From the IMG/VR virus record IMGVR_UViG_3300021431_000113, positions 12,167 through 76,166 of that record: DNA of 64,000 bases. The stretch is one strand, 5' to 3'. Numbering within the stretch: position 1 is the stretch's first letter; each line of letters opens with the position of its first letter. Under the pieces are notes generated by a model. It was not told the DNA's origin. It saw only the letters and a list, made by a program, of their open reading frames with translations, and made no database searches. The DNA is from a virus (taxonomy: Duplodnaviria > Caudoviricetes). Positions 1-64,000 of the stretch are shown here, piece by piece. Made by a program: the position numbers and the translations under genes.

Positions 1-499
1 GGGAACTTTTTATGGTTCATATGAAGAGTTCCTTGATTATGTAGAAGTAAAGAAGACTAAGATGAATTTGACGAACCTAAAAGAGGCATTGACCATGCTT
101 TCCGCATCCGAGTATATAGATTATATAGTTGATAAAACTAATGAGAATTATTTTAATGCTTTTATTTTTAAACGTACTCGTGAAGATATGGCTATTAGTT
201 TAGATATGGCGGAAAGATGTCAAAAGTTGGCAAAACAAAATCATAAACAAAGCTGGATTCCGCTTCTTAAAACATGGATAGGCGTACAATATATGTATGA
301 TAAACAACCTTTTACTCTTGCTGAGTTATGTAGTATGACTGGGTTATCACCTTATCAAATTAGAGAAAGTAAAAAAATACTAGAGAAAGATAATTTATTT
401 GTTACTTCGCGCGCTTATGCTTCTTATGAAAGGTGTATAGGTACTAATGTAGAATTAAATGGTATATATGAAGAAAATAGGAAAGTTGTTAAAAAGTAA
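1..499 (+). CDS. 5'-truncated protein with C-terminal winged-helix-like segment (possible replication/regulatory protein)
   Basis: Frame of ORF 62..499 is open back to base 2 (GTFYGSYEEF...). C-terminal FTLAELCSMTGLSPYQIRESKKILEK resembles an HTH. Function is inferred. Confidence 0.55.
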   Translation, partial: GTFYGSYEEFLDYVEVKKTKMNLTNLKEALTMLSASEYIDYIVDKTNENYFNAFIFKRTREDMAISLDMAERCQKLAKQNHKQSWIPLLKTWIGVQYMYDKQPFTLAELCSMTGLSPYQIRESKKILEKDNLFVTSRAYASYERCIGTNVELNGIYEENRKVVKK

Positions 500-504
500 G
501 CGGA

Positions 505-585
505 AGTTCGTCATTTTTTAACATACTTCTTAACCAATATTATAAATATATATTCGTTAAGAACTTTACAAGAAAATGACGAACT
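505..585. repeat. Nested inverted repeat with AT-rich core
   Basis: AGTTCGTCATTTT (505-517) / AAAATGACGAACT (573-585) enclose TTCTTAAC/GTTAAGAA and an almost pure A/T loop. Confidence 0.75.
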
Positions 586-673
586 CGAATTAAAATTTTT
601 GCAATAATACTAAAGTTCACTAAAATTTTAGGTGAAATTTAATAAAGTGCTATATAGTTTAAGAAAGGTGTAA

Positions 674-772
674 GTGGTTGAGGAACTTGAAATAAAAATT
701 GAGGAAATTCTAGCAAGATGGGAGATAGACGTGACCGACCTCCATCCCCTCAACCCTTCTCAACACGAATAA
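674..772 (+). CDS. Possible 32-aa small protein (MVEELEIKIEEILARWEIDVTDLHPLNPSQHE)
   Basis: RBS AAGAAAGGTG followed by GTG start and TAA stop; not in the ORF track. Confidence 0.3.
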   Translation: MVEELEIKIEEILARWEIDVTDLHPLNPSQHE

Positions 773-799
773 CGACCGTTAGCAACACCCGCATAAAAT

Positions 800-828
800 T
801 TGACAAATTTAAAAAATTATATTATAAT
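800..828 (+). promoter_or_regulatory. Consensus sigma-A promoter
   Basis: TTGACA(800-805)-N17-TATAAT(823-828). Confidence 0.85.
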
Positions 829-834
829 ATAATA

Positions 835-1187
835 AAGAAAATATAAAACGGTATAGTTTTAATTTCCGGCACTTCGTGCCTCCAATTAAAACTATACCTT
901 AGAGTGACTTCTTTTGTCGAGAGGTCTTTTTGACGTGGCCCGCTCCGGAACAACCAAGTTTCAGGTGCCTATGACGTTCTTTTGGTGAGCGTAATGCGAG
1001 CCGAATAACTGGAGCGGGATGCCATATCCTGCGTGGCGGACGCTCGCCGCCCGTTCAATCAACTACCCGCAAGAGGTCTATAAGTCAATCAACTATACCT
1101 ATTGTGCCTATGCGGGTTGGCGTTTAAGGTGGAGCGGAGGAAGTTCCTTTAGGTTTACATAATATTTTTATGTAAACCTTTTTTTTG
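835..1187 (+). ncRNA. GC-rich multi-hairpin non-coding element (ncRNA, primer RNA or single-strand origin candidate)
   Basis: No ORF. Stems GGTATAGTTTTAATT/AATTAAAACTATACC, CCCGCTCC/GGAGCGGG and GGCGG/CCGCC. Ends in a terminator hairpin with a U-tract. Confidence 0.5.
1151..1187 (+). terminator. Intrinsic terminator
   Basis: AGGTTTACAT/ATGTAAACCT stem followed by a T-run. Confidence 0.7.
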
Positions 1188-1310
1188 TGCAAAATGCACA
1201 AAATTTTGGGAAAATTTTAAAAAATTTTTGTGCAACTTTTTTAGAAAAAAATTTGACAATGCAGGAATTTTATGGTAGAATCGGGGCGCTTCGCAAGCTC
1301 GCGCGCCGGC
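1185..1310 (+). promoter_or_regulatory. Dyad/promoter module copy A (variant)
   Basis: TGCACAA (1195-1201), TTGTGCAA (1185, 1228), promoter TTGACA(1253)-N17-TAGAAT, then GC-rich sequence with GCCGGC. Confidence 0.65.
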
Positions 1311-1386
1311 AAATCTTTGTCAATAGGCAAAATTCACAAAAAATCAGCGCGAATCTGCTTATTTTTCAGCAAATTCGCGCATTTTT

Positions 1387-1764
1387 TCACTTTTTTGGGC
1401 GGTGTTTGGTCAATTTTATTGTATATTTCTCGTCAAAATAAGAAAAATACAGTTCTGTTTCAGTTTTTTGCCCAGTAATTACTACATTTTCATCATCAAA
1501 GAGCGCATCTTTAATAATTTGGAGCAAATCCGCCTTATTATAGTCAATTTTACGCTCTTTTTTAACATTTTTACGAGGGTTTGCACTCTTTTCATAGTGA
1601 CGTCCGCCCGCCTTAGCTTTCTTATCTATTTCCTCTTGTTCGGGGTTAGTCATTTTATCATTATCAGCAAGCCATAATTCACAAGCTTCAGCAAGGGAAA
1701 TATCAAGGTTATCCATGAGTTTATCAATCTCTTTATCAGGTATATCAAATCTATTATATTTCAT
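1387..1764 (-). CDS. Hypothetical early protein, paralog of 2120..2500
   Basis: Start re-assigned to MKYNRFDIP (RBS AGAGGAG, own promoter 1796-1824). Shares the KLTKHRPKK C-terminus with its neighbour. Confidence 0.85.
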   Translation of the reverse strand: MKYNRFDIPDKEIDKLMDNLDISLAEACELWLADNDKMTNPEQEEIDKKAKAGGRHYEKSANPRKNVKKERKIDYNKADLLQIIKDALFDDENVVITGQKTETELYFSYFDEKYTIKLTKHRPKK

Positions 1765-1917
1765 AAGTTTATCTCCTCTCTTACTTTCTATTGTTATTAT
1801 AGCATAGCGGTGTTGATTTGTCAACAAAAAAATAAATATCTTTGGTCTTTTCCATTTCTGCGGTTTTCTGTTAAATTTTAAACAGTCTACATAGTGTACG
1901 TTAAGCAAAATTAGAAA

Positions 1918-2037
1918 CGAAAAACCCTCAAAAATAGAGGACGGGTCTATTCTTGAGGGGGAGGACACAATCCGACAAAATGGATGGCGGCTGTGTTGAA
2001 CGACTTTTTTCGAGAAAGTATTTATTTTTTACTTTCT
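1918..2037 (-). ncRNA. Candidate ~120-nt sRNA with CCUCC motif
   Basis: Promoter 2044-2072, no RBS/ATG, terminator CCCTCAAGAATAGA...TCTATTTTTGAGGG plus U-tract. Confidence 0.45.
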
Positions 2038-2119
2038 ATAAATATTATACCAAAAAATTTTTTATTTGTCAACAATTATTTTTAGGGGCCGGCCGCAGTT
2101 AAGGGGGTCTAACGACCCC

Positions 2120-2500
2120 CTATTTTTTAGGGGGACGATGTTTTGTGAGTTTGAATGTGTAGGTTTCGCCCTCAAAAGTGAAAGTGGTTTCAGTTTCTGT
2201 CTTTCTGTTGACAACTACTGCGCCCAAATCTTCAACGAGTGCGCTCACTTCATCAAGAAAGAATTTTTTAGTTTCATCTACCTTACGAACCTTTTCAGTT
2301 TTTTTTCTATTGCCACTCTTTTCGTATCTGCGAGGAGCGTTCTTTTCGGCTTCTTTGATAGCCTTCTTTGTTTCTTCGCTTTCCTCTTGCTTTCCGCTTT
2401 CTTCAAGTATCAAATCACAAGCATCAGCAATTGAGCAACCGAGCTTTTCTACATACTCATCAATTTTATTATCGTCTACATCAAATCCGTTATATCTCAT
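2120..2500 (-). CDS. Hypothetical early protein, paralog of 1387..1764
   Basis: ORF with RBS and own promoter; clear end-to-end similarity to the downstream paralog. Confidence 0.85.
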   Translation of the reverse strand: MRYNGFDVDDNKIDEYVEKLGCSIADACDLILEESGKQEESEETKKAIKEAEKNAPRRYEKSGNRKKTEKVRKVDETKKFFLDEVSALVEDLGAVVVNRKTETETTFTFEGETYTFKLTKHRPPKK

Positions 2501-2556
2501 TTTGAGTACCTCTCTTTCATTTGATACTTATATTATACTACTTTGGGGTTGACTTG

Positions 2557-3261
2557 TCAACCCCTTTCATATAATTTTTTTCTCATAGGTTTATGTTTTC
2601 TAAAGCAATAAGCTAAAATTTCTTTTTCAATAAGTACATCTTCCAAACCTGTATGACTTTCAACAAAATCATAGTTACTACTTATATATTTATAGATAAC
2701 CTCAGCTTTTACTTGTGGTCTTGGTGTCTTATGCTTTGTCATATATCCATTTTCAAGACAAAATGCTTTATAGCTTGGAGTTTTTGCAACTACATCTAAA
2801 GCCATTTTCATAGTATCCCAAACTTCTGTGCCATATGGTAAAAAGTTTCTATACTTGGACTTTGTTAGCCATCTTTGAGTGTTTTTCGTTGCGCCATCAT
2901 CAAACCTTGCATTATGGGCGCATACTATTTTTGTATTGTATCTTTTCATCGTATCAGCAAGGTCTTTTCTAATTGTATACCATGTTGCAACCTTGCGCTT
3001 GCCACTCTTTATATCTTCCCAATATTTAGGAATTTTATTGCTATAATAAGCACTATTCATTAAAGTTTTTTCATCCATGAAAATGTCACGATTTATATAT
3101 GACTTTGTTTCGTAAACAGTACCTTTTTTATCAACAACCGCCCACCCAATGTCATATACGAACATATTGAATGGTGAAACACCCTCAAAGTCTTTATCAA
3201 GTGGACAAGTTTCTGTATCAAGTACAACGATGTAATGCTTTCTTCTGTCGATTTTTTCCAT
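2557..3261 (-). CDS. DEDDh (DnaQ-like) 3'-5' exonuclease
   Basis: ExoI VVLDTET, ExoII AHNARFD, ExoIII HTGLED motifs. Confidence 0.85.
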   Translation of the reverse strand: MEKIDRRKHYIVVLDTETCPLDKDFEGVSPFNMFVYDIGWAVVDKKGTVYETKSYINRDIFMDEKTLMNSAYYSNKIPKYWEDIKSGKRKVATWYTIRKDLADTMKRYNTKIVCAHNARFDDGATKNTQRWLTKSKYRNFLPYGTEVWDTMKMALDVVAKTPSYKAFCLENGYMTKHKTPRPQVKAEVIYKYISSNYDFVESHTGLEDVLIEKEILAYCFRKHKPMRKKLYERG

Positions 3262-3321
3262 TTTGTTAAACCCTCTTTTCTTTATTTGATATACTTATTG
3301 TATCATATCGCTTGGCATTTG

Positions 3322-3783
3322 TCAAGCGATATTTACAAGTTTTTCAATTTCTTTCATTATATTATAATTTGCATTGATTGTAGCACCCAATCTCCAACCT
3401 TTGCGCACCATTTCGTTATCATCAACTAAAACCTGATAACCACCAATTTTTCTTGTGCAATTTGCTTTAGTAGTTCCATATTTTACAAGATGGATTTCAT
3501 CATATGGAAAATTGTACTTTGCAAGCCAATCAAGTTTTGCTTTTCTTGTTCTGTTATTGTATTCTTTTGTACCATTCTTTGCAAGCCATGTTGTAACAAC
3601 TACTTTCCAACCTCTTATTTTAAGAGTATTGAGAAGATTTGCAAGTTCTACCATATTATAAAGTGGCTCTGCTACTTCATAAGGTGTGGTATCTTCGGCT
3701 TTAAGATAATCAAGCCAACCTTTTACACCATAGAAATTTGCGATTGTACCATCCATGTCAAATACGATTGTTTTATTTGCCAT
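3322..3783 (-). CDS. HAD-superfamily phosphatase (5'(3')-deoxyribonucleotidase-like)
   Basis: Motif I FDMDGT, motif II VVTT, motif IV LVDD. Start re-assigned to MANKTIV. Confidence 0.8.
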   Translation of the reverse strand: MANKTIVFDMDGTIANFYGVKGWLDYLKAEDTTPYEVAEPLYNMVELANLLNTLKIRGWKVVVTTWLAKNGTKEYNNRTRKAKLDWLAKYNFPYDEIHLVKYGTTKANCTRKIGGYQVLVDDNEMVRKGWRLGATINANYNIMKEIEKLVNIA

Positions 3784-3875
3784 AGCCTTTGTTCTCCTTT
3801 CCTTTACTGTAATTACATTATACAGTATAAGAATAGAAATGTCAACAAAAAAATAAAAAAAATCATAGGTAAAAA

Positions 3876-4022
3876 TGCACAAAGATCGGGTCCTGTTTTT
3901 GTGCAGTCTGACGGGCGGCCGGCGCAAAATTTTACGAAAGTCAATAGTAATATTGTACAAAAAAAGTATTTAATCCTTGTACAATATTCCGACTTGCAAA
4001 AAATAAAAATTTTTAGTATAAT
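3876..4022 (+). promoter_or_regulatory. Dyad/promoter module copy B (two dyads)
   Basis: TGCACAA-N16-TTGTGCA (3876-3905), GCCGGC (3918), TTGTACAA-N16-TTGTACAA (3953-3984), promoter TTGCAA-N17-TATAAT (3994-4022). Confidence 0.7.
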
Positions 4023-4027
4023 TATAT

Positions 4028-4135
4028 CAGAAAGTGAGAGAGAGATTAAAAAGAACTACAAATAGAGGTCGACAGTTTGGGCGCGCGAAACGGACTTTGG
4101 AATGAAAAAGGTAGTACACCTTAATCTCAAAAAAC
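4028..4135 (+). ncRNA. Candidate rod-like small RNA
   Basis: Downstream of a promoter, no ATG ORF. Nested stems GAGATTAA/TTAATCTC, ACTAC/GTAGT and GTTT/AAAC. Confidence 0.35.
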
Positions 4136-4235
4136 TTTAAAAAAATTAAATAAAGTGCTTGACAAAAAGCAAAAATTTTAGTATAATAAGTATGTAAAGT
4201 AAATCAAATAAATTTTAAGAAAGAGGTGTTCGTTT

Positions 4236-4589
4236 ATGACAAAGAGAGATGTTATTACAAAGGCAATTGCAACTGAGGGTGTTTTCACAGATGAGGAGAA
4301 GGCTGTTTTCCAGAAGATGCTCGAACAGCTTGACAAGAAGTCCTCAAAGCCTACAAAGGCACAGATTGAGAACGAGGGGTTTAAGGCTGACATCCTTGAG
4401 GTTGTAGCTGATGGTCATGCTCGCACAGCAAAGGAAATCGGTCTTGAGGTTGGTATCTCTACCAACAAGGCATCTGCTCTGCTTCGTGCGCTTGTTCTTG
4501 ATAACAAGGTGGAGAAGATTGCTCCCGAAAAGACAAAGGATGCTCCTACTTATGTGGGAGTTGAGGATGCTACACCTTACGAGGTGTAG
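4236..4589 (+). CDS. Winged-helix DNA-binding protein, paralog of 9426..9743
   Basis: TAKEIGLEVGISTNKASALLRALV HTH. Promoter 4159-4187 and RBS GAAAGAGG. Strong AAG/GAG codon bias. Confidence 0.8.
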   Translation: MTKRDVITKAIATEGVFTDEEKAVFQKMLEQLDKKSSKPTKAQIENEGFKADILEVVADGHARTAKEIGLEVGISTNKASALLRALVLDNKVEKIAPEKTKDAPTYVGVEDATPYEV

Positions 4590-4726
4590 TACTATCTAAC
4601 TAAAAAGTGTGGTTGATAGTTAGCAACTCTGCAAGGATAAAAAAACGCTCCTATAAGATAAAGTAGATAGCTTTGAGGCTTGTTTTAAACAAACTTGTTA
4701 CGGACTACTTTAAAAAACACTTAAAG

Positions 4727-4835
4727 TTGCACAAATTTCAGGAATGAGATTTGTGCAACTTTTTTATATTTTTTACTTGACAAAATGTGCGGCGAATGGT
4801 ATAATGGAATTTTGGGCTGGCGCGATCGCCAGCCC
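4727..4835 (+). promoter_or_regulatory. Dyad/promoter module copy C
   Basis: TTGCACAA-N16-TTGTGCAA (4727-4758), TTGACA(4777)-N17-TATAAT, hairpin GGGCTGGCG/CGCCAGCCC. Confidence 0.8.
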
Positions 4836-4841
4836 GCCGCC

Positions 4842-5069
4842 AAAAAGAAAAGAAGAACCTTTTTGAGGTTCTTCTTCCGATTGCGCAATCTCTCGTTTCG
4901 GTTTTGTTTTCGTATAACCTGAGGAAGAGTATCCCACTTTGAAGTGCGCCAGTATACCATTTTTTTAGTTTCCTATTGAACAAGAGTGAACACTGGATTT
5001 CTCTAAAGTCAACTGAATTCCGACCTTCAGTATGGGAGTTTTTTTAATGACTTTGCTTTGTCATTTTCT
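4842..5069 (-). ncRNA. Candidate ~220-nt non-coding transcript
   Basis: Promoter 5076-5104 and terminator AGAAGAACC/GGTTCTTCT plus U-run; no convincing ORF between them. Confidence 0.35.
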
Positions 5070-5111
5070 GTATTTATTATATCATAGTGCTTGACCGTTG
5101 TCAAGGGCTTT

Positions 5112-5315
5112 TTAAAAACTATCATAACCATAACTTTCTAAGCAACCGCACATGATTTTTAGTATAGGATGCTTACAAAGAAGACGGATTGTTTCAACTT
5201 TTTGTTGTGGAGTAAGTTCTAATCCCTCATCTATTTTTAACTGTTCTTCAAAATGATTCATTATTTCTTCTGTTGACATCATAGGAGAATCATTTGTTAA
5301 AACTAACTTATCCAT
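5112..5315 (-). CDS. Hypothetical early protein
   Basis: ORF with RBS AAGAGAGG and own promoter. Confidence 0.75.
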   Translation of the reverse strand: MDKLVLTNDSPMMSTEEIMNHFEEQLKIDEGLELTPQQKVETIRLLCKHPILKIMCGCLESYGYDSF

Positions 5316-5378
5316 TTTTGTACCTCTCTTTTATTTGATATATTTATTATATCATTTTAGGGGTTATTTGTCAACCCC

Positions 5379-5663
5379 CTAAATATCAACTTTTAAAAGT
5401 TTTAATGTTGCAATTATGCAACCCCACGCATTGTGTCCCATGTCATTAGGAATAGCATCCCAAACCTCGGGATAAATGCGTTTAATTCCAGTTAAAAGCA
5501 TTCCGCCCCAGTTACCGCCACAAGCTGAACAAATACTTAAAAATTCATCACAACTCATTTCATCCGTATCAGCTTTAAAACATTCAGTTACAACCTTTTC
5601 GCCATTTTTACCCCATTCTTTTGCAAGTAGACTCATACAATAAACAATATCTGCATAATCCAT
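5379..5663 (-). CDS. Hypothetical early protein
   Basis: ORF with RBS AAGGAG. Confidence 0.8.
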   Translation of the reverse strand: MDYADIVYCMSLLAKEWGKNGEKVVTECFKADTDEMSCDEFLSICSACGGNWGGMLLTGIKRIYPEVWDAIPNDMGHNAWGCIIATLKLLKVDI

Positions 5664-5667
5664 CTTA

Positions 5668-5859
5668 TTATCTCCTTTTTCCTTGTATTCTTACATCGTG
5701 AAAAACTACTCCACCAATTTCTGATGCGGCTTTATCAGCTTTGAATCCATCTTCATAAGCACCCCAAAACCAATATTCATTATCACGTTCTCTTGCTACT
5801 ACAAATTCATAGTCATTAGCATAATCAGGTTTATTATGAATTATTATTTTCTCTTTCAC
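5668..5859 (-). CDS. Hypothetical early protein
   Basis: GTG start after RBS GAAAGAGAGG, own promoter. Confidence 0.75.
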   Translation of the reverse strand: MKEKIIIHNKPDYANDYEFVVARERDNEYWFWGAYEDGFKADKAASEIGGVVFHDVRIQGKRR

Positions 5860-5897
5860 TTTGTTACCTCTCTTTCCTTTACTGTAATTAAAGTATA

Positions 5898-6071
5898 TCA
5901 CATCTCTTTTAGTTTGTCAAGCATTTTTTGCTCTCTTTTTTTATTTTTATATAATCTATTTTCTCTACACCATAGACAGGAACCATGATTTCTACAAGTG
6001 CAATCAATAGCTTTACTACCATAGTAAGGCTTTCTTTTTTCTTTTCCATACTTAATAGCTTTATCTAACAT
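5898..6071 (-). CDS. 57-aa basic Cys/His-rich protein (missed by ORF track)
   Basis: MLDKAIKYGKEKRKPYYGSKAIDCTCRNHGSCLWCRENRLYKNKKREQKMLDKLKEM; RBS AAGAGG and promoter upstream. Confidence 0.75.
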   Translation of the reverse strand: MLDKAIKYGKEKRKPYYGSKAIDCTCRNHGSCLWCRENRLYKNKKREQKMLDKLKEM

Positions 6072-6234
6072 AGTGCTTTACCTCTTTTCCTCTTCTTGTA
6101 ATTAAATTATATCATAAACAAGAGTAAAATGCAATACTAATTTTATTGTTTTTATGTTAAGATTCTGCGGCGGCCGGCGCGGTTAGAGGTCTTTAACGAC
6201 CTCTTCCGCCTACCAAGGAAACCAACCAATTTTC

Positions 6235-6486
6235 TTAATCATTTAAATCACTTCCTTCCTTTTTTTTATCTTCTATGTCTACAAGGTTTGCTATATTATC
6301 TAAGCTATAGCCTATTTCATCAATGTCATTATAAATCTTTGTTGCGTTGCCACTTGTCTCGTCAGCCTCTTCAAGCTCATCCCATATTTTATTCACAATT
6401 TTTTGTGCTGATACTAGAGTTTGAATTTCTTCGTTAGTAAGAGCAACTCCTGATACATATATTTTAGTTTCTTTTATTACTTTCAT
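6235..6486 (-). CDS. Hypothetical early protein
   Basis: ORF with RBS AAGGAG and own promoter. Confidence 0.75.
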   Translation of the reverse strand: MKVIKETKIYVSGVALTNEEIQTLVSAQKIVNKIWDELEEADETSGNATKIYNDIDEIGYSLDNIANLVDIEDKKKEGSDLND

Positions 6487-6555
6487 TTTTCATTACTCCT
6501 TTTCTCTTTTGATACATTTATTATACTATATTTGCGGTTGTTTGTCAAGAGTTTT

Positions 6556-6747
6556 TTACAAATAAATTTCTTTTTTTCGAGTGTCTATTTCAATAGTACC
6601 ACCTATTTTAGTATGACCATCATTTGAGGTTTGTATTTGTCCTAACCTAACACCATAATTTATATATCCGCTATCGTCCATTGTATAGACTTGATAATTT
6701 TCAATATTATTTTGACAACACCATTCATAAAGTTCTCTTACTGTCAT
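6556..6747 (-). CDS. Hypothetical early protein
   Basis: Start re-assigned to MTVRELYEW after RBS AAAGGTG. Confidence 0.75.
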   Translation of the reverse strand: MTVRELYEWCCQNNIENYQVYTMDDSGYINYGVRLGQIQTSNDGHTKIGGTIEIDTRKKEIYL

Positions 6748-6791
6748 TTCATCACCTTTTTTCTTTATTATATCATACTTTTGGGGGTATG

Positions 6792-7040
6792 TCAACCCCC
6801 ATAAAGTAGAATTAAGAAATAAATATTAAGTGCTACACTTGCAAGGTGCATTACAAGTCCGTTAATATGTCTATCCACCTTTAAATCTTTTATCGTACCA
6901 ATCAGCGCAACTGCTAAACCGAACCATGCAATCGACAGACCAAAAATCATAATCAGTACTACATTTATTACAGTTATTAAAGCACGAATGTCATTGTATT
7001 CAAGTCTAAATGGTTCTTCTATCTTGAAAAATTCTTTCAT
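6792..7040 (-). CDS. Small membrane protein (2-3 TM)
   Basis: Hydrophobic stretches ALITVINVVLIMIFGLSIAWFGLAVALIG and LVMHLASVALNIYFLILLY. Confidence 0.75.
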   Translation of the reverse strand: MKEFFKIEEPFRLEYNDIRALITVINVVLIMIFGLSIAWFGLAVALIGTIKDLKVDRHINGLVMHLASVALNIYFLILLYGG

Positions 7041-7160
7041 CTTTTGTTCTCCTTTCCTTTACTGTAATTACATTATAGCATAAGTAACTTTATTTGTCAA
7101 CAACTTTTTATTTTTTTAGGGCGGCCGGCGCTTTGAGGTGCCACGAGGACACCTTTCGCG

Positions 7161-7382
7161 CTAAACATTCCAATCATAATTTTCACGTAATTCTTCCCAA
7201 GTTACACAACTATCTGTAAAGCAATATTCATTAGGAAAATTAGAATAAAGCTCATCAAGAGCATCAAAAAATTTTTTGAGTGCTTTATCATATGCTTGTC
7301 TTTCACGCTTTTCGAGTTCTCTATCAACATTAGCTTTTAAAGTTACAAGTTCGTTTACACTCATCTTTTCAAAATCTGTCAT
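7161..7382 (-). CDS. Hypothetical early protein
   Basis: ORF with RBS AAGGAG. Confidence 0.75.
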   Translation of the reverse strand: MTDFEKMSVNELVTLKANVDRELEKRERQAYDKALKKFFDALDELYSNFPNEYCFTDSCVTWEELRENYDWNV

Positions 7383-7388
7383 TATTTA

Positions 7389-7643
7389 TCACTCCTTTTC
7401 TATAATAGTTGGTGCTTCATTTACTATATCTTCTAAACCATCGCCATCATAATCTGTTATCCACTCTTTGTCTATTAATTCATGTTTTAAAACATCAGCA
7501 TCAATCAACCTTCCGTGCCCTTTCGGAAGTGGTGTGCCATTTTGAATTGCCTTAATATAACAAAACACACCTTCGGGATAGGATGGTCTCATCTTCAAAT
7601 AATTTTGGTATTCTTCCTCAGGTATCTCAATCACTATCTTCAT
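7389..7643 (-). CDS. Hypothetical phage protein
   Basis: ORF with RBS and promoter; NGTPLPKGHGRLIDAD motif recalled from other phage small proteins. Confidence 0.75.
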   Translation of the reverse strand: MKIVIEIPEEEYQNYLKMRPSYPEGVFCYIKAIQNGTPLPKGHGRLIDADVLKHELIDKEWITDYDGDGLEDIVNEAPTIIEKE

Positions 7644-7699
7644 CAGCTTTTACCTCTTTTCTTTTGATAAATCTATTATATCATAGGGTTGACGATTTG

Positions 7700-8197
7700 T
7701 CAACCCTCAATTAGTCCATTTTTTACATACATTTGTATAAGTGCTGTTTGAAGTTCTGTCCAAAACTTTTTTATTTTTCTTGGATGATTTGTCATGTACT
7801 CGCCAGCCCATCTTGTAGCCATGAATTCATCGGGGCATACATGATACCATGCGTTCATTTCATTTTCATCGACATCAGCTTCACAAATAATATCTTTTTG
7901 ATAATTAAAATATTCTCTTTCTTCATCTGTCCACATATCCTCTGTCATGCAATGACCGATTTCGTGCATCAGTGCCCAAAGGAAAATATCAGCATTTATA
8001 TTAGGATACCTTTTAATTGCATCCTCGATAAACTGCCCCTCTCCATTTTCAGTAGCAAGGAAAGTGTAACCAATCAATCTTCTACCATTGTCGCAAAAAG
8101 CTTCAAATTCAGTATCAAATCTAGCAGTAACTCCAAAATTCTTCTTTGTGAAGTTGTTTATTATTTTATCTACTTTTTTTATTCCTTTTACTTTCAT
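7700..8197 (-). CDS. HExxH putative metallopeptidase-like protein
   Basis: ALMHEIGH motif and downstream EFMATRWA. Confidence 0.6.
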   Translation of the reverse strand: MKVKGIKKVDKIINNFTKKNFGVTARFDTEFEAFCDNGRRLIGYTFLATENGEGQFIEDAIKRYPNINADIFLWALMHEIGHCMTEDMWTDEEREYFNYQKDIICEADVDENEMNAWYHVCPDEFMATRWAGEYMTNHPRKIKKFWTELQTALIQMYVKNGLIEG

Positions 8198-8311
8198 ATT
8201 TCTTACCTCTTTCCTTTTTTGTAATTACATTATAGCAGATTTGATTCTATTTGTCAACTACTTTTTTGAGGGGGCCGGCGGTCAAGGACGCCTTAGGCAT
8301 CCTTTCCGCAA

Positions 8312-8491
8312 TTAAGGTTTAAGTGCATAGCCACCTGTTTTTCTCCAGAAGTTAATCAACTTTTCATTAGCCTTGTCTGCAACTTCATCAACCATTGGAA
8401 CATACTTTACTTCATTGATACCAACCGCCTTAGCTTCCTTGTAGTTTGCAGTTTCCTTATTATCTCTTGTTACATAAACGACCTTGTTCAT
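8312..8491 (-). CDS. 59-aa protein (missed by ORF track)
   Basis: MNKVVYVTRDNKETANYKEAKAVGINEVKYVPMVDEVADKANEKLINFWRKTGGYALKP; RBS GAAAGAGAGG and promoter. Confidence 0.75.
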   Translation of the reverse strand: MNKVVYVTRDNKETANYKEAKAVGINEVKYVPMVDEVADKANEKLINFWRKTGGYALKP

Positions 8492-8533
8492 AGTGATTAC
8501 CTCTCTTTCATTTTCTATATTTATTATACCATG

Positions 8534-8761
8534 CTAAATGGTGTTTGTCAAGGGGTTTTTTATGTTTTTAACAAATTTTTCCCTCATTATTTCATCCCAC
8601 CACTTGCCAAGTTCATCATTATTTTCATAAAAACCCGAACCCATGACAAGCGCATAACAATAGGTATAGTAAAATTCAAAGTTTGATTTATTCTTTGTTT
8701 TTACGCAATACTCAAAATCTTTTTCAATTTCTTTCTTAATTCTCTCTTGTGTATTAGACAT
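8534..8761 (-). CDS. Hypothetical early protein
   Basis: Start re-assigned to MSNTQERIK, overlapping the upstream stop. Confidence 0.65.
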   Translation of the reverse strand: MSNTQERIKKEIEKDFEYCVKTKNKSNFEFYYTYCYALVMGSGFYENNDELGKWWDEIMREKFVKNIKNPLTNTI

Positions 8762-8954
8762 TTTTAACCACCAAAACCCTTTCTTCAAGACCATCGTTGC
8801 TCTTGATATACATTTCAAATGTATCTTCAAAAACCTGACCAAGTTTCATGTTGATAACTTGTGGGCTGTTCTCCATCATCTCGAAGAAAAGCCTTGCAGT
8901 CATGAAAGTGTTATTATTTGCTTTTAACCAATTTTTAATTTCCCAAGTATACAT
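8754..8954 (-). CDS. Hypothetical early protein
   Basis: ORF with RBS AAAGGAG and promoter. Confidence 0.75.
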   Translation of the reverse strand: MYTWEIKNWLKANNNTFMTARLFFEMMENSPQVINMKLGQVFEDTFEMYIKSNDGLEERVLVVKNV

Positions 8955-8984
8955 AAGCTTTTCTCCTTTCCTTTTTGTAATTAA

Positions 8985-9080
8985 ATTATAGCAAAATTTA
9001 TTAAAAATGTCAAGTATACAAATTGCACAAAATTAGCGGGTGCGGTTTGTGCAATTTTTTGTGCCGGCGCCAAAATTTTC
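8985..9080. promoter_or_regulatory. Dyad/promoter module copy D (no complete rightward promoter)
   Basis: Leftward -35 at 9008-9013, TTGCACAA-N16-TTGTGCAA (9023-9054), GCCGGC (9063). Confidence 0.75.
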
Positions 9081-9168
9081 AGTTTGTCAAGTCTTTTTTT
9101 AAAAAAGAAATAGGGCGCCACTTGGGCGCCCATAGGAAAGGAGGATTTTCAATTTTTATCTGTTTGAG

Positions 9169-9259
9169 TAGGGTAGGAAGGAGTTGCACCCCCACCATTT
9201 AATCATGGTTGCTATTTTACACAGCTTTGACTTGCTTTTGGTAAAATTCCATCTACCCC
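9169..9259 (-). tRNA. Degenerate tRNA-Leu(UAA)-like element
   Basis: Acceptor GGGGTAG/CTACCCT plus A73, T arm GGGGG-TGCAACT-CCTTC, long variable arm and anticodon loop TGTAAAA. The D-arm region is abnormal. Confidence 0.4.
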
Positions 9260-9261
9260 TT

Positions 9262-9420
9262 ATTTATCGCCTTTCGCATTAAGAATTTCAAGACGCATCT
9301 TTACTTTTCACTTATCCGAAGATAATTGTCTTTCATTGGACTATCCGAAGAATACCAAAGGGCATAATCTTTTATTTACTATCAACCCCCTAGCCCCATT
9401 GACTAGGGGGAGTAACTTCG
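9262..9420 (-). ncRNA. Structured RNA / 3' UTR with two UUCG hairpins
   Basis: TTATC-TTCG-GATAA, TATTC-TTCG-GATA, CCCCTAG/CTAGGGG and closing TTATGCC/GGCGATAA stems. Confidence 0.4.
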
Positions 9421-9425
9421 CAAGA

Positions 9426-9743
9426 CTATTCAGCCTTGCGATACTTTGGAGCATCTTTAGACTTCTCTCCAGGTATCTTCTCGATACCATCCATAGCTCT
9501 TAAAAGAGCGGCTACCTTGTTAGTTGTAAGACCTACACCATCAGCAATCTGACGAGCAGTCTGTGGCTCTGTACCGAGGTATTCAGCAATCTGAGCCTTG
9601 TATCCCTCATTTTCAACCTGAGCCTTAGTTGGCTTACTTGACTTCTTATCCAGAGAAGCTATAATCTTATCAGCAACCTCTCTCATTTCATCTGTACAAC
9701 CCTCAAGTTCCTTAACTGCTACACAAAATTCTCTCTTTGTCAT
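9426..9743 (-). CDS. Winged-helix DNA-binding protein, paralog of 4236..4589
   Basis: Shared SSKPTKAQ.ENEG.KA and TA..I...VG..TNK..ALLRA motifs; three tandem upstream promoters. Confidence 0.8.
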   Translation of the reverse strand: MTKREFCVAVKELEGCTDEMREVADKIIASLDKKSSKPTKAQVENEGYKAQIAEYLGTEPQTARQIADGVGLTTNKVAALLRAMDGIEKIPGEKSKDAPKYRKAE

Positions 9744-9995
9744 AGATTTGCACCTCTTTCTTTTTTATATTTTTTATTTTTTACAAGTTTATTATAACAA
9801 ATTTTTTAGTGTTTGTCAAGCACTTTTTTAACTTTTTTAGAAAATTTTCAGTACTGTTGGCTGAGAACCGATTTCCTTATTCATTTTCTATATTTATTAT
9901 AGCACTTTTTATTTTATTTGTCAAGCACTTTTTTTAAGGTTTTGAAATTGTTTTCAGCCGCTTGGTCTGTTATCTTTCCTTACCTTGTAAATACA

Positions 9996-10145
9996 TTATA
10001 GCAAAAATTCTTTTGTATGTCAAGCACAAATTTTGGGAAGATCTTTGTGCAATTTGCACAACAAAAAATACTTGACAAAATGGCGCTGGATGTGGTATAA
10101 TGGAATTTTGGCGCGCGGACGAGGTGTGCCGGACGTCCGCGCGCC
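9996..10145. promoter_or_regulatory. Dyad/promoter module copy E
   Basis: Leftward promoter, AAGCACAA-N15-TTGTGCAA plus an extra TTGCACAA, rightward TTGACA(10072)-N18-TATAAT and a 12-bp GC hairpin. Confidence 0.8.
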
Positions 10146-10168
10146 ATTCACAAAAATAAGGGGTATTT

Positions 10169-10393
10169 CTACCCCTCCTCTTCATATGCGGTAACGATTT
10201 TGCCAAACAGAGTACATATCCTCTGCCACTCACTTTCATCATGAGCAATGAACTCATAATCTTCTTCCGTGGCGCAATCAGGCACCCCAACCGCAATCCA
10301 ATCTTCCCACGCAACTTCATCTCCGATTGTATTACATACATAGTCATTCATCTGCTTAAGGAGTTTTATTCTCTCGTCATAGATATTTGCCAT
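10169..10393 (-). CDS. Hypothetical acidic early protein
   Basis: ORF with RBS AAGGGG and promoter. Confidence 0.75.
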   Translation of the reverse strand: MANIYDERIKLLKQMNDYVCNTIGDEVAWEDWIAVGVPDCATEEDYEFIAHDESEWQRICTLFGKIVTAYEEEG

Positions 10394-10438
10394 ATTTTAT
10401 CCCCTTTCTTATTTTCTATACATATTATATCATTATAT

Positions 10439-10618
10439 TTACTTTTTGTCAATAGTTTTTTTCAGAATCTCTTTATAATAATAATCGACTATATCTTTAT
10501 ATGTATATTTACCATCATTATTAAGACTAATATACATAAGTTTTAACATAAGAACCCTATGATCATTTTCACCATATTTCTTTATTGCTTTTGTTATCAT
10601 ACTTGAAATTGGCGGCAT
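10439..10618 (-). CDS. Hypothetical early protein
   Basis: Start re-assigned to MPPISS after RBS GAGGGAG. Confidence 0.6.
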   Translation of the reverse strand: MPPISSMITKAIKKYGENDHRVLMLKLMYISLNNDGKYTYKDIVDYYYKEILKKTIDKK

Positions 10619-10622
10619 ATAA

Positions 10623-10799
10623 TCACTCCCTCTCCCACTCTTCAAAAACTTCTGCATATTCAAGGTCTACGATTTCAACTCGATTTGCCCATTCCATAAA
10701 TTCTTTAAATTTTTCATATGCAGTTGTTATTTCATCTACGTGTTCTGTGTATGTACCTACTGTGCTATATCCTACTACATCATATCCATATCCGTTCAT
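10623..10799 (-). CDS. Hypothetical acidic early protein
   Basis: Start MNGYGYD after RBS GAAAGAGAGG. Confidence 0.75.
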   Translation of the reverse strand: MNGYGYDVVGYSTVGTYTEHVDEITTAYEKFKEFMEWANRVEIVDLEYAEVFEEWERE

Positions 10800-10878
10800 A
10801 TTGTTACCTCTCTTTCCTTTTCTATATATATTATAGCAAATTTTCAAATAATTGTCAAGAATTTTTTTATATTACTTG

Positions 10879-11337
10879 CTAGGCTGTTAACCTAGCAAGT
10901 GTCTTTTCGTTTGTAAATGTTGCACCCTGGTATTTTATCTGATATGCAACTCCATCAACTGTGAGGTCGCCGTCTATAGTGAAAGGAACGCTATCCTTTG
11001 TCCAAGTCTGTCCAACCTTTTCGGTTTCCATTTTCTCATAAACTTCGCCTTTGTTGTAGTGTGTATTTGCTACAGTTTCAAGGAAGAACTTTTCGCTACA
11101 AACAACCTCAGCACCAAGAGCTATAAGGTAAAGTTTCTGTTCATTAGTAGGCTTGAATCTTAATGCATATCCCTGTCCACGGCTAGCCTTGTCAAGCTTG
11201 AGGATATATGGCAGAACCTCTGCATTAGTCTTTACGCTATATACATTACCTTTATAAGCAAAACCAAAGATATATTCATGTGTATATGCAAGCCTATTGT
11301 ATTCGTTGATTAAATGGTTAAATAATGTAGTATTCAT
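10879..11337 (-). CDS. Hypothetical early protein (possible PD-(D/E)xK-like C-terminus)
   Basis: ORF with RBS and promoter; DGDLTVDGVAYQIK resembles a nuclease D...QxK motif (weak). Confidence 0.7.
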   Translation of the reverse strand: MNTTLFNHLINEYNRLAYTHEYIFGFAYKGNVYSVKTNAEVLPYILKLDKASRGQGYALRFKPTNEQKLYLIALGAEVVCSEKFFLETVANTHYNKGEVYEKMETEKVGQTWTKDSVPFTIDGDLTVDGVAYQIKYQGATFTNEKTLARLTA

Positions 11338-11370
11338 AAGGTGTTCCCCTTTCCTTTATCTTATGTACCC

Positions 11371-11566
11371 ATTATACACCCTAAGCCGGCGGTTGTCAAG
11401 CAAAAAATTGCACAAAATGAAAAAAATTTTTTGTGCAAAGTGCTGAATTTCGGGATGACAGAATTTTAACATAAATAACAGAAATTTGCTATTGACAAAC
11501 CTGACTCATGTGTGGTATAATATTGCGGCGCACTGACGAGGAGTGTGATTGTCAGCGCGCCGCCCA
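11371..11566. promoter_or_regulatory. Dyad/promoter module copy F
   Basis: Leftward -35 11394-11399, 8-bp gap, TTGCACAA-N15-TTGTGCAA (11408-11438), rightward TTGACA(11492)-N18-TATAAT and a GC hairpin. Confidence 0.8.
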
Positions 11567-11634
11567 AATAAAAAAGAGCAGAAATACTCTGCTCTTATTA
11601 TACCATAAACGGTTGACTTTGTCAACCCTTATGT

Positions 11635-11905
11635 GGATTTTTTTGAGTGACTGCCAAGTCCAAACCTCTTTCCCGCTCCTCACGGTACTCATCACTCTGA
11701 GGGCTTTGTGCCTACTTATTTCAGTGCTACTGTTCTTCACAACTGCCCCATGTGGGTTACACGGCTGAAGGTGTTCCTCTTGTATTAACGGCTCACTCTT
11801 TAAAGGCTTTACACCTCAACTTGCGAGGATTTATTACCTACCGACCTTTCTGCTTGGAGAGGCTTAATACGCCGTGGGTTTGGTGGGTTTTCCTTCCCTT
11901 ACTGT
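11635..11905 (-). ncRNA. Candidate ~270-nt structured ncRNA
   Basis: Own promoter (11912-11940), no credible ORF. Long-range pairings CACGGC/GCCGTG, GTATTAA/TTAATAC, AAAGG/CCTTT, CCTC/GAGG and GAGTGA/TCACTC. Confidence 0.55.
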
Positions 11906-11911
11906 ATCTTT

Positions 11912-12234
11912 ATTATATCATAGGGGTTGAGGTTTGTCAACCCCCTTTTTTAAAAATCTTTACCTTCATATGAATGTGTTAGACACTTAAAAAATGTTTT
12001 TAAGTTTATAATAAGTTGAAGATTAAGAGCCATTTCAATAGTGTAAACACAATTTGGTTCACAATACCAAGAAGGTAACTGAGGCTTTTTCCCAAAATGA
12101 TAATAAGTAAATTGAGTTTTAGTTGCCATTGTTTCATTGGATATAATCCAAATTGTTTTATATAACATTTTTGTTTCCTCTCTTTTCCTTTTGATGATTT
12201 AATTATATCATAGGGGTTGAGGTTTGTCAACCCC
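11912..12234. repeat. 33-bp identical direct repeats (promoter copies) flanking one gene
   Basis: ATTATATCATAGGGGTTGAGGTTTGTCAACCCC at 11912-11944 and 12202-12234. Confidence 0.9.
11950..12168 (-). CDS. Hypothetical early protein
   Basis: ORF with RBS AAGAGAGG and own promoter. Confidence 0.65.
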   Translation of the reverse strand: MLYKTIWIISNETMATKTQFTYYHFGKKPQLPSWYCEPNCVYTIEMALNLQLIINLKTFFKCLTHSYEGKDF

Positions 12235-12400
12235 TTATCTGAATATTTTTCAAAATTTTTTGAACTTCTTTAAGCTCTTCTTTGGTCATTGCGTATCCTT
12301 CTTCTGCGTAATAGCCAGCGACTATTTGAGTAATAGTATAAGCGTTATCTTTAATTGCTTCCTCGACATCAAACTTAATTGTATTAATTGTATTTTCCAT
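12227..12400 (-). CDS. 57-aa protein (missed by ORF track)
   Basis: MENTINTIKFDVEEAIKDNAYTITQIVAGYYAEEGYAMTKEELKEVQKILKNIQIRG; RBS GAAAGAGAGG. Confidence 0.75.
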   Translation of the reverse strand: MENTINTIKFDVEEAIKDNAYTITQIVAGYYAEEGYAMTKEELKEVQKILKNIQIRG

Positions 12401-12434
12401 TTTCAGTTCCTCTCTTTCTTTATCTTATGTATAC

Positions 12435-12591
12435 ATTATAGCACGTTAAAGCCGGTCTGTCAACTAAAATTTTGCACAATTTGGGAGTTAATTATTTGTG
12501 TAATTTTGCGCGATTTTGTTCTTGACAAGTCCATGGCTCATATGTTATAATTTTTCGGATAGAAATCGGGCGCGCCGATTAAAGCGCGCCC
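12435..12591. promoter_or_regulatory. Dyad/promoter module copy G
   Basis: Leftward -35 12458-12463, 8-bp gap, TTGCACAA-N16-TTGTGTAA (12472-12503), 18-bp gap, TTGACA(12522)-N18-TATAAT and a GC hairpin. Confidence 0.8.
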
Positions 12592-12629
12592 ATAGGAAAG
12601 GAGGATTTTGCAGATTCTAGCTATTTGAT

Positions 12630-12701
12630 TGCGCCGCACGGGAATCGAACCCGCGTTGACTCGATTAAAAGTCGAGTGCATAACCATTCTGCCAACGGCG
12701 C
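12630..12701 (-). tRNA. tRNA-Lys(UUU), CCA not encoded
   Basis: Cloverleaf: acceptor GCGCCGT/GCGGCGC, D arm GCA/TGC, anticodon stem CTCGA/TCGAG with loop CTTTTAA, T arm GCGGG-TTCGATT-CCCGT. Confidence 0.92.
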
Positions 12702-12703
12702 AT

Positions 12704-12907
12704 TTATTCTTTTATGTAAACTTTTCCCTCTGCATTATATCTGCATTTAGGGTGTGTTATCATGAACTCACATCTATTATGGAAGCGCTCGCGCTTAACC
12801 TTGTCATGCTGTTCAATTACTATCATTACTATTGTCATTATTGCAAGTATTCCAAGCAGGATAAATCCGATAATCATTTCGTTCATTTTAAAACCCTCAT
12901 TTCTCAT
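12704..12907 (-). CDS. Small single-TM membrane protein
   Basis: IIGFILLGILAIMTIVMIVI; RBS GAGGG. Confidence 0.7.
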   Translation of the reverse strand: MRNEGFKMNEMIIGFILLGILAIMTIVMIVIEQHDKVKRERFHNRCEFMITHPKCRYNAEGKVYIKE

Positions 12908-12959
12908 TTTCTATATTTATTATAGCAAATTTTTTATTATTTGTCAAGAACTTTTTTTT

Positions 12960-13092
12960 GAGATTTCTCTCTGTAAGGTCTCCGTTGGTAGTTAGCTTCT
13001 TTCTGAATCCGACCCCGTCCAAGCCGAACCCCTACTTTCACTAGCTAGAGCAACTATCTCACTGAAAGGTTTCTGCCTTACTTCCCTTTCTG
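12960..13092 (-). ncRNA. Candidate ~130-nt rod-like RNA
   Basis: Promoter 13100-13128, no start codon after the RBS-like leader. Closing stems GTAAGG/CCTTAC and AGTTGCT/AGCTAACT. Confidence 0.4.
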
Positions 13093-13099
13093 TAATTAT

Positions 13100-13262
13100 A
13101 ATATACCACATCTTCCTACAGAAGTCAAGTAAAATATTGCACAAAATTATAGGATGAAATTTGTACAGTTTGTACAACAAAAAACACTTGACAAATTTGC
13201 CGACCTGTGATATAATGAAATCGCGGCAGGCTCGCGACAAGGACGCCCGCGAGCCTGCCGCC
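13100..13262. promoter_or_regulatory. Dyad/promoter module copy H
   Basis: Leftward -35 13123-13128, 8-bp gap, TTGCACAA-N16-TTGTACAG (13137-13168), TTGACA(13188)-N17-TATAAT, hairpin GCGGCAGGCTCGCG/CGCGAGCCTGCCGC. Confidence 0.8.
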
Positions 13263-13274
13263 AACTAAAAAGGT

Positions 13275-13583
13275 CTAGCAGTAAGCTAGACCCATGTCAC
13301 GCCATCTCAGAACGCTTATCTGATTGCATGCTCTGCCAATTTCCATCGCTTCGCGCTTTGTGTTAACTCTGTGGCTAAGGTCTATATAATAGACACCATC
13401 TGCAAACCAGATTCCGCAGTTTCCGCCATATGCTTTTATCATCTGCATAGCTTCGCGAATATCTGTAGTTTCTTTTCCCTCTGTTGCTACTTGCCAACCG
13501 GTTTTATATACTATAGGCTTGCCATTTTTAAGAGTAAGTCCACCATTGTTTGTTATCTTTTTAAGTGTTCTTATATTTATCAT
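13275..13583 (-). CDS. Hypothetical early protein
   Basis: ORF with RBS GAAAGAGAGG and promoter. Confidence 0.8.
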   Translation of the reverse strand: MINIRTLKKITNNGGLTLKNGKPIVYKTGWQVATEGKETTDIREAMQMIKAYGGNCGIWFADGVYYIDLSHRVNTKREAMEIGRACNQISVLRWRDMGLAYC

Positions 13584-13674
13584 TTTGAGTTCCTCTCTTT
13601 CCTTTATCTTATGTATACATTATAGCATTTTTGATCCGGTTTGTCAACACTTTTTTTAAATATTTCTTTGAGGT

Positions 13675-13842
13675 TTAACCCTCAAAGAAATATTGATTTT
13701 CTGCGTTCATGATAATAATTTCTCTAATGTTGAAAAGTGCTTTTTCTTTTCTGTAAAAGTCAAATACTGCGCAAGCCTGATGTCTATTTGTTGTTGCAAG
13801 TATTGTATCTCCATTGATTATTACTTCATAAGTTCCGTTCAT
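13675..13842 (-). CDS. Hypothetical early protein
   Basis: Start re-assigned to MNGTYEV after RBS GGGTGG. Confidence 0.65.
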   Translation of the reverse strand: MNGTYEVIINGDTILATTNRHQACAVFDFYRKEKALFNIREIIIMNAENQYFFEG

Positions 13843-13894
13843 GTTATCCACCCTATCCCCTCTTTTAGGGGTTCCTTTCCTTTTTTCTGATTTA

Positions 13895-14022
13895 ATAATA
13901 TCATTTTTTCTAGTATTTGTCAAGCAAAATTTTGCACAAAAAACACAAATTTTATGAATTTATTTTTGTGCAATTTTTTATCATTTTTCTACTTGACAAA
14001 TGCCGTTCTCATGTGGTATAAT
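13895..14022. promoter_or_regulatory. Dyad/promoter module copy I
   Basis: Leftward -35 13918-13923, 8-bp gap, TTGCACAA (13932) ... TTGTGCAA (13966-13973), 19-bp gap, TTGACA(13993)-N18-TATAAT. Confidence 0.75.
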
Positions 14023-14103
14023 ATTTCGACACTGAAGCGGAAACGACGCTCTAACCGGTAAAAAGCTTGCCTTGTGGTGATTCAAGGCAAGCTTTCCGCA
14101 TTT

Positions 14104-14355
14104 TTAATATATTTTTATGAAGTTATTTCTGCAAATTCTGTAACCATCTTTATAGTTTCTATCATAAGTTCTAGCTTTTTTCGGTTCGAGTGCAACTTCT
14201 TCATTTGTTATCATGTTGATTATTTTTACTTCATAATTTTCATCTTTATTATTTCTTGCTATCATTCTAGCAATTTCGATGAACTCTTCATTTTCTACTA
14301 TTGTTGTTACTTCTTTAGTTTCTTTATTTATTTTGATTACTTTGTATTTTCTCAT
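14104..14355 (-). CDS. Hypothetical early protein
   Basis: ORF with RBS GAAAGAGAGG and promoter. Confidence 0.7.
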   Translation of the reverse strand: MRKYKVIKINKETKEVTTIVENEEFIEIARMIARNNKDENYEVKIINMITNEEVALEPKKARTYDRNYKDGYRICRNNFIKIY

Positions 14356-14461
14356 TTTGTTTTCCTCTCTTTCCTTTTTCTTGTCTTTATTATAGCATCT
14401 AGAGAGTTAATTGTCAAGCACTTCTTAAAAAATTTTTTTATTTTTTTGTATGTAGTTAGCC

Positions 14462-14626
14462 TTAGTTAACTACATACATTTTATCATTCATGTTATCCTT
14501 TATTGTAACAACTCCGTCAGTAACCTTTGCCATACCTTTAGCTACTTCCATAGCATCATTATAATCGTTATAACTTTCTACCTTAGTTCCCTCTGTTGTT
14601 CTTACTGTTACCATGTATCTTCTCAT
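14462..14626 (-). CDS. 54-aa protein (missed by ORF track)
   Basis: MRRYMVTVRTTEGTKVESYNDYNDAMEVAKGMAKVTDGVVTIKDNMNDKMYVVN; promoter 14677-14705. Confidence 0.7.
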   Translation of the reverse strand: MRRYMVTVRTTEGTKVESYNDYNDAMEVAKGMAKVTDGVVTIKDNMNDKMYVVN

Positions 14627-14820
14627 CCTTGTACACCTTAGCCTTGCCGGTTTCCTTTCCTTTATCTTATGTATACATTATAGCATTTTTTGTCTAATTT
14701 GTCAATAGTTTTTTTATAATAAATTTTTGTTTTTTATATTAAATTTCTGTCTTTTGCAAAAAACAAAACTTTTGCTTTGCATCGCGAAAAACAAAAATTG
14801 TGCAAAAACGCAGATTAGCA

Positions 14821-14970
14821 GTTAGGCATACTTACCCTCAGTTAGACTTGCTTAACCCTGGTTAAACTACCTTACCTACAGCTAAGTATGCCTAACCCAA
14901 GTTAAGCTTCTCTAACTGTAGTTAACTGTGCTTAACTGCTATTAGCAGTGACTAACAGCTATTAGCCAAA
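14821..14970. repeat. 15-unit array in exact 10-bp phase (GTTAR-N6-YTAAC dyads, 20-bp period)
   Basis: Every 10-nt block from 14821 to 14961 has TA at positions 3-4. Flanked by the GCAGATT/AATCTGC inverted repeat. Confidence 0.9.
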
Positions 14971-15319
14971 CCGAACCGAAAAATCTGCAACCCTGTGCAG
15001 AACTAAATCCCGGCGCGCTGTGACCAACACCGCGCCGAGCAGCCATGTGAGTTGTTTCACATCATAAGTAAAACTTTTATCTAAATAAAAGAAAAGTTTT
15101 ATATCAATTAATTTGATTCACAAAACTTTTCTTCTTTTATCAATTTACATTTGTTATTTGTATTATTATTTGATGTGTGTTTGATTGAAACAATCAAAAC
15201 AAATCTATTATTCAATCAATTATGTGTTGCTCATATTTTGCTCCCCGTACAAAAGGCATTGCCCTCGTTCAAATAATCATCGAGGTCCGCAATGTACCTT
15301 TTAAAAATTTCTGGTTGAC

Positions 15320-15400
15320 CTGACTGGGGGGTAGGGTTTTGGGATAAAAAATTTTTTAATTCACAAAAGTCGTATTGGCACGTCCATTCCCAGAGAAAAT
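15320..15400. other. Candidate packaging site / genome terminus region
   Basis: G-run GGGGGGTAGGGTTTTGGG then AAAAAATTTTTT, in a non-coding junction between the early region and the packaging operon. Positional inference only. Confidence 0.3.
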
Positions 15401-15453
15401 AAACTTAAAAACCGAATAACGAAAATTATATTTTCCCGACCTAACACGGAGTG

Positions 15454-16059
15454 CTAATAATATTTTTTCTCTAAATTTCCATCTATATGTTTTCTATCTT
15501 TCCCAAAATTAGCTTTTTCTAAATCTCCATCTAAAATAGTTCCTTTTATATACTCATGTAAATAAATTACTCTAATATCAAAATCTGTTCCCATAAACAT
15601 ATTCATAATAATATCTTTTACATCTTGCCAAGTAAAACCTGCAGCATCCCGTGGAGTACTAATTCTAGGTAAAGCAATTTTCATAATATTTTGTTCTTCT
15701 GCAATTTCTTTCATGTGCGCGAGTGCTAACTCTACATTGCGGAGAGTCGGTAATTCATATTGCTTGTTTTTAACCACTAAATTAAAAATATGATTATTAT
15801 TACTTAATATACAATAACCTTTTCCATTCCAAGTTAAAATATGATGTTGTTTTATGTCATCGCGGACTGAGTATCTTTTTTGAAAGAACTTACTTAGTCC
15901 CACGTCAAAGCGGCTGCTCGCGCCTATCCAATGCGCAAGAGCATAATCATTTTCATAATCAAATAAATTTCCTGGTGTTTCATTTATTTGACCTCCCGCA
16001 ATCCTATGTTGTGGCTGTTCCTCTTGTTTTAATTGATTTTCTATATATTTACTATACAT
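15454..16059 (-). CDS. Divergent macrodomain protein (TARG1/Poa1p/DarG-like)
   Basis: ALAHWIGA...IFNLVVKNK...PTLRNV...KIALPRI...FTWQDVKDII follows the TARG1-like macrodomain layout. Confidence 0.65.
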   Translation of the reverse strand: MYSKYIENQLKQEEQPQHRIAGGQINETPGNLFDYENDYALAHWIGASSRFDVGLSKFFQKRYSVRDDIKQHHILTWNGKGYCILSNNNHIFNLVVKNKQYELPTLRNVELALAHMKEIAEEQNIMKIALPRISTPRDAAGFTWQDVKDIIMNMFMGTDFDIRVIYLHEYIKGTILDGDLEKANFGKDRKHIDGNLEKKYY

Positions 16060-16089
16060 TTAAATGTACCTCTTTTATTTTCTTATGAT

Positions 16090-16164
16090 AATTATATCAA
16101 AATTTTTTATTTTTGTCAAAACTGTTTAAAGCAGTTGACAAGATGAAAAATTTTTGGTATAATA
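16090..16164. promoter_or_regulatory. Divergent sigma-A promoter pair
   Basis: Leftward TTGACA-N17-TATAAT (16090-16118) and rightward TTGACA(16136)-N17-TATAAT. Confidence 0.8.
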
Positions 16165-16193
16165 TGTATATAGAGTTCAGAAAGGAGTTCTTA

Positions 16194-17324
16194 ATGAAAG
16201 AAAATAAAAACACAGCGGGCGCGCCTCAACAAGATTATATCAAATTAGATTATACTTTAGAGACACCTGAAGAAAGAAATGAACTTGTTAAGAAGATTAT
16301 TGAAAATACTCCTCCAGAAAAACTCACTAAAAGATATTTAGAAGCGATGGGTAAATACATAGTATCAGCATTTAAGAAAGATATATCAGAACACAGAATT
16401 TTAACAGATAGTAGATGGAATAGTACAATTAAAGTAAGAGAAGTAAGTTTAGAAGGATTATCAGCTTCTTTTGAAAGTAAATATAGTGATGGCGGGAAAA
16501 ACAGTTCAGCAGAAGATTATATCTATAACCTAGTAATTGAAAATGATAAAAATGTAATTCTTACTCCAAAGAGAAAAATTACAGAAGAAGAAATTAAATC
16601 AAACCCAGAATTAAAAAAGATTCATGATGAAATTCTTCGATTAGAAAATCAGGTATTTCCTCTCGCACAGGGAAAACAAAAGTATTCAGTAAAAGAAAAT
16701 ATTAAAACTTTATGGAAAGACATGTATGTCGTGTTTGCGGCGGACAAAAAATTTATCAATTGTGTTAACAGTATTAAAACAGCAAACAAATTAGATATAT
16801 ATGAAAATATAACAATTGATAAAGATGGCGGGTTGCAGGTCGATGCTAACATTAGCCTTCTTGTGCCTAAACACGTAAGCGCGCTCTTATGCAGTTATTC
16901 AAAGCTTAAAGAAAATGCCTATGGTCAATTTACATCAGATATTTATTATACAATGATGGCTCTTGATGAATTAGTTGAAGAAGCTTTAGAAGATTATCCT
17001 CTTTATAAAGATTTACTAATCTATAAGATTGATGGATTACAAAATATAGAAATTCAAAAGAAACTTGAAGAAGATCATGGTATTAAATATTCAGTTGAAT
17101 ATATTTCATCCTTATGGAGAAATAAAATTCCTAAACTTATTGCGGAAACAGCTGAAAAAAGATGGTTAGTTTGGCATTACACTGAAGAAGAGAGCGGGCA
17201 GTGGAAAAAGTGTAGCAGATGTGGTTGTATAAAACTTGCACATCCTAAATTCTTTTCAAAAAATAAAAGCAGCAAAGACGGATATTATAGTATTTGCAAA
17301 TGTTGTAGAAATAAAAAGAAATGA
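16194..17324 (+). CDS. Sigma-factor-like / late transcription regulator with C-terminal Zn finger
   Basis: Region-4-like HTH GLQNIEIQKKLEEDHGIKYSVEYISSLW and C-terminal CSRC...CKCC. First gene of the virion operon. Start re-assigned after RBS GAAAGGAG. Confidence 0.5.
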   Translation: MKENKNTAGAPQQDYIKLDYTLETPEERNELVKKIIENTPPEKLTKRYLEAMGKYIVSAFKKDISEHRILTDSRWNSTIKVREVSLEGLSASFESKYSDGGKNSSAEDYIYNLVIENDKNVILTPKRKITEEEIKSNPELKKIHDEILRLENQVFPLAQGKQKYSVKENIKTLWKDMYVVFAADKKFINCVNSIKTANKLDIYENITIDKDGGLQVDANISLLVPKHVSALLCSYSKLKENAYGQFTSDIYYTMMALDELVEEALEDYPLYKDLLIYKIDGLQNIEIQKKLEEDHGIKYSVEYISSLWRNKIPKLIAETAEKRWLVWHYTEEESGQWKKCSRCGCIKLAHPKFFSKNKSSKDGYYSICKCCRNKKK

Positions 17325-17333
17325 GGTGACTAA

Positions 17334-18587
17334 ATGGCAACAGCCACAAAGAAAAAATGTACTTGTTCACGCTGCAAAAAGACTATGTCTGATATAAAAT
17401 TCTATACACATAAAGATGGTTCAAAAGATGATATGTGTAAAGATTGTTTATGTGCTCATGTAAATAACTTTGAACCTGATACATTCTTATGGATATTAAA
17501 AAGAATGGATGTCCCATATATTCCTTCAGAATGGAATGTATTGCGGGACCGCAAGTATCAGGAGGACCCAAACAAGGGTACTGGCGGACCTGCGGTGATG
17601 GGTAAATATCTTGCTAAGATGAAATTAAAACAGTGGTATGATAAAGAAACTGGAAAACCTTATACTTGGGAAGATTCAGAAAGATTGCAGGCTGAATATA
17701 GTCAAGAACCAGAATTAACAGAAGAACAAAAGGCAGAAGAAGAAGCTCATGAACAAGAGATAAAAGATATGTATGAAAAAGGTGAGATTTCTGAAGCTGA
17801 ATATAAAACTTTAACATCCACAGAATCTCAATTTAAAGATGCGGCGACCCTGTTCCCAGGAGCATCGGACATCAGTAATGCAGATGGAGGGTTCGACTTC
17901 GACTCTCAGTACATGTCTGAAGATGAATTACCAGACCCTGCTGCAGGACTTACAACAGAAGATAAGATTTATCTTGCTATGAAATGGGGTAGGTTATATA
18001 AACCAAACGAGTGGGTTATACTTGAACAGAAATATACAGAGATGATGAACTCATTTGATATTCAAGATGCGGATAGTAGAAATACACTTATTCTCTTGTG
18101 TAAAACTGATTTAAAAATGAATCAGGCTATTGACTGCGGAGATGTTGATGGTTATCAGAAATTATCAAGAGTAAGTGATAATTTAAGAAAGTCTGCAAAA
18201 TTTACCGCAGCACAAAATAAAGATAAGGATAATGAACAAATTGATTGTGTTGGTGTATTAGTTGCAGTATGTGAACGTGAAGGTGGATTTATTCCAAATA
18301 CATTGGTTGATGTAAATGAAGATATGATTGATGTAAGTATAAAAGACACTCAAAAATACTTACATAATCTTGTAACTAAAGACTTAGGTTTTGGTCAGCA
18401 GATTGAGAATTACTTAAAGAAAATACAATTAGAGCATGATAATATTGAAGCTATGGAAAACATGGAAGAAGAAGAATTAACAGATGAAAATATAGCAGAA
18501 TATTACGAAAGAATAGAAGAAGAAAAAATAGAAGATTCTCAAATAACTCAAGAATCAAACGCTTATAATAGAAAGGATGAAGAATAA
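17334..18587 (+). CDS. Zn-finger protein, candidate terminase small subunit
   Basis: N-terminal CSRC...CKDC; stop overlaps the TerL start; positional inference. Confidence 0.45.
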   Translation: MATATKKKCTCSRCKKTMSDIKFYTHKDGSKDDMCKDCLCAHVNNFEPDTFLWILKRMDVPYIPSEWNVLRDRKYQEDPNKGTGGPAVMGKYLAKMKLKQWYDKETGKPYTWEDSERLQAEYSQEPELTEEQKAEEEAHEQEIKDMYEKGEISEAEYKTLTSTESQFKDAATLFPGASDISNADGGFDFDSQYMSEDELPDPAAGLTTEDKIYLAMKWGRLYKPNEWVILEQKYTEMMNSFDIQDADSRNTLILLCKTDLKMNQAIDCGDVDGYQKLSRVSDNLRKSAKFTAAQNKDKDNEQIDCVGVLVAVCEREGGFIPNTLVDVNEDMIDVSIKDTQKYLHNLVTKDLGFGQQIENYLKKIQLEHDNIEAMENMEEEELTDENIAEYYERIEEEKIEDSQITQESNAYNRKDEE

Positions 18588-20332
18588 TGGCTTTAGCTGA
18601 TTTAATGGAACTTTCTATTAATAAGTCTTATCAGAAAATAGGTATTTCTGATGAAAGAGTTAAAGCTTGCCTTCCTGAACTCAGGAGGGCTATTGCTTTT
18701 TATAGAATGTATCCAGATTTATATATTGACTTTTGTAATTCTTGCGCGAGTGAGAAACAGAAAGTGCTTAAATTGTATACTTATCAAAGGATATTCTTGC
18801 GTCAAGCAATGCGTTATCGACACGTGTATGCAGTATTTCCACGTGCCTATTCTAAATCGTTTTTATCTGTCTTGGTTCTTATGTTAAGATGTATCTTTTA
18901 TCCAGGATGCCACTTATTTGTTACTACTGGTGGTAAAGAACAAGCTACTGGAATAGTTAGAGAAAAAGCTGAAGAGCTTTGTAAACTTGTTCCAGGTCTT
19001 GCAAACGAAGTTAATTTTGACAGAGGTAAATCTAAATCTTCAAAAGAAGAATTTACTTTCTTATTTAAGAATGGTAGTATTCTTGATGTAATGGCATCTA
19101 CACAACGTTCAAGAGGACGAAGAGCAACAGGTGGTCTTGTAGAAGAGGTTATTCTTGTTGATGGAACTATACTTAATGAAGTTATTATTCCTACTATGAA
19201 CGTATCTAGATTGCTTCCTGATGGTAGTAGAAATGATGATGAAATTATTAATAAGAGTCAAATATATGTTACTACCGCAGGATGGAAAAATACATTTGCT
19301 TATGAAAAACTTATGATGATATTACTTGAACAGATTACTAAGAGCGAAAGTGCTTGCGTTATGGGTGGTACATGGCGCGTTCCGGTTGCAGAAGGATTGC
19401 TTGCTAAAAACTTCGTTCAACAATTGAAGTTAGATGGAACTTATAACGATAGTTCATTTGGTCGAGAATATGAATCAGAATGGAGTGGGGATGCGGAAAA
19501 TGCTTATTTCTCGTCAGAGATTTTTGACAAATACCGTATCTTAAATCAGCCAGAATATGAATTCAGTGGCAGAAGTAGTAAATCTGCATATTATGTAATT
19601 GGCGTCGACGTTGGTCGTAAGGGGTGTTCAACTGAAGCAGTTGTTATTAAATGTACGCCGCAACCGCAAGGAAATTCATTGAAGTCTATTGTTAATATTT
19701 ATTCATGGGAAGAAGAACACTTTGAACAACAAGCTATTAATTTAAAGAAATTATATTTTAAATATAAAGCAAGAACACTTGCTATTGATGCGAATGGTCT
19801 TGGTATTGGTTTAATTGATTATATGATAAAAGCACAAATTGATCCAAAGACTGGAGAAACATTAGTTCCTTTCGGTGTAGATAATATAGATGAATATCCT
19901 GAATACAAGAAATATCGTACTCCTGAAACAGAGAAAGATGCTATGTATTTAATAAAAGCAAATGCGCCAATTAATACAGAAGCTCACTCTTATGTTCAAA
20001 CACAATTATCAAGTGGTAAAGTTAAATTTTTAATAGATGAAGTAACTGCAAAATTAAAGCTTATGGAAACAAAATTAGGTCAGGGTATGACACCTGAAAA
20101 GAGAGCTGAGTATTTAATGCCATTTACATTAACTACTTCTTTAAGAGAACAGATGCTTAATCTTATTGAAGATAATGAGGGTGTTAATATTATTCTTAAG
20201 CAATCAAGTAAAACCACTCCTAAAGATAAATTCTCTGCTTTTGAATACGGTATGTTGTTTATTAAACGTGATGAAGAAAGACGTAAAAAGAGAAAAAATT
20301 TTAGCGTTTCTGACTTACTTCTTTTTAACTAA
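18587..20332 (+). CDS. terL: Terminase large subunit
   Basis: Variant Walker A PRAYSKS, RGRRATG-GLVEE Walker B region, RNase H-like GVDVGR and KDKFSA nuclease motifs; upstream of portal. Confidence 0.9.
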   Translation: MALADLMELSINKSYQKIGISDERVKACLPELRRAIAFYRMYPDLYIDFCNSCASEKQKVLKLYTYQRIFLRQAMRYRHVYAVFPRAYSKSFLSVLVLMLRCIFYPGCHLFVTTGGKEQATGIVREKAEELCKLVPGLANEVNFDRGKSKSSKEEFTFLFKNGSILDVMASTQRSRGRRATGGLVEEVILVDGTILNEVIIPTMNVSRLLPDGSRNDDEIINKSQIYVTTAGWKNTFAYEKLMMILLEQITKSESACVMGGTWRVPVAEGLLAKNFVQQLKLDGTYNDSSFGREYESEWSGDAENAYFSSEIFDKYRILNQPEYEFSGRSSKSAYYVIGVDVGRKGCSTEAVVIKCTPQPQGNSLKSIVNIYSWEEEHFEQQAINLKKLYFKYKARTLAIDANGLGIGLIDYMIKAQIDPKTGETLVPFGVDNIDEYPEYKKYRTPETEKDAMYLIKANAPINTEAHSYVQTQLSSGKVKFLIDEVTAKLKLMETKLGQGMTPEKRAEYLMPFTLTTSLREQMLNLIEDNEGVNIILKQSSKTTPKDKFSAFEYGMLFIKRDEERRKKRKNFSVSDLLLFN

Positions 20333-20340
20333 AAAATTTT

Positions 20341-20382
20341 GGACATTTTAGATAAAAGTTATTAGATTAATTTATATATACT
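20341..20382 (+). promoter_or_regulatory. Candidate phage-specific promoter (copy 1)
   Basis: GGACA-N5-GATAAA-N20-TATACT, upstream of the endonuclease/portal genes. Confidence 0.5.
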
Positions 20383-20411
20383 ATATGAATCGGGAAAGGA
20401 AAAAATATGTC

Positions 20412-20768
20412 ATGAGAGCTAGTAGAGGAGAAATTACAATAGAAGAAATTTTAACTGAAGCTGGATTAGATTTTCAAGAAGAGTATAGCTTTCCAGATTT
20501 ATTATCTAATACAGGTCGTCCTCTTAGATTTGATTTTGCGGTCTTTGATGACGAAGGAGATATTGATTTCTTAATTGAGTATCAAGGAATTCAGCATTAT
20601 AAGCCAAAAGAAAAATTTGGTGGTATGCAAGGGTTAAGAAAGCAACAATTTAATGATATGAAGAAACGTGAGTATTGTCGCAAGCATAAAATTAAATTAA
20701 TAGCTATTCCTTATACAGATGAATTCTTACTTAGTTATGATTATATTATGAAGAAAGCTGGTTATTAA
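20412..20768 (+). CDS. PD-(D/E)xK-type (DUF559/DUF2726-like) endonuclease
   Basis: LRFDFAV...LIEYQGIQHY...DMKKREYC pattern. Confidence 0.7.
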   Translation: MRASRGEITIEEILTEAGLDFQEEYSFPDLLSNTGRPLRFDFAVFDDEGDIDFLIEYQGIQHYKPKEKFGGMQGLRKQQFNDMKKREYCRKHKIKLIAIPYTDEFLLSYDYIMKKAGY

Positions 20769-20780
20769 GGAGGATTATTG

Positions 20781-22448
20781 ATGAGAATCAGAAGACATGA
20801 TGGTAATACCTATGAGACTCGTAATTTAACTATGTTACCAGAATATGATAATCTTCCTATTGATCAAGAGTCGGGAACAATTGATTTTGCAAAGATAAAA
20901 GTTGGAATTAAACAGCTTGAAGACGCCGTAATAAGTTGTCCACTTAGAAAAATAAATCAAGATTATGGTGATAAAGAATATATTTTAAGATGTTTACAAA
21001 AACAAGATATTAAAACTTTAAAATCTATTTCTCAATTTTATTATAATGTAAGTGGTATTTATGCTAGATTATGTAGATATTTAGCTTATATGTATCGTTA
21101 CGATTGGTACATTGTTCCATATGTTAGCGGCGGTGATACTTATCCAGCTGAATCTGATAAAGGTGATATTAGCGCAAATAATGTTGAAAAGATTATTACA
21201 AATTTCTTTAAGACAATGCGTTATTTAGACAATTTTAAAGCAAAGAAAACTTTAAAAGAAATTGCTTTAAAGATTGTTGTTGAAGGTTGTTATTATGGAT
21301 ATATAAAACATACACCAACAGGCCCAACTATTCAAGAATTACCTTCTGAATATTGTAGAAGTAGATTTAAGAAGGATAATCATGATGTTATTGAATTAAA
21401 TATGAAATATTTTGATGATTATTATAAAGACCCTGCTTACCGTAGTAGAGTTTTAAAACTGTTTCCAGATGATATTCAAAAGGGATATAGGTTATATAAA
21501 AAGAAAAAGTTAAAGCCTGATTTTAATGGTGATACTGATGGTTGGTATTTACTTGATCCTGAATGTGGATTTAAACTTCATTTAAATGAAAATGATATAC
21601 CTATTATGTTACCGGTTATACCAGCAATTATTGATTTGGATGAGGCGCAAGCGCTTGACCGAAAAAAGATGGCTCAAAGATTATTAAAGATTATTATTCA
21701 GAAAATGCCAATAGACAAGAATGGTGATTTAATATTTGACCCAGATGAAACTCAACAGTTACATAATAATGCAGTTAGGATGTTATCAAGAGCAATAGGT
21801 GTTGATGTTTTAACTACATATGCGGATGTTGATGTTGCGGATATGGCTGACCATAATACAACTACTACAGTTGATGATTTGGAAAAAGTTGAGAGAACAG
21901 TATTTAACGAAGCTGGTATTTCTCAAATGCAATTCAATACTAATGGTAATATTGCCTTAGAAAAATCGATTGAGAATGATGCTGCTATGATGAGTACATT
22001 AACTGATCAATTTGAAGATTTAATGCAGCGATTGGTAGTAAACTTTAATAAGAGTCCAAAGAAAATTTACTATCAAGTTCAAATGTTACCAACAACTATT
22101 TATAATTATAAAGAGTTGTCAAAATTATATAAGGAACAAACCCAAATGGGTTATTCAAAGATGCTTCCACAAATTGCACTTGGACTTTCACAAAGTTCAA
22201 TTCTTGCAAACGCATTCTTTGAAAATGATTTGCTTAATCTTGTTACGGTATTTGTTCCACCACTTACGTCTAATACTATGAATGCAGATGCCCTCGCGCA
22301 GCAGCAAACTGGTAGACGTAATACAGGATTAAACGATGTTAGAAACACCACTGATGCTGGAGGTGAGGAAAAGCAAGTCGGCCGCCCAGAGAAAAGTGAT
22401 GATGAAAAATCAACCAAAACTCTTCAAAACATTGAAAGCAAATCGTAA
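20781..22448 (+). CDS. Portal protein
   Basis: About 555 aa, helical, between TerL and the prohead protease. Confidence 0.75.
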   Translation: MRIRRHDGNTYETRNLTMLPEYDNLPIDQESGTIDFAKIKVGIKQLEDAVISCPLRKINQDYGDKEYILRCLQKQDIKTLKSISQFYYNVSGIYARLCRYLAYMYRYDWYIVPYVSGGDTYPAESDKGDISANNVEKIITNFFKTMRYLDNFKAKKTLKEIALKIVVEGCYYGYIKHTPTGPTIQELPSEYCRSRFKKDNHDVIELNMKYFDDYYKDPAYRSRVLKLFPDDIQKGYRLYKKKKLKPDFNGDTDGWYLLDPECGFKLHLNENDIPIMLPVIPAIIDLDEAQALDRKKMAQRLLKIIIQKMPIDKNGDLIFDPDETQQLHNNAVRMLSRAIGVDVLTTYADVDVADMADHNTTTTVDDLEKVERTVFNEAGISQMQFNTNGNIALEKSIENDAAMMSTLTDQFEDLMQRLVVNFNKSPKKIYYQVQMLPTTIYNYKELSKLYKEQTQMGYSKMLPQIALGLSQSSILANAFFENDLLNLVTVFVPPLTSNTMNADALAQQQTGRRNTGLNDVRNTTDAGGEEKQVGRPEKSDDEKSTKTLQNIESKS

Positions 22449-22471
22449 ATATTTAAAAGGAGGATGAATTA

Positions 22472-23956
22472 GTGAATAATTATCAGTCTATTGCTACAAT
22501 CAATGCACCTGAGTTCATTAACTTGCAACCTCTTGACATTAATCCTATGATGTCTAAATGCGAAATTAAAGTTTTATATTTAGGTGAAAATAGGAATGGA
22601 ACAAGTATTGACAAGCAAGCTGCTTCAAGCATGGCGAAAACTTTACGTGGAGCACCTATTGTTGGTTACTATAAAGAAAATAATCAAGATTTCTTTGACC
22701 ACGGTGAACAAGTTATTATGGATGGGGATGGAATTCATTTTAATACATTAACAAAACCGTATGGCTTTGTTTCTCCTGATGCTGAAGTATGGTTTCAAGA
22801 GTTTGAAGAGTTTGATGAAACTGGTGAATCTGTTACGAGAACATATCTTATGACTACTGGTTATTTATGGTCTGGTCAGTTTAAAGAGGCTCAACAGATT
22901 TTTAATGATGGCGGGAAACCGCAATCTATGGAACTTGATGAAAATTCTTTGCAAGGATTTTGGTCAAAAGGGGAAAATTCAGATTATGAATTTTTTATAA
23001 TAAATGACGCAATATTTTCTAAATTATGTATATTAGGTGATGATGTAGAACCTTGTTTTGAAGGCGCATCTATAACTGCTCCTAATATCAGTAAGAATTT
23101 CACATTGGATGATACATTTAAGAGAACATTATACTCAATGATGAAAGAATTACAAGAAACTTTACAAGGAGGTAAATATACAGTGGCAGATGAAATGAAA
23201 AAGAAATCAGTTGATTCATCTACAGTTGTTGAAGAGCAGACTACTGTTGAAGTATCTGGACCTCAAGAAGGAACAACTGAAACGCCAGTAACTGAGACTC
23301 CAAGTTCAGATAATACTGAGACACCGGGAGCTGAAGAAACTCCTACAACTCCTGCAGAAACACCTGCGGTAGAGGATTCTAATGATAGTGGCGAAGCTGC
23401 TACAGAGGGCACTGAAGGTGGTGAATCTGGCGGAGAAGGTGGTTCCGAAGGTGGAGATGGTTCTACTGATTACGTAAAGAAAGACGATGAAGAAGATGCT
23501 AAAGAAAGTGATAAAGAAGATTCAGACAAAAAAGAAAATTCAGAAGATAAGAAAGATGATGATGATGAAAAGAAAAAGTATGCTCTGATCGTTACTGAAT
23601 TAGAGGAACTTCAAAAGTCTTATACAGCCCTTCAAGAGGAGCATGAAAAAACTGTTGCTGAATTAGCTTCTTTCAAGGACTATAAACTTAATGTAGAAAA
23701 TGAAAAGAAAGACGCTTTAATTGCAGAGTTTTATATGCTTTCTGATGAAGATAAGAAAGATGTTATTGACCATAAGACAGAGTATAGTTTAGATGAAATT
23801 AAATCTAAATTAGCTGTTTTATGTTATGATAAGAAAGTAAGTTATACAAAGGATGAAGAAGTTACTCCTGGTATGACAGTCAATATTAACACTTATTCTA
23901 ATTCCGATATGCCAGATTGGCTACAGGAAGTAGATAAACGTATCTCACAACAATAA
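22472..23956 (+). CDS. Prohead protease fused to acidic linker and scaffold domain
   Basis: PIVG...FFDHG and QSME motifs, then a long E/T/G-rich linker and a coiled coil. Confidence 0.75.
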   Translation: MNNYQSIATINAPEFINLQPLDINPMMSKCEIKVLYLGENRNGTSIDKQAASSMAKTLRGAPIVGYYKENNQDFFDHGEQVIMDGDGIHFNTLTKPYGFVSPDAEVWFQEFEEFDETGESVTRTYLMTTGYLWSGQFKEAQQIFNDGGKPQSMELDENSLQGFWSKGENSDYEFFIINDAIFSKLCILGDDVEPCFEGASITAPNISKNFTLDDTFKRTLYSMMKELQETLQGGKYTVADEMKKKSVDSSTVVEEQTTVEVSGPQEGTTETPVTETPSSDNTETPGAEETPTTPAETPAVEDSNDSGEAATEGTEGGESGGEGGSEGGDGSTDYVKKDDEEDAKESDKEDSDKKENSEDKKDDDDEKKKYALIVTELEELQKSYTALQEEHEKTVAELASFKDYKLNVENEKKDALIAEFYMLSDEDKKDVIDHKTEYSLDEIKSKLAVLCYDKKVSYTKDEEVTPGMTVNINTYSNSDMPDWLQEVDKRISQQ

Positions 23957-23976
23957 AATAAGGAGGAAAAGTCAAA

Positions 23977-24519
23977 ATGGCTACAATCAAAAGAAAAGGT
24001 TTTGGTCAGGTTGAGCCTAATCATCTTTCAGCTCAGAGAACTGGACAGATTTACGCTCAATTAATCGCTGATAAGAATCTTAATATTATTGAGAACGGTA
24101 TGTTCTTAAAATATGATTATCAAAACAGAAAAGCTGTTGCTAATGCTTCTGTTGCAGGTGAATGGCTTTTAGTTTATAATGAAGAAAAACTTTATGATCC
24201 TCGTAGACAGTCTCATAAGGATTTTGCTATGATAAAGACAGATTATGTCGATGGTGAAATGGTTCCTCGTCTTTTTAAGACAAATATAGGAGATATTTTC
24301 ACAACAAATACACTTGAAGCTAACACATCTGATTCAGCAGTTACAACTGGTGTAACTGTCAATGAGGGGGACACTCTTGTTGTTGGAAGTACAGGTTATC
24401 TTGAAGTACTTGGAGCTAGTGCAACTGCAACTGCGCCTGCATTTAAGGTAGTTGCTATAACAACAATGCCTGATGCTGATACTGATTATCCGGCTGTTAA
24501 GTTACAACGTATATTATAA
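23977..24519 (+). CDS. Head decoration / minor capsid protein
   Basis: Between scaffold and MCP; codon bias of a highly expressed gene. Confidence 0.6.
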   Translation: MATIKRKGFGQVEPNHLSAQRTGQIYAQLIADKNLNIIENGMFLKYDYQNRKAVANASVAGEWLLVYNEEKLYDPRRQSHKDFAMIKTDYVDGEMVPRLFKTNIGDIFTTNTLEANTSDSAVTTGVTVNEGDTLVVGSTGYLEVLGASATATAPAFKVVAITTMPDADTDYPAVKLQRIL

Positions 24520-24537
24520 TATAGGAGGATTAATACA

Positions 24538-25620
24538 ATGTCATTAGAAAAGAAAAGTCTTATTACTTTAGCTAAGACAGTGGCAAAAGCTAATCCTCAA
24601 GCTGCTGTTGCTTATAGCTTTGGTGATAAAAATTATACTTATGCTCAATTAGATGAAACTCTTAGAGCAGAATTAAAAGAAATTGCTGGTACATATCAGC
24701 TTTACAGAGAGAATAAGAATATTCTCTTTGAACTTATTGAGGAAGTTGTAAATGAAGTTCTTCCTGCAAGAGTTATCGAGCAGTATGGTTCATTTGCAGA
24801 TATCCGTGTATTCGGACAGGGCGAAAAGCCTATATTCTCAGTTAAGACTTCACAGGCTTCTAAACAGAGAGCAAAGAAGTTCGTAACAAAGGTTGGACTT
24901 GCTGGTGTATATGAAGTATTCAAACTTGATGGATACACCTTAGAAGTTCCTACAGAAGCATGGGGCGGAGCTGCTCAGATTGGTATCGAGGAATATCTTG
25001 ATGGCAGAATCGACATGGCTGACGTAGTTGAGATTATCAATGATGGTCTTAATGAGTGCGTATTTAGAGAAATCGCAAAAGCTCTTAAGTCTGTTATCGC
25101 TCAGATTCAGCAGACAAATAAGAAAGCTAACAACTCATTTGTTCAGGCAGATATGGATGCACTTCTTCAGATTGCTGATGCATATGGAAAGGCTACTATT
25201 TACTGTACATTTGAATTTGCTGCTACAATGGTTCCAGACAATAACTGGATTTCAAATGAGCAGAAGAACACAATGTGGAACACAGGTTACCTTGCTAATT
25301 ACAAGGGACATAATGTTGTTATCCTTCCTAACTCATTTGAAGATACAAAGAACACTCAGAAAGTTATGGATCCTTCATATGCTTATATCATCCCAACAGG
25401 TGCTGATAAGCCTATCAAGATCGCTTTCGAAGGTGATGCACTCGTTAGAGAATGGGAAAACAGGGATTGGTCAAGAGAAATCCAGACTTATAAGAAATTT
25501 GGTGTTGGTATCGTAGGTCTCAATAATGGTATCTGTGTATATCAAAATACAACTCTTGCTCCAGCTGCTAAGACACTTGTTCTTAATGCTGCACCTGGAT
25601 TAGATCCAGTATATCAGTAA
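24538..25620 (+). CDS. Major capsid protein
   Basis: 360 aa, position, strong codon bias and HK97-like C-terminal YKKFGVGIV strand; followed by a terminator. Confidence 0.85.
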   Translation: MSLEKKSLITLAKTVAKANPQAAVAYSFGDKNYTYAQLDETLRAELKEIAGTYQLYRENKNILFELIEEVVNEVLPARVIEQYGSFADIRVFGQGEKPIFSVKTSQASKQRAKKFVTKVGLAGVYEVFKLDGYTLEVPTEAWGGAAQIGIEEYLDGRIDMADVVEIINDGLNECVFREIAKALKSVIAQIQQTNKKANNSFVQADMDALLQIADAYGKATIYCTFEFAATMVPDNNWISNEQKNTMWNTGYLANYKGHNVVILPNSFEDTKNTQKVMDPSYAYIIPTGADKPIKIAFEGDALVREWENRDWSREIQTYKKFGVGIVGLNNGICVYQNTTLAPAAKTLVLNAAPGLDPVYQ

Positions 25621-25638
25621 GATTTAATAAAAATAAAT

Positions 25639-25672
25639 AGGGGAGATTAGGAGATTTAATCTCCCCTTATTT
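25639..25672 (+). terminator. Intrinsic terminator after MCP
   Basis: AGGGGAGATTA/TAATCTCCCCT stem. Confidence 0.75.
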
Positions 25673-25703
25673 ATATATTGAGAGATAAAAGGAGATAAAA
25701 ACA

Positions 25704-26255
25704 ATGGATGAAAATAAGAAAATAAAAGTACAAAATAGAGATTTTGGTACTGTAGGATATACTATTCCTGATTTAAATAATCTACATAGAACATTTCAAC
25801 CTAATGAAACAAAAGTTTTAACTTTTGATGAACTTTTTAAACTTTCTCAAGTTCCTGGCGGCGACTACATAATTGCTAATTATTTGATTATTCATGATGA
25901 AGAAGCTGTTAAAGAGCTTATAGGTATGATCGAGCCAGAATATTTTTATACTGAGCAGGATATTATAAGATTAATGCAGTCTGGTTCAACAGATGAATTT
26001 GAAGATTGTTTAAATTTTGCTCCACTTGGAGTTCTTGAATTAATTAAACAGGTTGCGGTTTCACTTCCGCTCAATGATGTTGCAAAGCGCGATTTAATTT
26101 TAAAGAAACTCAGTTTTGATGTAGCAAGCGCAATTGAACTTACAAAAGAAGATGAAGTTGAAGAGGTACCAGTTGTTAAGAGAAAAGCAGCTGTTCCTAA
26201 GACAGAAGATAAAGCACCTGTTAGAAAAGTAGTAAAAGCAACTGCTTCACAATAA
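25704..26255 (+). CDS. Hypothetical virion-assembly protein
   Basis: ORF with RBS AAGGAG after MCP. Confidence 0.7.
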   Translation: MDENKKIKVQNRDFGTVGYTIPDLNNLHRTFQPNETKVLTFDELFKLSQVPGGDYIIANYLIIHDEEAVKELIGMIEPEYFYTEQDIIRLMQSGSTDEFEDCLNFAPLGVLELIKQVAVSLPLNDVAKRDLILKKLSFDVASAIELTKEDEVEEVPVVKRKAAVPKTEDKAPVRKVVKATASQ

Positions 26256-26276
26256 TGTAATAAGGAGGAATGAAAA

Positions 26277-26825
26277 ATGACACCATGTTCACAAGTTTAT
26301 AATGCGTTCCTCAGACAAATTACAGATGATATGTATATGGAATTAACTAAAGAAGATACTTTAAGTATGTTAAGTGAATTGCTTGATTCCGCAATACCTT
26401 GGTTTGAGTTTCCAAGACAAACCTTAGATATTCAACCACCTGAAGATCCTGATGATGAAGAGGATGGTTATTTTTCAAATGATTTATCTAATGAAGAAAT
26501 AAAAATTCTTGCAGTCTATATGGTTCAGGAATGGATTGGTCAACAGCTTGCAAGTGTTGAAAATATAAGGATGAAGTATAGTGGTTCAGATTTTAAACTT
26601 ACTTCACAAGCTAATCATTTAGCTAAATTACAAAGTCTTCAAAAAGAATATGAAAGAAAAGGATTCCATTTACAAAGACTTTATAAAAGAAGAAAAATAG
26701 ATGATAATGGTGTTTATCGTTCCACTATGCACACGATTATGGAAACTCCTGTTTACCCAGCAACTCTTGGTAATGAAGGACCTAATAGTCCTTACGATAG
26801 ACAGGAGGGAAAATGGGATGAATAA
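26277..26825 (+). CDS. Putative head-tail adaptor
   Basis: Helical ~180-aa protein in the adaptor position. Confidence 0.55.
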   Translation: MTPCSQVYNAFLRQITDDMYMELTKEDTLSMLSELLDSAIPWFEFPRQTLDIQPPEDPDDEEDGYFSNDLSNEEIKILAVYMVQEWIGQQLASVENIRMKYSGSDFKLTSQANHLAKLQSLQKEYERKGFHLQRLYKRRKIDDNGVYRSTMHTIMETPVYPATLGNEGPNSPYDRQEGKWDE

Positions 26826-27132
26826 ATATAATTTAGAAATTAACGAAAAAGTTTTTCAATCTAATTTGAAAAGAAATATTAACTTAATATATAAATTATT
26901 ACCAATGCGCGAAGAGGGTGCAGATTGGACAAAACCATTAGAAACTATTATCGAAGAATTAGTTGGCATGAATCAGCTGTTAGTCGACTTGCAGCCCGCC
27001 CTATTTCCTATCATTTGTAAATTAGAAGGACTCTTTAGCTTAACAGAAGAAAAAGATATGGCTTTATTTAGAAGAGTTATCTTTGAATGTCTGTCGCTCT
27101 TGAGTAAAATTGATTATGAAAGCATTAGATAA
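26818..27132 (+). CDS. Hypothetical neck-region protein
   Basis: Start re-assigned to MNKYNLEI after RBS AGGAGG. Confidence 0.65.
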   Translation: MNKYNLEINEKVFQSNLKRNINLIYKLLPMREEGADWTKPLETIIEELVGMNQLLVDLQPALFPIICKLEGLFSLTEEKDMALFRRVIFECLSLLSKIDYESIR

Positions 27133-28117
27133 TATGCGTCATAGATTAGATTATAATGGCGGAAGCGCGCAGCAAAGTCGAATGATTGAAGATAAATTAA
27201 AAAGTTTAAAAAAAGCTTTATTATATTCATATCAAGCTGGCACTATGGTTATAGATAATCCTGACGAAGACAATACGTTACCTCAATTAGAGTTTCGTTG
27301 TTTAATGAATCCAGATAAAAGAACATTTGAAACAGATAAGATGATGTTATCTGTACCTTTTGAAGATATATGTTTAAACGCTCCTCGAGTTGGAAAAACG
27401 ACAGAAGGAATTATTCCTGTCCCTGTAAAATGTGGAAAGACTTTTATTTGGAAAGAAACGAATACTCGTTGGATAGTAACTTTACAATATATAGAAGAAT
27501 ATGCTTATTTTAGAGCAGATGTTAGAAAATGTTTTGAGTATCCTTTAACTATTGATGGAAAAGATTATTACTTTGCTTCTGTTGGTGAACAAGAAGAAAT
27601 TATTGAATGGTTAAGAAGAAATAAAGAAGAATGGAATAAACTAAATTATACTCGTACAATTTATTTAGAAAGAAATGAAGATACTTTAGCATTTTTTAAA
27701 AGATTTAAAATAGTTAAATTACCAAATATTCAAGGTAAATTAGAATCATGGGAGGTACAAGCAGTATCTCCTAATTCTGTTGATAATATTCTTATTGTTC
27801 ATGTAAAAGAATATTTTGAAAATCAATATGAAGATTTGAGCAATGAAATACAAAATGAAATCAAAGAACGTAATGAGATAGAAGAGAATTTAGTATGTAA
27901 AGCTTATGATAAAATTTCTTGTACTACTAATTATATTCAAGATGCATTATGGTCTATTGAAAATATAACAAAAGGCTTATCTCTTGATATAGAAGATGCT
28001 ATTGTTCAAGGTGATAAGACCACTGTATATGTGCAATTACTTAATGGGAAAACAGGTGAATTTGATTTGTATTATAATAATAAACTTGTTAAACACGTTG
28101 TAGTGCAATCATTATAA
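27116..28117 (+). CDS. Putative head closure / neck protein
   Basis: Beta-rich protein in the neck gene cluster. Confidence 0.5.
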   Translation: MKALDNMRHRLDYNGGSAQQSRMIEDKLKSLKKALLYSYQAGTMVIDNPDEDNTLPQLEFRCLMNPDKRTFETDKMMLSVPFEDICLNAPRVGKTTEGIIPVPVKCGKTFIWKETNTRWIVTLQYIEEYAYFRADVRKCFEYPLTIDGKDYYFASVGEQEEIIEWLRRNKEEWNKLNYTRTIYLERNEDTLAFFKRFKIVKLPNIQGKLESWEVQAVSPNSVDNILIVHVKEYFENQYEDLSNEIQNEIKERNEIEENLVCKAYDKISCTTNYIQDALWSIENITKGLSLDIEDAIVQGDKTTVYVQLLNGKTGEFDLYYNNKLVKHVVVQSL

Positions 28118-28139
28118 GAGATAAAAGGAGTAAGATAAA

Positions 28140-28727
28140 ATGCAGAGAAACGGATTACCCCCAATACAATCTTCATTCTTATCTTGCGATAAAGATACTG
28201 AATTAATATTAAATAAGCTGTTTGTTGAATCTGGCAAATACAGTACATGGTTAAAAAGATTATTAATTATTAATACTAAAGATTGTTTAGACCCTACAAT
28301 AAGGAAATATGATGATATAGTAAATCATTATAGTGTTCATGATTTATTTGAAAAACAATATATTAGAACTACTCCAAGATTAGAGTTTAATGAGCATGAA
28401 GATGTTCAATCTTATATTTTATTAAATTTTGATAATTTTACAACCAATTCAAGAAATGAACAGTTTAGAGATTGTATGATTAATTTTGATATATTATGCA
28501 ATACAAAACAGTGGGATTTACAAGGTTTTAGAGTTAGACCACTTATGATTGCAGGATATATAGATGGTATATTAAATTTAGGTAAACTATCTGGAGTGGG
28601 TGAAACGTATTTTCTTGGATGTAATGAGTTAATTTTGGACCCAAATTTAGTGGGATATACTTTATCCTATCATGTTGTTCATTTTACAGAAGATGATGCT
28701 AAATTAGAAGAACTAGCGAGTAAATGA
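28140..28727 (+). CDS. Putative tail terminator / completion protein
   Basis: Position and the MINFDILC...GYTLSY pattern. Confidence 0.5.
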   Translation: MQRNGLPPIQSSFLSCDKDTELILNKLFVESGKYSTWLKRLLIINTKDCLDPTIRKYDDIVNHYSVHDLFEKQYIRTTPRLEFNEHEDVQSYILLNFDNFTTNSRNEQFRDCMINFDILCNTKQWDLQGFRVRPLMIAGYIDGILNLGKLSGVGETYFLGCNELILDPNLVGYTLSYHVVHFTEDDAKLEELASK

Positions 28728-29533
28728 ATAGAAAAAGAATAGTCCATAAATTATTATTAGATACCAAGAGCGATATTCCATTTCCGTCTGCTCAATTAAC
28801 CATATATCAACCGTCTATTGCAGAAATAGGTTTATTGGGCGAACCTCAATTTTTTGTTGCTGTAAATAGTTTAACTAGAGATTACAAAAATCTAAAGATT
28901 GAGGACAATTTTGATTTAGATAGTTTAACGAATTTTGATATATTAATGTCAATAATGAGAGAAAAAACTGAAAACGGTCATTATATCTTTTTTAGTGTTG
29001 TACAGTTATTAGAATTAATTTTTCCTAAATATAAAATTAATTTTACTCCTAGGTCTTTTATATTTCAGCCTAAAGAAAAGGATGAAAATGAACCTCCTCA
29101 AACATTGATGATTGATGGAAACAACTTTGAAGAGTTTGCGAATATTATTTATGATATGTTTGGACTTGCTGCTTTAACTGGAGATGCTGAAACAGACTAT
29201 AATCCGCAAGGAGACCGCGCTCGCGCATTAGTTGAAAAATTCAAAAAGAAACATGAATATTTGGCTGATATGCGAAAACAAAGAGGAGAAGATACTGCGT
29301 TAAATAGTGTCTTTGGTAGATATATAAATATCCTTGCTATTGGAGAGCAAAAAGATAAGAATGAATTAAAACAGTATTCAGTTTATCAACTTATTGAAGA
29401 GTTTAAACGTTTCCAATTAAAAGAAACATTTGACTATACATTCCAAGCTAAAATGGCTGGAGCGCAAAATGTAAAAGACGCTAAAGATTGGATGCAAGAC
29501 ATTACTCTTGGCGTTGAATTAGAAGAAGAATAA
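28724..29533 (+). CDS. Hypothetical tail-assembly protein
   Basis: ORF immediately upstream of the major tail protein. Confidence 0.6.
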   Translation: MNRKRIVHKLLLDTKSDIPFPSAQLTIYQPSIAEIGLLGEPQFFVAVNSLTRDYKNLKIEDNFDLDSLTNFDILMSIMREKTENGHYIFFSVVQLLELIFPKYKINFTPRSFIFQPKEKDENEPPQTLMIDGNNFEEFANIIYDMFGLAALTGDAETDYNPQGDRARALVEKFKKKHEYLADMRKQRGEDTALNSVFGRYINILAIGEQKDKNELKQYSVYQLIEEFKRFQLKETFDYTFQAKMAGAQNVKDAKDWMQDITLGVELEEE

Positions 29534-29551
29534 TTAAGGAGGAAAATACAA

Positions 29552-30718
29552 ATGAAATTTGGTGTTCGCGAATGTGCTAACATAGTGTTCAGAGCAAAAA
29601 CTCCTACTAACATTGGTAAGTATAAGTTTAAGGCTGGACAACCTGTACTTTATATCGATACAGCAACAACTTCATCTGTAGAGCAAGCTACTACAACTGT
29701 TTATGCACAGGGTGGTAGAGGTAATGTTCGTCTTATCTCTTGGGAAGGTGAGAAGACTTTAACATTTACTGTTGAAGATGCTTTACTTTCACCTATTTCT
29801 CTTGCTATGCTTTCAGGTGCTGATCTGTTCCAGGGATCTACTGGAGTTGAATCAGTACATTTCCATACTACTTCTACAGCTACATTAGAAGTTACTGGTA
29901 CTGGAGATCAGAAGAAAGGTTGGATCGATTTAAAGAACGTACTTGGTGCTAAAGAAACTTTATGTCCTACAAATGATTCTCCTATTTATGTTATTGTCAC
30001 TGAAGGTGATGGTAGTTTAACAGGTAAGATGATTGAAGGTACTAAGGTTGAAGTTGGTAATATTACTATTGATGCAGAAACCGGTGCTAAGACATTTACA
30101 GCTGGTAAAAATAGTGATGGAGTAGCACAAGCTATTCAGATTACAAAGCCAACTGTTGCTGGTTTACAAGATTGGTATAAGGCTACTGATGAAGGTGCTG
30201 CTGACGCTAAAATAGGAGCAGGACAAATTGCTGTATTCGTAGATTATTATCTTGATAAGAAAGCTACAGCAGTTGATGAACTTCAGATTGCTGCTGATAA
30301 CTTTGCTGGTAACTATTATGTAGAAGCTGATACATTATTCAGACGTAAGAGTGATGGTGTTGATATGCCTGCTAACTTAACATTCCCTAATGTTAAGATT
30401 CAGTCTAACCTTACATTCCAGTTATCTGGAACTGGAGATCCTTCAACATTTACCTTTACAATGGACGCTCTTCCAGGATATACTTATTTTGATAAGTCAA
30501 GAGAAGTTCTTTGTGTAATTCAGGTTATTGAAGACCAGACAAATGCTGATAAGGTTATTAACCCAGTTATGCCTCATAACACAACACTTGAACATGATGA
30601 CAATGAGATTTATGATTCAAGATATATTGGTTATGGTGAAACAGCTAATACAACAACTCAAGGAAATCCTAAGTCCGAATCAAGTAGGACACCTGAGAAT
30701 CCAGATGCTGCTGGTTAA
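29552..30718 (+). CDS. Major tail (tube) protein
   Basis: High-expression codon bias; VYAQGGRG...LTFTVED and GDPSTFTFTMD tube-like motifs; followed by a terminator. Confidence 0.75.
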   Translation: MKFGVRECANIVFRAKTPTNIGKYKFKAGQPVLYIDTATTSSVEQATTTVYAQGGRGNVRLISWEGEKTLTFTVEDALLSPISLAMLSGADLFQGSTGVESVHFHTTSTATLEVTGTGDQKKGWIDLKNVLGAKETLCPTNDSPIYVIVTEGDGSLTGKMIEGTKVEVGNITIDAETGAKTFTAGKNSDGVAQAIQITKPTVAGLQDWYKATDEGAADAKIGAGQIAVFVDYYLDKKATAVDELQIAADNFAGNYYVEADTLFRRKSDGVDMPANLTFPNVKIQSNLTFQLSGTGDPSTFTFTMDALPGYTYFDKSREVLCVIQVIEDQTNADKVINPVMPHNTTLEHDDNEIYDSRYIGYGETANTTTQGNPKSESSRTPENPDAAG

Positions 30719-30731
30719 TTAAAAATATATT

Positions 30732-30770
30732 GCGGGGGGTGCGTGTAATACGCACTCCCGCTATTTTTTT
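30732..30770 (+). terminator. Intrinsic terminator
   Basis: GCGGGGGGTGCG/CGCACTCCCGC stem plus T-run. Confidence 0.8.
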
Positions 30771-30795
30771 AGGTAAAGGAAGGTTGTGATTATTA

Positions 30796-32478
30796 ATGGC
30801 AAATAGAAATATTCAAAGATATTGGAATAATGCGGAATTATATAGGCAAAAACCTGATTTTTGGGAATCTGATATTTTTTATATTCATTTGCATACTCAA
30901 AATATAGGTAAAATGGCAAACGGGGATGCAAAATCTGATGATGAGTTATCTAATATTTTTGATGCATATAAAAACGGTAAAGATTCTACTGTTCAAAAAG
31001 CTGTAACAAATCAATATCTTCAAGCAATGAAAGCAAGCATTAAGAAAACTACCCAAAATAGAGAATTATTGGATGAAGTTTTTGATATAAAAAATAATAA
31101 TACTTCAGCGATGCTTGATCAAATGCATAAAACTATGCAAGAAGGATTAGAAAAATATATTAATACAGAAAATTTAGTTAAACTACTTCAAAATGAAGAA
31201 ACTCTAAAATGGAATGAAAAAGGAACAGGTTCTTTAAAACAAGCTTTAAAAAATGATGGTGACTATCAAGATAGTATAAAATTTTTAGATACTTTGCTTC
31301 AAGCTATGGCTGATACCGTTAAATTAATTAATTCTCCTTTAGGTCCAAAATTGGCTGAAGCTTTATTATTAGAATCAAATAGTACTTCAAATTTTACAAA
31401 TGTTAAAGATTATGGAGCAAATTTAACAAAAGTATTAAATAAATTTAAAACAGAAAATAAAGCAGTATTATTAAATACTCCTTTAATGCAAGAAGCTATT
31501 AAAAATTTAGATGATATATTATCACCTTTAACTAATTTGTATTTAGAAAAAAATAAAAATGGAAAAGTTATAAGAGAAAATACTACTGTTGGAAAATTAC
31601 AAGGTCGTGTAACAAATAACTTTTTTCCTAATTTAGCAGAAATACTTGCCGCACAAATTGAAAAAACTGCTGTTTCTGAAGCTGTTAAAATTACTAAAAA
31701 TGCACGTAGAACAGGTGCTGAAACTTCTCAAATTCAAATTACTGATACAGAAGGAAATTATAGTAATAAAGGTTATTTTGATGATGGTGGTAAAAAACAA
31801 GATAAAGCAGATAATATATATGAAAATGTTCAAATGAGTGTTGATAATTTAAGAAATGGTGAATCAGGATATTTTAAGATAGATATTGGTATAAGTAGTA
31901 AAAGTTATGTGACTCAGCATTTTGGAACAGATACTTCATTAGCTGATTTTAATGATGTTTATTCTCTTGGTGGAGGTATGACTATAGGTAATGCTTTTAG
32001 ATTACTGTTAGGTGATATTAATGCAGATATATATAAAAAATATTTAGGATATAATGTTTTTGCTAGAGATTCATCAGATTTTCCTAAAGCTTTAAATTCT
32101 TTACAAGATGTTTTATTAACACGAAGTATCGTTTATATAGCTTCTGGTCGTAATAAAAAAAATATCGCTCAATTCATGATGATTAATGGTAATTTTTTAT
32201 CTATATGGGATATTATTAAATATACTTTTGATCATGATATAGGAAAAAGTTCGTCTCAATTAAAGACAATTCAACCCGAAGACAGACCAGGTCTTTATAT
32301 GACTGTATCTAATAGAGGAAAAATTATTAAACTCGCTAAAAGTAGATTTTGGTTAAGAAGAATTGTTAAAACAAATGAAGCAATTGATTCAGCTACAATG
32401 AAAGTTCATATTATTCCTAAACAGATTATTAATGGAGTTGTTAGTTCCGGTCAAATTAATGATATTAAACATTCTTGA
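30796..32478 (+). CDS. 560-aa hypothetical protein with possible PD-(D/E)xK-like motif
   Basis: KAD...IGISSKSY; very AT-rich; located in the tail operon. Confidence 0.6.
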   Translation: MANRNIQRYWNNAELYRQKPDFWESDIFYIHLHTQNIGKMANGDAKSDDELSNIFDAYKNGKDSTVQKAVTNQYLQAMKASIKKTTQNRELLDEVFDIKNNNTSAMLDQMHKTMQEGLEKYINTENLVKLLQNEETLKWNEKGTGSLKQALKNDGDYQDSIKFLDTLLQAMADTVKLINSPLGPKLAEALLLESNSTSNFTNVKDYGANLTKVLNKFKTENKAVLLNTPLMQEAIKNLDDILSPLTNLYLEKNKNGKVIRENTTVGKLQGRVTNNFFPNLAEILAAQIEKTAVSEAVKITKNARRTGAETSQIQITDTEGNYSNKGYFDDGGKKQDKADNIYENVQMSVDNLRNGESGYFKIDIGISSKSYVTQHFGTDTSLADFNDVYSLGGGMTIGNAFRLLLGDINADIYKKYLGYNVFARDSSDFPKALNSLQDVLLTRSIVYIASGRNKKNIAQFMMINGNFLSIWDIIKYTFDHDIGKSSSQLKTIQPEDRPGLYMTVSNRGKIIKLAKSRFWLRRIVKTNEAIDSATMKVHIIPKQIINGVVSSGQINDIKHS

Positions 32479-32534
32479 CAAAATTAAAAAATTTTGTTAT
32501 AATATAAAAAAAGAAAAAGGAGAAAAAAGGATTA

Positions 32535-33080
32535 ATGAAATTTGATGAATTAAATCTTAAACAGGTTAATAAAGATGCTAATATTATTATTAATGATAAA
32601 AAGATAAATATTAAACAATATTTACCAATTAATGAAAAAATTAGCTTAGTTCAAATTGCTTTACAGCAGTCAGAGGAAGATGGTATTTATAATGAAGGTT
32701 TACTTACTGCTTATTTTTATACTTATATAGTTATGTTTTATTCAGATATAGAGTTTACTGATGAGCAAAAAGAGAATATACCTTCTATATATGATATACT
32801 TGAAACTAATGATATTATCACAAAAGTATGTGATAAGATTCCTAAAGTTGAATTTGATGATTTATTAGATTTGCTTCAAGATCAGAAAAATAATAATACA
32901 AGTTATAAAACTTCAACAGCTTATTTAATTAGTCAGTTTATTAATACTCTTCCTGAACAAATGAATCAAGTTTCTGAAATAATTAATAATTTTGATCCAA
33001 GTAAATATCAGGCAGTAGTAGATTTTGCAACCGCCGCAAATGGTGGAAGAAATATTAATACTAATCAGCCTGTTGAATAA
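32535..33080 (+). CDS. Putative tail assembly chaperone
   Basis: Directly upstream of the tape measure gene; own sigma-A promoter at about 32476-32504. Confidence 0.5.
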   Translation: MKFDELNLKQVNKDANIIINDKKINIKQYLPINEKISLVQIALQQSEEDGIYNEGLLTAYFYTYIVMFYSDIEFTDEQKENIPSIYDILETNDIITKVCDKIPKVEFDDLLDLLQDQKNNNTSYKTSTAYLISQFINTLPEQMNQVSEIINNFDPSKYQAVVDFATAANGGRNINTNQPVE

Positions 33081-33124
33081 GGACAACTTTGATTAAAACT
33101 TATGCTCTTATTACCAAGTGTAAT
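33081..33124 (+). promoter_or_regulatory. Candidate phage-specific promoter (copy 2)
   Basis: GGACA-N5-GATTAA...TGTAAT upstream of the tape measure gene. Confidence 0.4.
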
Positions 33125-33187
33125 AAGAGCATTTTTTATTTTACGAAAAATAAAAAGAAATCGGAAATAAGATAGGAGGTAAAAGGA

Positions 33188-36100
33188 ATGGCTAATGGTG
33201 GTAGAATAGATTTTACTATTGGTTATAAAGTTGATAAGACTGGTTTAAATGACATGAAAAAGCAGTTAGAAGATATTTCAAAGATGTCTGCAACACAGAT
33301 AAAAATTGATAATCCTTCTTTAAATATGAAAGAAGCTATGTCTGCTATGCAAAAAGTTAGAATTGCTGTTGATGAAATTAAACCAGCTTTAGATAAATCT
33401 TTTGATACTACTACAGGTATTGTTAATTTAGAAAAATTAAGAAATTCTTTACAAAAGTTAAATTTATCTGAAATTCAAAATAGGTTTAATGCAATTGGAC
33501 CAAAAGGACAACAAGCTTTTTTAAATATTTCTAAAGCAGCTTTAACTACTAATGTTAATTTAAAACAAACATCAAGTTTAGTTGATAAAATGGGGCAAAC
33601 TTTAGTTAATACTTTAAAATGGAGTTTTTCATCAAGTATTATTAACAAGTTTACAGGAGCTATTCAACAAGCTTATGGTTATGTTCAGCATTTAGATACA
33701 TCTTTAAACGATATTCGTATAGTAACTGGTAAATCTGCTGACGAGATGGATAGATTTGCAGAAAAAGCCAATAATGCTGCAAAAGCATTGGGTGCTTCAA
33801 CAACTGAATATACCGAAGCTGCATTAATTTACTATCAACAGGGTTTATCTGATGAGGAAGCTCAGGCCCGTGCGGAGACTACTTTAAAAGCAGCTAATGT
33901 TACTGGTCAGACTGGTCGTGAAGTTTCAGAAGAGTTAACTGCTGTTTGGAATGGTTATAAAGTTACAGCTGAAGAAACTGAACTTTATGTCGATAAATTA
34001 GCTGCAGTTGCTGCAACAACAGCTTCAGACTTGGAAGAATTGTCAACAGGTATGAGTAAAGTTGCATCTGCTGCAAATGCAATGGGTGTAGATGTTGATC
34101 AATTAAATGGTATGTTATCAACTATTATATCTGTTACTCGTCAAGCACCTGAAACAGCCGGTACTGCACTTAAAACTATTTTTGCTCGTATAGAAGATTT
34201 AAAAATTAGTGGTGAAGATGAAGATGGTGTTAAATTAGGTGAAGTTTCATCTACTCTTGATGAAGTTGGCGTTCATATTATGGATGTTAATGGAGATATA
34301 CGAGATCTCGGTGAGGTTATAGAAGAAGTTGCAGGTAAATGGGATACATGGACAGATGCTCAACAAACTGCAATTGCTCAGGCTATGGCTGGTAAAAGAC
34401 AATATAATAATTTACTTGCTCTTTTTAATAATTGGGATATGTATAGTGATGCTGTTGAAACCTCTCGTAATTCTATGGGTACTTTACAAGAGCAGCAAGA
34501 TATTTATATGGAATCAACTGCTGCTCACTTACAACAGTTAAAAACTGAATGGGAAGATTTGTATGATTCTGTTTTAGATAACAAAGATCTTAATGTTTTA
34601 ATAGATGGTTTAACAAAAGTATTAAATTTATTTACTAATATTATTGATGCTGTTGGTGGTGGTAAGACTTTATTTACTGGATTAATAGCTTTAATTGGAA
34701 CTAAATTTAGTAAACAAATTTCAGAAGCATTTTCACCTTTAATTATTAATATGCAAAATGCTAAGAAAAATGCAGAAATTTTATCTAAGCTTTTACAAAA
34801 TATTGATGTGCAACAGAAAAATGGTGTAATTGGCGGTAGAGCAGCTACTGCAATGGCAAAAGCTCAAAAGGAAATGAGCCAATATTGGGAGCTTATGTCA
34901 GAAGAACAGATTAATGCAAGTCAGCAAACAATAAAAGAAATTGGTGAATGGGAAGATAAAGCTGAAGCTATTGATTTAGCAGAAGCAGCTTTAAGAAAGT
35001 ATGTTGATGAAAGATTAAAAATTCCTAAAGCAGATGCAGATAATTTTAAATCAGATAGTTTATTTAATGTTGGAAGCACTGCAAATACTCAAGCTATTCA
35101 ATTTTTTGAAACACAAATTGAACAAATTCAACAGATTCAACAAAATTATAAACAATTAGGTAATACTATTAGTGCTGTTAATAATAAGATTCAAGCAGGA
35201 GATACTTCTTCAGGATTATTAAAAGGATTAGCTTCACAGTTAGTTCAAGCTAAGAAAAATGTTAAAGAATTACAAACTTTAGCAAAAAAAGGACTTATTC
35301 CAAAAGAAATTGCTACTGAAGCTCAAAAGAATGTATCAGAACTTTATCAACGATTTAGAAAATTAAAAACTCAAATAGATGAAGTAAATGCTACTGAAAA
35401 AGAATTAACTAAGACTCAAAAAGAATTGGTAAAAGCTCAAAAGGGCGATAAAAATGGTGTTGTAGATGTAGCAAAAGTTGAAGAAGCTAAGAAAAAAGTT
35501 GAAGAATTAACAAAAAAAATACAACGATTAAAAAATGATTTAAAAAATTCTTCAAAAGGTTATCTTTTTACTGATGAGATGATAAAGACTTTACCTCGAA
35601 TAGGTGGTCAAATAGATAAAACAAGTCAGCAATATAAGACTTATATAAAATTATTAAAAGAAGCCGGCTTGTCTGCGGAAGAAGCTGCATTACATATAGA
35701 ACAATTAGATGCAAGCTTAAATAAAAATGATTTAGCAATACAAAAGAAAACACAAAATATTACTCAATTAATTGGTGGTTTTGCAAGTTTAGTTTTCGCT
35801 ATGCAATCATTATCAAATATAGGAGATATATTTGATAATGAAGATTTATCAATCACTGAAAGATTTGGACAAATTGTTACTTCATTAGCAATTGGTGTAC
35901 CAATGTTAGTTTCTGCTTTACAAGGATTGAAAGGTGAATTAATTGGTTTATTAATTCCTAAAGCTGCAAATCTTTTAGCTGATGAAGGTGAAATAGAAGC
36001 CACTGTTGCTTTAGAAGTTGCAAAATATGGAGAAGCTGCGGCTCATGATGCAAATACTGCTGCAATTATTAGAGAACGTGCTGCTAAATTATTATTAAAT

Positions 36101-39100
36101 CCAGTTACTGCAATTGCTACTGGATTAATTGTAGCTTTAGGTGCAGCATTAATTATTACTGCAAAAGCACATGAAAAAGAACTTGAAGCAATAAGAGAAA
36201 GTAATAATGTAATTATTGAGCATAATGAAAAAGTTTTAGAAGAAGTTCATGCTAATCAACAAGTTATTGATTCTATGCAAGATTTGATTAATCAGTATAA
36301 GGATGGGACTTTATCTCAACAAGATTATATCAAACAAAAAAATGATTTAATTCAAGCTTTAGATAGAGAAGGTAGAGTAGCTTTAATTGCTGCGGATAAT
36401 TGGAAAGAAGCTCAAAAAGCTCTTTCAGATTATAAAGTAAGAGAAGCTGAGATTGCAAAAGAAAAAGCAAAAGAAAATGCAGAAGGCAGTTTTGAAAATG
36501 TCTTAACTGGATTAGATAAAGGCGCTGGTTCTTATGATGAAGATAAAGAAGAATTTAGTTTACAGGATAGACAAGTAGGAGAAGAAGGTAAACTTGCAGT
36601 TGAAGCAATTATAGCAGAAATTCGTGCGCAAGGGTTAAATCCAGATGATATTATTGAAATTATTAACTATAAAGATAGCCAAGGTAATGATCAAACAGAT
36701 GTGCGATTAAAAGTTGGAGTCGAAGATGGTGAAGTATTTCAAGCTTTTATTAATGCTGTTGATAAAATACAAAGTGAAGGTAATTATGAAGTACCTTCAG
36801 ATATTGCAAAAAAAGCAAAACAAACTAAAAAAGATGAAAATTATAATAAATGGCAAGAAAGCCAGACAGAATATTTAACACAAGCTGAAGCTGAGGCGGG
36901 CGCGCGTTCAGGTATTGATTATGCTCAGAATTTAGAAGAGGGTAAAGAAGCCTATGAGAAATTTACTCAAGATTTAATTGAAAATGAAGGATATACTCTT
37001 GATCAAGCTGAAGAAGCATGGGTTAAATATTTAAGTGGATTAGATTCTGAAATCGCTAAGCGTATGGTTGAAACTCAAGCTAATTTTGATGTGATGACTA
37101 AATCTTTTTTAGCTACTTATCAAGGAGATGCTTCAACTTCTGATTATGTTGAAAAAGCAAAGGAAATTCAAGAAGAGCTTGAAGCTATGGGGCTTAGTGA
37201 AGGAATAGGTAAAGTTGATTCCGATGAATGGTTAAATTGGATTACTTCTGGTTTTTCTGTCGATCAAATTGCAGAAGAAATAAGAAAAAGGTTACATGAT
37301 AGTTTAGTTCAAGGATTTGGAGAATTTAAAGAGTCTGCTTCAGATATTTCAAATAATATGCAACAGTTAATTTCAGAAGGAATTAAAGGAGAAGTTGATA
37401 CTTCTGATAAAGGAGTTTATCAATCTTTAAAAGACGATGTTCAAACTTTAATTGAATACTATCCTGAATTAACAGATCAAGCAAATACATTTTTAAATGA
37501 AAGTATTATAGGTACTGAAAAATGGACTCAAGCAGTTTATGATTTACAAGCCGCATTTGATACATTAGAATTAGATAAATTAACAGAAAATTATCGTAAA
37601 GATTTAGAGAAACTTCATAATCAAATAGAACAGATTGGCAAACAAGAAACTGTTTATGATGATAAAGGTTTTGCTACTTCTAAAACAATTATAGTAGAAC
37701 CAGATACTCAAAAATTTACAGAAACAGTTGAACAAATTATGAGCGATGACTATTCTATTAATATGGAAATTCATGCGGATATTACAGATGATTTTGATAA
37801 TTTAGTATCTAGCATGGAAAAAATGGATAGTATGACTTCAAAAATTGGTGAAGATTTTATTGTTTCTGCAGAAGATATAACTGAATTAGCTGAAAGCTAT
37901 CCTGGCATATTAGAAGGTTATACTGATTTAGGAAACGGTACTATTCAGTTAAATGAAGAAATTGCTAAATCTGCTATGAATGCGGCAAGTGAAGCAGAAA
38001 TTGCTTCAACAGAAGAACTAAAAACAGAAATAGAGAACACTAATAAAAAATTAAGAGTTAAACAAAATCATTATAAAACAATTGTTGATTTAGCAACTAA
38101 AGGTGCTGAAGATGAAGCAAATGCCGAAGAATATAAAAATAAAATTGTTACTGAATTAGATGAAATTGAAGTTATAAATAATGATTTAAAAACTCAAGAA
38201 ATAGTTGATAATGCTTTAACTGTTGCAGATGATAGTGCTCAAAATGCTCAAATAGTATCTCAAAATTGGGAGAGTGCTTATCAAAATATGGCTGATGCAT
38301 CAGAAAAAGCTGCTCAAGTGGCTATCGAAAATGCTAAACAAGTAGTTGCTGCAAATAAAGGTGAAGATGCTTCAGCTGTTCATGGAGATGTTAAAACTAA
38401 TTGGACCGGAGAAACAGGTAATAAAACAACAATAGATACAACAACTCCTGATATGAAACAAGCTGAAGAAAGCAATAAAGAATATTTTAACCGTATGAAA
38501 AAGATGGCTCAAGATAATTACGATGCTTTAGAAAAAGAAATAAATGCTAACGAAGCTATGAAAGTTGAAGCAGTAGCTAGACTTGGAAAATCTGTTGATA
38601 TAAATACAAATACGGGTAAGAAAAAAGAAGATAGTGCTTCATCTGCATCCAAAAAAGAAGCACAACATGAAGATTATCTTGAGCGCGAAGTAGATTTATA
38701 TCGTGAAGTAAATGAACAGCTTGAACAGATTGAATCTACTCTTGGTCGTATTCAAAAACAAAACAGTTATAAATGGGGTAAGGATCTTCAAAAAGGTCTT
38801 GAACGTGAGAATAAATTACTCGATCAGCAATTAGATAAATTAAAGCAAAAAGCTGAAATCCAAAAAGGTGATCTCGCCCAGCGGAGAGCTAGCCTTGAAG
38901 CACAGGGTATCCAATTTAGTAAAGATGGTAGTTCTATGAAAAATGCTGAAGCTACATTAGATAAAATGTACGCTCAGTATAATTCAATGGTTGATACTTA
39001 TAATGCTATGAGCGCAGACCAACAAGAAGAATATAAGAAACAACTTGAAGCTAAGAAAAAAGACATTGACAAGATGGAGAATGACTTAAAGAATTATGAA

Positions 39101-41752
39101 AGTCTTTTTGGTGAATATCAAAGTATTTTAGATGAACTTCAAGAACTTCATTATAAACAAATTGAAAATGCAGTTGAGCGTTTTAATAATATGGTAGATG
39201 TTCATCTTGAATTAGACGATGCTAAAAAAGAATGGAATGATTTTTGGTATGAGGTTGTTCAAGATGTTGATGATACTGATTTTGGTGGTAAGATTGCTCA
39301 AAGTATAAGTAAACTTCAAACTTTAGTTGGTTTAAACGGAAAAGCTAGTAAGAGTGAAATTGCTGAATTAACTAATCACCTTAATGATACGGTTGATGAA
39401 GTAACTAAGCAAATAGCATCTCGTAAGCGCGGAGGCGAAGATAGTTTATTTGAAGATGCTACAAAATTATCTAAAGAAAATCTTGAGAAGTATCGTGATC
39501 AGTTAATGGATGCGGTGCGCAAAGCCAAAGAAGAAGTAGATAATATTGCTGAAAATTATACAAAAATACTTGAAAGCGCAAAAGACTTAATAGATGAACA
39601 AGTTGATGGACTTGAAGCTATATCAGATCATCTTGAGCATAATATTGAATTATTCAAGATTGTGGAAGGTGTAAATGCTTATGGTCCAGTTATCAAAGAG
39701 TATGAGAAATTATATCAGAATGATTTAAAATTACTTAACACTCAAAGACAGAGTAAAGAGTTCTGGGCAGGTGAAATTGACAGATATGAGAAGTTGTTAG
39801 CTACTACGGAAGAAGGAACTGTTCAATGGAAAACTTATAGTGAAAACTTAAAAACAGCAAGTGAGAATTATAAGAAATCTGTTCAAGACCTAGATAAAAC
39901 ACTTGAAGAAACTTTAAAGCATTTAGATGAACTTCGCAAAAATCAAACCGAAGTTATTTTTAATGAACTTGATAAGACTTTAAGTAAAGGTCGCGGATTA
40001 GATATGGTTGAGGAAGAGTGGAAACTCATTAATGATTTAAGTAACAGATACTTAGATAATGTAGAGCGTGCACTTGAAACTGAATTATATACTAATGACC
40101 TTGAAAAAGCTGCTAATGCTATTGGCTTAAGTGCAGAAAATCAAGCTAAATTAAATAGTTTTATGGATGATGAGCTAACTAAATTAAAAGCAAAGAATAA
40201 GTTAACTCAATATGATATTGATGAATCTCGCGCTAGGCTTGCTATATTACAAGCAGAAATTGCTCTTGAAGAACAGCGTAATAATAAGAGTAAGATGCGT
40301 CTTAGACGTGATTCTCAAGGTAATTATAACTATCAATATGTTGGTGATGAGCAGGCTATTGAAGATGCTGAAAATGGTGTGCTTACTGCGAAGAAAGAAT
40401 GGTATGAACTTGTTAAGAAGAGATATAAAGATGTTCATGATTATACTATTGAATTAAGAAAACAAGAAGTAGAGTATAATCGACAAGCAAATGAAGCTGA
40501 AGCAAATAATGATTATGAAAAAGCTGAATTTTTAAGAAGTCTTGCTGAAGAAGTTAAAAAAGAGATTGAACAAAATAATTCAGAGATTGGTAAAAATACT
40601 CAAGATTTAATTTTTGGTACAGCTCAATATTTTGCTGAGGTTGAAAATGCTTCAATACTTCCTACTAGTAGTACTGTTGCAGCAACTCTTATTGATGATT
40701 TTGATAGTGTAGAAAAGGCTGTTACAAAAGCTGTTAAAGAATTAGATCGTGTTCAAACAGAATATGTTAAAAATACTCAAGACGCTATAAGTGAAGCTGG
40801 CGTTGAGTATGAGCAACTTCGTGAAGATGGTATTGACCCAACTACTGAATCTCTTGAAGACTTAGTTGATACTCAAGAAGATTTAGCTGATAAACTTGAA
40901 GATGTCAATGATGAGTTAGATACTCAAGAAGAAAATCTTAAAAAATGCGAAGACGCTTACCGTAACTTAAAGGATGCTGCAGTTGATGCTATTGAAGCTG
41001 CTAATACAGCTTTAGAAAAATTATCACAGACAGCTATTGATACTCAGCAGAAAGTTGCGGCATCTGTTGCGGCAGCACAGTCAGCAGCTAATGCAAGTGC
41101 AAGTGGCGGTTCTAGCAGTTATGGAGGAGGGTCTAGTTCAGGACAAGAACAAAATGGTGCTACTACTGGAACCCATTCATATAGAGTTGTTCCAGCTAAT
41201 CCAAATTTGCCTTATTCTGGATTATTCAAAATTGTAGATGAAAATGGAACAAGAGCTCCTGGAACTGATGAAGGAACGTTAAAAGACTTACAAAAATACA
41301 AAAAGAAATATAATATTACAGGTCTTAAAACAGGAGGTTATACTGGAGACTGGTCTGGTGAGAAAGGAAAACTTGCTATTCTCCATCAAAAAGAACTTGT
41401 TCTTAACGAATCTGATACAAGTAATATTTTAAGTGCTGTTAAATCTATTAGAGAAATTGTTGGTAATGGAATTAATTCTGTAAAATTTGATGGAATTGCG
41501 GATGCAATAGTTAAAATGAGTGCTATGCAAGCTAGTATGCTATCTCAAATTAGTCAAAGTACTTTAGGAGCATTAGCTTCAACTATTAATAACAATAATT
41601 CAGAAGTACAAAATTACAAAAACATGACTATTAATGCAGATTTCAGTGGAGTGCGTAGTGCAGATGCTATTTATCAAGCTTTACGTGAACTTGAAAATTA
41701 TGGTATGCAACAGAGTTATTCAGTTGCTCCACATAATAACACAAGTTATTAA
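33188..41752 (+). CDS. Tape measure protein (2854 aa)
   Basis: TP901-type TMP core (DIRIVTG...LAAVAATTASD) and long coiled coils; C-terminal TGGYTG...LHQKELVLN. Confidence 0.9.
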   Translation: MANGGRIDFTIGYKVDKTGLNDMKKQLEDISKMSATQIKIDNPSLNMKEAMSAMQKVRIAVDEIKPALDKSFDTTTGIVNLEKLRNSLQKLNLSEIQNRFNAIGPKGQQAFLNISKAALTTNVNLKQTSSLVDKMGQTLVNTLKWSFSSSIINKFTGAIQQAYGYVQHLDTSLNDIRIVTGKSADEMDRFAEKANNAAKALGASTTEYTEAALIYYQQGLSDEEAQARAETTLKAANVTGQTGREVSEELTAVWNGYKVTAEETELYVDKLAAVAATTASDLEELSTGMSKVASAANAMGVDVDQLNGMLSTIISVTRQAPETAGTALKTIFARIEDLKISGEDEDGVKLGEVSSTLDEVGVHIMDVNGDIRDLGEVIEEVAGKWDTWTDAQQTAIAQAMAGKRQYNNLLALFNNWDMYSDAVETSRNSMGTLQEQQDIYMESTAAHLQQLKTEWEDLYDSVLDNKDLNVLIDGLTKVLNLFTNIIDAVGGGKTLFTGLIALIGTKFSKQISEAFSPLIINMQNAKKNAEILSKLLQNIDVQQKNGVIGGRAATAMAKAQKEMSQYWELMSEEQINASQQTIKEIGEWEDKAEAIDLAEAALRKYVDERLKIPKADADNFKSDSLFNVGSTANTQAIQFFETQIEQIQQIQQNYKQLGNTISAVNNKIQAGDTSSGLLKGLASQLVQAKKNVKELQTLAKKGLIPKEIATEAQKNVSELYQRFRKLKTQIDEVNATEKELTKTQKELVKAQKGDKNGVVDVAKVEEAKKKVEELTKKIQRLKNDLKNSSKGYLFTDEMIKTLPRIGGQIDKTSQQYKTYIKLLKEAGLSAEEAALHIEQLDASLNKNDLAIQKKTQNITQLIGGFASLVFAMQSLSNIGDIFDNEDLSITERFGQIVTSLAIGVPMLVSALQGLKGELIGLLIPKAANLLADEGEIEATVALEVAKYGEAAAHDANTAAIIRERAAKLLLNPVTAIATGLIVALGAALIITAKAHEKELEAIRESNNVIIEHNEKVLEEVHANQQVIDSMQDLINQYKDGTLSQQDYIKQKNDLIQALDREGRVALIAADNWKEAQKALSDYKVREAEIAKEKAKENAEGSFENVLTGLDKGAGSYDEDKEEFSLQDRQVGEEGKLAVEAIIAEIRAQGLNPDDIIEIINYKDSQGNDQTDVRLKVGVEDGEVFQAFINAVDKIQSEGNYEVPSDIAKKAKQTKKDENYNKWQESQTEYLTQAEAEAGARSGIDYAQNLEEGKEAYEKFTQDLIENEGYTLDQAEEAWVKYLSGLDSEIAKRMVETQANFDVMTKSFLATYQGDASTSDYVEKAKEIQEELEAMGLSEGIGKVDSDEWLNWITSGFSVDQIAEEIRKRLHDSLVQGFGEFKESASDISNNMQQLISEGIKGEVDTSDKGVYQSLKDDVQTLIEYYPELTDQANTFLNESIIGTEKWTQAVYDLQAAFDTLELDKLTENYRKDLEKLHNQIEQIGKQETVYDDKGFATSKTIIVEPDTQKFTETVEQIMSDDYSINMEIHADITDDFDNLVSSMEKMDSMTSKIGEDFIVSAEDITELAESYPGILEGYTDLGNGTIQLNEEIAKSAMNAASEAEIASTEELKTEIENTNKKLRVKQNHYKTIVDLATKGAEDEANAEEYKNKIVTELDEIEVINNDLKTQEIVDNALTVADDSAQNAQIVSQNWESAYQNMADASEKAAQVAIENAKQVVAANKGEDASAVHGDVKTNWTGETGNKTTIDTTTPDMKQAEESNKEYFNRMKKMAQDNYDALEKEINANEAMKVEAVARLGKSVDINTNTGKKKEDSASSASKKEAQHEDYLEREVDLYREVNEQLEQIESTLGRIQKQNSYKWGKDLQKGLERENKLLDQQLDKLKQKAEIQKGDLAQRRASLEAQGIQFSKDGSSMKNAEATLDKMYAQYNSMVDTYNAMSADQQEEYKKQLEAKKKDIDKMENDLKNYESLFGEYQSILDELQELHYKQIENAVERFNNMVDVHLELDDAKKEWNDFWYEVVQDVDDTDFGGKIAQSISKLQTLVGLNGKASKSEIAELTNHLNDTVDEVTKQIASRKRGGEDSLFEDATKLSKENLEKYRDQLMDAVRKAKEEVDNIAENYTKILESAKDLIDEQVDGLEAISDHLEHNIELFKIVEGVNAYGPVIKEYEKLYQNDLKLLNTQRQSKEFWAGEIDRYEKLLATTEEGTVQWKTYSENLKTASENYKKSVQDLDKTLEETLKHLDELRKNQTEVIFNELDKTLSKGRGLDMVEEEWKLINDLSNRYLDNVERALETELYTNDLEKAANAIGLSAENQAKLNSFMDDELTKLKAKNKLTQYDIDESRARLAILQAEIALEEQRNNKSKMRLRRDSQGNYNYQYVGDEQAIEDAENGVLTAKKEWYELVKKRYKDVHDYTIELRKQEVEYNRQANEAEANNDYEKAEFLRSLAEEVKKEIEQNNSEIGKNTQDLIFGTAQYFAEVENASILPTSSTVAATLIDDFDSVEKAVTKAVKELDRVQTEYVKNTQDAISEAGVEYEQLREDGIDPTTESLEDLVDTQEDLADKLEDVNDELDTQEENLKKCEDAYRNLKDAAVDAIEAANTALEKLSQTAIDTQQKVAASVAAAQSAANASASGGSSSYGGGSSSGQEQNGATTGTHSYRVVPANPNLPYSGLFKIVDENGTRAPGTDEGTLKDLQKYKKKYNITGLKTGGYTGDWSGEKGKLAILHQKELVLNESDTSNILSAVKSIREIVGNGINSVKFDGIADAIVKMSAMQASMLSQISQSTLGALASTINNNNSEVQNYKNMTINADFSGVRSADAIYQALRELENYGMQQSYSVAPHNNTSY

Positions 41753-41756
41753 AATC

Positions 41757-41801
41757 ATGCGGCAGGTGCTAGAATTTTAGCACTTTGCCGCATCTTTTTT
41801 T
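41757..41801 (+). terminator. Intrinsic terminator
   Basis: ATGCGGCA..GTGCTA/TAGCAC..TGCCGCAT stem plus T-run. Confidence 0.8.
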
Positions 41802-41843
41802 GGTCAAAAATATTTAGTTTTATTTAAATAAATTCTATATATT
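41802..41843 (+). promoter_or_regulatory. Candidate phage-specific promoter (copy 3)
   Basis: GGTCA-N5-ATTTAG-N20-TATATT directly after a terminator. Confidence 0.4.
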
Positions 41844-41882
41844 TTATAGAATAAAAATGAGAAAAAAGGAGGGGTTCTGTTA

Positions 41883-44800
41883 ATGACGCATATTGATAAT
41901 TCACAGAATATGTCTGTTGAACAAGTTAAAGAACATTTAACTAATTTAATTAATAAGCAAGCTAAAAAAGTTGCTTCAGAAGGCAATTATGATAGAACTA
42001 TTTTAGCTACAATTCAATATTGTTCTAATGCAGTTTTAGGTCAATATAAAATTAAATATCAAAATGGATATTATTCTGCATATGCTTTAGACACTACTGT
42101 TAAATACAGTAATGGTGCGGCTGTGTATGTAACAGTGCCTGGAAATGATTTAAGTAATCGTTTATTTATTCAAGGTCTTGCTACAAATGATAGTACACAA
42201 AAAACATATTTGACAAACCTTGAAGGTGATCAGCAATATGTTACAACAGGACCAAACATAATCAACAGTATTATCTATGATAATGGTGATAATTTTGGTT
42301 TGTCTAGCTATTGGGACATGACTGAGGGTAGAGAAGTAACATATTACAATTATGATTGGATAAATGACCCAGAGCAGTTTCAAAATAATAAAATAACTTT
42401 ATTAGATATTGGACAAATAACTCACTCTATTCGTAATGGAGATGGTTTTATTCGTTTTGGCGGTGATTTTAAAACAAATTTACCTAACGAAAGAAAATTA
42501 CAAGGTGATTATGGTATTAGATTAGTTCTTGTTTTTGATAAGATTGATCCTATAACGCAAGAAGCTACAGAATATACAGAAACATATGAATTGAATACTT
42601 TTAGGATGGATGGTACTCCATTTGAATTTAATGAATATGCTTCTCGATATGAATATTTTGAAATAGATAAAGAGAATTTTAAACGTATCCAATCTATATC
42701 TGCTTTTGTAACTGGTTTTCCGCAAGGAATACAACCAAGTGATACCTATAGAGATATTTTTATAAAGAATATTAGTTTATATTCTGCATTAAAGATGTAT
42801 GATGCAGTTGCTAACGATGATTATGTTGTAAAAGTATTAACACCTAAAGGTACTTCATTTGGATTAGACGATTCTATTAGTTCTCTTCCTCTTGAAGCAT
42901 TATTTACTGTTAGAGGTAATGAAGTTGAACCTTCACAAAATGTTCAATATTTTTGGGCGAAAAAGAATATTAATGTAAAAAGTGTTGGAGATCCTAAGTA
43001 TTTACATTATTTTGGTGCGGGATGGCAATGTTTAAATAAATCTGAAATAACTCGCACAAACAAAGAAGAAATAACAGAAGAAGATTTAAAAAATTATATA
43101 ATTGATTCCACTGATTATCCATCAGGATATGTTGGCGTATTACATTGGTTGAGTTCACAAAAAATCAACATACAAAAAGAGTTATGTTTAGGTAGACAAA
43201 CTACTATAAAATGTTGTGTTGTTTATGAAAATCAAATATATTTTAGTAGAGAATATACGATAACTAATTATAATGGATATTATTTAATATTAAACTCTAC
43301 TAACGGAACTGAGTTTTTTAACGGAAAAGGTTACACTTCTATTATAGCTGGAGTATTTAAAACTGAAGTAGTTGGTTCTGGTGATGCGGCAACATTTAAA
43401 CCTAATCCAGAACCTTATTCAATTAGTAATAATATAGTATATAAATGGGAAATTGTTAATAATGGAGTTACAATAAATCTTCCAACTACAACTTCTTCAA
43501 TCTTATATAAAAGTCAACCTTTATGGCATTATGATGAGGAATTAGGTGGTTTTCAAGATAATATTAAAACTACTGTAAATGAATCTAAAGGATACTTAAA
43601 TGCTTTAGCTAATAAAACACAAATAAACGTAACACTTTTAGAATGTTGTATTGAACGTTTTAATTACTACAATACTTGGATTAACAATTATACGGGAAAC
43701 ACAAGTGCAGCAGATTATGTTAATTCAGTTGAAAAAAGAAATAACATTGTGAATCATTGGAAAGCCTTTTTAGATGATCAATTTAATGTAGATTTTAAGA
43801 ATGAATTAGGATTATACGTATTAGGTCCAGCTAATGTTACGGCAAAGTATAATGGATACACCACAGAACAATTAAAGTATTTTTATGACAATAACATTGA
43901 TCCTCTTGAAGCTAACCCAAATCCAGTTGGAATAGATACTATAACTTATAATTATAGTGACCAACCTTTTGATGAAAATGAGCAAAATACATTATATAAT
44001 TTTAGGGTTGGAGATATTATCCAGCAAGCAACAATAAGAGTTACTGCTTTAGTTAAAGATGGAAATAGTTATGAATCTTTAGAAACCAAAGAGATTTATT
44101 TAAATAATAATGAAGGAACTGATTTAAGATATAATTTAGAGATTGTTAATGGTAATAATACTTTTCAATATGATGCTGGCGGGCTTGCTCCTAAAATGAC
44201 AATACGACCATTGAGTTATAGATTATATAGTCAAGATGGTAGTTTAATTTTGGATAGTGCAGCAGATGACTCTGATATAGTTATAACTAACACTAAACCA
44301 AAATGGAGTTTTTATAGAGCATCTAGTTTAATAACTACTAAATATAGTGAAGACTTAACCAGTGAGTATTTATATGATCCAGATATACCTGGAAAGGTAT
44401 CTGTTTTAAATAGAGCAAAATTTGATTTTAACATTGCAGAAGAGTATAATGTTAATTATAAAGAAAGAAGTAATATTGAGTTAACAATTACTTATCAAGG
44501 TACTCGATATAATGCTTCTACAAATTTCACTTTTACAAAACAAGGTGATTTAGGTACTAATGGGACGAATATGGTTCTTGATATACAAGACCCAATCTAT
44601 GAACAGTATCGTTCAGACGTATTAACAGATAAAATGTTTTCAATGATGACGGATGGTTTTGATTCAAAAATATCTTCATCTCCAAATGAAAGACATTTAA
44701 AAAATACTTATTTATATGCAACAAGAGTTTATAATGATGATGGTGAGGGAAATCCTCAAGAGGCTTTAAGTTTTGATGAAGGTACTTTTTGTAATTTAAA

Positions 44801-47800
44801 ATTTGCACATGGTGTAAACGAAAACCAGGAGTATACGCCAGATAAACCAAGACACTTTAACGTAGTTGGATCTACTACAACTACATTATATGGTTATTGG
44901 TATGAAAATGGAAATCAAACATTAATTAACGGTGATAATACATCAAAATGGCAATTAACATATACCGGATTACAAAAAGTTCAAAGTCAACATATTGGAG
45001 GTAGAAGTCCAATATACGATTTACCTTCATTCGGTATATCACCTACCCAAGGTTCATCTACTACTTTAACATTAACCCCGCCGGGTAATTTTGAAGAGGG
45101 CGTACCAATCTTTTATAAACCAATGGATGTTATTTATAGTAAAAATAATATAGATTATCAATGGACTGCAAATAATGTAGTTCAATGTTCAGCTTCTCGA
45201 AAAGCTCAAGAACAGATAGATCCAGCGACTGGTAACCCTATTATAAGAAGAAATCATGGCTATTATCAAATTCCATTTTTCTTTTATAGTTATTATGAAA
45301 ATCGAAACGGTGTATACGTAAACGTTACACCTGATGATCCTAATAAACCAGAAGGGGCTTTAGACCCCGCCCGTCATTTTGTTATTACTGGTGGTTATGA
45401 TGAAGTTTTATATGGTGCAGATGGACTTAATCCACAATATAACACACAACAACCTTTTACTTTAAATATATTTGATATAGATGGTAACAATATTACTGAT
45501 ACTGTATTTGACAGTAATAATGTTACTGTTACTTGGAATACTTCATACGGTTTTACTCGTCAACCTGTTGTAATAGGTTCTGTTCCTGCGTATAGTTCTT
45601 TTACAAGAGGTAAAAATCTATTTAATACATATTGTACTTATAATGGTAAAAAATATAAGTGTATTGTTCCTCATACTCCAGACCAGTATGTTGCAATAAG
45701 AGATGAAAAAACTAATGAAGTAATTAAAGAATATAATAAAAATCCTATAGGAAATAATGATTTTGATTTTATTACTCCTTATTGGGAAGAGGTTACTAAT
45801 AATTATTTCAAGCGTACTCAGAAGATAACTCCACCACCTTCCTATGAAGCTTGTGCTGTTAATAGTTTATTTAATTCATGGGTAAGTGTAAAACTTATTT
45901 ATGATACTGGAGAAATTAAAATTGAAGCAGCAGCTTTACTTCCTATCAATATATTATGTAATATGTATGGTTCAGATGAAATCAATGGATGGGATGGTAG
46001 AAAAACGGTTGTAGATGATGGTTATATTATTAGTAATAAGGTTGCAGCTGGTATAAAAGATGATAGTAATGTCTTTACAGGTATTACTATCGGTCAAAAA
46101 ATGATAACTAATGGAACTACTGATAAAACTGAAGTTGGTTTATTTGGTTATGGACGATATGCTAATAGTAATGTTGATGGTAGAACCGGTTATGGACAAA
46201 CTATATTTTTAGATGCTAAGACTGGACTTGCGGCGTTTGGTCCTCGTGGCTCCACGCAGATTATATTAAATCCTAAAATACCAGCTGAAAATACGATTGA
46301 AGAAAGTTGGTCAAGATTAGCTGGTTGGTATTTTAGTTCAAATTATTTATATAAGCCGTTATGGGCAGATGATAATTATTTATCTAGTACAGATGATAGT
46401 GGAAATAGTGATTATTATAATACAAATCCGCCCGATGCAGATGGTACAGTAATACCTGGTTCAATAGGTTTTTATGTACCTAGTTCAAAAAAGGCGGGTC
46501 AATTAACAAAAGATACAGTCTTTATGTGGGCTTCTGCAGCAGGTGTTACTTCTTCTTCTTTTGATGACGATGGTAAACTTACTGTTTTACAAGACTTAGT
46601 TCGTTCAATAAAAACTTTAATGCAAAGTGAAGGTTTTCCATTAGTATATCATACAAAAGTTGAGTCAATACAAATTATACCTATAGTTTTAACTAATTCT
46701 ACTATATCAAACTATACAATGCTCGCTTCTGTCTACGAAAGTAGTACACCTGTTATAACTGCTTTAAATGAATATAAAACAAGTTGGTTAGACATGATTG
46801 ATGCTATTCAAGAAGATGAAGAGGCTCATGATATATATGAAACAATAGTCGGTCAGATTAGCTCAATAAATGATCTCTTTAACGCGCAGCATTTTCCGCT
46901 AGTTACACGAGATGGTGTAGTGGTTCGACCTATCGTTGATGATGGTATCACTATTGAAAATTATCAAGATTTACTTAAGTGGTATGTAAATTCAAACGAA
47001 CCTAGAGTAACAGCATACTCAGATATGATTGAAAATTTAGCTATTAGTTTACAAAACTATGAACGTAATTATTATCAATTAGTTCATTATATGTATCGTA
47101 CTTTATCAGACTATCCTATTTTAATGGCTCAAAAACTTCAGGCTCTTAAAACAGCGATTGAAACTACGGGTATTAGAACAAAAAGTATAAGTACATGGAA
47201 TATAGATAATCCTTATATATTTATATATAATGCAGATAAAGTTACCATTGATAATTTTGAAGAAATATCTTTATATTACATTAGACCAGCATATAGTGCC
47301 GGAGAAGTTCCAAGAGAAAAACTAAATATACTTAATGATAAATTTGGAGATTATCTTGAACTGCATAACGAATACGAAGAATGGAAGGCTAGCTTTGAAG
47401 GTCAGGGCGCTGCTATTAGTTATACAGATAGCAATTCTAAAAAAATGGATGCTAATTTTTATGTTACTTATGGCGGCAAGATGAAATGTAATAACGCAGA
47501 AGTTGCAGGTAAAATTACTGCAAGGTCTGGAGCTATTGGAGAAGGAACTAGAGGTACTTTGCAAATAGCTACATATCATTATGACAGTGAGACTCAAAGA
47601 AATCAATATTATTTATTATATAACCCTGTATTTCAAGTTAAAGGTTCTGATGAAGGAACTGCAACTGAGCCTTCTGTATTCATAGATGGTACCATTAGAG
47701 CTAAATCTGGTCAGATTGGTAAGACAGGAAACGTTGATGGAAAGGCTAATGGCACTTTATTTATAGAGTATGCTTGGTATCCATGGAATCTACCGAGTGA

Positions 47801-48698
47801 TAATCAAGGATGGAATAAACTTTATCTTAATGAAGATGCTGGTAGAACTAAAAAATATGCTTTATATCATAAAAACTTTTATATTACAGATGACGGAGAA
47901 GTTGCTATTGGTTTAGATAAAAAAGCAAAAATATACACTAAAGAAGGTCGTATTGGTGATTGGGTTATAACCACACATGAATTAAGAGATATTAAACAAC
48001 ATATTGTATTAGACCCAGCAGATACTAATAATCCTGATAATGCAAGAGCATCTCAAATTAAACTTGGTCATAATCCATCAAGCAATACTTGGAATTTAAA
48101 ATTAATAGGTGATGGTTCTATTGAAGGACCGGATTGGAGTATAACTGCTGGCGGAGTAGCTACTTTTTCAAATTCAAATAATGAATTTACTTGTAAAGTA
48201 ATACATATGGGTAGTTCAACCTTAACTGAGGGGAATTGGGATTTACCTGCTGATTCAAGAATTAAATGGGGTAATCAAACTCTTAGTATTAATGCAAACG
48301 GATTTAATTTTAGCGGTTCTGCTTCATTTACTGGTCATGTTAATTTTGAAGATGATATAAATCTTAATAGCGGTAAAAAAATTACTGTTAGTAATACAGC
48401 AGTAGTGGCTGGTGATCATATATATTTTACAAGTGGCTATGGATTTTATGGTAATGGTAATGCGAAATTTGGAACTACTGAATTTGGAACTAATTCTATT
48501 ACAAGTGTTGGAAATATTACATCTAGTGGAGAAGTATCTGCAAATGTAATAAGAGGAAACTCTATTTATATTGGAAATCAAAGTTTAACAGCTTATATAC
48601 AATCTGTTGTTCAAAGCATGACATTTAGTTTAAGTGGAACTACTGGATATGAACAACAAGATGGTTCTCATCACTATCACAATGTTACAGTTTCATAA
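41883..48698 (+). CDS. Large tail tip / receptor-binding protein (2271 aa)
   Basis: Follows the TMP; N/T/Y-rich beta domains and C-terminal GxIG beta-repeat segments. Confidence 0.7.
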   Translation: MTHIDNSQNMSVEQVKEHLTNLINKQAKKVASEGNYDRTILATIQYCSNAVLGQYKIKYQNGYYSAYALDTTVKYSNGAAVYVTVPGNDLSNRLFIQGLATNDSTQKTYLTNLEGDQQYVTTGPNIINSIIYDNGDNFGLSSYWDMTEGREVTYYNYDWINDPEQFQNNKITLLDIGQITHSIRNGDGFIRFGGDFKTNLPNERKLQGDYGIRLVLVFDKIDPITQEATEYTETYELNTFRMDGTPFEFNEYASRYEYFEIDKENFKRIQSISAFVTGFPQGIQPSDTYRDIFIKNISLYSALKMYDAVANDDYVVKVLTPKGTSFGLDDSISSLPLEALFTVRGNEVEPSQNVQYFWAKKNINVKSVGDPKYLHYFGAGWQCLNKSEITRTNKEEITEEDLKNYIIDSTDYPSGYVGVLHWLSSQKINIQKELCLGRQTTIKCCVVYENQIYFSREYTITNYNGYYLILNSTNGTEFFNGKGYTSIIAGVFKTEVVGSGDAATFKPNPEPYSISNNIVYKWEIVNNGVTINLPTTTSSILYKSQPLWHYDEELGGFQDNIKTTVNESKGYLNALANKTQINVTLLECCIERFNYYNTWINNYTGNTSAADYVNSVEKRNNIVNHWKAFLDDQFNVDFKNELGLYVLGPANVTAKYNGYTTEQLKYFYDNNIDPLEANPNPVGIDTITYNYSDQPFDENEQNTLYNFRVGDIIQQATIRVTALVKDGNSYESLETKEIYLNNNEGTDLRYNLEIVNGNNTFQYDAGGLAPKMTIRPLSYRLYSQDGSLILDSAADDSDIVITNTKPKWSFYRASSLITTKYSEDLTSEYLYDPDIPGKVSVLNRAKFDFNIAEEYNVNYKERSNIELTITYQGTRYNASTNFTFTKQGDLGTNGTNMVLDIQDPIYEQYRSDVLTDKMFSMMTDGFDSKISSSPNERHLKNTYLYATRVYNDDGEGNPQEALSFDEGTFCNLKFAHGVNENQEYTPDKPRHFNVVGSTTTTLYGYWYENGNQTLINGDNTSKWQLTYTGLQKVQSQHIGGRSPIYDLPSFGISPTQGSSTTLTLTPPGNFEEGVPIFYKPMDVIYSKNNIDYQWTANNVVQCSASRKAQEQIDPATGNPIIRRNHGYYQIPFFFYSYYENRNGVYVNVTPDDPNKPEGALDPARHFVITGGYDEVLYGADGLNPQYNTQQPFTLNIFDIDGNNITDTVFDSNNVTVTWNTSYGFTRQPVVIGSVPAYSSFTRGKNLFNTYCTYNGKKYKCIVPHTPDQYVAIRDEKTNEVIKEYNKNPIGNNDFDFITPYWEEVTNNYFKRTQKITPPPSYEACAVNSLFNSWVSVKLIYDTGEIKIEAAALLPINILCNMYGSDEINGWDGRKTVVDDGYIISNKVAAGIKDDSNVFTGITIGQKMITNGTTDKTEVGLFGYGRYANSNVDGRTGYGQTIFLDAKTGLAAFGPRGSTQIILNPKIPAENTIEESWSRLAGWYFSSNYLYKPLWADDNYLSSTDDSGNSDYYNTNPPDADGTVIPGSIGFYVPSSKKAGQLTKDTVFMWASAAGVTSSSFDDDGKLTVLQDLVRSIKTLMQSEGFPLVYHTKVESIQIIPIVLTNSTISNYTMLASVYESSTPVITALNEYKTSWLDMIDAIQEDEEAHDIYETIVGQISSINDLFNAQHFPLVTRDGVVVRPIVDDGITIENYQDLLKWYVNSNEPRVTAYSDMIENLAISLQNYERNYYQLVHYMYRTLSDYPILMAQKLQALKTAIETTGIRTKSISTWNIDNPYIFIYNADKVTIDNFEEISLYYIRPAYSAGEVPREKLNILNDKFGDYLELHNEYEEWKASFEGQGAAISYTDSNSKKMDANFYVTYGGKMKCNNAEVAGKITARSGAIGEGTRGTLQIATYHYDSETQRNQYYLLYNPVFQVKGSDEGTATEPSVFIDGTIRAKSGQIGKTGNVDGKANGTLFIEYAWYPWNLPSDNQGWNKLYLNEDAGRTKKYALYHKNFYITDDGEVAIGLDKKAKIYTKEGRIGDWVITTHELRDIKQHIVLDPADTNNPDNARASQIKLGHNPSSNTWNLKLIGDGSIEGPDWSITAGGVATFSNSNNEFTCKVIHMGSSTLTEGNWDLPADSRIKWGNQTLSINANGFNFSGSASFTGHVNFEDDINLNSGKKITVSNTAVVAGDHIYFTSGYGFYGNGNAKFGTTEFGTNSITSVGNITSSGEVSANVIRGNSIYIGNQSLTAYIQSVVQSMTFSLSGTTGYEQQDGSHHYHNVTVS

Positions 48699-48723
48699 AA
48701 TAAAAAAAAAGGAGATAAAAGGA

Positions 48724-48966
48724 ATGGAAGAAAGAGATGTTAATTTAGTCATTGAAGAAGTTAAAACACAGGTAATAAATACTATTAATCAGTCTGGATT
48801 ACCTATTAGTGTAGTTTATTACATTATGAAAGATGTAATGAATGGACTTGATACTACTTATAATGATTATATTAAGCAAGCATATAATAGGGAACAGCAG
48901 CAAATGAATAAACCTGCTCCCGAAGAAGAAATGACAGAAATAGAACCTTCTATTATTGAGGACTAA
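48724..48966 (+). CDS. Small tail-associated protein
   Basis: Start MEERDV after RBS AAGGAG. Confidence 0.7.
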   Translation: MEERDVNLVIEEVKTQVINTINQSGLPISVVYYIMKDVMNGLDTTYNDYIKQAYNREQQQMNKPAPEEEMTEIEPSIIED

Positions 48967-49001
48967 ACTGATTAAATTAAGAACAAGAAGTTTGATATTA
49001 T
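48960..49001 (+). promoter_or_regulatory. Candidate phage-specific promoter (copy 4)
   Basis: GGACT-N5-GATTAA-N20-TATTAT. Confidence 0.5.
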
Positions 49002-49033
49002 AAAGAGATTTTATAAGGGGGATTACAAGCTAA

Positions 49034-49492
49034 ATGAATGCACTTATTAATTTACTTACTCAATTTACACTACCTCAAATAATTCTCTTTATAATATTGC
49101 TTTTTGTTGCAGTTAAAGAGATTTCAGACTTTGTAGACTGGGTAAGAGGGAGATTCTCAAAGAGAGATGAAAAGTTAAAAACTGAATATGAAGAAAAAGA
49201 AGAAAATGAAGAACGATTAGATAAATTAGAAAATAATGTTAATGAATTAACTAAAAAGGTAAACCATATAACAGATAAACTAGATTTACTTATTGACTCT
49301 GATAAAGATGCGATTAAAGCATATATCACAAAAGAACATCATTATTTCTGTTATAAGGTTGGTTGGATTGACGATTACAGCTTAGACTGTTTAGAACATA
49401 GATTTGAACATTACAAAGAAGAGGAAGGTAATAGCTTTATTGAAGGTTTAATGAATGAGCTTCGCGCATTACCTAAAAACACAATAAAATAA
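49034..49492 (+). CDS. Membrane-anchored coiled-coil protein (holin-like)
   Basis: N-terminal TM segment IILFIILLFVAV and a coiled coil. Confidence 0.5.
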   Translation: MNALINLLTQFTLPQIILFIILLFVAVKEISDFVDWVRGRFSKRDEKLKTEYEEKEENEERLDKLENNVNELTKKVNHITDKLDLLIDSDKDAIKAYITKEHHYFCYKVGWIDDYSLDCLEHRFEHYKEEEGNSFIEGLMNELRALPKNTIK

Positions 49493-49520
49493 AAATATGA
49501 GATAAAAGGAGGATAATGAC

Positions 49521-51266
49521 ATGGCTGTAACAGAAACAAGGTTGTTTCCGCCAATTATGGCGCCTTATTTACCAGCAAAAAATATTAATTCTGTTAATCA
49601 GGGTATTCGTATTACTTTTGATATAAATGAGTTAAACAACATTACAGATATTAAAGAAATTCATGTTGTTATTACTCGACAATCAGATTATAATTCTTTG
49701 TTTAATTCTCGTTTATATCCTTTGGGCATATATCCTTTTACTATCCAAGAAGGAAGTACTGTATTACAAGATGGATATATTGATATTCCAAGCAGAATTA
49801 ATCCGCAATCAGAAATATCAGATCCTATTATAAATGTAGGCGAGTTAAATTTTAATGAATATTATAAAGTGCAACTAAGATTTTCTCAAGTTGCATGTTG
49901 TGGAGATGCCATAGGTTCAGAATTATCTGATATTTTACTTAATGAGAGTAACATGGCTCAATTTTCAGAATGGTCTTCAGTTAGCGCATTACGTTTTATA
50001 GCACCACCTACTTTTATTTTAAGAGGTAATGTTGCTAATAATGTATTAAATCCTGATGCACAAACTGCACAGATGATAACTGGAAATTTTTTAAGCTTAT
50101 ACGGTAAGTATATTAAAACTGGTACTTACAATATTATGGGACAAGCTTTTGATTATTCTGATGATAAAGAGTATTTGTCTAGTTGGACAATAGATGTTTA
50201 TCAAATTATTGAAGGACAAGATGAATTAAAAATAACTAGTGGTCTTCAAGTAGTTAATTATCGTGGTGCAAATATTGACCAAATTCAATATGATATACCA
50301 TTCTATTTTATGAATAATACTAATTATAAAATAACATTAACTATTACTACTGCTAATTTATACACTACTTCTTTTAATTATTTAGTTACAGCAGATTCTA
50401 GTGAGAATAGTTGGGGAGACCAGGTTGTATTAAATGAATATACTTCTCTTGATAGTGTTATTGGTAAAGTAAATATTAGTTTTGAAACTAAGACTGAACA
50501 GACTGTTCCAGCTGGCGGAGATTTAATTATTAGACGTGCAGAACGTACAGATAATTTTACTCATTGGGAACAGATATGGCATTATCATTTTAATGAACCT
50601 TATCAAACTGATGGAAATCCTATAGTATTTAATGATTTCACTATTGAAAGTGGACAAATTTATAAATATAGTGTTGTATATATAACTAGCGGTGGTATCG
50701 CCTACAGTATCATTGAGGGTCCAATATTATCTATATTTGACCATGCTTTCTTAACAGGAGAAGGAACTCAATTATGCGTTAAATTTAATCCTAATCTTAC
50801 AAATATGAAAATTAATGTTTCAGATAATTCGGTTAATACAGTAGGAGGTCAATACCCTATAATATCAAGAAATGGTAATATGTATTATCGTTCATTTACT
50901 TTATCTGGAACTATTGCTTATGAAATGGATGCGGAGCATCAATTTGCAACCCGCAGTTCAATATATGGAGAATGGATAAGTGTCTATGGTAGTTATTTTG
51001 TTAATAGATATATTAATCAATATAATGATAGAATTACACAACGAGAATTTAGAGAATTAGTTATTGCTTATTTATACAGCGATCAACCTAAATTATTTAG
51101 GTCTACTCCTGAAGGCAATATTTTAGTTCGTTTAACTGATATTAATTTAACACCAAATACACAATTGGGTAGAATGATTTATGATTTTAGCTGTACCGCA
51201 ACTGAAATAGGAGATTGTTCTATTGATAATTATAAATTATATAAAATTCAAGATTTTGGTGAGTAA
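49521..51266 (+). CDS. Baseplate / distal-tail-like protein with Ig/FN3-like domains
   Basis: Beta-rich; C-terminal FTLSGTI...KLFRSTPEGNILV...FSCTATEI. Confidence 0.55.
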   Translation: MAVTETRLFPPIMAPYLPAKNINSVNQGIRITFDINELNNITDIKEIHVVITRQSDYNSLFNSRLYPLGIYPFTIQEGSTVLQDGYIDIPSRINPQSEISDPIINVGELNFNEYYKVQLRFSQVACCGDAIGSELSDILLNESNMAQFSEWSSVSALRFIAPPTFILRGNVANNVLNPDAQTAQMITGNFLSLYGKYIKTGTYNIMGQAFDYSDDKEYLSSWTIDVYQIIEGQDELKITSGLQVVNYRGANIDQIQYDIPFYFMNNTNYKITLTITTANLYTTSFNYLVTADSSENSWGDQVVLNEYTSLDSVIGKVNISFETKTEQTVPAGGDLIIRRAERTDNFTHWEQIWHYHFNEPYQTDGNPIVFNDFTIESGQIYKYSVVYITSGGIAYSIIEGPILSIFDHAFLTGEGTQLCVKFNPNLTNMKINVSDNSVNTVGGQYPIISRNGNMYYRSFTLSGTIAYEMDAEHQFATRSSIYGEWISVYGSYFVNRYINQYNDRITQREFRELVIAYLYSDQPKLFRSTPEGNILVRLTDINLTPNTQLGRMIYDFSCTATEIGDCSIDNYKLYKIQDFGE

Positions 51267-51277
51267 GGAGGTATATT

Positions 51278-53521
51278 ATGAAAAAATATTATCCTTACTT
51301 ACAAGATTATATCTTTTTAGATAAAATATATACTCAACAGAATCAAACTACTTTTACTAAAATTACTGTATTAGATTGGGCAGAAAGACCTATTCAAGAA
51401 GTTCAAGGTAGAGTACTTTCTGCCTCAATATCAATTAATGGAGATTCTTCTGTACGTAGAACCGCCAATTTAAGTATAAAAATACTTGATTATAATGAAC
51501 TTTATACAAATATTGATAGTTTATTTTCCATTAATAAAAAAGTATTTATTGAAACAGGTTTTAAAAACAATATTAGACATTTTGGAGAAGAATATTATCC
51601 AGATTATGATATTATTTGGTTCCCTTTAGGCACATATGTTATTACTAGTTATAATGTTACACATGATTTAACAGGTATCACTTTAAGTTTAACTCTTAGT
51701 GATAAAATGTGTTTATTGAATGGGACAGCGGGAGGAACTATTCCCGCATCAGTAAACTTTGAATCTTATGATACTCTTGGTCCAGATGGAGATTTACACA
51801 CTAAATATATTAAAATTAATCGAATTATTCCTGAGCTAGTCAATCATTTTGGTGGAGAAGATTTAAATAATATCTTGGTTACTGATATTCCAAATAGAAT
51901 AAAAACTGTTTTACGTTGGATTAGTGCAAATCCACTTTATTTGTATCAAAATACAGATAACCCAAAAAATTTTTTATATACAACTATTAACACAAATAAA
52001 AACGTAATTGGAAATAATAAAGTAAATACTTTTACTTATGGGTTTGATTGTGGGTATACTTATGGTGATTTTGTATTCCCTGGAGAACTTACTGCAAATC
52101 CAGGTGATAGTGTTTGTACGGTTTTAGACAAAATAAAAAATCAGTTAGGTAATTTTGAATATTTTTATGATGTTTTTGGTATATTTAGGTTTCAAGAAAT
52201 TAAAAATTATGTAAACACAACAGAATGGAGAACAGCTTTTATAGATTATGAAGTTGATAAGGATATTAAGTTACCTTATGCGTATAATAGAGTTTTAAAT
52301 AGTAATGTATATGATTTTAGTAATAAAAATCTTATTATTAGCTATAATAACAATCCAAGTTTTGATATGATAAAAAACGATTTTATTGTTTGGGGAGTTA
52401 GAAAGAATGATAACAATCAACAATTACCTTGTCGATATCATTTGGCTATTGATGAAAAGCCTAAACTTGAAGATAATTGGGTTATAAACAGAGATGTTTT
52501 TAGTAAAGGTCTTTGCTTTGATACTCATATGGATGATTTTATTAGAAGAGCACATCCTATCAATGAAGAATATGTTACTTTAGCAGAACTTAAAGAAAAG
52601 CTTCCTGAAGGGATTGTAGGTAAATATTATTACATAATCAGCGAAAATGCAGTTTATACATGGGTAACGGATGTTGAAAAATATAAAAATGATTTAAGCA
52701 ATTATCAAACTGCAGCCTATGTGCCAACGCAAGAATCTATAACAACATCTATAATACCTTCTTCGCAAGACAGCTATCCAGGATATGTAAAACTTGAATT
52801 AGCAACTTATTATTCTTTATCAACTCCTGAAACAAGTTTTATTATTAGTAAAAATACTGACTGGAGAAATATATTATATTGGCAAGGTGTAATTGCAGCT
52901 TTCATAGGAACTGATACAGGATACTATTGGGCTGAATTATGTAATGAATGGCCGAAGCTTTTTGATGTTGAAAACGGAAGTTATTATCCAGATAAGATTG
53001 TTAATCCATCTAGTTTTGATTGGTGGTTAGATATTATTGATGATGATTCTGATTTAAATAAGTTCTGTGTAAAAAATATTGGAAGACGAAGTTATGCTAA
53101 AAATGATAGTGGGTGTAATTGTGTTTTTGAACCTTTAATTCCTAATTTAGTAATGGTAAATAAAAATGATAAAGGTGCAATAGTAGATGTACGTTCAGGT
53201 ATAACTGATTCTGAATTAAGTGAATTAGGATTAATTCCTGTTCAGGTAGATATGTCAATTATTAATTCTACAGGACTTGGAGGATTATATAATTCATGTT
53301 ACGAACATATTAAACAAATTTTACAAGATTATATTAATTATAATGAATCTATAAGTATTACTTGTTTACCTATCTATCATCTTGAGCCTAATACTAGAAT
53401 ACGTTTAAATGATCCTGAATCAGGTATTTATGGTGATTATATAATTAATACAATTTCGTATTCTTTAGGGAATGGAAATACAATGAATATTTCTGCAAAG
53501 AAAGTTAATGAAAAAATTTAA
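51278..53521 (+). CDS. Tail/baseplate hub-like protein
   Basis: SINGDSSVRRTANL N-terminus and SITCLPIYHLEPN C-terminus. Confidence 0.55.
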   Translation: MKKYYPYLQDYIFLDKIYTQQNQTTFTKITVLDWAERPIQEVQGRVLSASISINGDSSVRRTANLSIKILDYNELYTNIDSLFSINKKVFIETGFKNNIRHFGEEYYPDYDIIWFPLGTYVITSYNVTHDLTGITLSLTLSDKMCLLNGTAGGTIPASVNFESYDTLGPDGDLHTKYIKINRIIPELVNHFGGEDLNNILVTDIPNRIKTVLRWISANPLYLYQNTDNPKNFLYTTINTNKNVIGNNKVNTFTYGFDCGYTYGDFVFPGELTANPGDSVCTVLDKIKNQLGNFEYFYDVFGIFRFQEIKNYVNTTEWRTAFIDYEVDKDIKLPYAYNRVLNSNVYDFSNKNLIISYNNNPSFDMIKNDFIVWGVRKNDNNQQLPCRYHLAIDEKPKLEDNWVINRDVFSKGLCFDTHMDDFIRRAHPINEEYVTLAELKEKLPEGIVGKYYYIISENAVYTWVTDVEKYKNDLSNYQTAAYVPTQESITTSIIPSSQDSYPGYVKLELATYYSLSTPETSFIISKNTDWRNILYWQGVIAAFIGTDTGYYWAELCNEWPKLFDVENGSYYPDKIVNPSSFDWWLDIIDDDSDLNKFCVKNIGRRSYAKNDSGCNCVFEPLIPNLVMVNKNDKGAIVDVRSGITDSELSELGLIPVQVDMSIINSTGLGGLYNSCYEHIKQILQDYINYNESISITCLPIYHLEPNTRIRLNDPESGIYGDYIINTISYSLGNGNTMNISAKKVNEKI

Positions 53522-53549
53522 GGGGATGCTTACGCATCCCCTCTTTTTT
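53521..53549. terminator. Bidirectional terminator between convergent modules
   Basis: AGGGGATGC/GCATCCCCT stem with T/A runs. Confidence 0.8.
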
Positions 53550-54063
53550 ATGTCCAATTAAAAGCTTGCGGTTCTGGTTCGTGATGAATTTTACCGTGTC
53601 CAATACATATTGCATCCGCAATATCATCATTTACTTCTAAGTTGTAGTTTTGCTTTACGAACTCTATATCTCTAAATTTTAAAGTTTCTCTATTTGCGCC
53701 ACCTTGTTTGATTCCACACCATTTTCGCCAAGTGCTCGCGCCTACAAGTTCAACATCTAAGTTATAATGATCAAACATTAACACTATTGCTGCTTGAAGA
53801 TAAAATAATGCTTTAAATGTATTTTGATTACGTGTCCACTTAGCATCATTAAGATTATCTGGAATTACTTGTTCCATTACTATTTGCACTTTTTCTAATC
53901 TATATTCTTTATATACTTCTTCTATTTTATCAGTCATAAATTTAATACGTTTTAATACACCGTTAGCATTATTTATGAAATTATATTTTTCAACTAATTC
54001 TTTATCTTGAAATACAGCTACACCTGTTGATTTAGTTGAAGCATCTATAGCTATTGTTATCAT
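53548..54063 (-). CDS. RuvC-like Holliday junction resolvase
   Basis: AIDASTKSTG, VMEQ and DDIADAICIG motifs. Confidence 0.8.
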   Translation of the reverse strand: MITIAIDASTKSTGVAVFQDKELVEKYNFINNANGVLKRIKFMTDKIEEVYKEYRLEKVQIVMEQVIPDNLNDAKWTRNQNTFKALFYLQAAIVLMFDHYNLDVELVGASTWRKWCGIKQGGANRETLKFRDIEFVKQNYNLEVNDDIADAICIGHGKIHHEPEPQAFNWT

Positions 54064-54256
54064 TCGCTACCTCCTATACTAAATTTAGTATATCAAAAAT
54101 TTTTAATTTTGTCAAGCGCAAAGTTGCTAAAATCTATTAAATGATTTTTTAGATAAATGATATCTTGTTCATTTTCTTTGTTTTTGCTTTAAATCTTAGC
54201 AAATAAGAAACAGGACAAAATAAAAAAGAGCTGGCTCGCGCCAGCTTTTTTCTTTT

Positions 54257-54724
54257 TTATTCCCCTGTACTTCCGAAACCGCCTTCTCCTCTTTCTGTTT
54301 CATCAAGATATGGTCTTTCATAGAATACAGTCTGATAGCAAGGTTGAATTACTAATTGAGCAATTCTATCACCTTTACTAATTTTCTGTGGAACTGAAGA
54401 CTGATTATATAAACATACTATCAGTTCTCCACGATAATCTGAATCAATTACTCCTACTTTATTTGCAGGAGCCAGCCCTGATTTACACGCAAGTCCGCTT
54501 CGCGCATATATGGCACCAAATGAACCATTTGGCAATTCAACAGCAATCCCTGTATTAATTTTAATTGTATCTCCTGGATTAATTAAAACTTCCCAAGATT
54601 CTTTATCACACATCTGTCCTTCATATCCGCATGCATACAGGTCAGCGCCAGCTGAAAAAGGACTTCCATAAGTTGGTATCTGAGCAGATTCATATAATCT
54701 TTTAAATACTGTAAATGTTAACAT
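54257..54724 (-). CDS. dut: Trimeric dUTPase
   Basis: AGADL, RSGLA, GVIDSDYRGE, RIAQL and RGEGGFGSTG motifs. Confidence 0.95.
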   Translation of the reverse strand: MLTFTVFKRLYESAQIPTYGSPFSAGADLYACGYEGQMCDKESWEVLINPGDTIKINTGIAVELPNGSFGAIYARSGLACKSGLAPANKVGVIDSDYRGELIVCLYNQSSVPQKISKGDRIAQLVIQPCYQTVFYERPYLDETERGEGGFGSTGE

Positions 54725-54727
54725 TTA

Positions 54728-54967
54728 TTACACCTCATAATTAATTGTTGCAGTAACTTCAGGATCCTTCTCCTCGGTGAAACCTTTGGTAAATGTAACT
54801 TTATACCAGGCATCTATAACTTCACCTTTTGCTTTTCTTTCTTTATACTGAGAAGTATATTTAAGCAGCTGGAATCTGCCATCCGCCTTAGCTTCCTCAA
54901 TCATTTCTTTAACTTGATCTTCTGTATCAACTCTATAAGTTTCTGTTACTTGAATAAGATATTTCAT
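54728..54967 (-). CDS. Hypothetical protein
   Basis: ORF with RBS AAGGAG. Confidence 0.8.
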   Translation of the reverse strand: MKYLIQVTETYRVDTEDQVKEMIEEAKADGRFQLLKYTSQYKERKAKGEVIDAWYKVTFTKGFTEEKDPEVTATINYEV

Positions 54968-54968
54968 A

Positions 54969-55238
54969 TTATTCTACTCCTTTTAATGTAATTTTTAATT
55001 GATTGTTATTATATTTACTAAACTCTGCTTTCTGAATATCTTGTCTTACTTTTGTACAAATTTCATCATTTCCATGAAGTTGTAACTCACTGATATTATA
55101 TTCAGTAATCAGTTGCATAATTTCATTACTGTAGTTGGCTAAATCTGCTAATCTTACTTCTTCTGTATTTCTCTTTTCATCCAATACATATATCTTTTGT
55201 TTAGCATCAAAAGGTCTAATGTAACTAGCTAAAATCAT
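54969..55238 (-). CDS. Hypothetical protein
   Basis: Start re-assigned to MILASY after RBS AGGAGG. Confidence 0.75.
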   Translation of the reverse strand: MILASYIRPFDAKQKIYVLDEKRNTEEVRLADLANYSNEIMQLITEYNISELQLHGNDEICTKVRQDIQKAEFSKYNNNQLKITLKGVE

Positions 55239-55249
55239 TGTCTCCCTCC

Positions 55250-55639
55250 TTATGCACATTCAATGACAGCTTCGTCATATGGGAATAAATAATAACAATA
55301 AGGTTCATCATCTATATTAATCCATATTTCAATAGCAACTCCATCCCCTGTTTTTTCTATTGATAATATAGATCCCCTATTAATGCAGCATCCAATTACC
55401 TCTTTTGCGGCAGTATGTGGTGCAGTAATACTAAAGTGATCTAACGCAAAGATAGTATAATCGCGCTGTTCATGACATAACATCATAGCATATTTTTGTA
55501 TTCCTTCAAAGAAATCTTCAATTAAAAATTGTTTAGTTGCTAATTCAGGATGCGTTAAAGGTTTTTCAATTTGTTTTACAAGTTGTTTGTTTACATCATA
55601 TAAAGTAGCACCTAAATCAACATCATATTTATTATTCAT
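55250..55639 (-). CDS. Hypothetical protein
   Basis: ORF with RBS AGGAG. Confidence 0.8.
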   Translation of the reverse strand: MNNKYDVDLGATLYDVNKQLVKQIEKPLTHPELATKQFLIEDFFEGIQKYAMMLCHEQRDYTIFALDHFSITAPHTAAKEVIGCCINRGSILSIEKTGDGVAIEIWINIDDEPYCYYLFPYDEAVIECA

Positions 55640-55647
55640 TTTATCTC

Positions 55648-56121
55648 CTAACTTATACGTTTTGCATATTGATTTGAACTTGCAAGTTCAACCCCTAAGA
55701 GTATATCATAACAAGGTTTATCATTTGGAATGAAACGACCAAATTTTACAATTATATTATTAAATTGTTTTAAATAATCTAGATATGGAAAAATTTCTTC
55801 TTCTGTATATCCGGTATAGATAACGATATCATCATTACTTACTTTCCTAAACTTTTTAATAAATTTTATTACCTCAGATAATGAATCAAAAGGTTCAAGT
55901 CCTTGCATTACAATAGCTTCAGTAAGAGGATTATTAATATACATTTGAATGATTACTTCGTCATCTATTTCTATATTGGGCGCGGAAGCAAGTTTACTAT
56001 TTTGGCAAATTTGCATCCCGCGCTCTTTATCACATTTAAAAGTACATTTTGGGAATTCTAATACCATAGATATTTTTTTATAATTTATGGTATCAGATTC
56101 AATTATTCCTTTTAATATCAT
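55648..56121 (-). CDS. nrdG: Anaerobic RNR activase (radical SAM)
   Basis: C-x3-C-x8-C-QN cluster and IYTGY; overlaps the nrdD stop. Confidence 0.85.
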   Translation of the reverse strand: MILKGIIESDTINYKKISMVLEFPKCTFKCDKERGMQICQNSKLASAPNIEIDDEVIIQMYINNPLTEAIVMQGLEPFDSLSEVIKFIKKFRKVSNDDIVIYTGYTEEEIFPYLDYLKQFNNIIVKFGRFIPNDKPCYDILLGVELASSNQYAKRIS

Positions 56122-58094
56122 ACAGCCTCCGCGGTGTAATTTATTTTCTCCCATCTTCTCATTCCATACTCTTTAGTTCTTTCTTTTGACCAAGTCTTAA
56201 CTGGAGTATAGAAGCCAACTATACGTGTATATTCAGTTGCTATTGGCTTTCCACAAATTGGACAAGTTGTTCCATAGAAAGCATGATTATCTTCACAAGC
56301 TTGAATCTTTGTATTAAAAGCAAAATATGTTACACCTTGTTGAGCTATATAGTTTGTCATTCTTAAAGCTTTTTCAAATGAATCAAATGGAGCATCTATA
56401 TTTGCATGTAAGATGCTTCCGCCATTACAGAATTTATCAAACATAGCTTGTATTCTAACTCTTTCAGGTAAAGTAGTTGTAATTCCAAGAGGAATAAATT
56501 GATTACCATAAAGAGGAAGGTTATATATATCTGCATCTGGATAGAAGAATTTATCTTTCTTCATAAGTTTTGCGGCAGCTGATTCACCTGGAATCTGTTC
56601 AGTATTAATCATATAATCAACGCCTTCGTCTTTAATAAAGTCATCGGCAACTTGGCGCATAACTTTAAAGATTTTTTCTCCAAAATCAGCAGCTTCATCT
56701 GTGTAATATACATTACCAAATTCATCTTCTCTTGTGAATCCAAATTTTTTCATCGTTTCATAAATACCAATGAAACCTATTGTATTATAAAGATGTTCAA
56801 AATCTACTAAACCATAAGTAAAATTAGGAAGTAATCCTTTTTCTACATCTCTTTTAATTATATTTCTTACTACGTCTAATGCGCGGATGTTGACTAAGGT
56901 GCGATGAGCAAGTTCCTCTAAGTACTCATCCGGTGACTCTGTGTCAAGTGCTATTCGCGCAAGATTTATAGTTGATACTTTAACTGAACCAACCTTTAAA
57001 GCAGTTCCGCCTATTGAATTAAAGTATCCTAAATCTCTTATATCAGATTTTAATCTGCAACAATTACTTAAACTACTAACAGAAGTATCTTGGAATATAT
57101 TGCTATCTGACCATTTCATATTATGTCTAATTGCCCATTCAGCAAACTCTGGATCTTCATAAGCATCAAGTGAGTTTAAATCATAAGTACCTTCTTTACG
57201 AAGTAATGAAATTGTTGATACTGGGAATGTAAACATATTCTCACTTCTTATATCAGACATTACTTCCATGTACCATTTTTGAAACTCAATTATTTCATCT
57301 TCATAATCTATCATAAATGTACCATCAGGGAACTCACTTCCGCCAAATAAAGCTTCAAAATATGGTCTATCAAACACTGATGTATTTGTAAAAGCTGATT
57401 GCTGACCATCTCTTACATAAGGTTGGTTAACAGCATATATAAACCTTTGAAAATTTTGTTTTGCATATTTTTTAAATTGTTCATCTGTATTCATTCCTAA
57501 GTAATGATTTTCACAATCTTCTTTCCAGAAATAATACATATAAGGAATTAAATTAGGAAGTCCAACTGCACCAGAACTTCTATTACTTGCATATCCTATA
57601 AATTCTTTTACAAAATCTACAAAAGTAATAAGATGTTTAGGTGCCTTAGCATTAAAATTATTTCCTATAAAATATAATCCTTTTTCTGCTAAATCTTTTA
57701 AATCATAAGCAAAACAATAATGCTTAAATGTACTTGTATCGCCATCATGCATATAAAGCTTACCTTGCCATTCCATTCTTAACCATTCATTAGCATTTTT
57801 AAATCCATATTTTTTTTGATATTCATAGTAAATTTTATTAAATGCTAACAGTTTTCTATGTGGCTTAGGCATTTCTGATAAAAGAGTAACTATATCTTTA
57901 TGTGATACATTACTATTACCGTCTATACTTGCATCGGCAACTGTTTCTTTATCTATAAAATTTGATATGAAATCTGTGTAACTTAGTTGTTCATCTCCAA
58001 AACCATTTATACTTGCTAATTCTGTTCCATAATCACTCTGTAGTTTATTATAAGCAGTAGTAAAGTTTTTATTTAATTTTATATTTAATTGCAT
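56118..58094 (-). CDS. nrdD: Class III anaerobic ribonucleotide reductase, no ATP cone
   Basis: SNCCRL finger loop, CxxxH...CPIC Zn site and RIVGFY glycyl-radical motif. Confidence 0.92.
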   Translation of the reverse strand: MQLNIKLNKNFTTAYNKLQSDYGTELASINGFGDEQLSYTDFISNFIDKETVADASIDGNSNVSHKDIVTLLSEMPKPHRKLLAFNKIYYEYQKKYGFKNANEWLRMEWQGKLYMHDGDTSTFKHYCFAYDLKDLAEKGLYFIGNNFNAKAPKHLITFVDFVKEFIGYASNRSSGAVGLPNLIPYMYYFWKEDCENHYLGMNTDEQFKKYAKQNFQRFIYAVNQPYVRDGQQSAFTNTSVFDRPYFEALFGGSEFPDGTFMIDYEDEIIEFQKWYMEVMSDIRSENMFTFPVSTISLLRKEGTYDLNSLDAYEDPEFAEWAIRHNMKWSDSNIFQDTSVSSLSNCCRLKSDIRDLGYFNSIGGTALKVGSVKVSTINLARIALDTESPDEYLEELAHRTLVNIRALDVVRNIIKRDVEKGLLPNFTYGLVDFEHLYNTIGFIGIYETMKKFGFTREDEFGNVYYTDEAADFGEKIFKVMRQVADDFIKDEGVDYMINTEQIPGESAAAKLMKKDKFFYPDADIYNLPLYGNQFIPLGITTTLPERVRIQAMFDKFCNGGSILHANIDAPFDSFEKALRMTNYIAQQGVTYFAFNTKIQACEDNHAFYGTTCPICGKPIATEYTRIVGFYTPVKTWSKERTKEYGMRRWEKINYTAEAV

Positions 58095-58154
58095 TAAAGT
58101 TATTCCTCCTCATAATAGCTCCAATGGTAACCACCAGCGCTTTTTTGCCTCCAT

Positions 58155-58358
58155 TTACTGCTCTCCTATCCATTTATTAGCTTCGGCAAATGGCATATAT
58201 TGATACCCTATTTGCAATACTGGAGCTTGTTTAAAGCCTTTAGTAATTAAAAAATCAATATCATTACTTATTTCAAATTCTAATCCTTTTGCTTTTAATT
58301 TCTTTTCAATCACCTTACATTTAGGGCAATTTGTAGAATATAAAATTATTTTATCCAT
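58155..58358 (-). CDS. Glutaredoxin/NrdH-like redoxin
   Basis: CPKC motif, APVL, 67 aa. Confidence 0.8.
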   Translation of the reverse strand: MDKIILYSTNCPKCKVIEKKLKAKGLEFEISNDIDFLITKGFKQAPVLQIGYQYMPFAEANKWIGEQ

Positions 58359-58384
58359 TTTATCTAGTCCTTTCTTAATGAGAT

Positions 58385-58428
58385 AATATATCTCAAAATA
58401 GTGTTAATAAAATTAAACGATTTTGCCC
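58385..58428 (-). promoter_or_regulatory. Candidate phage-specific promoter (copy 5)
   Basis: GGGCA-N5-GTTTAA-N22-TATATT upstream of the redoxin/nrdD genes. Confidence 0.4.
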
Positions 58429-58436
58429 TAATCGCC

Positions 58437-58994
58437 CTAAAAGCAACGGTTCGCCGCTCTTAATAAATCACTAAAAAAGTGATCATTATAATCATTTGAA
58501 ATAATATGATTACAACTATGCATTAAGGTAGGAGTATAATCTTCTTTATCTGTTAAAAAGCGTCTACACATTTCTTTGTAGTCATCATCTCTTTTTATTA
58601 AGTGAGATAATCTTGTTTTGTCTTTAGTGGAAATAAATATTAATTCAAGATTATAGTTTGGATTATTTTCTTCTTGCATTTGTTTTATCATTTCCGCACT
58701 CATAACCACAATATTAACTTTATTTTTAACTAATCCATTAGCATTTAAACCATAATACCATTCATTATATTCTTGAGCATTTAACATAGTCCCATCTAAT
58801 ACTTTTTCTAAAAATTCTTCACCTGTTAAAAATTCATAATCTGATTCTGTTGTATACCTACGTGGTCTAGTTGTACTTAACTTTACATAATTATACATTA
58901 AAGGGTCATGCTTTGCCAGGTAGAGTGCGGCGGTGTCCTTGCCGCACCCGCTTGGTCCTGTAATACCTAATATTTTAATTTTTTCCTCGCTCAT
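58437..58994 (-). CDS. Guanylate kinase-like protein
   Basis: GPSGCGKD P-loop, STTRPRR and WYYG motifs. Confidence 0.85.
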   Translation of the reverse strand: MSEEKIKILGITGPSGCGKDTAALYLAKHDPLMYNYVKLSTTRPRRYTTESDYEFLTGEEFLEKVLDGTMLNAQEYNEWYYGLNANGLVKNKVNIVVMSAEMIKQMQEENNPNYNLELIFISTKDKTRLSHLIKRDDDYKEMCRRFLTDKEDYTPTLMHSCNHIISNDYNDHFFSDLLRAANRCF

Positions 58995-61900
58995 TTTCTA
59001 TTGTTATCTCCCCATATTCATTTATATCTGTTATCTTATAAACGGTGTGACCTTGTGTTTTTGCATACTTCTTTACTACGAACATATCATCCCTACGAAA
59101 TCCATTGATGATAAGTTTTGTTCCTCTTGTGAACCAACCCTTTTCAGTTACTTTTTTTGTACCATCAGGCTGAACTTCACTTAATTGACGCTTATACATC
59201 GCATACATATCTCTATTGAACTTAACAGGAACTACACCATATTTTGTTAACAGAGATACACTATGTCTAACATCATCTTTACTAATTACTGTACCCGCAA
59301 TTCTATATAATTGATAGATAGGAATTTCTCTACCATTACGTTTCCAGAAGCTATCTATAAGTGGCTCTGATGGATAGTCAAAGAAATCAACTATTCCATA
59401 TTTATCTTCATCAACATTTTTTAATTCATGTTCATGATAGTAGAAACATAATGCATCCATTTCCCAACTTGCAAGATTTTCATTTTTAATATATTTATTC
59501 CATTCATCCATAAATAATAAATTATTATATTCTTTAAGCATTTCATTTTGATGTTCTTTTAAATATGTTCTTACATTATTCATATAAACATCATATACTC
59601 TTTTCTTCCAAATACTTTGTTCTATAATAGGGACTCCGTCAACCATCTCTAACCAATCTGTATCACCAAATTGATAATAAAATTGAAGAGCTTCTTCTGG
59701 AACTAAAACATAATACTCTTTATTATTTTCTTTATTAACCCATTTATGTTGATTAAGATATTTTGTAAATGAATAAATACTTTGTTCTTTTCTTAAACTT
59801 GCAGGAAGCATATCTTTCTCAATTAAACCATTCATATTTTGAAGAGTTAACTTCTTCTTTGGTTCAGATGTTTGCATGAGATAATATATCATATTTGCAT
59901 ATCTTATTTTATCTTTATCATCATCTGAGATACCAAATATTTCTCCACCACAATTATCAAACGCTCCACTTTTTATTAAAGAAATCATAGCTGTTTTCTT
60001 TACTTTTATTTTATTCATAAAATCAATGATGTTTGTGTATGGGCGATTTTCTTTAATTTGAGTTATCGTTTCCGCATTAACTCCACTTAAAGCTTTTAAT
60101 CCATATAATATTTGATTATTTTCTACATCTGGTTTAAATCCATAATCAGATTTATTTATATCTATTAAAGATAATTTAATATTGTGACTAATTATTTCTC
60201 CAATAGCCTTTGCTATTTTTGCATAATTAGTATTCTTTTCTTTTACATCTATTTCGTCAATATCATCATCATATATTTCAGCTTCCTCAAGGCTACCACT
60301 ATTCACAACTAATACAGCTGTATCCCAATAGATAGGATTCCATTTAGTTGCTATATAAGCTGTTTGATAACCTATGAATGAATAGGCTAAGGCATGTATA
60401 TCCGAAAAAGAATACCCGAGTTGCGGACGGGCAACCGCATCCCATACATAACGACCAACCGCATCACTCTTAGCACATTCTTTTATTTTTGCTCTAAGTT
60501 CAGGAATTTTAGACATTTGCTTTTTACCTATAATCTTACGTGCGGTGTTTGCATCTGCAAGACCAAATCCGCAAATATCTTCATCCATTAAACTTTTCAT
60601 TAGTTGCTCTTGAGATATACCAACTCCAAACGATACATTAAGATATTTTCTAAATGCGTTTTGCTCTTCATCTGTAAGACCGTATTGGCGCATTTCCGCA
60701 TCCCACTGACCAGGATTTGCTTTAAATCTTACATATTTATCCATTGGGTTCTCTTCCCCATCCGGAGCCATAAGTCTTATCAAACCATTTGTGTTACTTA
60801 ATTCAAGAATATCATTTGGCTGAACTTTCTTTATACCTTGACTTCCTATATCGCTATCAAACTGGAAACAAGCTAATACTCGTCCTTTTTTAATATTATC
60901 CCAAGTTCTTATGTCTTTTATATCTAATACTTCTGGATGTAAATATTCATCATATATTTCTCTTAATGTCCAATCTTGCGGAAGTTCATTATCCTCTTGC
61001 AAAAATTGTATAGTTTGCATTAACATATCTTGCACAGAAGTAAGTAGGAAATCATATTTTGTCATACCTGCCGCCTCGCAATCATGAAGATCATATTGTG
61101 TTACTACTTCACCGTTTGGCGCTTTCATAAAACATCCAAATTCAAACGGATCTTCATCAAACATAATTACGCCAGAAGCATGAATACCTCTTGATTTAAT
61201 AAGTCCTTCAATCCCTAATATAATTTCAAGTAATCCTGGATATTTTGCAACCTCTACGTTAAATAATGCAACAGGTTGACGCCCTTTATCAGGATTACCA
61301 TTAACCATTTCATCTACTGTCCAATTAAATCCTCTTTCAACAGGAACTAAACTTGCTAAATATGTTCCTATATCTGAATCAATGCCATCAGGATACTCTT
61401 CACTTCTGTACCCGCGGCAAGCAGTTTGAATAGCTGACTTAGCAGTTTCTGTTCCAAATGTCGTTACAAATGTCGCCCCTAATTCCGACCTTAACTCTGG
61501 AGCCATATTTATATCAAATTTCTGTCCACGCTCATTTTTAATCTTTCTCATGATAAGCGGACGCTTGCTTGGACACAAATCGAGGTCAATATCCGGAAGC
61601 TCTATACGTTCTTTATTTATATATCTGAAGAATGGAAGATTCCACTTAATAGGATCGAGCTGAGTTACACCAAGTAGGTAATGGTTAAGTCCTGAACAAG
61701 ATGATCCTCTTCCCGCTCCAACCAAGCTCCCGCAATCCCACATCATATCAATATAATGTTGCAGAACTATTGGATATTTAAATATATTTGTTCCAAGCTT
61801 TTCACTAATTGTTTTCTTTACATCTGCTTCTTCTTCAAGTCGAGTTAAATAAGTTTCATTATACTTATTTAATTTTACTAATTTATTTAAACATTGATTT

Positions 61901-62994
61901 ACCCAATATCTATCATACTCATCATCAGATGATAACATATCTGATAACACTGGATAATTACATGGATTATATTTACCGACATATATTTTTCTACTTATTT
62001 GATACCCAGGAGTAAACTGTCCTGTTTTCGGATAACTCTGAACTTCAACAGAAGGAATTGTTTGGTTATGAAGTAAGCTATATGTTTCAATTTTATTGAA
62101 CATATTCATACTATTTTCACAAAGCTTTTTATATAATTGTTCTATTGTTATATCCCATATTAAATTTAAAGCTTCACAAGTTGGCATTAAATCTCTAAGA
62201 CAATCTTCTTCATCATGAAGATAAGCATATTGATAAAATGCATCTACTTCACGCTCTCCATCAGTTGAATTAAGATATGCTTTATGGACAAATCTATCTT
62301 CCTTTTTAAGATAATGAGCATCATCACCTATTACAACTGGAATCCTTTTTACTCTACCATATTCTAATATTTTTGCGTTTACTATTATTTGCTCTTTACT
62401 TGCGCCAGGAGCTATTTCTAAATAAAAATCATTTTCAAACGTTCGTAAACACCAAGAAACAAAATCATCTAATCGTGCTGATGCAGCTAATAAAGTATGT
62501 CCATCTTTAACTTTTTTTGCATCATGTGCTATTAATATATTCTGAGATAACTCTCCACCTATACATGCGGTTGTGGCTATAAGATGACCAGGGTTTGCGC
62601 GAACCACCCTCTCTAAATCTTCTTTTAAAGTCGGCACACGCATAAGTCCTCTATCCATATATCCATTAACCCATGCTAATGAACTAAGTTCACGAAGCTG
62701 TCTATGACCTTCCGCATCCTTAGCTATCAAAATGAAATGATAATATTTCTGATTTTTTTCTCTTGTATCAGTTAAATATATTTCATTTCCTATTGCAATT
62801 TTAAAATCTGGATACTTCTCTTGGAGTTTACAAATTTTAACAGAGCCAGCTAATGATTCATGATCAGTTATAGCCAGCCCTGCAAGACCTATTTCAATTC
62901 CTCTCTTCACCAGGTTCTCTAGCTTATTTGTAGCATCCAGGAGACGGATATTACTGTATTCAGTATGATTGTGCGGTGAAAACCTTGAAATCAT
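58975..62994 (-). CDS. dnaE: DNA polymerase III alpha subunit (family C) with PHP domain
   Basis: HNHTEYS/AITDH PHP motifs; GRGSS, PDIDLD and KYDFL catalytic motifs; C-terminal OB fold. Confidence 0.95.
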   Translation of the reverse strand: MISRFSPHNHTEYSNIRLLDATNKLENLVKRGIEIGLAGLAITDHESLAGSVKICKLQEKYPDFKIAIGNEIYLTDTREKNQKYYHFILIAKDAEGHRQLRELSSLAWVNGYMDRGLMRVPTLKEDLERVVRANPGHLIATTACIGGELSQNILIAHDAKKVKDGHTLLAASARLDDFVSWCLRTFENDFYLEIAPGASKEQIIVNAKILEYGRVKRIPVVIGDDAHYLKKEDRFVHKAYLNSTDGEREVDAFYQYAYLHDEEDCLRDLMPTCEALNLIWDITIEQLYKKLCENSMNMFNKIETYSLLHNQTIPSVEVQSYPKTGQFTPGYQISRKIYVGKYNPCNYPVLSDMLSSDDEYDRYWVNQCLNKLVKLNKYNETYLTRLEEEADVKKTISEKLGTNIFKYPIVLQHYIDMMWDCGSLVGAGRGSSCSGLNHYLLGVTQLDPIKWNLPFFRYINKERIELPDIDLDLCPSKRPLIMRKIKNERGQKFDINMAPELRSELGATFVTTFGTETAKSAIQTACRGYRSEEYPDGIDSDIGTYLASLVPVERGFNWTVDEMVNGNPDKGRQPVALFNVEVAKYPGLLEIILGIEGLIKSRGIHASGVIMFDEDPFEFGCFMKAPNGEVVTQYDLHDCEAAGMTKYDFLLTSVQDMLMQTIQFLQEDNELPQDWTLREIYDEYLHPEVLDIKDIRTWDNIKKGRVLACFQFDSDIGSQGIKKVQPNDILELSNTNGLIRLMAPDGEENPMDKYVRFKANPGQWDAEMRQYGLTDEEQNAFRKYLNVSFGVGISQEQLMKSLMDEDICGFGLADANTARKIIGKKQMSKIPELRAKIKECAKSDAVGRYVWDAVARPQLGYSFSDIHALAYSFIGYQTAYIATKWNPIYWDTAVLVVNSGSLEEAEIYDDDIDEIDVKEKNTNYAKIAKAIGEIISHNIKLSLIDINKSDYGFKPDVENNQILYGLKALSGVNAETITQIKENRPYTNIIDFMNKIKVKKTAMISLIKSGAFDNCGGEIFGISDDDKDKIRYANMIYYLMQTSEPKKKLTLQNMNGLIEKDMLPASLRKEQSIYSFTKYLNQHKWVNKENNKEYYVLVPEEALQFYYQFGDTDWLEMVDGVPIIEQSIWKKRVYDVYMNNVRTYLKEHQNEMLKEYNNLLFMDEWNKYIKNENLASWEMDALCFYYHEHELKNVDEDKYGIVDFFDYPSEPLIDSFWKRNGREIPIYQLYRIAGTVISKDDVRHSVSLLTKYGVVPVKFNRDMYAMYKRQLSEVQPDGTKKVTEKGWFTRGTKLIINGFRRDDMFVVKKYAKTQGHTVYKITDINEYGEITIENERGKN

Positions 62995-63052
62995 TTTATT
63001 TTCCTCTTTTCATTTAATTCTATAAATATTATATCATATTTTTTATTAAATG

Positions 63053-63718
63053 TCAAACTCTTTTTATCCAATGTAAATTACTAGTTTTAACTCCTCTTTC
63101 GAGTTGTTCTATATCCCAATAGAACCAAGCATAACATTGAGCTGAAGCCTGTTTAACATTTTCATCACCATTTGGATAACAATATATTCTATCTACATAG
63201 ATATATGTATCTGTTGGAGGAAAATCTTTTAATATATTTTCATATCTGCTTTTACCTTCAAGAAACTGAATACGTCCTAAACATAATACACCTTTATCTG
63301 CAATACCAAGCGCTTTCATTACAAAAGGCTCAATAAGTTTAAAAGGCGGATTCATAATAATATAATCTGCGGAGTTGCCGGGTATGTGCATTATATAATC
63401 ATCTTTAAGAAAATCATATTCTAGACCTGCCATATGCGGGAAGTCGCCTCCGCGTTCCATAATATCTGTAGCTATAATTGCATCAGCGCCGCTTGTATTG
63501 TTTAAATAATTCATAATACCTTCATACATATGACCATCGCCGCAACAAGGTTCAAGGATTACTGAATTACTAAAATCAATATTCATTGTTTTAAGTATAT
63601 TCTCAACTTCTTTTGTTGGAGTTGCGTAAAAGTCAAGTGCATCCCGCTCTTTATGATTTTTATCATATCCGTTATATAATCCAGCATTATTATATTTTGA
63701 TGTCTTTTTTTCTGTCAT
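63053..63718 (-). CDS. Amino-DNA methyltransferase (N6-adenine or N4-cytosine)
   Basis: DFYATP, LEPCCGDG (motif I) and MNPPF (motif IV). Confidence 0.85.
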   Translation of the reverse strand: MTEKKTSKYNNAGLYNGYDKNHKERDALDFYATPTKEVENILKTMNIDFSNSVILEPCCGDGHMYEGIMNYLNNTSGADAIIATDIMERGGDFPHMAGLEYDFLKDDYIMHIPGNSADYIIMNPPFKLIEPFVMKALGIADKGVLCLGRIQFLEGKSRYENILKDFPPTDTYIYVDRIYCYPNGDENVKQASAQCYAWFYWDIEQLERGVKTSNLHWIKRV

Positions 63719-63719
63719 C

Positions 63720-64000
63720 TTATTCCTCACTTTCTGTCATTCTTGCGCCGCAATTAAAACAAAATTTATCAATCTCAGGGTCAAGTCCCCAATCACCATA
63801 TCCGCAAACAGAACATCTATAAGCCCCTGGATCATCTGCTTGAAGTGGATGATATAATATCCAATGCCCCATCTTCGGCTGTGGTGTGACGGATGGCAAA
63901 CGCTTGGATGTTCGTATTGCCCAATCAATCATTGCATCTATTACACAAGGGTCATTCTTTCCTTCTTGTAAGTCCTTATTGAAATACCCCAATTTCAGTT
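63720..64000 (-). CDS. 5'-truncated Zn-ribbon phage protein
   Basis: CSVC...CFNCGARM; frame is open to the window edge. Confidence 0.7.
   Translation of the reverse strand, partial: LKLGYFNKDLQEGKNDPCVIDAMIDWAIRTSKRLPSVTPQPKMGHWILYHPLQADDPGAYRCSVCGYGDWGLDPEIDKFCFNCGARMTESEE

Follow-up and report, generated by a model that had tools for sequence, protein, structure and literature searches.

A phased dyad in the early region of a Clostridia phage recurs upstream of chromosomal genes of Clostridia

The early region and its dyads

The window analysed here, a stretch of 64 kb, comes from a longer phage fragment of 76 kb; the clade of this phage consists of large phages (130-180 kb) of Clostridia. 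The phage comes from the rumen. Its host is probably a gut or rumen member of the Clostridia, Oscillospirales- or Ruminococcus-like, an assignment made from the taxonomy of the assemblies that contain related contigs. Between positions 1185 and 13973 the window contains ten modules of the form TTGCACAA-N15/16 (or N26)-TTGTGCAA (Table 1), among which are all the copies listed in an initial annotation of this DNA, and three of them carry a third box 1 bp off an arm (1185-1201, 10045-10061 and 13161-13177). The annotation described the arms as conserved and the spacers as not conserved. The first part stands, but the spacers are under some constraint: an A or a T adjoins each arm (TTGCACAAA...TTTGTGCAA), and ATTTTGGGA is common to several spacers.

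The minus-strand early operons are headed by dyads, and in the usual layout the dyad is flanked by a leftward promoter that expresses genes and a rightward one that yields only a hairpin. Seven dyad sites are linked to predicted promoters of this second kind, whose RNA would consist of the hairpin only. The same region encodes two winged helix-turn-helix (wHTH) paralogs, and the dyad at 3953..3984 lies upstream of the gene of the first.

Table 1. Dyad modules, adjoining promoters and wHTH genes of the early region, in window coordinates.
Feature	Position	Strand	Remarks
Three-box module TTGTGCAA-A-ATGCACAA, then N26, then TTGTGCAA	1185..1235	.	right arm 17 bp from -35 at 1253
Dyad within this three-box module, N26	1194-1235	.	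1-2 mismatches; extra box 1185-1201
Dyad variant ATGCACAA-N16-TTGTGCAG	3875..3906	.	1-2 mismatches; 29 bp from minus-strand -35 at 3845
Dyad variant TTGTACAA-N16-TTGTACAA	3953..3984	.	1-2 mismatches; 9 bp from -35-like TTGCAA at 3994
Exact dyad, N16	4727..4758	.	18 bp from plus-strand -35 at 4777
Exact dyad, N16	9023..9054	.	9 bp from minus-strand -35 at 9013; no plus-strand promoter after it
Three-box module AAGCACAA-N15-TTGTGCAA-T-TTGCACAA	10022..10061	.	dyad part 10022-10052, 1-2 mismatches; left arm overlaps minus-strand -35 (10018-10023); middle box 19 bp from plus-strand -35 at 10072; ends in a perfect 17-bp palindrome (10045-10061)
Exact dyad, N15	11408..11438	.	8 bp from minus-strand -35 at 11399; plus-strand -35 53 bp off
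Dyad TTGCACAA-N16-TTGTGTAA	12472..12503	.	1-2 mismatches; 8 bp from minus-strand -35 (12463), 18 bp from plus-strand -35 (12522)
Three-box module TTGCACAA-N16-TTGTACAG-T-TTGTACAA	13137..13177	.	dyad part 13137-13168, 1-2 mismatches; 8 bp from minus-strand -35 (13128); middle box 19 bp from plus-strand -35 (13188)
Exact arms, N26	13932..13973	.	8 bp from minus-strand -35 (13923), 19 bp from plus-strand -35 (13993)
Sigma-A-type promoter adjoining dyad	1253..1281	+	TTGACA-N17-TAGAAT
Consensus promoter adjoining dyad	4777..4805	+	reads into GC hairpin, no ORF
Consensus promoter	10072..10101	+	18-bp spacer, TGn -10
Consensus promoter	11492..11521	+	18-bp spacer
Consensus promoter	12522..12551	+	18-bp spacer
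Consensus promoter	13188..13216	+
Consensus promoter	13993..14022	+	18-bp spacer
First promoter of minus-strand early operon	8985..9013	-	9 bp from dyad
Operon-leading promoter	11371..11399	-	8 bp from dyad
Operon-leading promoter	12435..12463	-	8 bp from dyad
Promoter TTGACT / TATATT	13100..13128	-	8 bp from dyad
Promoter	13895..13923	-	8 bp from dyad
wHTH paralog 1	4236..4589	+	AF2 pLDDT 85.6, wHTH fold; binder implied in the initial annotation, not supported
wHTH paralog 2	9426..9743	-	likewise implied as binder, not supported

The motif scan and shuffle comparison that the initial annotation had named as a check show enrichment of the dyad over both shuffled and simulated sequence. The exact dyad occurs three times, against none in 100 shuffles, and the 76-kb genome has 17 copies of the exact 8-mer where 2.9 are expected, with 15 of the 17 inside window positions 1185-14798. 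When up to two mismatches and spacings of N15, N16, N25 or N26 are allowed, 12 dyads are found, corresponding to the ten modules and all lying within positions 1001-15000, whereas Markov-1 simulations searched in the same way yield 0.03 on average and never more than 1. Other arm spacings from N5 to N40 return 0 or 1 dyad each.

The position of the dyads relative to the promoters is regular. As had been described, four copies (11408, 12472, 13137 and 13932) have a leftward -35 at 8 bp from the left arm, and a fifth (9023) has one at 9 bp. On the other side, a gap of 17-19 bp separates the right arm from a rightward TTGACA in six copies (arms at 1228, 4751, 10045, 12496, 13161 and 13966), where five had been counted. 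The promoter coordinates place the dyad centre at about -59.5 relative to the leftward promoter and about -70.5 relative to the rightward one. The dyad displays what is generic to operators of dimeric or tetrameric dsDNA-binding proteins: inverted symmetry, conserved arms with a variable spacer, a fixed spacing whose variants differ only by whole helical turns, and a promoter-proximal, intergenic position.

Related phages and Clostridia chromosomes

The boxes are widespread in the clade. Fifteen of the 23 related records searched contain 11-36 boxes each, against 0-2 for the reversed pattern, and a clear excess (12-55 boxes) is seen in six of the ten complete or near-complete relatives that were searched in full, mostly grouped in one or two regions of 15-25 kb. 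Across distant phages the arms are conserved and the spacers vary. Arm spacings summed over seven phage genomes (N15, 6; N16, 24; N25, 3; N26, 14; N27, 1; other, 3) fall into two classes one helical turn (10 bp) apart, with 30 dyads at N15/16, 17 at N25/26 and four elsewhere, and the conservation of spacing in relatives that the initial annotation had proposed to look for is present. The -35 boxes are phased at 8, 18 or about 29 bp from an arm: among 91 dyads, the gap between an arm and an exact outward TTGACA is 8-9 bp in 39, 17-19 bp in 25 and 28-30 bp in 10. The relatives also have an additional class of dyad centres at about -80 (~-80.5).

The same dyad is found in Clostridia chromosomes. 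Clostridia assemblies have the full module, dyad-N17-19-TTGACA, on 41 contigs; of these, about 30 lack any gene of the phage clade, and some have 55-62% GC. Searches of whole host-type genomes for N16 dyads with up to two mismatches gave 18, 12, 11, 5 and 4 copies, against 0, 2, 1, 1 and 0 for the reversed control, the 18 copies being in one 1.8-Mb Ruminococcus genome. In 301 genomes sampled from the class, 86 sites with at most one mismatch were present in 57 genomes, against three control hits. When the spacing was left free from N5 to N35 in five host genomes, N16 accounted for 28 of the 36 sites, with a single control hit. The motif is hence over-represented at host promoters relative to reversed-pattern controls, as is expected of a host-factor site captured by a phage.

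Host sites take the form TTGCACAA(A)-N14/16-(T)TTGTGCAA, and 47 of 58 lie outside every open frame of at least 150 aa. The promoter regions in which they lie are those of highly expressed genes and of genes for carbon use, among them tRNA genes and those for ATP synthase, an MsmX-type ATPase, sugar-binding proteins, PTS, PEP carboxykinase and surface proteins, and the same genes flank the sites in different species. One host promoter pair (L390/L391) has the dyad across its -35, where a repressor would be placed. Some of these "host" matches belong to other mobile elements, and one of them is a CRISPR spacer. In phages the N26 class is about as frequent as N16, whereas hosts have almost exclusively N16, which could mean that a different or additional reader acts in the phage.

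Candidate readers of the dyad

We consider it probable, judging from sequence, that a sequence-specific transcription factor of the host has the dyad as its operator, and that the phage carries this operator upstream of its sigma-A promoters in positions phased with the helix. The clade would have taken up some ten copies of a host operator in its early region. The leftward and rightward centres, separated by one turn, would face the same side of the helix in the manner of a class-I type factor touching RNA polymerase, and the factor would modulate (activate or hold) the polymerase at both flanking promoters, coupling early phage transcription to the physiological state of the host. A side effect after phage replication could be the titration of the factor off host genes. 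From the motif and its distribution we infer binding by a protein, its encoding by the host and its action on polymerase at both promoters. The linked promoters already match the consensus (TTGACA-17/18-TATAAT), and activation is therefore not obviously needed; the repressor-like placement at L390/L391 also speaks against it.

The initial annotation had placed a dimeric or tetrameric protein between back-to-back sigma-A promoters. The conserved arms, the 10-bp spacing classes and the phasing at 8, 18 and 29 bp agree with such a protein; its implied identity, the two wHTH paralogs, is not supported, and because the dyad is a motif of Clostridia chromosomes a host protein is the likelier reader. 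The motif does not match the 0A box (TGTCGAA) or the consensus sequences of CcpA (cre), CodY, BirA and NtrC, nor does it match that of Rex. The Rex operator is TTGTGAA-N4-TTCACAA, an 18-bp palindrome with TTGTG and CACAA 8 bp apart; the everted form here spans 17 bp (TTGTG-N7-CACAA), and the main form has the opposite arm order, 16 bp apart. A DeoR candidate for the host reader was also rejected, and motif-string searches of the literature found no description of the element.

That a phage-encoded protein reads the dyads, a wHTH paralog or another small early protein binding them and switching the early operons as p4 does in phi29, seems to us unlikely, though it is the best placed of the alternatives. 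As a corollary, an unrelated host factor would read the host sites, and the phage protein would mimic or displace it. Of about 30 early proteins, no others than the wHTH proteins have a DNA-binding fold that can be recognised. Their profile matches the winged helices of Hop2, BlaI and MecI (E 1e-3 to 1e-2), their predicted fold matches MarR/ArsR/Z-alpha, and the predicted structure (two N-terminal helices, a Lys-rich linker and a C-terminal winged helix) has a flexible linker that would suit N16 and N26 alike; the frequency of N26 in phages also speaks for a reader of their own. By BLASTP, the type of paralog 1 is one of three families found in all six box-rich and none of the four box-poor genomes, a profile confounded by phylogeny. 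Against this, 28 of the 29 related phage records contain the family, box-free ones with 2-5 paralogs among them, and its recognition-helix residues are similar in box-rich and box-poor phages. Its tree shows lineage-specific expansions and one universal clade, but no box-specific orthologue. In the host genomes with 11-18 dyads no homologue of the phage wHTH proteins was found, two weak matches being of ArsR/SdpR type. Protein and site thus fail to co-occur across genomes.

Less probable still is that the array serves mainly as a decoy, absorbing a host factor after genome replication and thereby shutting down or derepressing host genes, with any effect on the phage's own promoters secondary. 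Ten or more near-consensus sites per phage genome, compared with roughly 10-20 per host chromosome, would fit this, as would the sites tied to promoters of hairpin RNA. Yet a pure decoy needs no fixed phase to the -35, and the phasing is the strongest feature of the dyads, which moreover also head real early operons.

We give very little credence to the suggestion, raised in the initial annotation, of a recombination or cassette-boundary site, or to that of a DNA or RNA hairpin signal, acting without a transcription factor: the modules are repeated, delimit operons that vary among relatives in the genes they contain and in gene order, resemble the PeSL cassettes of T4-type phages (PMC2839356) and have arms that could pair as an 8-bp stem, but such a stem with a loop of 16-26 nt is weak, no recombinase is linked to the dyads, the identical site precedes host core genes, and spacing classes 10 bp apart together with phasing to the -35 point to a property of double-stranded DNA read on one face.

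Extended to the hosts, the reading of the dyad as a host operator leads to a broader proposal, for and against which we see about equal grounds. Gut and rumen Clostridia (Oscillospirales and some Lachnospirales) would have an undescribed global regulator with a 32-bp operator, TTGCACAAA-N14-TTTGTGCAA, controlling promoters of tRNA, ATP synthase, sugar-uptake, central-carbon and surface-protein genes, and large lytic phages and other mobile elements would have captured it in multiple phased copies, connecting their first promoters to this regulator and possibly draining it from the host. Regulation in these uncultured and poorly studied bacteria, dominant in rumen and gut, is almost unmapped. 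The dyad would offer a well-delimited operator that has dozens of near-exact copies, coherent targets and a phased geometry that yields clear predictions, and a 32-bp oligonucleotide would be a simple protein bait. It is also a sequence signature connecting a large metagenomic phage family to a host group.

Resemblance to described systems

Class I activators bind at positions that form a helical series upstream of the promoter, CRP at -61.5, -72.5 and -82.5 and Fis at -71 (site I of rrnB P1). The dyad centres form a similar series upstream of the -35 (about -59.5, -70.5 and -80.5), and the host targets likewise include tRNA and highly expressed genes. The promoters here are consensus rather than weak, however, the motif is not assigned to a family and the contact with RNA polymerase is putative. 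In ComK K-boxes and CytR operators the distance between half-sites can vary by whole helical turns. The N16 and N26 classes, 10 bp apart, follow the same logic, in other sequences and organisms, and imply two DNA-binding units on one helix face, in a flexible or oligomeric protein.

The closest precedent for host-factor sites in phage early promoters is the Bacillus phage phi29, whose early/late promoter region contains Spo0A "0A boxes" (PMC2731898). In both cases sites of a host global regulator, putative here, used across the host chromosome, are near back-to-back sigma-A promoters of a Firmicutes phage, and phi29 development is coupled to the state of the host. The six phi29 boxes overlap core promoters to repress them, whereas the 32-bp dyads are phased upstream of the -35. 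If confirmed, ours would be a second and much larger case of a Firmicutes phage tying its early promoters to a host regulator. The p4 sites of phi29, 5'-CTTTTT-N15-AAAATG-3' (PMC3100819), are also short inverted arms about 15 bp apart between divergent promoters, early and late, which p4 affects at once as a dimer. The dyad does not match this consensus with its three A-tracts. The phage itself encodes p4 and is alone in having p4 sites, with A-tract arms in which one base is read directly, whereas the dyad has 8-9 specific bases and is shared with hosts. The PhaR/AniA box of PHB-making proteobacteria (YGCRNYGCR, e.g. TTGTGCAcTGCACAA; PMC12542648) was rejected as well: its TGCA-type cores are 1 bp apart, those of the dyad 20 or 30 bp, and the host class differs.

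The PeSL cassettes of T4-type phages combine a strong sigma-70-like promoter with stem-loops (PMC2839356, PMC4122927). Here too, small regulatory modules with a strong sigma-70-like promoter and a stem-loop are repeated along a hyperplastic early region made up of small orphan genes, which stand in a different order in different relatives; unlike the dyad modules, PeSLs have neither an upstream operator dyad nor a counterpart at host genes. The repeated promoter modules may favour cassette shuffling by homologous recombination, and mosaic gene order is seen among relatives.

Dyad copies and their geometry in the phage and its relatives

The window is taken from a single phage contig of 76,166 bp (GC 32.5%), of which it covers bases 12167-76166; the contig is probably a fragment, because complete relatives with terminal repeats measure 130-180 kb. 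It encodes a 2854-aa tape-measure protein and a PolC-like DNA polymerase. The late block lies on the plus strand and starts at 16113; the early region (bases 1-15000) consists of small minus-strand genes, nearly every one with a TTGACA-N17-TATAAT promoter of its own. On 425 IMG/VR contigs there are relatives of the structural protein encoded at 17334-18587. The terminase-like protein matches, at 32-46% identity, only those of large Firmicutes siphoviruses such as Geobacillus E3, Enterococcus phages and SPbeta-like phages, and the early region had no Megablast match among GenBank phages.

Our searches recovered every dyad copy listed in the initial annotation, as well as the enrichment over shuffled sequence on which its proposal depended: the exact dyad occurs three times and is absent from the shuffles. 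The exact 8-mer is found 17 times in the genome for 2.9 expected, 15 of these within 1185-14798. When up to two mismatches were allowed at spacings N15, N16, N25 and N26, we found 12 matches that form ten modules, all within 1001-15000, for a simulated mean of 0.03; each of the remaining spacings from N5 to N40 gave at most one dyad match. The distances to the flanking promoters also stood as described, with 8 bp between the left arm and the leftward -35 in four modules (9 bp in a fifth), and 17-19 bp between the right arm and the rightward -35, here in six modules. Three modules carry a third box 1 bp off an arm, which in one case forms a perfect 17-bp palindrome (10045-10061). The plus-strand promoters beside the dyads run directly into a GC-rich hairpin without an ORF, convergent with the minus-strand operons (Table), and the same layout occurs in five relatives (L012, L094, L286, L287, L300).

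A scan of IMG/VR for the exact pattern returned at least 118 contigs, 37 of which have proteins in common with the present phage. Many relatives, both in an unbiased set and among whole records, have 11-36 boxes per record, against 0-2 for the reversed pattern, and in complete genomes the boxes are mostly concentrated in one or two regions of 15-25 kb. Box counts are at chance level in six relatives (G012, G013, G014, G020, G022, G023). The spacing is conserved in related phages, as a functional element had been expected to be: summed over seven genomes, we counted 6 dyads at N15, 24 at N16, 3 at N25, 14 at N26, 1 at N27 and 3 at other spacings. Arm spacings thus fall into two classes, one helical turn apart. 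The gap between the arm and an exact outward TTGACA, measured on 91 dyads, is 8-9 bp in 39, 17-19 bp in 25 and 28-30 bp in 10, which places the dyad centre at about -59.5, -70.5 and -80.5 when the transcription start is set 7 nt after the -10. Such phasing would be expected of a site that a protein, acting together with RNA polymerase, contacts from a single side of the double helix.

We found no substitute dyad with the same geometry in the box-poor relatives, which have plain AT-rich regions upstream of their early promoters. Some of them have over-represented words (for example TGCGGAA and CTTTACA-TGTAAAG).

The dyad in Clostridia chromosomes

The whole module (dyad, N17-19, TTGACA), searched in one prokaryotic genome per species, was found on 41 contigs, nearly all in Clostridia assemblies (Oscillospiraceae, Ruminococcus, Acutalibacteraceae, Lachnospiraceae, Oscillibacter). 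About eleven belong to the phage clade, and about thirty lack any gene of the clade, some of them with 55-62% GC. In the latter, the module precedes genes for tRNA, an HPr-like protein, ATP synthase subunit a and sugar ABC ATPases, and also small regulators of other mobile elements. Five host-type genomes have 18, 12, 11, 5 and 4 N16 dyads (up to two mismatches), scattered across many contigs, against 0, 2, 1, 1 and 0 for the reversed control. An even sample of the class (301 genomes) gave 86 sites with at most one mismatch, distributed over 57 genomes; the control gave 3 matches. With spacing left free from N5 to N35, N16 accounts for 28 of 36 host sites, and 47 of the 58 sites inspected lie outside long open frames.

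Recurrent neighbours of the host sites include transport genes (MsmX-type ATPases, sugar-binding lipoproteins, a PTS component), metabolic genes (PEP carboxykinase, alcohol dehydrogenase, a hydrogenase subunit, NrdD) and many signal-peptide surface proteins. Gaps of 8 and 18-19 bp are among those between the dyad and the host -35. Two species (L390/L391) share an orthologous sugar-binding-protein promoter at which the dyad encloses the -35 and abuts the -10, a repressor-type position.

Some chromosomal matches sit in other mobile elements. In such elements (L296-L298, L304, L308, L309, L312, L382, L387, L388), which have XRE or ribbon-helix-helix genes, a PIN toxin, or a serine recombinase, the same dyad lies upstream of the first small regulator gene. 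One further match (L380, G226:C1:837216-840247) turned out to be a CRISPR spacer of 33 nt, within an array of 50 repeats in a Clostridia genome with 55% GC; that host must therefore once have sampled a dyad-bearing mobile element. The spacer matched none of the phage genomes compared here.

Candidate readers of the dyad

The simplest account of these sequences is that the dyad would serve as operator for a host regulator that controls many genes, and that the phage clade has copied it to the front of its early operons. Because of the phasing, the bound protein is predicted to act on the polymerase at both flanking promoters. It might activate them, or hold the polymerase as p4 does at A2c; as these promoters already match the consensus, sequence does not discriminate between the two. 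On this account, box-poor relatives would infect hosts that lack the factor. Host-regulator sites in phage promoters have a precedent in phi29: Spo0A boxes lie near its early and late promoters, and through them the phage is repressed in cells that sporulate (PMC2731898). Literature searches with the motif strings returned only primers, eukaryotic C/EBP-type matches and the PhaR box. The motif fits none of the consensus sites known to us.

These results leave room for a reader made by the phage itself, since N26 sites are common in phages and rare in hosts. The initial annotation had proposed two wHTH proteins, which are real paralogs, with two further copies left of the window (Table). Their structure model (pLDDT 85.6) joins two N-terminal helices to a winged helix through a basic linker, with weak sequence resemblance to solved winged helices; the family is small and has no Pfam model. 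By BLASTP profile, the wHTH1 type is one of only three protein families present in six of six box-rich and none of four box-poor genomes, but this profile is confounded by relatedness. The wHTH family as a whole occurs in 28 of 29 related records, at 2-5 copies each and including box-free phages, and its recognition helix is much alike in box-rich and box-poor phages. Its tree consists of one universal clade and lineage-specific expansions, with no box-specific orthologue, and we did not find the family in host genomes with dyads, where weak matches to the profile were ArsR/SdpR-type repressors. Pfam recognized no DNA-binding domain or family in about 30 other early proteins.

The dyad had alternatively been viewed as a recombination site bounding gene cassettes. 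The early region is mosaic among relatives while promoter modules recur, which resembles PeSL cassettes, so that homologous exchange at the repeated modules could plausibly arise as a side effect; we saw no sign of a site dedicated to recombination. Other identities were set aside: the PhaR box of alpha-proteobacteria has a different geometry; the DeoR regulator adjoining an exact host dyad is not beside dyads elsewhere and is absent from one site-rich genome; for a promoter of another sigma factor, the dyad has no internal -10-like element at a fixed distance; a sigma-54 enhancer site is at odds with the adjoining sigma-A promoters, and inspection by eye showed no -24/-12 element; BirA and Rex boxes differ in sequence or orientation.

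Other features of the window

A second class of promoters has a conserved AT-rich spacer (TTGACAAAAATAAAAAATTTTGATATAAT), with TTGCAA variants left of the window, and may form a separately regulated set. GC-rich words of the GGCCGGCG type recur directly after minus-strand stop codons, upstream of the next promoter. In a 180-kb relative (L064), the boxes are adjoined by GCCCGGGC words. Several promoter-to-terminator stretches have no convincing ORF and no Rfam family at gathering score, and may be phage non-coding RNAs; the tRNA-Lys gene was all that the Rfam search found.

Coordinates of features in the phage fragment (window positions unless marked G000, a record)
Feature	Positions	Strand
Second-class promoters (-35)	800, 2072, 4159, 16119, 16135, 32475, 54115, 63056	
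GGCCGGCG-type words	2089, 3918, 6170, 7120, 8272, 9063, 11385	
Stretches without ORF	4860-5070, 9140-9420, 11570-11905, 12960-13100	minus
Dyad-adjoining promoter and hairpin	1253-1330, 4777-4840, 10072-10150, 11492-11565, 12522-12590, 13188-13265, 13993-14100	plus
wHTH paralogs (four in all)	G000 5434-5841, G000 5965-6345 (L373), 4236-4589, 9426-9743	
tRNA-Lys gene	12629-12702	minus

The identical 21-nt word cccataggaaaggaggatttt occurs at 9121-9141 and 12587-12607, each time beside a GC-rich terminator hairpin, one of which follows the tRNA-Lys gene. A run of 10-bp repeats of the GTTA/TAAC type (14815-14964) sits at the boundary between the early and late regions.

Follow-up and report, generated by a model that had tools for sequence, protein, structure and literature searches.

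The sequence analysed here (the window) is a 64-kb stretch of DNA corresponding to bases 12167–76166 of a 76-kb IMG/VR viral record, which is 57% complete by estimate. It belongs to a large siphovirus-type gut phage with a GC content of about 32%. Small leftward early genes occupy the window up to about 16.1 kb, and a long rightward block extends from there. This block encodes a "sigma factor"-like protein with an HNH-like tail, a 417-aa protein, the large terminase, a homing HNH endonuclease and the portal, and it also includes ORFs of 2854 and 2271 aa. Three of its genes form a conserved operon on the plus strand (16113–20332): those for the "sigma factor"-like protein, whose C-terminus is EndoVII/HNH-like (16113–17324), the 417-aa protein (17334–18587) and the large terminase (18587–20332). 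The closest named relative is the gut phage Phass-1 (portal 38% identical; genetic code 15).

Within an 830-bp gap devoid of ORFs, between the leftward ORFs 14462–14626 and 15454–16059, lies a repeat array; the switch of transcription strand and a turn in GC skew are located close to it. Read in the leftward direction, the order of elements is 201-aa gene, GC-rich hairpin, terminator-like hairpin, array, AT-rich repeats and consensus promoter. The 201-aa ORF (15454–16059, minus strand), to the right of the array, gave no match in Pfam or PHROG and was used as the synteny anchor for homologous loci; a link between this ORF and protein family c3 is probably spurious. The GC-rich hairpin adjoining the array (15011–15037) consists of a 7-bp stem (CGGCGCG/CGCGCCG) and a 13-nt loop. 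Arrays of many relatives are likewise flanked by CGG...CCG hairpins of like shape and other stem sequence. As such hairpins are also present behind rightward −10 boxes at other places of the early region, their association with the array is loose. The second hairpin (14974–15001, minus strand), found by a consensus scan, is terminator-like: a stem-loop running from 15001 to 14984 is followed by a T run (14983–14974). Judging from its sequence, it probably terminates leftward transcription from the 201-aa gene immediately ahead of the array.

On the other side of the array, a sigma-70-type promoter on the minus strand (14677–14705; perfect TTGACA-17-TATAAT, with TG) reads into the 54-aa ORF 14462–14626. 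The array lies about 115–270 bp upstream of its −35 box, and the same promoter module recurs upstream of other leftward genes. Between promoter and array there is an AT-rich repeat region (14710–14808), a candidate UP element or unwinding region, which contains a 20-bp direct repeat in 2.3 copies (14710–14755) as well as the copies GCAAAAAACAAAAC / GCGAAAAACAAAAA, 28 bp apart. Rfam and tRNA scans at the array site returned nothing.

Structure of the array

The array (14821–14976, no strand assigned) is made up of eight head-to-tail units of 20 bp starting at 14821, 14841 and so on to 14961, each consisting of a 16-bp dyad, GTTAR-N6-YTAAC, and a 4-bp linker. The eighth unit (14961–14976) is weaker than the others. 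The first-pass annotation of this DNA had described fifteen ten-base blocks carrying TA, GTTAR-N6-YTAAC dyads at a 20-bp period, a 14-bp internal inverted repeat and a flanking GCAGATT/AATCTGC repeat. All fifteen blocks were found at 14821–14970, with TA at block positions 3–4; the dyads and their period were borne out; and the inverted repeat (14821–14834 / 14883–14896) is perfect. The flanking repeat exists as well (14810–14816 / 14982–14988), with its right copy included in the minus-strand terminator-like hairpin.

With regard to periodicity, TA recurs at an exact 10-bp interval fifteen times in a row from position 14823, the longest such run of the 64-kb window. The next longest run in the window is of five, and the maximum obtained in 200 simulated Markov-1 windows was six. 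The TA periodicity noticed at first pass is hence upheld by run length (15 vs 5), whereas Fourier power at period 10 (4.8; 99.9th percentile, 5.3) is high yet below the window maximum. When the window was searched for the double-dyad pattern (GTTAR-N6-YTAAC-N4, twice, with up to two mismatches), six matches were obtained, all of them within the array, and none in 100 shuffles. A 20-bp dyad repeat describes the signal better than periodic TA steps do.

Compared with the GTTAG/CTAAC core, the units in the window retain 7–9 of 10 letters each (mean 8.25 by our count). None of the eight is a perfect GTTAG-N6-CTAAC unit, and no other array of the family described below is as degenerate. Because of this degeneracy, the window array may be a weak or decaying copy. 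All eight units hold the TTAG-N6-CTAA register, which is equivalent to TTAGG-N4-CCTAA.

Related arrays in other phages

A blastn search with the locus against 50,697 phage records gave a sole match, short and unrelated. The array is absent from the entire genome of Phass-1, and repeats are not mentioned in the paper describing that phage. To collect related arrays, we scanned IMG/VR for the pattern and kept only those matches whose spacers vary, which left about 19 independent viral contigs with the consensus aGTTAG-N6-CTAACt. Arrays of this family have from 5 to 35 units each, and a genome carries one to three of them, all at one early-region locus. In three near-complete genomes (140–150 kb), all matches fall within a single region of 1.5–3 kb. 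One 22.7-kb phage contig contains about 59 units (L024 plus L068).

The nearest locus (L009) comes from a near-identical phage, with an anchor protein identity of 100%; its array differs by three substitutions, one of which restores a half-site G. In a more distant relative (L010; anchor protein 63% identical), 12–13 units are found at the syntenic place and a second array of about 10 units lies 1.5 kb from the first. The spacers in L010 are unrelated to those of the window, and the GTTA-N8-TAAC register is identical. The earlier proposal of a binding site depended on the phasing being kept in relatives: over the roughly 19 contigs, phase and half-site motif are conserved and the spacers diverge. 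Homologous arrays near terminase operons, which the first-pass annotation had suggested looking for, do occur in the large phages, at 0.5–5 kb upstream of the operon encoding the HNH-like protein, the 417-aa protein and the terminase.

The arrays are not confined to large phages. Two loci (L082 and L083) with arrays of 5–6 units and an adjoining GC hairpin belong to small phages which encode a protein-primed type-B polymerase (DNA_pol_B_2, PF03175) and a phi29 encapsidation ATPase (Podovirus_Gp16, PF05894). By their gene content, these are phi29-like phages, unrelated to the large array phages.

The surroundings of the arrays differ from locus to locus. Neighbouring genes encode small proteins of no assigned function, a membrane protein and an exonuclease-like protein (motifs seen by eye, with no Pfam match). 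In four cases (L019, L068, the second array of L010, and L090) the array comes after a GC hairpin, which itself lies downstream of a perfect TTGACA-17-TATAAT promoter; in L010 and L090 a gene is located downstream of the array. The array of L090, of about 35 units, is abutted by four perfect DnaA boxes at a 12-bp period, a feature found at this locus only among the roughly 19; L090 also holds TTTGACTT repeat clusters. Array size and placement with respect to promoters vary freely between relatives. The contigs are classed as "linear", and end repeats are absent from them. Cheo-type LexA boxes adjoin arrays in relatives, and some relatives are binned with an Oscillospiraceae MAG; both observations suggest that the hosts of the array phages belong to the Bacillota.

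The variation among units provides information about the molecule that is recognized. A matrix built from 247 units reads aGTTAG-ty..ra-CTAACt. Across these units, Watson–Crick pairing of symmetric positions is no commoner than independence predicts (for the pair 1–16, 151 pairs vs 160.6 expected). The letters that would form a stem are conserved and those that would form a loop are variable; the linker is itself symmetric (T..A). Since symmetric positions lack covariation, the array is a double-stranded DNA site rather than an RNA or cruciform structure, and RNA and cruciform stems were rejected on these grounds. The pattern points to a dimeric protein that would read two half-sites of 5–7 bp, with one dimer every 20 bp.

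The motif in bacterial iron-gene promoters

We scanned 185,579 bacterial and archaeal genomes (596 Gb) with a two-dyad pattern derived from the phage arrays, with 20 specified bases. The pattern was found at at least 120 bacterial loci, compared with about 0.5 expected by chance according to our own estimate, in Bacillota, Melainabacteria, Actinomycetota, Spirochaetes, Proteobacteria and other phyla. Nearly all the matches listed consist of exactly two dyads (rarely three to five) and are located in promoter regions, commonly on or beside a TTGACA box or the start of a divergent gene. One of the operator loci (L132) is that of an isolate, Faecalitalea cylindroides ATCC 27803. Among the 120 matches listed, FeoA/FeoB is encoded downstream in 41, a DtxR-family repressor (PF01325 plus PF02742) in 19 and an iron-type binding protein in 11; at least one of these three classes is present in 62 of the 120, a figure that applies to the consensus motif and not to the degenerate units of the window. 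Promoters of iron ABC transporters also carry the two-dyad motif. The number of perfect dyads in five operator-carrying bacterial genomes ranges from 2 to 15. In the Firmicutes, the short DtxR-like proteins whose genes adjoin the operators retain, as judged by eye against DtxR, the Ser-x-Pro motif with which the recognition helix begins.

The binding requirements described for IdeR can be compared with the phage units. An IdeR monomer reads one CCTAA pentamer, in which position 3 must be T and position 1 or 2 must be C, and the one-dimer site of Saccharopolyspora erythraea IdeR is the 14-bp sequence TTAGGNNNNCCTAA (PMC8464063). The published TTAGG-N4-CCTAA has the same geometry as the phage TTAG-N6-CTAA. 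The pentamer rule holds for 401 of the 494 phage half-sites (81%) and for 13 of the 16 in the window. Furthermore, phage half-sites that lack C at position 2 are enriched for C at position 1 (odds ratio 2.8, p = 5e-4), and each of the window half-sites reading TTAAC or TTACC (n = 4) is preceded by C. One point against iron-repressor operators is that phage half-sites favour ACTAA; bacterial operators are indifferent at the same position. The MarR-family protein MepR binds a GTTAG-N4-CTAAC inverted repeat (PMC3936728). An operator of this type was rejected for the array, as the phage dyad has an N6 spacer and its N4 junction is everted.

The array shares with IdeR/DtxR iron boxes the x-C-T-A-A pentamer, its inverted orientation and the TTAG-N6-CTAA spacing. 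It differs from the classical iron box, a single 19-bp palindrome on which two dimers overlap by 5 bp and occupy opposite faces, in that the dimer sites do not overlap, are 20 bp apart, lie on one face and are repeated 8–35 times. The likeness to the bacterial two-dyad operators of feoAB, iron-ABC and dtxR-like promoters is closer, with identical half-site, spacer and linker lengths; the bacterial operators, however, have two units and overlap the promoter, whereas phage arrays have up to 35 units, occur one to three times per genome and show no fixed relation to promoters. Chance identity with a 20-letter bacterial operator, linker length included, is unlikely. Taken at sequence level, the array is probably a phased row of DtxR-family (DtxR/IdeR-type) operators, each unit being a candidate one-dimer site.

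Ligand and role of the array

Other readings of the array were weighed against this one. It could act as RNA, in the form of a transcript of tandem 5–6-bp hairpins that sponges an RNA-binding protein; a GUUAG/CUAAC stem is possible in each unit, and several relatives have strong promoters firing into their arrays. The covariation and conservation patterns described above speak against it, as do the symmetry of the units on both strands, linker included, the lack of any Rfam match and, in the window, the terminator-like hairpin ahead of the array, so that we give this reading hardly any credence. A reading as an iteron-type replication origin, or as a pac/cosB site serving the small terminase, is somewhat less remote but still very improbable. 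In its favour are the adjoining AT-rich repeat region, the nearby strand switch and GC-skew turn, the position of large-phage arrays upstream of the terminase operon and the DnaA boxes of L090. These boxes, however, accompany 1 of about 19 loci, the array has no initiator gene beside it, and the half-sites are inverted, whereas direct repeats would be expected for a ring-shaped TerS. In addition, each genome contains one to three arrays, the motif is that of a bacterial iron-promoter operator, and the same arrays are present in phi29-like phages. Phages of this kind start replication at their ends by protein priming, and they are not known to possess a TerS, a pac or cos site or an internal origin.

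The same considerations apply to the interpretation initially given to this site, a wrapping or loading platform for TerS, gyrase or a histone-like protein near a probable genome end. What stands of it is the general notion of an array on which proteins would dock in helical phase, where early genes meet late ones. The candidate ligands are unsupported, and the phi29-like arrays, the number of arrays per genome and the identity of the motif argue against the TerS/pac version. A nearby genome end has no support either: the array lies about 27 kb inside the contig and at varied positions in near-complete relatives. Wrapping driven by TA steps, in the manner of Widom 601, does not agree with the conservation of five to seven letters per half-site in alternating orientation. 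As the conserved letters go well past TA and make up a(G)TTAG / CTAA(C)t half-sites, recognition would be sequence-specific and not a matter of TA bendability. Nevertheless, on DNA of about 10.5 bp per turn, a 20-bp spacing makes a filament of dimers drift by about 34 degrees per unit, so some writhing or wrapping may occur, and this part of the wrapping idea survives.

As regards the ligand, five phage records, including two that are 95–97% complete, encode no DtxR metal-binding domain (PF02742). The simplest ligand would therefore be the host's own repressor. In the Oscillospiraceae MAG mentioned above (bin G011, 1.1 Mb only), which contains a related phage contig, we found no operators outside that contig and no DtxR domain. 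Hits of phage proteins to PF01325 (Fe_dep_repress) are only marginal and correspond to generic winged-helix proteins encoded far from the arrays: proteins of about 120 aa in three records (G001–G003) score 14–27.6 bits, one of them just over the cut-off of the DtxR N-terminal domain (26.5–27.6 bits), and HTH_27, TrmB and MarR score equally on these proteins. Because such winged-helix proteins are encoded, one of them above the cut-off, a phage protein could be the real ligand. It would bind the dyads and build a phased nucleoprotein filament, which could be a regulator, a silencer, a centromere-like or an architectural complex, and the resemblance to iron boxes would in that case have arisen by mimicry or by coincidence. 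A small winged-helix-like family (c0) is indeed present at 8 array loci, with a homologue in the window (9426–9743), and the architecture recalls that of plasmid centromeres. The parC sites of R1 and pSK41, bound by ParR, and sopC of F are phased tandem sites, and they share with the array many short sites in exact helical phase and the possibility of a superhelical nucleoprotein filament. The array differs from them in its motif, which is that of a metalloregulator regulon, and in that no partition NTPase or adaptor gene is nearby; a centromere or partition system was rejected, as no adjacent operon of this kind exists at the array loci. Further points against a phage protein are that its candidates are generic, that those scoring on the DtxR N-terminal domain are encoded far from the arrays and, by eye, do not have the Ser-x-Pro motif of Firmicute DtxR-like proteins. 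Moreover, no phage gene common to all array loci, phi29-like ones included, was found even with a relaxed BLAST threshold, and coincidence with the bacterial operator would have to be assumed. Overall, we consider a phage-encoded ligand an outside chance.

If the host repressor is the ligand, each 16-bp dyad would be a one-dimer site for a DtxR/IdeR-family metal-dependent (iron) repressor, and with a 20-bp period neighbouring dimers would sit almost on one side of the helix, as they would in the bacterial two-dyad operators at promoters of feoAB and other iron-uptake genes. In an iron-replete cell, metal-loaded repressor would coat the array. On replication of the phage DNA, arrays would come to outnumber the handful of operators of the host and the repressor would be drawn off; iron uptake would then be released, to the benefit of the phage. 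The precedent for such an effect is the Fur titration assay, in which multicopy operator DNA titrates an iron repressor. DNA decoys titrating transcription factors are reported to work in bacteria (PMC7826281), and SloR, of the DtxR family, binds cooperatively to adjacent palindromes (PMC11566000). Since the bacterial genomes contain 2–15 perfect dyads and one phage contig has about 59 units, a single phage genome can equal or exceed the host regulon even before replicating. Both the host repressor as ligand and titration as the purpose of the array are inferences. Binding by the host iron repressor together with action as a copy-number-dependent sink is, as a joint claim, quite possible; it is the reading that we favour, and we put it forward tentatively.

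The same ligand could serve a different role, in which the repressor-coated array senses iron and acts as an iron-dependent roadblock or silencer of early or antisense transcription. This would resemble the control by DtxR of tox on corynephage beta, a phage gene which carries a DtxR operator. A further precedent is provided by the Spo0A boxes carried by phi29 and Nf (PMC2731898). The order promoter, GC hairpin, array found at four loci, two of which have a gene after the array, agrees with a roadblock or switch no less than with a decoy. Because LexA-type boxes, and in L090 the four DnaA boxes, adjoin arrays, the locus reads as a hub for inputs on the state of the host. However, bacterial promoters are repressed with one or two operators, and for that task 8–35 units in up to three arrays appear excessive. 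Moreover, the array in the window is upstream of its promoter (−115 to −270) and after the terminator-like hairpin, and thus outside the path of transcripts. Placement with respect to promoters is not conserved. The many and variable units, the presence of up to three arrays and the lack of a fixed placement disfavour a classical operator, and we regard the sensing role as rather unlikely, though it is the main alternative to the sink.

A literature search retrieved no published phage arrays of DtxR boxes and no natural phage-borne metalloregulator decoy. The array is real and conserved, and it probably belongs with the host-regulator sites already known from phage genomes. Like the tox operator and the Spo0A boxes, it would consist of phage sites for a host transcription factor and would tie the phage programme to the state of the host. 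Those are single or few scattered sites on promoters or origins, with a function that has been shown, whereas the array is a long phased tandem with a putative function. With the Fur titration assay and with synthetic decoy arrays (PMC7826281, PMC3322331), it has in common many operator copies that would draw off a repressor. These are laboratory constructs, while the array is natural phage DNA.

Known host-regulator sites on phage DNA are single switches, and a long phase-locked array of metalloregulator operators would be a different device. It has been retained long enough for its spacers to randomise and is present in unrelated gut and rumen phages. A bolder and more doubtful proposal is that DNA sponges exist in two or more phage lineages that are unrelated to each other: phased arrays with as many as about 60 operator copies would, while the phage genome multiplies, strip the host chromosome of its iron repressor and induce iron import. 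The effector would in that case be non-coding DNA and not a protein, and the neighbouring DnaA-box, LexA-box and other repeat clusters of relatives could be further sponge modules. If the operator reading is right, either the phage reads the iron status of the cell or DNA copy number alone rewires the iron regulon of the host. Should the latter be true, non-coding decoy DNA would join the tools used by phages in host takeover, and the array would provide a signature to predict the hosts of uncultured gut phages among the users of DtxR-type operators.

Promoters, hairpins and reading frames of the window

The early block, read leftward, and the terminase/structural block, read rightward, diverge at two back-to-back TTGACA-17-TATAAT promoters, both perfect (window 16091–16163; minus strand 16119–16091, plus strand 16135–16163). 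As the TTG codon at 16113, given as the start of the 403-aa ORF, overlaps this promoter pair, the true start of that ORF is probably located further downstream. On the minus strand, the 201-aa ORF (15454–16059), when judged by eye, resembles a macro (ADP-ribose-binding) domain but has no match in Pfam or PHROG; its counterpart at the viral array locus L010 is 63% identical. Within the rightward block, the large terminase and portal genes are separated by an inserted ORF that resembles an HNH homing endonuclease (20385–20768; phrog_9084).

Many early genes are preceded by a copy of a leftward consensus promoter with an AT-rich upstream part. The copy located at window 14640–14730 (minus strand) recurs at at least five further sites (G000 coordinates 20375, 22569, 23514, 24581, 25763 and 26035). 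Rightward TATAAT boxes were found at 4790–4835, 10085–10146, 11500–11563 and 13200–13261, each followed within about 8 nt by a very GC-rich hairpin, the hairpin sequences differing from site to site. These modules are oriented against the leftward gene flow and have no ORF downstream; in relatives, the same TATAAT-promoter and GC-hairpin module precedes arrays. A further hairpin, with a 14-bp stem followed by a T run (14447–14478, plus strand), is located at the 3′ end of the 54-aa ORF and includes a lone GTTAG-N6-TTAAC dyad (14455–14470).

Arrays in other viral loci

Arrays of five to six units of the same dyad are present in two small phi29-like phages (L082, 11640–11790; L083, 11900–12010), which encode a protein-primed polymerase and a Gp16 ATPase. 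In both, a GC hairpin adjoins the array and a polymerase-containing operon lies downstream. The array region of locus L090 (IMGVR_UViG_3300037400_003374, 3950–4930) is non-coding and spans about 900 bp. In addition to about 35 units of GTTAG-N6-CTAAC, it includes TTTGACTT repeats grouped in several clusters and, at 4865–4909, four perfect DnaA boxes (TTATCCACA) with a 12-bp period. One dyad there sits in the loop of a GC hairpin; a consensus promoter leads into the region and a gene comes after it.

In several relatives (array flanks at L032, L117, L089, L104 and L167), LexA boxes of the Gram-positive Cheo type, for example GAACATATGTTC, lie beside either the array or the GC hairpin, which suggests both an SOS input at the locus in these relatives and a Bacillota host.

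Genes downstream of the two-dyad operator in bacteria

Among the bacterial matches listed (L119–L238), the two-dyad operator precedes iron transporters and likewise genes for enolase (at least four loci), pyruvate formate-lyase (at least two), dihydroxy-acid dehydratase (at least two) and FTR1 permease (at least two). The operator's position before these latter four genes hints that its putative DtxR-type repressor may control a wider, iron-sparing regulon.
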